From a virus (Duplodnaviria; Caudoviricetes): a stretch of 28,573 bases of DNA. The notes below the pieces were generated by a model. The model was not told the DNA's origin and did no database searches. It saw nothing but the letters and a program-made list of their open reading frames with translations. Position numbers and translations under genes: made by a program. This document shows, piece after piece, positions 1 to 28,573 of the stretch. The stretch spans positions 1 through 28,573 of IMG/VR virus record IMGVR_UViG_3300032373_001175. One strand, 5' to 3'. Positions within the stretch are counted from its first letter, which is position 1. Every line of letters starts with the position of its first letter.

Positions 1-267
1 ATGAGCAAGCGAACTCCTAGAGGAAAAACACCTTCATTAATTGGTGGTAGCAATGGCAAACCGTCAAGAATAAGTATTCAGCGGGGTTGCAAATGCTATC
101 GCTGTGAAGATAGCTTAAAAAATGGCACAGAATGCATTGAAATTCCCCAATTGGGCGGCAGTTTCACCAACAAACGTCGTGTTTGTTTTGAATGCTACGA
201 GAAAATACTGAAGCAATCGCAAGATGATCTCGACTCTTTGAAAGAGCTGCTTCCAGTCATTGATTAA
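1..267 (+). CDS. Small hypothetical protein with two CxxC pairs (putative zinc-binding); accessory gene
   Basis: 88 aa ORF with CYRC and CFEC motifs. It is AT-richer than the adjacent phage genes and converges on the lysozyme stop with a 3 nt gap. Confidence 0.65.
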   Translation: MSKRTPRGKTPSLIGGSNGKPSRISIQRGCKCYRCEDSLKNGTECIEIPQLGGSFTNKRRVCFECYEKILKQSQDDLDSLKELLPVID

Positions 268-270
268 ATA

Positions 271-711
271 TCAGTTCATATACAGCTCGGCCTCCGCCTC
301 ACGGCGACGCATTAGGCCACGCAAACGTCTGCCACCAGCCCACACCCAACGCATTAGCTGCTCCGGCACCTCGTGATGCTCCTCGCGGTTAACCTTGCGG
401 CGCAGGGTCGAGCGCTGCAGCGCACCGCCACCAAGGTTGAAGGTAAACGACACCAGCGCATCAAATTTCCCATCATCCAGCGGCACGCTAATCAGCCGCA
501 GCACCGATCGTTCTGCCGACCATACATCCTTTGCCAGCAACGCCTGCGCCGCAGGCTCGGTGATGCCATTCTCAAACATCTTATGCTCGCCGGGACGAAT
601 CAAATGGCCATAGCCAATGGTAGGCAACCCGGCGGCATCCAGATATATTTCTGGCTCAAACCCCTCAAAGTGCTTAATCAGATTCAAGCCCTCTTTTGTG
701 ATATGTCTCAT
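271..711 (-). CDS. Phage endolysin, GH24 lysozyme
   Basis: LIKHFEG...YLDAAGLPTIGYGH gives the E-x8-D-x5-T catalytic triad. It also has FDALVSFTFNLG and GLMRRREAE, and no N-terminal SAR or signal segment. Confidence 0.95.
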   Translation of the reverse strand: MRHITKEGLNLIKHFEGFEPEIYLDAAGLPTIGYGHLIRPGEHKMFENGITEPAAQALLAKDVWSAERSVLRLISVPLDDGKFDALVSFTFNLGGGALQRSTLRRKVNREEHHEVPEQLMRWVWAGGRRLRGLMRRREAEAELYMN

Positions 712-1157
712 TTTCCACTCCGCACCTTAGCCATTGCACGTTGACCGAAATAGAAGCTGATAATGCCAGCGAAAATAGCCTGGTCTTCTACCGACCATAG
801 GGTGGCCATGTGCCACGGCAGCGGATTGCTGATATCGACCATCGCAAATTGCATGCATTTAACGGTGAAATAGAGCAGGAAAAACGCATACGCCAGCACC
901 GGGCGAACGGTGCCATTGAGCGCATCCACCCATTTAATGCCGGAGTAGAAGGTTTTATACAGCGCCTTGCTCTCGGCGATATCCGCCTGCGTATGGATTT
1001 CCTCCAAGCGCTGCGCATGGCCTTGCGCCTGTTGCTCCAACTGCATTTGCAAAATCGTCAGCTCATGCTTTCGATCCTGATGGTCGCGGAATAATTTTAA
1101 GAAATCGGGAAAGGCAGCGCCTAAAAACCCGATTAGTGATCCAAGTAGTGTTATCAT
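708..1157 (-). CDS. Holin-like membrane protein (149 aa from ATG 1157)
   Basis: The start is re-called at MITLLGSLIGFLG, which overlaps the upstream stop as TAATG and has GGAGG upstream. It has hydrophobic segments, VRPVLAYAFF and FYFGQR motifs typical of phage holin-like proteins, and an ATGA overlap with the lysozyme. Confidence 0.7.
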   Translation of the reverse strand: MITLLGSLIGFLGAAFPDFLKLFRDHQDRKHELTILQMQLEQQAQGHAQRLEEIHTQADIAESKALYKTFYSGIKWVDALNGTVRPVLAYAFFLLYFTVKCMQFAMVDISNPLPWHMATLWSVEDQAIFAGIISFYFGQRAMAKVRSGK

Positions 1158-1345
1158 TAGAGTCCTCCATTTATGATTGTTAATTTGATGATGATGCCGA
1201 CCAGCCCGGAGACGATCATGGTTCCCCACCACCAGATGATTCTTTCAAGTCGGGCTAAACGGCGCTCCAGCGATTTGTAGCGCTCCACGCACACGGCTAC
1301 GTGCGTGGGCAGGCTGTTGGTTTCGTCGTATTTTTTCTCTGCCAT
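1157..1345 (-). CDS. Small coiled-coil plus C-terminal TM protein (XhlA/holin-accessory-like), 62 aa
   Basis: GGAGG RBS before ATG 1345. HVAVCVERYKSLERRLARLE is followed by one hydrophobic helix. It is the first gene of the lysis cassette. Confidence 0.7.
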   Translation of the reverse strand: MAEKKYDETNSLPTHVAVCVERYKSLERRLARLERIIWWWGTMIVSGLVGIIIKLTIINGGL

Positions 1346-1358
1346 GTTTCCTCCGGGC

Positions 1359-1385
1359 ATAAAAAAACCCGCTCAAAGGCGGGTA
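1359..1385 (-). terminator. Intrinsic terminator-like hairpin
   Basis: The minus strand reads ACCCGC-CTTTGA-GCGGGT followed by a T run. Confidence 0.7.
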
Positions 1386-1408
1386 ATGTGGTTGATTGTT
1401 TTTGTTGG

Positions 1409-1546
1409 TTAGCTGGGGTCGGTGAACTTGAATAATGTGACCATAAAGAGCGTGGCAATGCCGCTGGCCAGCAGGTAATACCAGCCAATGCCCCACATGA
1501 GTAAGCCTGTCATGATGGTGCAGATAATGATAAATAATGTTTCCAT
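1409..1546 (-). CDS. 45 aa two-TM membrane peptide, unknown function
   Basis: AGGAG RBS before ATG 1546. METLFIIICTIMTGLLMWGIGWYYLLASGIATLFMVTLFKFTDPS is almost entirely hydrophobic. Confidence 0.6.
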   Translation of the reverse strand: METLFIIICTIMTGLLMWGIGWYYLLASGIATLFMVTLFKFTDPS

Positions 1547-1556
1547 ATTTTTTCTC

Positions 1557-2261
1557 CTACCAATTCCAAGGCCCACGGAAGGCCATATATTGTACGTTAA
1601 TGCGCACCACACCGCCTGTGATGCTGCCGCTATCGGGCGTGATTTCCACCGGAGTATCGCTGTAATAACTTACCGGGTGATAGGTAAGCCCAATATTGGT
1701 TGAATCCTGTCCGGTGCCGATGCCATTTCCATAGCGCGAGGTGTCGCCGGACACGCCCACACCAAAGCTGCCGACCGTTCCGGTAAGCGCCGTGATGACC
1801 CGCGTATTAACCGACAACACCGTCGAGCGATTGGGTATGTTGGCAACGCTGGTGGTCGTAGCAGACAGATCAATATCCTCCTGCCAACGCAGCACGCGTG
1901 CATACTCGCCGCTATCGCGCATAATAAGGCCAAATGGCACCCATGCGGTGCCATCCCACGCCATGCGGCTTTGCGTTTCCTGTACCACCGCATCCATCCA
2001 TTGAAACGGCATATAAAAGACCCAGCCTCCGGTGAGGTACTGTGCCAGCTTATTTTCCTGACCTACAAAATCGCCAGTGGCACTGGCACCTACAATGTAG
2101 AGATCACCCACCACCGGGCTAGAGGGGGGAGTATTAGCAATATCCGCCACCACGGGCGTAACGAACGCATCGAGGCGGTTTAACCCCTCATTATGCGTTA
2201 CCTCTTTTTGAGCCTGTGCCGTAATAATATACGGCAGGCCCAGCCTTCCGGTCTGGGACAT
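1557..2261 (-). CDS. DUF2793-domain tail fibre/tail-associated protein
   Basis: N-terminal LGLPYI..AQAQKEVTHNEGL..LD and PP..P..GD.YIV...ATG motifs are typical of DUF2793. GGAG RBS before ATG 2261; it follows the megatron gene. Confidence 0.85.
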   Translation of the reverse strand: MSQTGRLGLPYIITAQAQKEVTHNEGLNRLDAFVTPVVADIANTPPSSPVVGDLYIVGASATGDFVGQENKLAQYLTGGWVFYMPFQWMDAVVQETQSRMAWDGTAWVPFGLIMRDSGEYARVLRWQEDIDLSATTTSVANIPNRSTVLSVNTRVITALTGTVGSFGVGVSGDTSRYGNGIGTGQDSTNIGLTYHPVSYYSDTPVEITPDSGSITGGVVRINVQYMAFRGPWNW

Positions 2262-2286
2262 AATATTCTCCAATTAAGTGTTTACG

Positions 2287-5200
2287 TTATAAAGTGGCCG
2301 TAGCCGCATAGCCTCGGCCCACCACGGCAGAGAGCTGGTAGAGTTTGATATCGATAGCGCTTTGCGCTGAACCGAAATCTGTTACCTGATCGGCAGCGCT
2401 ATAGCTGGCCACCGGGTTGGTCACCTCAATGGTGCGCACCACATCCGAGCCATCCAGTACATCGAGTTGGTAACGCTCCGATTCTTCGCCCAGTGGAATA
2501 TCCACGCCATCACGCCATTCGGCATCCACACGCGACCTTCGAATCCAGCTTACGCTTAGATTGCCAGAGCCATCACGTACGCCAGCCACATGCACCGGGG
2601 CATACGGCCTCAAATTGCGCCCGGTATAGGTAAATGGCACCTCATCGGTATTGCCGAGGCTATTGCCCACGCTCACCGCCTTGTAGTACAGCTCGCGCCC
2701 GATCGAATTATTAGCGATCGTGGTGGTGTAAAGCGCCGGGCTAATCAGCACAAATGGCTCGCCGGAGACATGCTCCATCGCCCATTCGGTGCCTTGCCTG
2801 CCGCGCAACAGCCGAGATAGCTTGTAGGTTTTCTCACCAATCAGCTGCGCATTTTGAAACTGCACCAGCTCATTGCCAATCAATGCGGCATTAGCACCAT
2901 TAAACACACCCAGCTCGCTTACGGAGGCTAAAGAGCCAGAGGTTAAAATCACCTCCACCTCGTGGATATCATCCCACGCCTCATACGGGCCTGCAGGTAG
3001 CGCCGTGGTCAGCGCACCAAAAGTGGCTGCGCCATCCATCCCGGCAAGCAAAGTGAAGGTGTTGCCACCAGCCTCGCCACCATCATCGGAGCGATATATA
3101 GCCGCACCTTGCCACCCAGCGCCATCAGCCGCCACGCCGATGCGAAGCAGCCCCTGATTTGGGACGGTATCGCTAGGTAATGGCGGTGCATCGATAAACT
3201 TTGCAATAGTATCCGGCACCAGTGTCGGCGGCTCCAATGTTGAGCTGGTCTCGCCCGGCGGGGTGTAGAAATCATAGGAGCTGATATCCTCCGCCACCGC
3301 GTTAAGCTTCATTAGTCCATTAGCCTCCATGTTAGTCTTCAGCACACGCATTTCATGCGGCACATTATTGACCGTCACGGTGATAATATCCGTAGGCTCG
3401 ATCCGCACATATTGCGGCGGTAATGTTAGCGCAAAGCTAATACGCTCCTTCCATGTGCCATAAAGCGTAATGTCAGAGATCTGCTTGGCGCGAGTAGCAC
3501 CCATGACAATCGGCAGGCTCATACTCACCTGATCCACCGCACGTACCGTTTGACGCTGCGAGGTTTGAGTAACCGGATCATAATTAAAAGGCCGATCCAA
3601 ATAGGTCACATTCACCCGTTGCGGCAGCTCCAGCTCCTGCGCGTAATTAATCTCCAGCACATCCTGCACCCCTTTCTTTTTAGAAGGGATAAGGTCATCC
3701 TCCGGCACCGCCTTGATTGATTCATTGCCACGCGGTACGCATTTCAAAATGCCATCGCTCTCGACGATATCGAAAAAGAATGCCGAGGTCAGATACTCCT
3801 GCGCACTGCGTACCGTAATCGGGCGATCCAATATAAAGCCCTCCAGCGTTTCAAGCAGGCGGGTTACATCATAATCGCTTGCGGTAAGCCCAGCATGTTG
3901 CAGCAGCTCGGCCACCACCGCACCAAGGGTAGAATTTCCCAGCTTGCCTTGCACCCAATGCCCGGTCGCCCATAAAATAGAATCCTGCCACACGCCCTCC
4001 AAATCAGGCCAAAAGGAAAATGGCCGCGCATCCCACGTCCATAGGAAACGCCGCGCCACCAGCCCGGTATTGCCAGCCTCTTGCTCACGCTCATCCAAGT
4101 AATCCAGCGTCGCATTGAGCGCCTCACGCTGCGCCTGAAAATCCACCCGGCCTTTGGAGCCACGAGGGTAAAAACTCTCCGAGCTGGTCGGATCATAAAA
4201 CACATTAGGCTGGTTAGCCGCACCATCCACGCTTGGAAAGCCGAACTCGGTAAACCACACTGGCTTCATCTTGGCAGTCCAAGCTGTGGTGTTGGTATCC
4301 GGATTGGTATGGGTATTTTTCCACCAATATTCTAGGTTTTTCCAAGCGTAGGTGGCATCACTGCCATAGCTGGTTTGGCCAGTGCGAGCGACTGAGTCGG
4401 TATAATAATAATCCCAGCCTTCGCCAGCCTCCCAATATTCCTTGATCAAATCCTCGGTAATTTGAATCTGCGGCAGATCTTCCGTCAGCGGAAAATAGCT
4501 ATCAATACCAACGAAATCGATATTCGGTGAAGCCCATAGCGGGTCGAGATTAAACCAGCCATTGGTGCTGTGATATTCAGACCAATCGGCAGCGTAGGTA
4601 ATATCGGTACCAGCGCCCATAATACCTTTGACGGTCGCCGCTAATGACACCAGCTGATTAACCGCCGGGTAGCTGCCCGGAGAGTCGGTAAATCCGGTCA
4701 TGCCAATAAGCTCCGAACCGATCACAAACGCATCCGCTTTGTTTTTCACCAAATTAGCATAATGGCTAATAAACGCATTATAGCCGTTGGTTTTGGTAAA
4801 CCAGCTATTGGCATCGGTCGCATTGGCGGGGATGATACGTCCGCGCCATGGCTTTGGTACCGGAGTGATGGTATCCACAAACACCATCGGATACAGCATC
4901 ACCTTCAAGCCTTTGCTTTTTAGGTAATCGACCAGCTGCACCACCGTATGGTCAGAAGGCGTGCCGCCATAGGTTGGTGTGTCCGCATCAAACTTCAGCA
5001 CCACCTGCGCAGCGTTTCTGCCAATGCCTGCCACACTCCAATCCTGCGGAAGCACCTGCGTCGAACCTTGAAACTCTACCTTCGGCACAATCTCGCATGC
5101 CCCGGCATCGGTGGAGGTGGCAAACCATGTCACCACAAATGCCACCCATTCAAGATTGGGCAGCACATCCATCATCTGATCAATCGCCACCAGCGCGTCA

Positions 5201-6045
5201 GCTTTGCCCTCATAATTGTGCATATTGATGAAGTTTTTATCCGCATTAGGCACAAAAATGCCGCCCTGATACGCATCAAAATAACCATCCTGCTTGGTCT
5301 GCACATCCGTGCCATAGACCATTTCACCCGCGCCGGGGATCATCACCATATCGGTGATTTTATCTTCGACCGATGGCGTAAAGCGCAGCGTGCGGCGCAC
5401 CTCAAACGTAAAGTTTGGAATGCGATTGCCATAGGCTCCCAGCGGGAAATCCTCAATCACCACATAGGCCATACCACGATAGGCAGGAATGGTGCCTGCG
5501 GTTAAATATTTGGCCATGATATCATCGACCATCTGATCCTCAGTACCGAGATGGACGTTGTATTTACCTTGGGCAGAGGACAGCACATCTTCCGTTAGCA
5601 CCTTGCTATCGGCCCAAACTCGAATTACCTCATCAATCGGCCCCTCGCATATCGCAATGGCCAGCGTAACAAAATACTCATAAGTGACACTGGTTTGGCT
5701 GGTAGTGACCGAGCCACCGCCGCCACCACCTTTACCGCCGCCGGAGCTGGTTTGGGTGCTGGTGGTTTCAACCTTTACCTCTTTTAAATCAGTCGACCAG
5801 ATGACATTGCCTGCCAAGCGCATAGTGCCATAGACCTTTGGGATCATATTACCGTAAGTGGCCGTTTGCGCACGTAAATCAGCCAGCCGTGGGCCTTCCT
5901 GCGTCGGTAGCTGCACGCGCTGCGACTTCGGAAAGAACAGCCCAGCAGCGGTGCTACCAAGGTTTGCACCCAAAATGGCACCCGAAGGGCCACCCAGCAC
6001 AAAGCCAGTGACACCACCGACGACAGGAAGAACAATATCAGCCAT
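2287..6045 (-). CDS. Baseplate multidomain protein (GTA TIM-barrel plus phage tail domain; RcGTA g15 megatron-like)
   Basis: EGPRL.DL, YG..IP.VYG..RLAGNVIW, PAYRG.AYVV.EDFPL..YGNRIP, PWRGRI, YAADWSEY, KPVWFTE.G, W.WDARPF, RLLRG.QGTE and WIRRSR motifs in a 1252 aa protein. Confidence 0.92.
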   Translation of the reverse strand: MADIVLPVVGGVTGFVLGGPSGAILGANLGSTAAGLFFPKSQRVQLPTQEGPRLADLRAQTATYGNMIPKVYGTMRLAGNVIWSTDLKEVKVETTSTQTSSGGGKGGGGGGSVTTSQTSVTYEYFVTLAIAICEGPIDEVIRVWADSKVLTEDVLSSAQGKYNVHLGTEDQMVDDIMAKYLTAGTIPAYRGMAYVVIEDFPLGAYGNRIPNFTFEVRRTLRFTPSVEDKITDMVMIPGAGEMVYGTDVQTKQDGYFDAYQGGIFVPNADKNFINMHNYEGKADALVAIDQMMDVLPNLEWVAFVVTWFATSTDAGACEIVPKVEFQGSTQVLPQDWSVAGIGRNAAQVVLKFDADTPTYGGTPSDHTVVQLVDYLKSKGLKVMLYPMVFVDTITPVPKPWRGRIIPANATDANSWFTKTNGYNAFISHYANLVKNKADAFVIGSELIGMTGFTDSPGSYPAVNQLVSLAATVKGIMGAGTDITYAADWSEYHSTNGWFNLDPLWASPNIDFVGIDSYFPLTEDLPQIQITEDLIKEYWEAGEGWDYYYTDSVARTGQTSYGSDATYAWKNLEYWWKNTHTNPDTNTTAWTAKMKPVWFTEFGFPSVDGAANQPNVFYDPTSSESFYPRGSKGRVDFQAQREALNATLDYLDEREQEAGNTGLVARRFLWTWDARPFSFWPDLEGVWQDSILWATGHWVQGKLGNSTLGAVVAELLQHAGLTASDYDVTRLLETLEGFILDRPITVRSAQEYLTSAFFFDIVESDGILKCVPRGNESIKAVPEDDLIPSKKKGVQDVLEINYAQELELPQRVNVTYLDRPFNYDPVTQTSQRQTVRAVDQVSMSLPIVMGATRAKQISDITLYGTWKERISFALTLPPQYVRIEPTDIITVTVNNVPHEMRVLKTNMEANGLMKLNAVAEDISSYDFYTPPGETSSTLEPPTLVPDTIAKFIDAPPLPSDTVPNQGLLRIGVAADGAGWQGAAIYRSDDGGEAGGNTFTLLAGMDGAATFGALTTALPAGPYEAWDDIHEVEVILTSGSLASVSELGVFNGANAALIGNELVQFQNAQLIGEKTYKLSRLLRGRQGTEWAMEHVSGEPFVLISPALYTTTIANNSIGRELYYKAVSVGNSLGNTDEVPFTYTGRNLRPYAPVHVAGVRDGSGNLSVSWIRRSRVDAEWRDGVDIPLGEESERYQLDVLDGSDVVRTIEVTNPVASYSAADQVTDFGSAQSAIDIKLYQLSAVVGRGYAATATL

Positions 6046-6046
6046 A

Positions 6047-6532
6047 TTATTTTAACGATTTCAGTTGTTTGTTTTTGAAGCGATACACATGCGTCAGCAT
6101 GCGCACCCAAGTCATAGAAAGCGGTTGCTCCACCACCTTGCCAGCGCTGGAGTTGCAATGAATCAGGCCCGGCCCACCGCTTGGATAATCGGTAAGCAGC
6201 CCCACATGCTGCGGGTCTTTGAATGTGCGAAACAGCAGCAAATCACCCACACGCATTTTATCAATCGGCACTTCCAGCAGATGCTTGGAAATGCTTCCCA
6301 CCAAGCGGCCACGCTCCGGATACATCGAATAATTAAACTCATCCGCACGCACCAGCGGGTTGCCATCACCATCCTGCATGCCCAGCTCGTCGATAATGCC
6401 GATCACCAGCCCAAGGCAATCGACACCACCATTGCCCTTAGCGCTTTTCTTAAGCCGCCCTTGGTGGTGATAGGCCGTATCCAGCCATGTACGCGCCTGC
6501 GCGGTGATCTGCTCTGGTTTGATTTTAGCCAT
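6047..6532 (-). CDS. NlpC/P60 cell-wall peptidase (RcGTA g14-like)
   Basis: AR.WL.T.YHHQG, GVDCLGL (catalytic Cys), QHVG (His) and LIH motifs. Confidence 0.9.
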   Translation of the reverse strand: MAKIKPEQITAQARTWLDTAYHHQGRLKKSAKGNGGVDCLGLVIGIIDELGMQDGDGNPLVRADEFNYSMYPERGRLVGSISKHLLEVPIDKMRVGDLLLFRTFKDPQHVGLLTDYPSGGPGLIHCNSSAGKVVEQPLSMTWVRMLTHVYRFKNKQLKSLK

Positions 6533-7388
6533 TTGGGTTTCCTTGCGTAAATGTTCCAGCCGTAGTCAGCAATTTGTCCGTTCCCGGCACATCCGGCTCA
6601 CCACGGAAATTGAGAATATTTGTAAATTTGCTCTGGCAGGTTTCGCGGGTTTTATCGCACCCGGCGATGATGTCGAAGGTATCGCCCACCTGCACCGATT
6701 TGCCCATCGCAAGCGCCAACACCACCTGCGCTGAGGCAAATTCCTTCACCTCCATGCGCCGATCATCATTATTGCCGGATGTCCACACCACCTCGCCACC
6801 TGTAAACCATCCCGCGTCTTGGGAGAGCGTGGTTGCTTTAAAGGTTTGATTATTCACCACCTCCGTCACCGTCGCTGAGACGGTAAAAGAAGCCAGCGCT
6901 ACCTTGCATTTGCTATCACCCAAGATGGCGCGGCAGGAGGGAGAGAAAACTTGCCCGATGGTTTGGCTAAGATGCTGCGTTAAGCCTCGCACCTCTGCCT
7001 GAAACATCTGGCTGTTCAGCGTGACCTCGCCAAGTCTACCACGCTTAACCACTAGCTTGCCTTGGGTCAGATCATCATAATTCACGAGGAATATCTCGAT
7101 CTCAGCATAGTCATACAGCCCGGCCAGCAGATCTTCCTCGGTAATTTTGGAAGGGAATACCTGACCTTCCACATCGAGATTATCGACCGACATATTGGAT
7201 TTGCTCTCCACCGTGGTTGGCGTAAAGCCTGCGATGGAGTCATAAAGCACGCTGTCAAAGGTGATGGGTAAGTCATGATCGGTAAATCCGACTTCCACAG
7301 CATCTTGCCGCGTAATCCGCCAGCAGGTCGCAAGTGTGGTCATGCCGCCAGCAAAATGCGCTTCTAATTGTGGAGATATGACTCTCAT
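6525..7388 (-). CDS. DUF2163/BR0599 baseplate hub protein (RcGTA g13-like)
   Basis: TTLATCWRITRQD...GFTDHD, C.A.LGD..C and GCDK...TC..KF.N..NFRGEP.VPG motifs. Confidence 0.92.
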   Translation of the reverse strand: MRVISPQLEAHFAGGMTTLATCWRITRQDAVEVGFTDHDLPITFDSVLYDSIAGFTPTTVESKSNMSVDNLDVEGQVFPSKITEEDLLAGLYDYAEIEIFLVNYDDLTQGKLVVKRGRLGEVTLNSQMFQAEVRGLTQHLSQTIGQVFSPSCRAILGDSKCKVALASFTVSATVTEVVNNQTFKATTLSQDAGWFTGGEVVWTSGNNDDRRMEVKEFASAQVVLALAMGKSVQVGDTFDIIAGCDKTRETCQSKFTNILNFRGEPDVPGTDKLLTTAGTFTQGNPNG

Positions 7389-7969
7389 ACGCGCACCTCA
7401 ATCAGCGGGATGCTGCTCCAATTACCCGCATCGAAGCTATCCATAGAAACGGCCATCTCGTCGGTATCAAATCGCACAGGCACATCAAACTCGCAGTCAA
7501 TCGTTAGCGTGCCGGAAATACTAGTGGTGATGATCCCGGTTTCGGTATCAATGCTCCAGCCGCTGGCCTGCAATATGCTATCGGCATAGAGCTTAACGCT
7601 ACCCGCCACAGGCTTGGTAAGATCACGTTCATACACCATCGCGCCGCTGACATATTGTTTGACCAGCTGGTAGTCATTGCCACCCAGTGATTTGAGCGGT
7701 TGGTTTTCAGCCTTGTAATCGCTCCAATCTTTGAAGCGAAAGCCAATCGCCCGGCCACGCCGCGCACGAAAAAAAGCAATCAGCGCCTGCCATTGTGACT
7801 CGGTTTTAATACCCGAAGCCACATTGTATTTAGCACGTGATTGCTGCCATTTACTATTGCGCTGCTCATGGCCGGATACGGTTGCCACCACATCGGTTAA
7901 GAACATCGGCCCACCTGTTGCTCCGTAAGAGATATCGGTGGGGAATTGTACTTCTTCAAAATCGGTCAT
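7385..7969 (-). CDS. DUF2460 distal tail protein (RcGTA g12-like)
   Basis: FP.DISYGA.GGP, SG.EQRN..W, FFRARRG...GFRFKDW.D and EFDVPVRFDTD motifs. Confidence 0.92.
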   Translation of the reverse strand: MTDFEEVQFPTDISYGATGGPMFLTDVVATVSGHEQRNSKWQQSRAKYNVASGIKTESQWQALIAFFRARRGRAIGFRFKDWSDYKAENQPLKSLGGNDYQLVKQYVSGAMVYERDLTKPVAGSVKLYADSILQASGWSIDTETGIITTSISGTLTIDCEFDVPVRFDTDEMAVSMDSFDAGNWSSIPLIEVRV

Positions 7970-9861
7970 AGGTTTCTCCTTGCACGATCAATCGATCGCG
8001 CCATATCAGCGGCGATCTGCGTTTGGCTTTGACGGAAGCTCTGCGCATCCGGCGTGTTGATATTCATCGTCACCGATACAGGCGACATCCCACCATTGGG
8101 TGTGATGTGCATCGGGCTATTGCCAGCAAAGGCCAGCTCCGGGCCACGCTCGCCAACCACACCAAACTGGCCGGGTTTAAGCGTGCCACCATCAGCAAAA
8201 AAGCCTCCGAAGAGGCTCCCAACGCTTGATAGAATACTGCCAAAACCACCGCCACCACCACCGCCTTTAAAGAGGCCACCGATAGAGCCAAAAATGCCCT
8301 CAATGATCCCACCCTCGCCAGTAATGCCCAAATCCTTCAGCGCAAATTGCAGCAGCTGACGATTAAGGTCAGACAGGAAGCCCTTGGCAAAATCGCCGAA
8401 ACTATCAAATCGGCCACTAATACCATCGAGCGCATCGGCCATGCTGCCTTCCATGGTTTTGCCCAAGCCCTCAAACTCGCCCTCAATCACATCACCCATT
8501 TTCTCGGATGATTTTTTCATTTTTTCCTGCGCCTGCTCCATGGCACGTCCGAAGGTTTCCTGATTGATATGGCCAGCCTTCAGCAACTTATTGAGCAGCT
8601 CCATTTCCTTGTTATAGCGCTCAAGCGGCGTGCGCGTGGCTTGGATAATGCGCTGCGCCTCACGCTGCAGCTTGGTAAACTTCTCCGTCTGCTTGTTGGT
8701 TTCCTTGGTATTTTCAGGCGTATTGGTTTCCTGAAACAAGCTATCTAGCGAGGCATTTTTCTTCTGCCGCGCCTCAACCACTTTTGCCGCAGCACCCTGA
8801 ATCTCCGCATCGATCGCTGAGTTGAATTCTTTCGCTTCCATGAGCGCCTGGTCAAACGCATTGCTCATCGAATCCAGCAGTCCGTTCTCCAGCGCAGCGC
8901 GGGTGTTTTCAAACGACACGCCGCCCAGTGGATCTTCAATAAAAGCCGCGAGGTCTTTACCCAGCGCCTCAAACCGCGCCGAGATCGTTTCCCCAAACGC
9001 AGTAAAGGCTCTGCCCACGCCCTTAAATACGGCAATGAACAGATTTCCAAATTTAATCACCTCGGCAATAATGGCCTTAAAGCCCAATTTGAACAGAGGA
9101 ATGGCAGCGGTGATTTTCTCCGCCAGCCATTTTATGGCATTGGCAATGCCCTGCAAAATATCGGTAAGTCCGGCATCCCCGATGGCCTTGACGAGCTTAG
9201 AGAAGCTATCGCCCATATTGGACAGCGCCACATTAAGCGTATCGGCTTGCTCGTCCATCGCCCCGGCAAATTGCACATTACCTATGGAACGTAAATACCG
9301 CTCTATCTCTTTGGAGTTTTTACCCACCGTGGTGCTAATGCCTTGGAAGGTGAAGGTCACCTGATCGCCTTGGGATTTGGATTTAATACCAAACTCCTTC
9401 AAGCGCTCAAACTCGCCCGTTGCCGCATCCGCCACCGCCTCGATCATTTGATTGAGGCTTTTACCCATCGCCACGGCGGTATTACCGTAAGAGGTGAGCG
9501 CATCCTGCGATGGTGTTAGCCCCAGCGCTTTGAGCTTAATAAATGCAGCCGTCACTTCTTCCAATTGGAAGGGCGTGGTTGCCGCAAATTCCTGAATAAA
9601 ACCAAAGGCCAGCGATGCCTTATCTGCAGAGCCGGTGACGGTACGAAGCGATGCCTCCAGCTTTTCAAACTTGGTAATGGTATCAACGATCTGCCGACCA
9701 ACAAACGCGGTCGCCATTAGCCCACCGATTTTGTTTAGATTGCTGCCTAGCTTCGAAAAGCGGCGATCCATATTTCCCACATTTTTATTGATCTGTGAGA
9801 AGGCTTTTTGCGTCTTATTGACCGCCCGGATCGTAAATTTTGCTTCAGCGAATCTTCCCAT
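7966..9861 (-). CDS. Tail tape measure protein (631 aa)
   Basis: N-terminal tape-measure motif FAATTPFQLEEVT..F.KL, a helical Ala/Gly-rich body, and C-terminal FADGG...VGERGPEL and TPDAQSFRQSQ. It follows the chaperones. Confidence 0.9.
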   Translation of the reverse strand: MGRFAEAKFTIRAVNKTQKAFSQINKNVGNMDRRFSKLGSNLNKIGGLMATAFVGRQIVDTITKFEKLEASLRTVTGSADKASLAFGFIQEFAATTPFQLEEVTAAFIKLKALGLTPSQDALTSYGNTAVAMGKSLNQMIEAVADAATGEFERLKEFGIKSKSQGDQVTFTFQGISTTVGKNSKEIERYLRSIGNVQFAGAMDEQADTLNVALSNMGDSFSKLVKAIGDAGLTDILQGIANAIKWLAEKITAAIPLFKLGFKAIIAEVIKFGNLFIAVFKGVGRAFTAFGETISARFEALGKDLAAFIEDPLGGVSFENTRAALENGLLDSMSNAFDQALMEAKEFNSAIDAEIQGAAAKVVEARQKKNASLDSLFQETNTPENTKETNKQTEKFTKLQREAQRIIQATRTPLERYNKEMELLNKLLKAGHINQETFGRAMEQAQEKMKKSSEKMGDVIEGEFEGLGKTMEGSMADALDGISGRFDSFGDFAKGFLSDLNRQLLQFALKDLGITGEGGIIEGIFGSIGGLFKGGGGGGGFGSILSSVGSLFGGFFADGGTLKPGQFGVVGERGPELAFAGNSPMHITPNGGMSPVSVTMNINTPDAQSFRQSQTQIAADMARSIDRARRNL

Positions 9862-10009
9862 GGTTCTTACTCAAATGCTCGTGTTGGATTTCAAAAAAAG
9901 CGACCCATTCCATAAACTGCCTAGGCGACATGGCCTCAATCTCAGCCAAAGGTCGAGATAGCCGCCATGCCAGCGCTAGTTGGTTTCGTCGGAAGGAGTC
10001 GCATCGGAG
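9845..10009 (-). CDS. gpT-like extension of the tail assembly chaperone, reached by -1 frameshift (not in the ORF track)
   Basis: The -1 frame after G GGA AAC reads LRCDSFRRNQLALAWRLSRPLAEIEAMSPRQFMEWVAFFEIQHEHLSKNHGKIR-stop, which has the gpT-like LA..L...L.EI..M....F.EW.AF pattern. The predicted gpGT fusion is about 169 aa. Confidence 0.85.
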   Translation of the reverse strand, partial: LRCDSFRRNQLALAWRLSRPLAEIEAMSPRQFMEWVAFFEIQHEHLSKNHGKIR

Positions 10010-10353
10010 TTTCCCTTGTGTTCCTCAATATCACCGAAGAAATGCTCCTCGATCTGCTCGGCAATACGTGAAACCACGCGGTAATCGGCCTGTTGCATCA
10101 GCTTATCCCGGTCGGCAATGCTAAACAGGCGTTTGCCATCCTTATCCTTGGCTTTCACCACGATAATATTGGCAGCTTGCTCGATGTTGCTGGCTTTTTT
10201 GCTGGCGATCTTCTGCATCATGTTGACCTCAGCCATGGTCATCGGAAATACATGAATCTCCAGCGGGGTATCGCCCTCGGCCCATTCCGGGACGGTGACG
10301 ATTAGTTTCTCTTGCTGCGCATAATGAGAAGTAGCGCGATCAATAACACTCAT
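9976..10353 (-). CDS. Tail assembly chaperone (gpG-like)
   Basis: It lies between the tail tube and tape measure, has VPEW and D.DGKRLF...D motifs, and has a slippery site near its 3' end. Confidence 0.85.
   Translation of the reverse strand: MSVIDRATSHYAQQEKLIVTVPEWAEGDTPLEIHVFPMTMAEVNMMQKIASKKASNIEQAANIIVVKAKDKDGKRLFSIADRDKLMQQADYRVVSRIAEQIEEHFFGDIEEHKGNSDATPSDETN
10009..10015 (-). other. Programmed -1 ribosomal frameshift slippery heptamer G GGA AAC
   Basis: An in-frame X XXY YYZ motif (lambda G/T uses G GGA AAG) with an open, gpT-like -1 frame. Confidence 0.85.
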
Positions 10354-10361
10354 GGTGCCTC

Positions 10362-10754
10362 CTAGCTTACGGTTGATTCGGTGAGTGGCCCGGTTCCGGT
10401 AAAGCCGAAGGAAGCCTCGACAATGCCATCAAAGGCCGCGTTGTAGGCAATGGAGGTGATGATCACATCGCCCGTCCAATAGGTATCACCTGTGTCGTTG
10501 CCCTCCGGATAGAGGTTGAGCGTAATCGTCGCTCCGGCAGCAAGTGCTCCTTGGCCATTGGTATCAGTCTCATCCCAAAAACCATCAAAACTACCCGACC
10601 AGCTTTTGATCGTTGCCTGATTTTTGCGCCATGAGGTGCCAATGATAGATGCGTCGGTGGTGTCAGAGGTGACCTCCATCGACCATGATTTAATTTCAGC
10701 GATTTGGTCAGTGCCTACAAAGACCTTCCCCTCGCTGCCAGCGTGAGTAGCCAT
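10362..10754 (-). CDS. Major tail tube protein
   Basis: Strong AGGAG RBS. The 130 aa Thr/Gly/Ser-rich protein has EIKSWS.E, KSWSGS.DG.WD and GIVEASF.FTG.G motifs typical of siphophage tube proteins. Confidence 0.85.
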   Translation of the reverse strand: MATHAGSEGKVFVGTDQIAEIKSWSMEVTSDTTDASIIGTSWRKNQATIKSWSGSFDGFWDETDTNGQGALAAGATITLNLYPEGNDTGDTYWTGDVIITSIAYNAAFDGIVEASFGFTGTGPLTESTVS

Positions 10755-10785
10755 AGTGTTCTCCTATTTGTTTTGGGTTGATTGT

Positions 10786-10820
10786 AAAAAAGAAGGGGCG
10801 GTACCTTGTGGCACCGCCCC
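10786..10820 (-). terminator. Terminator-like hairpin upstream of the tail tube gene
   Basis: The minus strand reads GGGGCGGT-GCCACAAGGT-ACCGCCCC followed by TTCTTTTT. Confidence 0.6.
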
Positions 10821-10851
10821 AACACACGAAGCGCAGAAAATCAGAGGCAAA

Positions 10852-11295
10852 TCAGATTAGGGTCTGCGGTTCATGTTCCTTGACCGTATAAAGGACAGCA
10901 TAATTCATCACCGCCACGGCGATGGGCTTCTCTCCCTCATCGGAAATAAGTGTTTCTGTGGTATCCAGCACCACATCTTTGACCAACCCGCCAAGGCTAG
11001 GATCGGCAGCAATCAGCTGCTCAATTTCCAGCGCCAGCGTATCGGTATCGTCATCCACCTTGCCGCGTGCTTTGACATACGCCTCAATGCTTACCTGCAG
11101 CTCACGATGCTGCGTGCGCGGATAGCTCATTGAGGTTTGGCCCACCGTTTCTTGCTTGGTGTAAACCAGCAAGGCAGGCAGTTTTGGATCATCCAGCGCA
11201 TAGGCGCGTGCCTCAAAGACATTTGCGCCAGCTTGGGTGTTATTTTTCAGCAGGGTTGCCACCGCCCCACGAATTTGCGTACGTGCGTGTATCAT
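10852..11295 (-). CDS. Tail terminator / head-tail connector protein
   Basis: H.RTQIR.A...L, LPALLVY and LALEIE..I.ADP.LGG motifs; it sits just before the tail tube gene. Confidence 0.7.
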   Translation of the reverse strand: MIHARTQIRGAVATLLKNNTQAGANVFEARAYALDDPKLPALLVYTKQETVGQTSMSYPRTQHRELQVSIEAYVKARGKVDDDTDTLALEIEQLIAADPSLGGLVKDVVLDTTETLISDEGEKPIAVAVMNYAVLYTVKEHEPQTLI

Positions 11296-11603
11296 ATTTT
11301 CTCCATGGTAATTTCGGTGATGCCCTCATGGTCGGGGCTGATCACCACCGCTTCATAGTCCTGAGTATCGACCGTAAATTGATCAGCCACCTGCAGCTCA
11401 GGCAGATCGGTGGTGCGCACCGATAGCATCGGATTGCTCACCACCACATCGACCGTTTCGCCACCCGTAAGCTCGGAATACTCCTGCAGCATGCCGGAAA
11501 TGGCGCGAGGCGACCCACCTTGGGGGGTATAGGTCACCTCGCGGCCATCCAGCGTATCGAGTAGCGTTTGGTGGTGGCCATGCATGTCATCAATGAATGG
11601 CAT
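11292..11603 (-). CDS. Head-tail joining (gpFII-like) protein
   Basis: 103 aa, located after DUF2190, with a C-terminal D.F.V....Y......PD..G pattern and an ATGA overlap with the next gene. Confidence 0.65.
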   Translation of the reverse strand: MPFIDDMHGHHQTLLDTLDGREVTYTPQGGSPRAISGMLQEYSELTGGETVDVVVSNPMLSVRTTDLPELQVADQFTVDTQDYEAVVISPDHEGITEITMEKI

Positions 11604-11606
11604 GGC

Positions 11607-11939
11607 CTACAAGCCTACGTTAAGTAGCACTTTAACCGTTGCATCACCGGACGCTGCGGCCTCAGCCGCCACGCCCACAATGGTATTACCCGATGCAGTG
11701 GTGGTCAGATTGCTGTTGGTGCTGTTCCAATAGAGCTTTTGCCCTTGGGTTACAGCGCCGCTGGCTTTTGCCACGCTAAACACGCCGCGCACATGCACCG
11801 CGCCTGTTTTGCCATCGGCGATGGCGGTTTTAGCCACCCCGCCAATGACGCCAATCAGCACAAAATCACCGGAAGCAACATCTGCGCCCGATGGGGTATA
11901 ATCGAGGGCATTACCCTCTTGAACATAGTTAGTAGCCAT
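11607..11939 (-). CDS. DUF2190 capsid decoration/cement protein
   Basis: MATNYVQEG, GVA...IA.G..G.V...GVF and G.KLYW motifs; directly after the capsid gene. Confidence 0.85.
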   Translation of the reverse strand: MATNYVQEGNALDYTPSGADVASGDFVLIGVIGGVAKTAIADGKTGAVHVRGVFSVAKASGAVTQGQKLYWNSTNSNLTTTASGNTIVGVAAEAAASGDATVKVLLNVGL

Positions 11940-11965
11940 AAGTTTTCTCCTAATAAATTGGCATT

Positions 11966-11989
11966 AAAAAAGCGGCTGGGTAGCCGCTT
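11966..11989 (-). terminator. Intrinsic terminator after the capsid gene
   Basis: The minus strand reads AAGCGGCT-ACCC-AGCCGCTT followed by further Ts. Confidence 0.75.
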
Positions 11990-12014
11990 GTGTTAGGTTG
12001 GTTTAAGTTACGTT

Positions 12015-13994
12015 TTACGCGCCCGGATTCTTGTACAGAGTACGGAATTCAAGCGGTGCGGCAGCAGCATCGATGCGGACTTTGTATTCCACCCCATCAA
12101 TGTTCCAGCCATCCTGCTGATCCAAGAACGGTGCTGCGACACCATCCAAATAACCCACTTCAATCGTATCGAAGCGGTTAGGATCGGATAGTAGGTACCA
12201 TGCAGAGGTTGAATCCTCATCTAAGCGTGCATCTACAATCACCTCAGCAGCATTACGCACCGGGTTAGGCTTGCGGCTGTTGTTTTGTGATGGATCAGTT
12301 TCCGAAACCATCAGCACGCGAGCCGTATCTTCCAGCGCCGCAGGCACAAGAAAGAAGGATGGCGAGATATTAAGCGTCGCCTTGCCATCTTTTTGTGTGC
12401 GCATTGCAGTACGCCCAGCACCCACCGCTGCCGCACTTGGTGCTGCGCCGGAGCCTGCAAGGTTTTTGTGATCCGCGTGGAATAGCGCCGTACCATCGCT
12501 CATATTTGGATTGCTGGTAATGACGTTAAACACCAGATCACCAACGGTGCGAGCTGCAGCGCGGCCCATCTTGCGTGGAATCTCGGTAAAGGCAGTCAGA
12601 TCATCATTGATGATGGCTTGGCGGGTAATACTGAACAATTTACCATAGGTCGCCAGCTTGATGCTTTCTGCACGCTCACCGACGGTGCCATGCTTGTATT
12701 CACCACCTTCAGCTACTTCATCCAGCGAATCAAATACGCCCATACCCACGCGGCTATGCTCTTTGAAGTCGGAAAGATTGCCAGTGCGGGTAAAGCGCTG
12801 GAAAACCTCTTCGGCTTCCTCATATCCGCGCAGCATTGCCTTGCGTGAGTTGTTCTCTAGGATTTTAGGGAAGTCACTGCTGCTATGTGTAAATGCGCGG
12901 CCCACCAGCTCGCGTTTGTCCATACGCTCGGTGCGCACGCCACATAGCTCCAGCGACTTACGCGCCATCTCCATTAAGGTGAAGCCACATAAATCGGTTG
13001 GCTTGGCATCCTTATCGGCAATGCCAGCGCGGAAAGCAATGGCATCGGAAGCGGCGCGAGAGAATTTCTCTACATCACTTTCGCCCATCTCAATGCGCTG
13101 GCCATTGGCAGCAGGCTGCTCATTTTTGCCGATCGCATCGAGCAGCTGCTTGCGTGCCTCGTTGACATCAATCTCCGGATCATCAAGGCAAGCATCGCGC
13201 ACTTCCACATGGTCATCATGGCCTTCAAACAAGCCGCGAATCTCAGTGCGACGCTCTTTTTCAGCGGTTAGCGTTTCCTGACGTAAGGCATCCTTATCGA
13301 CAGGCGGGGTAGCCGGGGTGGACGTTTCTTTACGCTCCGGCGTTTCATTATCTACGACTTTCTTAGGCATAGGTTTCTCCTTTTGGTTTGGTTGGGGTTG
13401 GGGTTGGGTATTGAGGTCAGAACCCTCACGGCTCATCTCCTCGGCACTCCGACCAACCCCAACGGTGGGATCAGCGGGAATATCGACCAGTGAAATCTCC
13501 ATCGGTGTCCAGCTGACCACCCGATAGAGATCTGGTTTATCTTTGTGTTCTTCTTCCAGCTTGCGCTCATTGATGCGGTAGGCCACGGATACGTTGCGCA
13601 AAATGCCATCGCGCACATCCTGCCAAATGCCCTCCACCTCGGCGCGTTTGGAAAGGCGCACCTCAGCATAGCCACGGCCATTTTCCAGCCATGCACGCTC
13701 GACCACGCCAATACGATTTTCTCGATCGTAACGATCATGGTTGTAAAGCAGCGGGGCGCTATTATTGAGGCGCTCCATATCCACCTCAGCACGTTCATGC
13801 CCCAGCACTTCTACCCATGGCTCGCTAAAAAAGCTCTGCCGGGTGATAGGCTCCTCTGAAGAAAAAGAAAGCCGCACGAGGCGGCTTTCATCATCAACAA
13901 TCGAATCCTTGGTTAAATCAATCGTCCGGGTCAGCATCTCCGGGCTTTTTGTCTCCGGTTTTGTCTCCGGACTCTTCGTCATCTTCTTTGGCAT
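12015..13994 (-). CDS. Prohead protease (HK97/S78-like) fused to major capsid protein; probable internal start at 13370
   Basis: Protease motifs SFSSE, LLYNHD, GILRNVSVAY and EISLVDIPAD are followed by capsid motifs HSSSDFP.IL, TYGKLFSITRQAIINDD and DTIEVGYLDG. AAGGAG RBS before ATG 13994. Confidence 0.9.
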   Translation of the reverse strand: MPKKMTKSPETKPETKSPEMLTRTIDLTKDSIVDDESRLVRLSFSSEEPITRQSFFSEPWVEVLGHERAEVDMERLNNSAPLLYNHDRYDRENRIGVVERAWLENGRGYAEVRLSKRAEVEGIWQDVRDGILRNVSVAYRINERKLEEEHKDKPDLYRVVSWTPMEISLVDIPADPTVGVGRSAEEMSREGSDLNTQPQPQPNQKEKPMPKKVVDNETPERKETSTPATPPVDKDALRQETLTAEKERRTEIRGLFEGHDDHVEVRDACLDDPEIDVNEARKQLLDAIGKNEQPAANGQRIEMGESDVEKFSRAASDAIAFRAGIADKDAKPTDLCGFTLMEMARKSLELCGVRTERMDKRELVGRAFTHSSSDFPKILENNSRKAMLRGYEEAEEVFQRFTRTGNLSDFKEHSRVGMGVFDSLDEVAEGGEYKHGTVGERAESIKLATYGKLFSITRQAIINDDLTAFTEIPRKMGRAAARTVGDLVFNVITSNPNMSDGTALFHADHKNLAGSGAAPSAAAVGAGRTAMRTQKDGKATLNISPSFFLVPAALEDTARVLMVSETDPSQNNSRKPNPVRNAAEVIVDARLDEDSTSAWYLLSDPNRFDTIEVGYLDGVAAPFLDQQDGWNIDGVEYKVRIDAAAAPLEFRTLYKNPGA

Positions 13995-15495
13995 CGGGGT
14001 CTCCTTGGTTTTCGTTGAAAAGGTTAAGTTGTTGGCCACCATTGCTGGTGCTGAAATTTAGGCCAGCTTCGGTTTCCTCTTCGCGTTCCTGCTTGATTTG
14101 CTCAAACACATCCTGCGGATTATTGCCGCGTTCGCGGATCACCTGCGCACGCGATTTGAAGCCAGCTTGCACCATCTTCTCTTCCGCATTGGCCTCTTTT
14201 TGCGGGTCAATCCACGGCATGACCGGGCCTTGGAAGCTGGCTTTTTTCAAGCTGCGTGGGTTGATCTGTTCACCCGCACCCTCCAGCTGGCCGGAAAGCA
14301 CCGCCATATCGACGAACTTTTCCCAAATGGGCCGCACGCAGCGTTCGGTGAAATACTCGCGCAGCACGCCATAATTGACCGATTGCTCGACCAGCTCTTG
14401 GCGCTGCGAGCTGTAAGTACCGCGATAATCTTTTGAGATGGACGAAAAGCTGGTCGACGTGCCAGCCGCCACCGCCCGAAGCTGCGAATTGCGAAATTGC
14501 TCCAGCATCGAATTGGGCCGATTACTATCAATCATGCCCACCTCTTCACCGGGGAGTAGATTGTCAAAAATCATGCCCGGCTGCATCTTCATCAAGCGAT
14601 TGCCAGTATCATCCACCTGCAGGCCAGAGGTCGGCCCATCGAGGCTTTTGCGAATATATGCGCAAATGGATGCTGCCACTTTTGCCGCCAACCGTTCTGA
14701 CAGCTCGTAATCCTTCACATCCTCCAGCCGCGTCATCACATTTGCAAACACCGACACACCACGCGTTTGGCTAATGCGCCGCGCAATTTTGATGTGAATC
14801 ATTTTCTCAGCGGCGAAGCGTTTGGTATCGCGCTTTAAGGTAATCACATGGTTATCGCCCGGATGATCTTTATAGAGGTAATACGCCTTCGGCCTGCGCC
14901 AGACGTTTTTCTCCACCCCATGGATAATGCGCTTTTTCTCATCATTGAGATCAAACGGTAAAAAGTCCGCCTCGATCATCTCCAGCGAGTAAGGCACGAT
15001 GGTACCGTGATCCAAGTCACGGCGCGTACCTTCCACATGCTTCAGCAACACCTCACCATCACGAAACCAATGCCGGGCCAGCAACCGCAGCATCTGGTTC
15101 CAATGATGCTCCCATGTCACCTCCGGGAAGCGAATCCATTCCTCCCACAGCTCCATCAGCTGCTTGTTGACATCTGTTGCCAGCTCGCCGTTTTTCAGCT
15201 TCACTTGCGGCTCCACCGCCACACCGCGACCCACGACATTATTGACCAGGCAATCCAGCACGCCTGTTGCCAGATCGTGGTTCTCATCCAAATGCCGAGC
15301 CTGCAGCCGTAAGGATTCTCCGGCACGCTCGACAATCGCATCACCGCTGCCGGGGTCGGTTTTGGTTTTACGCAGGCGCGAGGGTTGCGCCGCCTCATAC
15401 GCACGCTGCGCTTTGAGGATTTTGCGTGCCGTATCACGGCGCAATGCCGCTTCCGGCGAGACCAGCTCAATTGTTTTATCGATTACATTAGACAT
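13918..15495 (-). CDS. Portal protein, lambda gpB family
   Basis: YEAA, LR..AR.L..N, DGEVL, RGVS.FA, YSS.RQEL.E and MPWIDP.KE motifs. Confidence 0.93.
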   Translation of the reverse strand: MSNVIDKTIELVSPEAALRRDTARKILKAQRAYEAAQPSRLRKTKTDPGSGDAIVERAGESLRLQARHLDENHDLATGVLDCLVNNVVGRGVAVEPQVKLKNGELATDVNKQLMELWEEWIRFPEVTWEHHWNQMLRLLARHWFRDGEVLLKHVEGTRRDLDHGTIVPYSLEMIEADFLPFDLNDEKKRIIHGVEKNVWRRPKAYYLYKDHPGDNHVITLKRDTKRFAAEKMIHIKIARRISQTRGVSVFANVMTRLEDVKDYELSERLAAKVAASICAYIRKSLDGPTSGLQVDDTGNRLMKMQPGMIFDNLLPGEEVGMIDSNRPNSMLEQFRNSQLRAVAAGTSTSFSSISKDYRGTYSSQRQELVEQSVNYGVLREYFTERCVRPIWEKFVDMAVLSGQLEGAGEQINPRSLKKASFQGPVMPWIDPQKEANAEEKMVQAGFKSRAQVIRERGNNPQDVFEQIKQEREEETEAGLNFSTSNGGQQLNLFNENQGDPDAKEDDEESGDKTGDKKPGDADPDD

Positions 15496-15715
15496 CTGAA
15501 AAATCCGCTAAGGCTGCTTGTTGGTTGTTTTGAATCGTTTGGGTAAAGGCAGAAACGCGGCGTTCCCAATATTGGATTTGCTCGCGTATTTCTTTTGAAT
15601 TAGCCAGCGTTAGGCTACGGCCATTCATTGAATAGCTTTGCCCCTTGGCCACGGCGATATCCGCTGCAACCCATGCATCCAGCGCGGTCTGTGCTTGTGT
15701 TAATGTAAGGCTCAT
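15488..15715 (-). CDS. gpW-like head completion protein (DUF6148-like)
   Basis: The start is re-called at MSLTLTQAQ. It has GQSYSMNGRSLT.AN..EIREQIQYW and lies between TerL and portal. Confidence 0.8.
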   Translation of the reverse strand: MSLTLTQAQTALDAWVAADIAVAKGQSYSMNGRSLTLANSKEIREQIQYWERRVSAFTQTIQNNQQAALADFSDV

Positions 15716-15900
15716 ACCAATCCCTCCTTTTTGGCCAGCCACACCGGAACGCAAATAGCGTCCTCGACTTGGGTGGTGTATTGGCGGGATAAAAAGACAC
15801 TCTTGTCTTTAATCTTCACCTGATAGGCCCGTAATGTGCCGTTTAAAAACTCACACGGGATTTTTACTACGCTATTATTGCGGTGTGATCGTCTGCTCAT
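15712..15900 (-). CDS. 62 aa hypothetical phage protein
   Basis: It fills the gap between TerL and gpW, has an ATGA coupling to gpW, and ends in VPVWLAKKEGLV, a pattern seen in small phage proteins. Confidence 0.65.
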   Translation of the reverse strand: MSRRSHRNNSVVKIPCEFLNGTLRAYQVKIKDKSVFLSRQYTTQVEDAICVPVWLAKKEGLV

Positions 15901-15914
15901 AAAAACTCTCTTGT

Positions 15915-17750
15915 TTAGTTAAAATTCCAATCCTCATAACCCATCCACTCGTTGGTAGATGCACCATCAGGCTTCTCAGTGTCGGTGCGTTGCTTAAGTC
16001 GCTCGCGCTCCTGTTCTTTTGCCAACCGATCAAGGTTGGGATTCAAAATATGCAGCGCCGCCATGCTGTAGACGCGGCAATCCAACGCCTCGTTGCGGCG
16101 ACCCTTTGGCATCACCCAAATGCGTGTGGGGTGGCCATTAACAAACTTGGTCTGTATGCGCTCTGCGGTGAGCTGCTTGAAATACTCCTCCGGGTAATCC
16201 GCAGGAAAATGACAATAGCCCGGCCCCGGCTGGTGTATCTTCAGCCGCGAGTAGATCATCTGCTTTGCTGTATCAGTGCCGATTGAAAACAATTTCACGC
16301 GTAGCTTATTAGCTTTGCTGAATTTGCTCACCAGCGGTTTACCCATCTGCGATGCACCTTTGATCGCATAGATGCGGCGATATTCCCGCGCCTTGCAATA
16401 TTCATAGACACGCTGCGTTTGGTGACCGCCCGAATCCACACAGGCGCAAGCCACCGGAAGTGTGCGCCCATCGTTGGTTTGAATTGTCTGCGACAGCACA
16501 TTGTCGAGATCTTCCCAAACCTTATTTTGCGCCGGATCGCCATGCAGCACATGATACTGCAGCGACCAGCTTTCCTGACCCACACCCCAGCCAATTACCT
16601 CAGCCTCTAGGCGGTCATCCTGCACATCGACGCCAGCGGTAATCGCCACCACGCCTTCGGGTGCCACACGCCCCCAGTTTTCTTTGCGGCCCAGCAATCC
16701 GGATGGATCAACGCCCTCGGTTTTCTCCTTCCATGTTTCGCCAAGCGAGGTGTTAACCCAAACCTTCAATGTTTCCGGCAGGCGCTTGGCCTTGAGGAAA
16801 TTCTCCACCATCTCGGCCCATTTCACCCATGGGCTATACAGCTCATTGATGTGAAACCCGGCAATGCCGTTAAACGCTGCTTCAGCTCGCCATTCGCCAT
16901 GGCCCAGCATCCACATTTTGTCACTTTCCTTTAAATGCGCCTCGCAATGCTCGCATTCGTAATAGGTCGTTTCAGGCTTTTTCTTTTCAAACTTTACTTG
17001 GCTCCATGACAGCACCTCAAATGCGCCGCACTCCGGGCATGGCACATAAAACTTGCGCTGATCGCTTTGCTGATAGCGCGATTCAATCTTGCTCTCATCC
17101 TCGACCGTTGGCGTGCTAACCGACACCAACAAGCGATTCCAAAAGGTGGTCGTCCGCTTTTGCGCCAGCGAGCCGGGATCACCCTCCGTGCCTGCTGAAT
17201 GAGGATAACGATCTTCCTCATCCAGCAGAACAATCCGGATGGGCCTGCTGGCGAGGGAGGAAGGGCTATTGGCACCAGCCATGGTGATATGCCCACCCGG
17301 AAACTTTTTATGTAGCAGCGTATTGTTACTATCGCGGCTGCGTGGATCGCCAAACAGATCGGTCAGCTCATCCGTATCGCGGATCATCGGAGCGAGGCGA
17401 TCCTTGCTCCATGTCTCCGCCATATCCAGCGTTGGCTGAATCAGCAGCAGCGGTGATGGGTCTTGGTGAGCAAAATAGCCCACGATATTATTTATAATCT
17501 CCGTTTTTCCAATTTGTGAGCTGGTCATAAACACCACCTCAGATACGCCCACCTCATTAACCGCATCCATCATGCCGCGCTGGTATGGCGCACGCTCGGT
17601 TACCCAACGGCCCGGCTCGCTACTCGCTTCCGGACTCAGCCTCCGAAACTGATCCGCCCACTGGCTCACCGTCAGCTCCGGCGGCGGCATCCAAGCTAAC
17701 GCCACTTTCTTCAAGGCTTTCGGATAGGTCTTCGTCTGTTGTGGTTTCAT
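15915..17750 (-). CDS. Terminase large subunit, lambda gpA family
   Basis: LTVSQWAD, PYQR..MDA, SSQIGKTE (Walker A), LLDEED (Walker B), STPT, CPEC/CEHC, GVDVQDDR, DSGG and RNEALDC motifs. The start is re-called at ATG 17750. Confidence 0.95.
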   Translation of the reverse strand: MKPQQTKTYPKALKKVALAWMPPPELTVSQWADQFRRLSPEASSEPGRWVTERAPYQRGMMDAVNEVGVSEVVFMTSSQIGKTEIINNIVGYFAHQDPSPLLLIQPTLDMAETWSKDRLAPMIRDTDELTDLFGDPRSRDSNNTLLHKKFPGGHITMAGANSPSSLASRPIRIVLLDEEDRYPHSAGTEGDPGSLAQKRTTTFWNRLLVSVSTPTVEDESKIESRYQQSDQRKFYVPCPECGAFEVLSWSQVKFEKKKPETTYYECEHCEAHLKESDKMWMLGHGEWRAEAAFNGIAGFHINELYSPWVKWAEMVENFLKAKRLPETLKVWVNTSLGETWKEKTEGVDPSGLLGRKENWGRVAPEGVVAITAGVDVQDDRLEAEVIGWGVGQESWSLQYHVLHGDPAQNKVWEDLDNVLSQTIQTNDGRTLPVACACVDSGGHQTQRVYEYCKAREYRRIYAIKGASQMGKPLVSKFSKANKLRVKLFSIGTDTAKQMIYSRLKIHQPGPGYCHFPADYPEEYFKQLTAERIQTKFVNGHPTRIWVMPKGRRNEALDCRVYSMAALHILNPNLDRLAKEQERERLKQRTDTEKPDGASTNEWMGYEDWNFN

Positions 17751-18198
17751 AATCAGCCATCTCCGCCAGCGCCTCATAGATGGTGCGCTTGAGGAATTTC
17801 TCAATTTCTTCCGGTTTTTCTAAATGGGCAATTTGGTAAGCAGTCTTGGTAGGAATACCGAGCATCTTCGCCCTGCATGCTGCCACCATATCTGTCCAAT
17901 CCGCCTCCACGCGCTCCACGGTCACCAGCGACCCGGTGCGCTCGGCCAGTTCAATCTCCGCCATGTCCGCCTGCGCCTTTAATAATCGCGCACGCTCAAG
18001 ATGCGTATCCTGCGGCACAGCGCCTTTGCCAAATGCACGCTGCTGCAGATAATCGATGTAGGATCGAACGCTTCCAACCAGCTCGTACTGGTTCTTTTCT
18101 GGCTTGGGTATAATCCCTTCTTGGGCCAGCTGCTGCACGCGTCGCTCGGTTAATCCAAACAATTTGGCGATGGTTGATACAGGATAGGACGTAGCCAT
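17620..18198 (-). CDS. Terminase small subunit (Nu1-like)
   Basis: N-terminal HTH (IAKLFGLTERRVQQL..EG), coiled coil ERARL.KAQAD..E.....G.LV, and overlap with the TerL start. Confidence 0.9.
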   Translation of the reverse strand: MATSYPVSTIAKLFGLTERRVQQLAQEGIIPKPEKNQYELVGSVRSYIDYLQQRAFGKGAVPQDTHLERARLLKAQADMAEIELAERTGSLVTVERVEADWTDMVAACRAKMLGIPTKTAYQIAHLEKPEEIEKFLKRTIYEALAEMADYETTTDEDLSESLEESGVSLDAAAGADGEPVGGSVSEAESGSE

Positions 18199-18239
18199 TT
18201 AACACACTCATTTTATTACACTTTTTCCATCGAATTGAC

Positions 18240-18268
18240 TTGATTAAGCCTGTGATTGAAGCATTCAT
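18240..18268 (+). promoter_or_regulatory. Putative promoter for the DUF3489-like gene
   Basis: TTGATT-N17-ATTCAT, with a similar motif before DUF2924 at 25760-25788. Confidence 0.4.
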
Positions 18269-18314
18269 AGGATTGTCCACAGGGCAAATATTAACCAAAC
18301 CAAGGAGTGTTTAA

Positions 18315-18812
18315 ATGACTCAACTTTCACCAACGCAACAACGCATCATCGACGATGCCATTAAAAACCCAGCCACCTGCATCACCGAATGCATGGGCCA
18401 TATCAAAAACCCGATGATCCGGCAAAAGAGCCTCGACTCTATGCTGGCAAAGGGCTTGCTTAACAAGCGCTTCACCGACATGGGCAAAGAAACCTACCTG
18501 CTATCCGATGCCGGGCTTGCAGCGGCAAGCAACGCACCGCAACGCGAGGCAACGCCAAGCAACACCCCGCAGCAGAATGCAACGCCGGGGGACGAGCCGA
18601 AGCGCGAAACCAAACAATCGATTATCATCGAGCTGCTTTCCCGCGAAAATGGCACCACGCTGGCAGAGTTAATCAAAGCCACGGAATGGAAACCACACTC
18701 GATACGCGGCCACCTCTCAAACCTACGCAAGAAGCGCGGACTGCCGATCGAAGCCTTTACCACCAGCGAAGGCGTGCGCGGCTACCGCCTCATTGAGGCT
18801 CAAGCCTCCTGA
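18315..18812 (+). CDS. DUF3489-like winged-helix protein
   Basis: AAGGAG RBS. The C-terminal TKQ..II.LL.R..G.T..EL..AT.W..HS.RG.LS...KK.GL...R.YR pattern is characteristic of DUF3489. It overlaps the MTase 3' end by 13 nt. Confidence 0.85.
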   Translation: MTQLSPTQQRIIDDAIKNPATCITECMGHIKNPMIRQKSLDSMLAKGLLNKRFTDMGKETYLLSDAGLAAASNAPQREATPSNTPQQNATPGDEPKRETKQSIIIELLSRENGTTLAELIKATEWKPHSIRGHLSNLRKKRGLPIEAFTTSEGVRGYRLIEAQAS

Positions 18813-20032
18813 CGCTTCGCAGCGATCTGCGCAAACGTCTTTTTTTCACCGGCCAGCTTCGCGTTGTTGCCGGTGAACTCTTCCCACCGTTTAACAATCA
18901 CATCACAAAATATCGGATCAAGCTCAATCAGCCGCGCCTGACGCTTCAGCTTCTCACACGCAATCATCGTCGTGCCAGAGCCACCAAATGAATCCAGCAC
19001 TATATCTTTAGTTTTACTCGAGTTTTCCACCGCCCGGCACACCAGCTCCACAGGCTTCATGGTCGGGTGCAAATCGTTGGTTCTTGGCTTATCATAATGC
19101 CACAGATCGCTTTGATCCCGCGCACCACACCAGAAATGTTTATTGCCATCCGGCCAGCCATAGAGGATAGGCTCATATTGCCGCTGATAATCGGCCCGGC
19201 CCATAGTAAAGTGGTTCTTACCCCAGATGATAAAGGTCGACCATTTGCCACCAGCATCATTGAACGCCGCGAATAGCGTATGCAGCTCGGACGAGCTCAT
19301 ACAGATGTAGAGCGCTCCTTTGCAAACCTTCACCATTTCACCGCAGGCATCGGTCAAGAACTGCTTAAACTCACCACCAAGATTATCATTTTTGATCTTA
19401 CGTGGTTTGCCGCGCAGATTATCCTTCATGGTTTGACCATAATCGACATTGTAAGGCGGGTCGGTAAACACCATGTCCGCCAGCTCATCGCCCATCAGCT
19501 TCTTCATCGTTTTTGCTTTGGTGCTATCGCCGCAGATCAGCTTATGATCACCTAGCAGCCACACATCGCCTTCTTTGCTAACCGGAGTTTCCGGTGCTTC
19601 TGGTACTTCGTCATCATCCGTGAGGCCATCCATCGCCGCGCCATCGAGCAGCTTCTCCAGCTCCACGGTTTCAAACCCGGTCAGATCTAAATCGAAGCCC
19701 AGCTCATCCAACTCGCCAAGCTCGATCGCCAGCAATTCCTCGTCCCACTCGGCATCCTCATGGGTGCGGTTGTCAGCCAGCCTGTAAGCCTTTATCTGCG
19801 CACTCGTGAGGCCAGTGGCTATATGTATGGGTATTTTCTTTAACCCCAGCGACTGTGCGGCCTGTAGGCGCGTGTGACCTGCAATGATAACCAGCTCCTC
19901 ATCCACTACAATGGGCTGGCGAAAACCATACTCCTTAATCGATGCCGCCACTTTGGTGATAGCGTTTTCGTTGCGGCGCGGGTTTCTCACATAAGGAACC
20001 ACCCGGCCAATATCAATCAGCTCTACTTTCAT
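18800..20032 (-). CDS. ParB-N-domain-fused N6A/N4C DNA methyltransferase (beta-class motif order)
   Basis: ParB-like PY.RNPR, SI.EYGF..PI, IIAGH.RL.AA and YRLADN; MTase motifs TDPPYN, HPTMKPV and DSFGGSGTT. Confidence 0.92.
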   Translation of the reverse strand: MKVELIDIGRVVPYVRNPRRNENAITKVAASIKEYGFRQPIVVDEELVIIAGHTRLQAAQSLGLKKIPIHIATGLTSAQIKAYRLADNRTHEDAEWDEELLAIELGELDELGFDLDLTGFETVELEKLLDGAAMDGLTDDDEVPEAPETPVSKEGDVWLLGDHKLICGDSTKAKTMKKLMGDELADMVFTDPPYNVDYGQTMKDNLRGKPRKIKNDNLGGEFKQFLTDACGEMVKVCKGALYICMSSSELHTLFAAFNDAGGKWSTFIIWGKNHFTMGRADYQRQYEPILYGWPDGNKHFWCGARDQSDLWHYDKPRTNDLHPTMKPVELVCRAVENSSKTKDIVLDSFGGSGTTMIACEKLKRQARLIELDPIFCDVIVKRWEEFTGNNAKLAGEKKTFAQIAAKRQEA

Positions 20033-20079
20033 GTTTTCTGCCTCTGTTTTGTTGATTAATTCTGTGCATACAAAACCTT

Positions 20080-20246
20080 AGCGAAATGGCTCCAAATAAG
20101 GCCATTTCGCTGTTTCGCATATTAAGTCTTTGATATGTAAAGGTTTGCAGCCCGCCCAAACGAAACGAAATGCTTTTCTAGAATTTGTGGCTAGTAAAAC
20201 GCCGCGCCCTCGGCGTACCCGCAGGGGGGACGGGCCGGGAGTACCT
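20080..20246 (-). other. Putative lambda-like cos packaging site (cosQ-cosN-cosB)
   Basis: Minus-strand order is AGGTACT (cosQ-like, 20246-20240), then CTGCGGGTACGCCGAGGGCGCGGCGTTTT (cosN-like), CGAAAY repeats, an exact IHF consensus TATCAAAGACTTA (20135-20123), and an 11 bp inverted repeat at 20080-20111. Confidence 0.65.
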
Positions 20247-20276
20247 TTTTGAATCCCACCGATTCACCCCAGCGGA

Positions 20277-20861
20277 TTAGCGCCGTTTGATCCTGTTGAT
20301 ATAGAAGTCGAGGTTGCGCCGGAACTCAATTGGGAAGCGCTCCAACACTTTCATTTGCATCACCTGGTCGTTTTCTCTTTGCTTGAACAACTGCATGATG
20401 CCGGGGCCGTACAGCATTTTAAGCGGCAGGCGTTTGCCACTCTTACGCATGTAAACCGTTGTCTTACTTGAGCCTCTCTTTCGCGGCGCGATGAACGCTT
20501 GGTTCAGCGTGCGTGTCTTGCCGTACACTTTGGCTCGCACCACACCACGTTTGCCACCGGGTTGTTGCGTTGGCTTCTTGCTGCCGATCACAAACTCAAT
20601 CAACTGCAGCGCACGATCGCGTGCCACCAGCGTTGCCCACAGCGTCTTGTGCGTGGCCTTGCGTGTTTCAATGCGGCGCTTCACAGCAGCCTGCCTGCTA
20701 TTCATTTGCGGTGCGATGTGTCTGGCGCTCGCCACCTTTGCACTGTTGGCCACACGGTTGAGGGTGCGCACTGTCGCCTGCGGTGCCACCTCACGTTCAA
20801 GCGAGTTTAAGCTCCGCATCAACTTTTTAAGGTCGTGCTGAATTGTAATATCAAAGGACAT
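20277..20861 (-). CDS. Basic gpZ-like minor tail / tail completion protein (194 aa)
   Basis: The start is re-called at ATG 20861 (AGGAG RBS). It has RTLNR.A, GV.A.V, AFIA and RLPL..LYGP motifs typical of lambda gpZ-like proteins. Confidence 0.75.
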   Translation of the reverse strand: MSFDITIQHDLKKLMRSLNSLEREVAPQATVRTLNRVANSAKVASARHIAPQMNSRQAAVKRRIETRKATHKTLWATLVARDRALQLIEFVIGSKKPTQQPGGKRGVVRAKVYGKTRTLNQAFIAPRKRGSSKTTVYMRKSGKRLPLKMLYGPGIMQLFKQRENDQVMQMKVLERFPIEFRRNLDFYINRIKRR

Positions 20862-20906
20862 AAAATATCTCCTAGTAAGATTAAGATTTTGCGATATATT
20901 CTTCAT

Positions 20907-21848
20907 ATGAGAGCCACAGGAAGAGACATCGTAGAACTTTTTGGATACCGACCGGATGACACCAGTCGGGAAGCAGTTAGTGCCTTTCAAAATGCGCTTT
21001 GTCCCTTTACGAACAGCACTTGCACGAAAACCAATCACGATCAGAGTGTTACTTACGGTACTTGTTCTGTTTCAAACGGCGTAAACAAAGCCAATGGCTC
21101 AGAAATAATCATTTGCCCAAAGAGGCTATATGCTCGCAAGCATGCATTGTTTTCTCATGTACTAGAGTCTGTATGGCCAGATCGTTCTAAAGATTTAATT
21201 TCTGGTGGCACACTTCAAGAACTCAAAGATCGTGCATCAGCGGCAAAAAATCCAGTCATCGCATTTGGTCAAGGCTCTGGCAAAGAGATTCAAGTTAAAG
21301 CTAATGGCCAATTGAGCATGGATTGGGTGTTACAATCATATGAAAATGTTAACAACCAACTTAAACCACAGCAATTTGTAGGCATCGAAGTCCAGAGTAT
21401 CGATATAACAGGCAATTACCGCGACAATTGGAATGCTTATCGTAAAATCAAAGAAGGTGAAAATCTCACCGACATACCGAAATCAGGGCATGGCCTAAAT
21501 TGGGCAAATGTTCATAAACGGCTTATTCCACAGATCATCCGTAAAGGGAATATTTATGAAAAGATTGAGCGTTGCGTAGGCTTTTTCTTTATTGTTCCTG
21601 ACTCTGTCTATCAAAAATTTGAAGAAGTTATTGGTGATGTGCCGCATGCAAGTGGCCCAAGCAGAGAGAATCTTTCTGTAATAACTTTTCGTCTAGGTGA
21701 AGAGGTTCAAGATGGAGAACACCGTAACCTAGAGCTTGTTCGTCAGGTGCATCACCCAATTAATGATATTGCGGCTGCTTTTATAGCGAATCTTTCTGAA
21801 GATGCTCCATCAGCCTTAGATAACAGTTTACGCAGTATCTTCGACTAA
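20907..21848 (+). CDS. NotI-family type II restriction endonuclease
   Basis: N-terminal four-Cys cluster CPF....C.K, GTCSV and IICPKR (the NotI metal-binding fold), nuclease core MDWVL...GIEVQSID.TG and NW....KRL.PQ...KG. It is adjacent to a C5 MTase; the start is re-called at ATG 20907. Confidence 0.85.
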   Translation: MRATGRDIVELFGYRPDDTSREAVSAFQNALCPFTNSTCTKTNHDQSVTYGTCSVSNGVNKANGSEIIICPKRLYARKHALFSHVLESVWPDRSKDLISGGTLQELKDRASAAKNPVIAFGQGSGKEIQVKANGQLSMDWVLQSYENVNNQLKPQQFVGIEVQSIDITGNYRDNWNAYRKIKEGENLTDIPKSGHGLNWANVHKRLIPQIIRKGNIYEKIERCVGFFFIVPDSVYQKFEEVIGDVPHASGPSRENLSVITFRLGEEVQDGEHRNLELVRQVHHPINDIAAAFIANLSEDAPSALDNSLRSIFD

Positions 21849-23102
21849 AATTCTTTCATTAAGCGACAACGGCATTTGTGGAACATGCCATATATGCTTG
21901 TTTTCTTCGATAGCAGAATCATTATCTAAATATGCGAATATAGACCTACCTATTTCAGCTGCAAGAGCTGGTGGAACTGCGTTGCCGACTTGCTCATATT
22001 GTTCAGTTAGTGATCCATAAAAACGAAACTTGTCTGGAAAAGACTGTATTCTCGCAGCTTCCCTAACACTGATAATTCTATCTTGCTCATAATGAATATA
22101 TGTTCCCCAGTGAGGATCACACTTAGTTAGTATGGTGCTACCAATACCATTAGGGTCTAATCGGCCATAGCGTTTCGTATGATCTGATCGCCGTGCGCGT
22201 TTCATTCCCTCTGGGAGAAGGTCATATGGTATATCGCGCCACGACCCACCTGGAGGTATATGAGGCAATCTATCTAAGTTTGCTTTGCCCAATCCAGCAC
22301 TTTTATGATTATACAAGGTTTGCGAGTTACCTCGCAAGCTCTTCTGAAACTTCGTCTGGGCATTTTTTGTATAAGACATGACATCATCCCCACCACCATT
22401 CTCGATAACTGGCAGGTCACTTATCGCTTGTGTAACAGTCACATTTTTGGGCAAGTAATCTAATTTCTTTGCATCAACAATAATACTATGGCCTAGGTGT
22501 TTTGTTGAAAAGTTTGCTCGCCCCATAGCAAAATGAGTTGGAACGGGATACATATCTGTGGGATCAACATCTATCCTATTTGCAATAAAAATTGTCCGCC
22601 AGCGCATCTGCGGAACACCATAATGTGCAGCGTATAAAATCTTTACAGTAGCGTCATATCCAAGCTGCTTTAAGCTGTTAAGTATAGAAGCGACTGTCTT
22701 ACCTTTCTCAAATGAAAGCATGCCAGGAACATTTTCAATCAAGACAACTTTAGGGCTAAAAGCCTCTACGAATTTAAGAAAATCTAAAAATAAATGATTT
22801 CGTTCATCGTCTGTCGATCGTGTCGGAGCATTAACACTAAATCCTTGGCAGGGAGGGCCTCCCGCTAAGATATCTAGCTCGCCACTTGCAATATTTAATC
22901 GTTTTCTAATTTGATTTGCATCTAAAGAGCGTATGTCAGCAGTTTCAATCTCTGAGTCAGAATGATTTCTTTTAAGTGTTTCTGAATAAGCTGGTGAAAT
23001 CTCATTTGCAAAAATGCTCGTAAAGCCTGACTGCCTAAGCCCCTCTGTAAGGCCACCGGCTCCAGCAAATAAGTCTATACACGTTTTTTCCTTAGATTTC
23101 AT
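21828..23102 (-). CDS. DNA (cytosine-5) methyltransferase, cognate MTase of the R-M pair
   Basis: Motif I DLFAGAGG, IV GGPPCQGFS, VI ENV, VIII Q.R.R, IX REAARIQSFPD and X QVGNAVP. It overlaps the endonuclease convergently by 21 nt. Confidence 0.95.
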   Translation of the reverse strand: MKSKEKTCIDLFAGAGGLTEGLRQSGFTSIFANEISPAYSETLKRNHSDSEIETADIRSLDANQIRKRLNIASGELDILAGGPPCQGFSVNAPTRSTDDERNHLFLDFLKFVEAFSPKVVLIENVPGMLSFEKGKTVASILNSLKQLGYDATVKILYAAHYGVPQMRWRTIFIANRIDVDPTDMYPVPTHFAMGRANFSTKHLGHSIIVDAKKLDYLPKNVTVTQAISDLPVIENGGGDDVMSYTKNAQTKFQKSLRGNSQTLYNHKSAGLGKANLDRLPHIPPGGSWRDIPYDLLPEGMKRARRSDHTKRYGRLDPNGIGSTILTKCDPHWGTYIHYEQDRIISVREAARIQSFPDKFRFYGSLTEQYEQVGNAVPPALAAEIGRSIFAYLDNDSAIEENKHIWHVPQMPLSLNERILVEDTA

Positions 23103-23141
23103 ATCCTTAAAAATACTTTGTTCTCAGTTTCAGATATTAAG

Positions 23142-23170
23142 AGGATACTCAATATCTTCTTAATAGTAAA
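23142..23170 (-). promoter_or_regulatory. Putative sigma70-type promoter for the C5 MTase
   Basis: TTTACT-N17-TATCCT, about 40 nt upstream of the ATG and overlapped by inverted repeats. Confidence 0.5.
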
Positions 23171-23191
23171 CGTAATCCATTCACTTTCTTA

Positions 23192-23290
23192 TCAAGCAGC
23201 CAACCGTTGCTCACGGGCATTGAGTATCACCGCCCAGTCTTGTAATTGCTCGACTAATTGGTTCGAACTATCTAAGAGAGTGTCCACCAA
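23192..23290 (-). pseudogene. Orphan 32-codon C-terminal fragment ending in LAA, probably cut from its gene by integration
   Basis: It reads LVDTLLDSSNQLVEQLQDWAVILNAREQRLAA-stop. It has no RBS, has an in-frame stop 8 codons upstream, and begins inside the tRNA-like junction. Confidence 0.45.
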
Positions 23291-23295
23291 ATTTT
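23256..23295 (+). other. Putative att junction containing a tRNA-like 3' end
   Basis: TTGGTTCGAACTATCTAAGAGAGTGTCCACCAA contains a T-loop-like GGTTCGAA, an acceptor-like ...GTGTCCA-CCA end and imperfect TTGGT/ACCAA symmetry. It lies at the border between two mobile blocks. Confidence 0.5.
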
Positions 23296-23470
23296 CTCGT
23301 TGTTTTTCAGTGCGTTAGGTAACTTTTGGTGTACCGCGCTGTTAGCGCCACTCACGGCTATGGGGAGTCTTCTTCTCAACATCATGACCTGTATATTATT
23401 GTAATTATTAGGTAAAATCTATCAAAGACATCAGCAGGAAATTCCCGCCGACCTCATCAGGGTTTTGCGC

Positions 23471-23496
23471 AATAAAAAAGCCAGATAATCTGGCTT
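23471..23496 (-). terminator. Intrinsic terminator after the recombinase
   Basis: The minus strand reads AAGCCAGA-TTA-TCTGGCTT followed by TTTTATT. Confidence 0.75.
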
Positions 23497-23528
23497 CAGC
23501 TTTTGTAGTGCGGTGATGGTTAAATTGG

Positions 23529-25247
23529 TTACTGTGTGAGAAGTAACTTCTCTTGCTCCCGCCAATTCCACGCATTGCAGGCGATTAGTTGCTCGATATT
23601 TATTTGGTTTGGATTATCATTTGAAGTAATTTGCTTGATAATTTTTGGGGAGAGGAATTTTAATTTCAGGGCGCGTTTTACATATTCTGTATTGTGTCCA
23701 TCAATCGCAGCGATTTCTTTGTGGGTTTTGTAAACTCTATCTTCAATCTGCTTATGCCAATAAAAGGATTTTGCTAGCATGGAAAAAGTTTTGTCATTTG
23801 AGTGGCTGTACTCTGAGCTGAATTTTTCTTCTGATTTCTGGCCATCTCCTGTAATGATTTGTAGTTGTCCGCTAACTTTTTTATATTGCGCTGGAATGTT
23901 CAATTTGATTTTTAGGCAAGATTCTGTTGCAGAAATCTCTGCATTATATTGCTGCAAAATATTTTTAATTTCTTGTGTAGGGTCATTGCCTAAATTTTTT
24001 CCTTCCAAATCCAAATTAAGGTCTAATTTCATATGTTGTGGGAATAAAGTTATCTTTTCTAAGAATTCAATTGGCGTTGTAACTAGCTGTTTTAACGGTC
24101 TTAATAGTGTGAATGATAGCTCATGATTTGCAGATTTTACGATGGAATCTATCAGTGTTTTTAGCAAGGCCATAATTGCTTTGGTAATAATATCGTCAAT
24201 ATAATCAGCGCGGATGCGTTTGAAATCCGATATCGTTTTGCCTTTTACAGAAATCTCTCGATTAATGTAATAACGCATTTTGTATCGGCCTGCGGCAGAG
24301 TATTTGTAGGAATAGGTCGGGCTGAGACGGTAGCCGAGATAGTCGTAGATTTTACCAGTCAGTTTAGGCTGTTCAGATGTCTTACTGGGATTGAGGGTAA
24401 ACTCCTTCTTGGTGATTTTATTGTGAACTTTATGCCATAATTCATCATCAATAATAGCCGCATGCTCCCCGTCATAAACCTCGTTCTTATGCTTCATTTT
24501 GCCGTTGTAGAGCGGATTATTAAGAATGTTATAAATCTGGTTCAGGTTAAATTCTTTACCGATGATCTGATTGCCCTTTTTGCTGGTATATAACTTCCCC
24601 TTATATCCTTTGGTTTTCAGTATATCTAATAGCTTATAGAGTGGTTCACCTGCTGGGTTTTTAGCGTAATATTCAAAAATAAACTGGATAATCTGTGCCT
24701 CATCCTCATTCACAATGAGTTTACGATCTTTAACATCATAACCAAGCGGTTGTGGACCGCCCATCCACATGCCTTTCTTCTTAGATGCAGCGAATTTATC
24801 GCGGATTCTCTCGCCCGTCACTTCACGCTCAAATTGGGCAAAGGAGAGCAATACATTCAGCGTCAGTCGTCCCATTGAAGTTGTCGTATTAAAAGCCTGC
24901 GTCACCGACACAAAAGATACCGAATTTGCATCAAATATCTCCACCATTTTAGCAAAATCACTGAGTGCACGGGAAAGGCGGTCTACCTTGTACACTACAA
25001 CAATATCAATCTTCCCCACCTCAATATCGGCGAGCAATTTCTTGAGTGCTGGGCGCTCCATATTTCCACCGCTATAGGCAGCGTCATCGTATGGTGTTGA
25101 AATAACCTGCCAGCCTTCATGTTTTTGGCTGGTGATATAGGATTTCCCTGCTTCACGCTGAGCATCCAGCGAATTGAACTCTTGCTCCAACCCTTCCTCA
25201 GTAGATTTTCGGGTATAAATTGCACAGCGTATAGTTTTCTTTTTCAT
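23529..25247 (-). CDS. Large serine recombinase (integrase)
   Basis: CAIYTRKST (catalytic Ser), NSLDAQRE, SGG.MERPAL, DRLSR, FAQFERE and P.GY, followed by a recombinase domain; 572 aa. Confidence 0.95.
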   Translation of the reverse strand: MKKKTIRCAIYTRKSTEEGLEQEFNSLDAQREAGKSYITSQKHEGWQVISTPYDDAAYSGGNMERPALKKLLADIEVGKIDIVVVYKVDRLSRALSDFAKMVEIFDANSVSFVSVTQAFNTTTSMGRLTLNVLLSFAQFEREVTGERIRDKFAASKKKGMWMGGPQPLGYDVKDRKLIVNEDEAQIIQFIFEYYAKNPAGEPLYKLLDILKTKGYKGKLYTSKKGNQIIGKEFNLNQIYNILNNPLYNGKMKHKNEVYDGEHAAIIDDELWHKVHNKITKKEFTLNPSKTSEQPKLTGKIYDYLGYRLSPTYSYKYSAAGRYKMRYYINREISVKGKTISDFKRIRADYIDDIITKAIMALLKTLIDSIVKSANHELSFTLLRPLKQLVTTPIEFLEKITLFPQHMKLDLNLDLEGKNLGNDPTQEIKNILQQYNAEISATESCLKIKLNIPAQYKKVSGQLQIITGDGQKSEEKFSSEYSHSNDKTFSMLAKSFYWHKQIEDRVYKTHKEIAAIDGHNTEYVKRALKLKFLSPKIIKQITSNDNPNQINIEQLIACNAWNWREQEKLLLTQ

Positions 25248-25729
25248 ATCACCGGCACCCTTGCTTTTGGTTTGCGGAGGCCGAAGAATATAGGGCCAGA
25301 AACTGCATATCCTGCAATTTCTTTGGCTAATTTTGAGAGACTTTTATAATACTGATTCTTATGCTCAAAACCATCTGTTAAAATTTTGACCTCAAGCTGC
25401 TTTCCCTTCCAATTTTTAACCAGAACAGAGCCTGCACATGGCATATTATAATCAATCGCCTTTTTTCGCTTATCAGGCTTCTTAACAAGCGTTTTACCAA
25501 TATTTTCCAAGCTGGCTTGTGTTTTTGGGTCGACATTGCCAAACAACCCCTCCTGTATGATATATAAATTCTGCCTTTCTACGCGGGATAAGGGGCCACA
25601 ATTATCTGCATATAATTCTTTTGCCCGTTTATAAAGCTGTTGTAGCTGTTTCTTATCCAGTTTTCGTAATTCATCAGAATTAAGATTTTTGATCCCTTTT
25701 TTTAAATCTACATTTTTAATCTCTGCCAT
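25244..25729 (-). CDS. DUF2924-like protein
   Basis: G..LVK.W.G....V.....GF......YKSLS..A.EI.G...SGP.FFGL is the DUF2924 pattern. It has an ATGA overlap with the recombinase; the start is re-called at ATG 25729 (GGAG RBS). Confidence 0.8.
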   Translation of the reverse strand: MAEIKNVDLKKGIKNLNSDELRKLDKKQLQQLYKRAKELYADNCGPLSRVERQNLYIIQEGLFGNVDPKTQASLENIGKTLVKKPDKRKKAIDYNMPCAGSVLVKNWKGKQLEVKILTDGFEHKNQYYKSLSKLAKEIAGYAVSGPIFFGLRKPKARVPVI

Positions 25730-25759
25730 AAAGCGCTCCGTAATTATATTAACAACCAC

Positions 25760-25788
25760 AGTAACGCTCTGTTATAAGGGTAAGTCCA
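25760..25788 (-). promoter_or_regulatory. Putative promoter for the DUF2924-recombinase pair
   Basis: TGGACT-N17-GTTACT, resembling the motif at 18240-18268. Confidence 0.4.
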
Positions 25789-25799
25789 GTAGAAAGAAG

Positions 25800-26882
25800 T
25801 CATGTTCCTAGTTCTGCCTCACCTTCCTTCAAGCATCTACCAAGTTGAGACCTATATGTTCCTTTGGCTTTTTCTTCGTATTTTTCTTTCCATTCTTCTA
25901 TGCTGTCACACCCCGTCGGAACTATGGCAACACCATGGTCAAACATAAATTTTGCCTCAAACACTTCTTCAGGAGCTTTTTCATACCATTCATCATGTGA
26001 ATAATATTTCTTGGGAACGTGTATAGCACCAAATGCTGGCTTCATTTGCCCTTGTAAAAATTGATAAGCAAAAGCATGAGCTCCAATTTTATAACGAAGA
26101 TTTACCAGCTCTTGATAGGATTCTCTTTCTGGATGTAGAGCATCCCATTTTTTACGTTTTATCATTTTACCACTAGATAGGATCCACTCTTCATCTTCTA
26201 CAGCAAAAGCTGGAAGGTTAATATGGTGCCAATCACTAGATTTCTGCAATATATGACCACATAAATCATTTTCATGCAGGCGCTGCATAACAATAATAAT
26301 TGCACCATCATGCTTGTCATTAAGGCGCTGATAAATGTTCTGATCAAACGTCAGGTTAACGTTCTTGCGTTCAGACTCATCCATAGCTTTTGAGGTGCTA
26401 ATTGGATCATCAATAATAACTACATCAGCTCCCACACCAGTAAGCGACGTTTCCATGCAGGCACTTTTGCGAAAACCGCCAAATTGCGTTGATATTCTTC
26501 TGGAAGATTGTGAATATGCAATTTGAGAAAAGAGAGCTCTGTAACGATTAGATTTAACCAGCCTGTAAAAATTATCTTCAAGATCTGATCCTAAATCATT
26601 GCTACCAGTAATGCATAAAATATTCTTGGTTGGATCGCGCCCTAACACCCATGCAGGAAATGATATGCTTGCGCAGTGAGATTTTAACATCCTAGGTGGC
26701 AAGTTAATAATAAGGCGTTTTATTGCGCCAGATTCAACTTTAGCCAAAGCTTCTGCAATAACATTAATATGCCAGTTGTGAGTGTACTTAATATGAGGAT
26801 TCAGCTCATTAAACGCAAACTGAGTAAAGCTGCAGAAATCATGTTTATAGAGTTTCTGCATATCTTCAGGAGTTATTTTCAT
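25800..26882 (-). CDS. Terminase large subunit-like ATPase domain, lacking the C-terminal nuclease
   Basis: RLIINLPPRMLKS (Walker A variant), LTG.GAD..IIDDP (Walker B), IIIVMQRLHE.DL.G and F.YQ..Q, then about 80 aa with no recognisable RNase H-like motifs. GGAGG RBS before ATG 26882/26885. Confidence 0.8.
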   Translation of the reverse strand: MKITPEDMQKLYKHDFCSFTQFAFNELNPHIKYTHNWHINVIAEALAKVESGAIKRLIINLPPRMLKSHCASISFPAWVLGRDPTKNILCITGSNDLGSDLEDNFYRLVKSNRYRALFSQIAYSQSSRRISTQFGGFRKSACMETSLTGVGADVVIIDDPISTSKAMDESERKNVNLTFDQNIYQRLNDKHDGAIIIVMQRLHENDLCGHILQKSSDWHHINLPAFAVEDEEWILSSGKMIKRKKWDALHPERESYQELVNLRYKIGAHAFAYQFLQGQMKPAFGAIHVPKKYYSHDEWYEKAPEEVFEAKFMFDHGVAIVPTGCDSIEEWKEKYEEKAKGTYRSQLGRCLKEGEAELGT

Positions 26883-27252
26883 CATCACCTCCATCATTAT
26901 ATTGGGACATTATAGATTTAAGGACAGCCTCATCCTCAGGCATAATTTCAAAATCAGGTACTTCATCAATTTCTCCCTCTAGTTTTAAAGCTATTTTAGC
27001 CATAGATGCATTGCCTTTGATGCCAAGGTTATAAATTTGATCTATAAGAAGTTGTCTTTTGGTTTTGTTGATCATCTGACCATTTGCCCCCTTGACCCGA
27101 ACTTTAGTGCTTGAAACAGATCTAATATCATCCTGAAAGGTATTAGGCTTTTTCTTAGGTCTGCCTTTTGAGTTACAAGATTGCCCTTTTGTGAACTGTC
27201 TGGACTTAGGTGGCTTGCCGTAACCAACTTTATAATCATCATTATTACTCAT
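26866..27252 (-). CDS. DUF5681-family protein (TerS-position gene)
   Basis: Y.VGYGKPP...QF.KGQS.N.KGRPK motif; AGGAGG RBS before ATG 27252. Confidence 0.8.
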   Translation of the reverse strand: MSNNDDYKVGYGKPPKSRQFTKGQSCNSKGRPKKKPNTFQDDIRSVSSTKVRVKGANGQMINKTKRQLLIDQIYNLGIKGNASMAKIALKLEGEIDEVPDFEIMPEDEAVLKSIMSQYNDGGDDENNS

Positions 27253-28573
27253 GGTCACCTCCTTGAACTTCTACAGCTAGTTCGTTGAATGTTTTACCGG
27301 ACTCTGCATGCACAGCATTCTTACCGGTTTTCTGCTGCCAGCGCCTGATGGCTGTATCAACATATTTAGGATCAATTTCTATGCCATAACAAATACGTCC
27401 AACACGTTCTGCAGCTATAAGGGTGGAGCCACTACCAAGGAACGCATCCAGAATAATTTCTCCGCGTTTTGAGCAATCCATAATCGCATCTGCAATCATG
27501 GCAACAGGTTTGACTGTGGGGTGCATTTCTAGGTCAGATTGATTCCTGCCGAAGCTGTTGACTCCAGCATAGTCCCAAACATTAGTGCGGTAGCGACCAT
27601 GCTTGCCAAGTTCAATATTGTTAATATGAGCTTTGGTTCCATGTTTAAATACAGTGATCATCTCATATTTTGAACGGTATAGACTGCCCATACCGCCATT
27701 ATTTTTATTCCAGATGCAGATATTTTTAAGTTCGGTATAGATAGATTTTCCTGTAACTAATAATTTATCAACTCCACGCCAATCGATGCAAATGTAATGC
27801 AATGAACCATCATGACTAAAATCACAAACCTGCTTACAGAAATCATTTAAGAACTGCTGGAATTGCTCCTCAGTCATCTCACCGGATGCCATAGAAAATT
27901 CTGAATGTTTAACTTTTCCATTACCACAAACATGACCATCTATTGGTACATTATAAGGCGGATCTGTGAAGATCATACGGGCTTTTTTGCTCTGCATAAG
28001 ATCAGTATAGGTTTGTAGCTTTAATGAATCACCACATATCAAACGATGTTTCCCCAACTGCCAAATATCACCAAGTTTTGTAATAGTTACTGCATCATTA
28101 ATTTCAGGAATTTCATCCGCAGGATCAGTCTCAATAATATCAACACCATCAATGATGATATCAATCTCTGCCATTTCAAAACCTGTAATTTCAAGTTCAA
28201 GACCTGGATCAAGTGATGATAAATGCTGAAACTCAATTGCTAGAAGCTCCGTATCCCAACCAGCATTCTCTGCAATTTTATTATCAGCAATGATATATGC
28301 ACGAATTTGACCATCAGTCAGATTCTCAAGACAAAGTGTTGGAACTTCTTTAATGCCCAATTTCTTCGCGGCCATAACACGACCATGACCCGCAATAATG
28401 CGATTATTTTTATCTATTAAAACTGGGGTGGTAAAACCAAACTCAATTATGCTATTAGCAATCTGCTGCACCTGCTTCGGTGAATGCGTACGAGCATTAT
28501 TTTTGTAGAGCTTTAGAACAGTAGTCGGCTTTAGTATGATCTGATGGTCAGTTTTTTTATATATACTAGTCAT
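27245..28573 (-). CDS. Second ParB-N-domain-fused N6A/N4C DNA methyltransferase
   Basis: NARTHS..Q..QIA.SI.EFGF..P, IIAGHGR and YIIADN; MTase motifs TDPPYN, HPTVKPV and DAFLGSGST. Confidence 0.92.
   Translation of the reverse strand: MTSIYKKTDHQIILKPTTVLKLYKNNARTHSPKQVQQIANSIIEFGFTTPVLIDKNNRIIAGHGRVMAAKKLGIKEVPTLCLENLTDGQIRAYIIADNKIAENAGWDTELLAIEFQHLSSLDPGLELEITGFEMAEIDIIIDGVDIIETDPADEIPEINDAVTITKLGDIWQLGKHRLICGDSLKLQTYTDLMQSKKARMIFTDPPYNVPIDGHVCGNGKVKHSEFSMASGEMTEEQFQQFLNDFCKQVCDFSHDGSLHYICIDWRGVDKLLVTGKSIYTELKNICIWNKNNGGMGSLYRSKYEMITVFKHGTKAHINNIELGKHGRYRTNVWDYAGVNSFGRNQSDLEMHPTVKPVAMIADAIMDCSKRGEIILDAFLGSGSTLIAAERVGRICYGIEIDPKYVDTAIRRWQQKTGKNAVHAESGKTFNELAVEVQGGDHE

Follow-up and report, generated by a model that had tools for sequence, protein, structure and literature searches.

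A severed serine integrase tail ending in Leu-Ala-Ala at a prophage attachment site: a candidate recombination-switched degron

Background

In phage lambda, integrase is under the control of sib, a negative signal that spans attP and, working via the mRNA, affects the expression of integrase on the circle alone. The arrangement described here would be a putative counterpart acting at the level of the protein.

Serine integrase genes that overlap their own att sites are already published, namely those of the Dehalococcoides ssrA islands (DsiB; McMurdie et al. 2011, PMC3146451) and of the streptococcal ICEs that integrate in rumA (Ambroset et al. 2016, PMC4701971). DsiB is likewise a large serine integrase, with a gene whose 3' end overlaps the att site, a tRNA-like target, and a C-terminus that is variable when integrated; its describers suggested that DsiB may be fully functional only on the circle (PMC3146451). 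However, DsiB targets tmRNA and is carried by islands that are not phages, whereas the targets of the family considered here are, besides tmRNA, no fewer than 19 types of tRNA, each at its CCA end, and no tail motif or degron is described in the available portions of the DsiB paper. In the rumA ICEs the att site also lies inside the gene of the serine integrase, and the excised form has a different C-terminus, but the target is a protein gene whose 3' end is exchanged reciprocally with that of the integrase, and the accessible text proposes no degron.

In other cases the recombinase is a tyrosine enzyme. For instance, attP of the myxophage Mx8 is found within int, and integration rewrites the C-terminus of IntP and changes its activity (PMC6070905, PMC4701971, PMC4383910). 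Mx8 differs from the present system in that 112 residues are replaced by 13, in that the effect is on the activity of a tyrosine recombinase, and in that these sources, in the parts available, describe no degron. In the integration-dependent immunity of the mycobacteriophage BPs and its relatives, attP lies in a phage gene, and integration into a tRNA gene removes an ssrA-like C-terminal tag (PMC9635641, PMC3694055). The gene split in BPs is the repressor, whereas in the present system the integrase itself is split; moreover, BPs integrates by means of a tyrosine enzyme, and in the available text integration is not said to take away that enzyme's own tag, whereas the enzymes described below have serine recombinase domains. 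In the literature searched, which did not extend to most subscription journals, the TIGER paper or supplements, no report was found of a degron-switched serine integrase.

An orphan tail at the prophage boundary

The DNA analysed, hereafter the window, is a whole virus record of 28,573 bp. The features relevant to the argument are as follows.

271..20861, minus strand: prophage late genes (tail Z, ParB-methylase, terminase, lambda-type portal, capsid, GTA-like tail, holin, lysozyme; Pfam)
20907..21848, plus strand: NotI-like restriction endonuclease (PF12183, PADLOC REase_II)
21828..23102, minus strand: C5 cytosine methyltransferase of the same type II RM cassette, just behind the tail (PF00145, PADLOC MTase_II)
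23189..23203, minus strand: terminal Leu-Ala-Ala with TGA and TAA stops, a candidate ClpX degron
23195..23287, minus strand: C-terminal tail of 31 codons, orphaned from the large serine recombinase of the prophage; start-less, ending REQRLAA-stop
23219..23260, minus strand: conserved helical segment of the tail, with hydrophobic positions 11, 15, 18 and 22
23261..23266, minus strand: TCGAAC motif of the phage arm, 5 bp farther from the core than the tRNA T-loop copy
23283..23289, minus strand: core of the att site, reading TGGTGGA and complementary to TCCACCA at the 3' end of tRNA-Ala; right prophage boundary, 7 bp
23290..28573, minus strand: second element, with ParB-methylase, DUF5681, terminase-like and DUF2924 genes and its own serine recombinase (Pfam)
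23529-25247, minus strand: right-hand serine recombinase, with its own stop

A preliminary description of this DNA had recognised an att-like junction between two mobile blocks and, reading from it on the minus strand, a headless frame ending in LAA. Both observations hold: the late-gene prophage lies to the left of the junction and the second element, with its own recombinase, to the right, and the peptide and its stop at 23192 are present as described. The tail frame is open for 40 codons, of which the first nine are sequence of the right-hand element; a Leu codon spans the junction, and the true tail comprises the 31 codons from Val (23287) to a TGA stop at 23192-23194, which is followed by TAA. 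The sequence GTGTCCACCA is found at 23280-23289 and GGTTCGAA at 23260-23267, with only TCCACCA common to the window junction and the tRNA, the GTG being phage DNA. ARAGORN called no tRNA in the window, and Rfam gave no tRNA family match within 20000-24500. Two terminator-like hairpins at 23430-23497, between the right-hand recombinase and the junction, would shield the tail from read-through.

The identical 31-aa peptide is found behind the same core in three genomes (G378, G072 and G176), each with an unrelated flank, and the orphan peptide is therefore not a product of chance. Tail homologues in L010, L013 and L172 begin at the same base as that of the window, and similarity to G176, G072, L010 and L013 starts at the core base (23283..23289). 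In addition, three other studies have contigs over the tail side that end, or depart from the window, at 23289, 23290 and 23294; contigs X3 and X4 terminate at the core. Thus, a peptide that is shared while the flanks differ, taken together with these contig ends, places the boundary at the 7-bp core and assigns the tail to the prophage. A joined attP form was absent from the contigs examined; contigs drop rare forms, so that its absence says nothing on excision.

The wider searches varied in their yield. A homologous peptide, with an E-value of about 1e-12, is present in two of 60 loci (59 of which are terminase relatives), and both copies start TGGTGGAC and end AREQRLAA-stop. A pattern search of 401 genomes of the order of G010 (Rickettsiales) returned 19 matches in 18 genomes, three of the matches being the window's exact 29-mer, and DNA identical to the window is also present on a 183,970-bp contig (L264). 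We infer that the host is a Rickettsiales-type alphaproteobacterium. When the 40-aa frame was compared directly, as protein, with 27 candidates, no match reached E<=10, which is a weak test. Some candidates were discarded: the single match of the first viral pattern scan was unrelated, and seven of the nine loci from another search seemed, when inspected, to be unrelated or matched by chance.

The cognate integrase in sister prophages

The preliminary description had proposed that the orphan frame is the 3' end cut from a gene, most plausibly the integrase of the prophage itself, lying beyond position 1 where the window record ends, and this proposal is borne out in sister prophages. One of these (G176) is complete on a single contig, with late genes 87-95% identical to those of the window. 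Its large serine recombinase gene, 59,426 bp from an identical tail, runs in frame into antisense tRNA-Ala(GGC), which is the arrangement of a minus-strand gene entering a tRNA that had been predicted for the other prophage end. Joining head and tail of G176 gives a rebuilt attP that is in frame, as had also been anticipated, and rebuilding the empty site yields a tRNA that is intact. A second join, in G001 and G002 (100% identical over 16,174 bp), likewise creates an in-frame protein of 536 aa ending REQRLAA, in place of the integrated form that ends LRSTG. The sister prophages thus display the predicted swap of the tail for tRNA-antisense codons. A detail that did not survive is the tRNA end itself, which was expected to read GTGTCCACCA; the target tRNA-Ala(GGC) ends CTCCACCA.

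A natural integrase-tail fusion also exists. In G004, a related phage, the gene is found already joined, encoding 533 aa that end TLLAA, and stops 19 bp before the tail-Z gene. The cognate integrases of the sister prophages carry an N-terminal resolvase-type catalytic domain (PF00239, E 3.6e-24 and 6e-25), and a zinc-ribbon (PF13408) scored over the cut-off in both that were scanned. The PF07508 recombinase domain gave no match in either of the two, and precomputed matches to it exist on part of 120 homologues. The structural model of the natural joined protein has long helices, which fits a coiled coil, and the best fold matches are serine integrases. With regard to anatomy, the sequences leave little doubt that the att site has a prophage-side arm carrying the last 31 codons of the integrase.

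Ownership of the tail by the neighbouring DUF2924 recombinase was considered and rejected. That gene stops by itself at 23529, some 240 bp short of the site, and hence undergoes no tail swap; its product is 23% identical to the cognate integrase. A conserved ORF of about 93 aa is found directly upstream of the cognate integrase gene (L072:17383-17664; 60 of 86 loci, L078-L163); it has no Pfam match, and is a candidate recombination directionality factor.

The Leu-Ala-Ala end as a candidate degron

At the level of sequence, an ssrA-like tail is present on the joined form of the integrase and gone from the integrated forms. Seven copies share the same last eight residues (AREQRLAA), although as many as 12 of the 31 tail residues differ among them; the codons for these eight residues carry 2-5 synonymous changes, and each of TGA, TAA and TAG occurs as the stop. 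The terminal Q-R-L-A-A matches four of the five positions of the E. coli consensus [LFYW]-[LAR]-L-A-A (PMC10862746). As far as the available text of that screen goes, weak tags made up 39% of those ending in AA, and polar residues were disfavoured at the fifth position from the end (PMC10862746); the residue at this position in the window's tail is Gln. ClpX scored over the cut-off in four of five host-side genomes, and four host tmRNA tags end RAAA, RVAA, RAAA and RLAA, so that Arg also occurs in tags. In the structural model the tail is of low confidence and sits behind a disordered linker, which fits an exposed end. A separate feature of the host tmRNA tags is a duplicated-looking internal repeat, ANDN...AANDN... 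(L233:1477-1875, L235:1527-1980, L232 and L234).

The phylogenetic distribution of such ends is uneven. In a tree of 24 rows, a 99/98 branch separates four tRNA-Ala heads, of which three have AA or VA as their ending; two of these four head/tail pairs are putative pairs assembled across contigs, and one tRNA-Ala tail ends VFQI. In a separate 100/100 clade, five of seven proteins end AA/VA. A long-branch row ends KAA, and AA is found on none of 12 heads in the remaining clades. These counts are not independent, because clade members share ancestry. The background frequency among 708 ORF ends is 2.8% for AA and 3.0% for AA/VA, and none of 59 integrated forms ends in AA. Among 57 distinct helix-type tails, drawn from 186 pattern matches by a helix score that is blind to the C-terminus, four (in three of 39 clusters) end in AA, which is not significant (p=0.095 against the 2.8% background), the score having left out two VAA-ended tails (L210 and L217) along with the other 129 matches or duplicates. 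A family-wide degron was rejected, only three of the 39 tail clusters ending in AA, and from these sequences the degron looks like an add-on of some clades. For the window's tail, whether the LAA end serves as a ClpXP degron of the excised-form integrase is an evenly balanced question on the evidence of sequence.

Much of what is conserved in the family lies inside the tail rather than at its end. The conserved columns over the 57 tails are L11, F12, L15, W18 and L22, a set selected on this segment, and an AlphaFold model of the natural joined protein has a helix at 510-523, at low confidence. The tail could accordingly be a structural or regulatory helix that alters the activity or direction of the integrase in the manner of Mx8, with LAA incidental or secondary. 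We consider this unlikely as the full account, but it is the strongest of the alternatives: the conserved positions lie past the DNA-constrained codons while tail ends vary freely, and Mx8 IntP with a swapped tail is reported, in the part of the source available, to lose activity (PMC4701971). However, such a helix does not explain the invariant AREQRLAA-stop in the window's clade, the model has no confident packing of the helix (pLDDT about 38-55), and the hydrophobic moment of the window's tail helix is ordinary when compared with shuffles (1199 of 10000). A helix switch is also compatible with a degron, and both may hold. In 12 of the 39 tail clusters (L164-L222, L236-L356) the tail ends in a proline motif (PSP, PSL, PAL, PRP or PEP), possibly a second C-terminal signal.

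Another view is that the tail supplies no more than a stop codon and a tolerated end, with apparent conservation that stems from constraints on attP DNA and from recent common descent. Codons 1-9 do overlap the binding arm, the tails of the family range from 24 to 80 aa in length, and a trivial explanation is listed for the DsiB overlap in the available text of McMurdie et al. (PMC3146451). This view nevertheless appears improbable given that the synonymous bias extends far past the arm, with three close tail copies differing at 12 codons synonymously and at none non-synonymously, and given that five of six tail variants in read contigs are synonymous (by our reading).

A shifted, probable binding motif and many tRNA targets

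The preliminary description had also remarked that the spacing of the tRNA-like end is 5 nt too long for an intact tRNA. The excess is real, but its interpretation as tRNA damage is not upheld, and a 5-bp shift of a motif between attP and attB fits it better. On the minus strand, the T-loop-like motif is 16 nt past TGGTGGA, as opposed to 11 nt in tRNA-Ala, and the TCGAAC of this motif also encodes Ser-Asn of the tail. In 14 head/tail pairs, with shared att cores of 7-13 bp, the motif is at +24 in the phage arm and at +19 in the tRNA T-loop, the value of 24 having been fixed by the search. The pattern at the window's spacing gave 58 matches in 34 of 47 genomes, compared with 13 matches in nine genomes and 11 in 11 at the two control spacings tried, 3 bp longer and shorter, respectively, an enrichment of about five-fold.

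A shift of the same size is on record for the LI/A118 integrase, in which the zinc-ribbon motif of attB is 5 bp closer to the centre than that of attP (Rutherford et al. 2013, PMC3783163); in the present family the attB motif would be the tRNA T-loop. The more likely reading of GGTTCGAA is thus a motif in the phage arm to which the integrase binds, not what is left of a tRNA, with TCGAAC as a putative zinc-ribbon binding site whose role in attB would be played by the T-loop. The binding motif may lie up to about 3 bp outside positions 16-24. The head-side arm has a weak mirror motif, no single crossover dinucleotide could be assigned, and one pair (L116/L166) is mismatched at core position 4. 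A damaged tRNA 3' fragment was rejected as a candidate, identity ending after 7 bp and the arm being 5 nt longer, not shorter; damage to tRNA fragments is described in the available text of Islander as a small deletion. It is extremely improbable that the motif is left from the decay of a tRNA and that the peptide is read from a chance frame or closes some other gene, such as a repressor or the neighbouring recombinase: T-loop-like and CCA-like words are present, but natural integrase-tail fusions exist, the +5 spacing is enriched over controls, and the neighbouring recombinase has a stop of its own and low identity to the cognate one.

The pairing of a swapped tail with a tRNA end extends well beyond the sister prophages. 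A C-terminal match was found in 84 of 86 related loci, and in 64 of these ARAGORN called a tRNA or tmRNA at the junction. The integrase frame crosses the CCA end in frame in all 64, the targets being 19 tRNA types and tmRNA; the 20 loci lacking a tRNA call are in frame by construction and are excluded from this count. Among the best 120 of 2201 protein homologues, judged by eye, seven have phage-type tails and two lack the region, and most of the others end in tRNA-antisense peptides. According to the 2015 Islander paper, in the part available, only tyrosine integrases were known to target many tRNAs, and a serine integrase family with this habit departs from that statement.

Two further arrangements were noted in the course of the survey. 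Short copies of the tail arm occur in tandem and in frame, adjoining a tRNA-like end, in four loci (L178, L181, L194 and L197), and resemble scars of repeated insertion. In seven metagenome loci (L240, L248, L266, L270, L271, L299 and L337), a separate frame of 29 codons with the same core and spacing ends PEKL or PDKL, and is possibly another tail family.

Neighbouring genes and the second element

The slot between the tail stop and the tail-Z gene (20862-23188 in the window; also L223:10250-11985 and L231) is a swappable site for defence cargo. It holds the type II RM cassette in the window and in G378, PDC-M19A/B in G176, and two other genes in G072, and is empty in L010, L013, L172 and G004. 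The endonuclease and tail-Z genes of the window diverge from about 46 bp (20861-20907), leaving little room for a late promoter.

To the right of the junction, relatives of the second element are found about 180-190 bp from tRNA-Ala(GGC) in two of five instances, and beside tRNA-Met in one. Because of the two beside tRNA-Ala(GGC), the window is likely a tandem array in which the prophage was inserted between the tRNA and an older element, the second element being likely an earlier insertion at the same tRNA. Two unrelated serine integrases seem, therefore, to share tRNA-Ala(GGC) as one target.

A proposed mechanism and its implications

Taken as a whole, the locus is probably best read as a prophage-side arm bearing the tail of the integrase, with LAA making the excised form a target of ClpXP and the integrated form free of this signal. 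Under this proposal, recombination takes place at a point inside the integrase gene that coincides with the CCA end of tRNA-Ala(GGC), as seen in the sisters. Integration would leave the gene body at one prophage end, finished by about 20 tRNA-antisense codons, and the tail stranded at the other, and excision would rejoin body and tail in frame, again as seen in the sisters. The LAA tail may then cause faster ClpXP destruction of the enzyme made by the excised phage. On the free circle, in the gene order of G004, the integrase gene comes last among the early genes and precedes the late ones, and a labile form would thus limit re-integration in lytic growth. Conversely, the tail-less enzyme made by the prophage would last long enough for excision.

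A broader version of this proposal is more tentative. It would have a widespread family for which nearly any tRNA, by way of its CCA end and T-loop, can act as attB, and whose tail is switched by recombination, the tail being a working ClpXP degron in Rickettsiales-type prophages while its helix biases direction. The role of an att-overlapped C-terminus, which was left open for DsiB in 2011, is directly testable in this family because both forms of the protein are defined here. In addition, annotation and integrase-mining pipelines draw on integrated genomes, so that the end they retrieve comes from the tRNA and the enzyme form that carries out integration is missed; in genome-engineering screens this tailed form might behave differently. 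If the reading is true, the DNA state that the integrase brings about would in turn set how much of the enzyme there is, by means of about 90 bp and a host protease and with no extra regulator.
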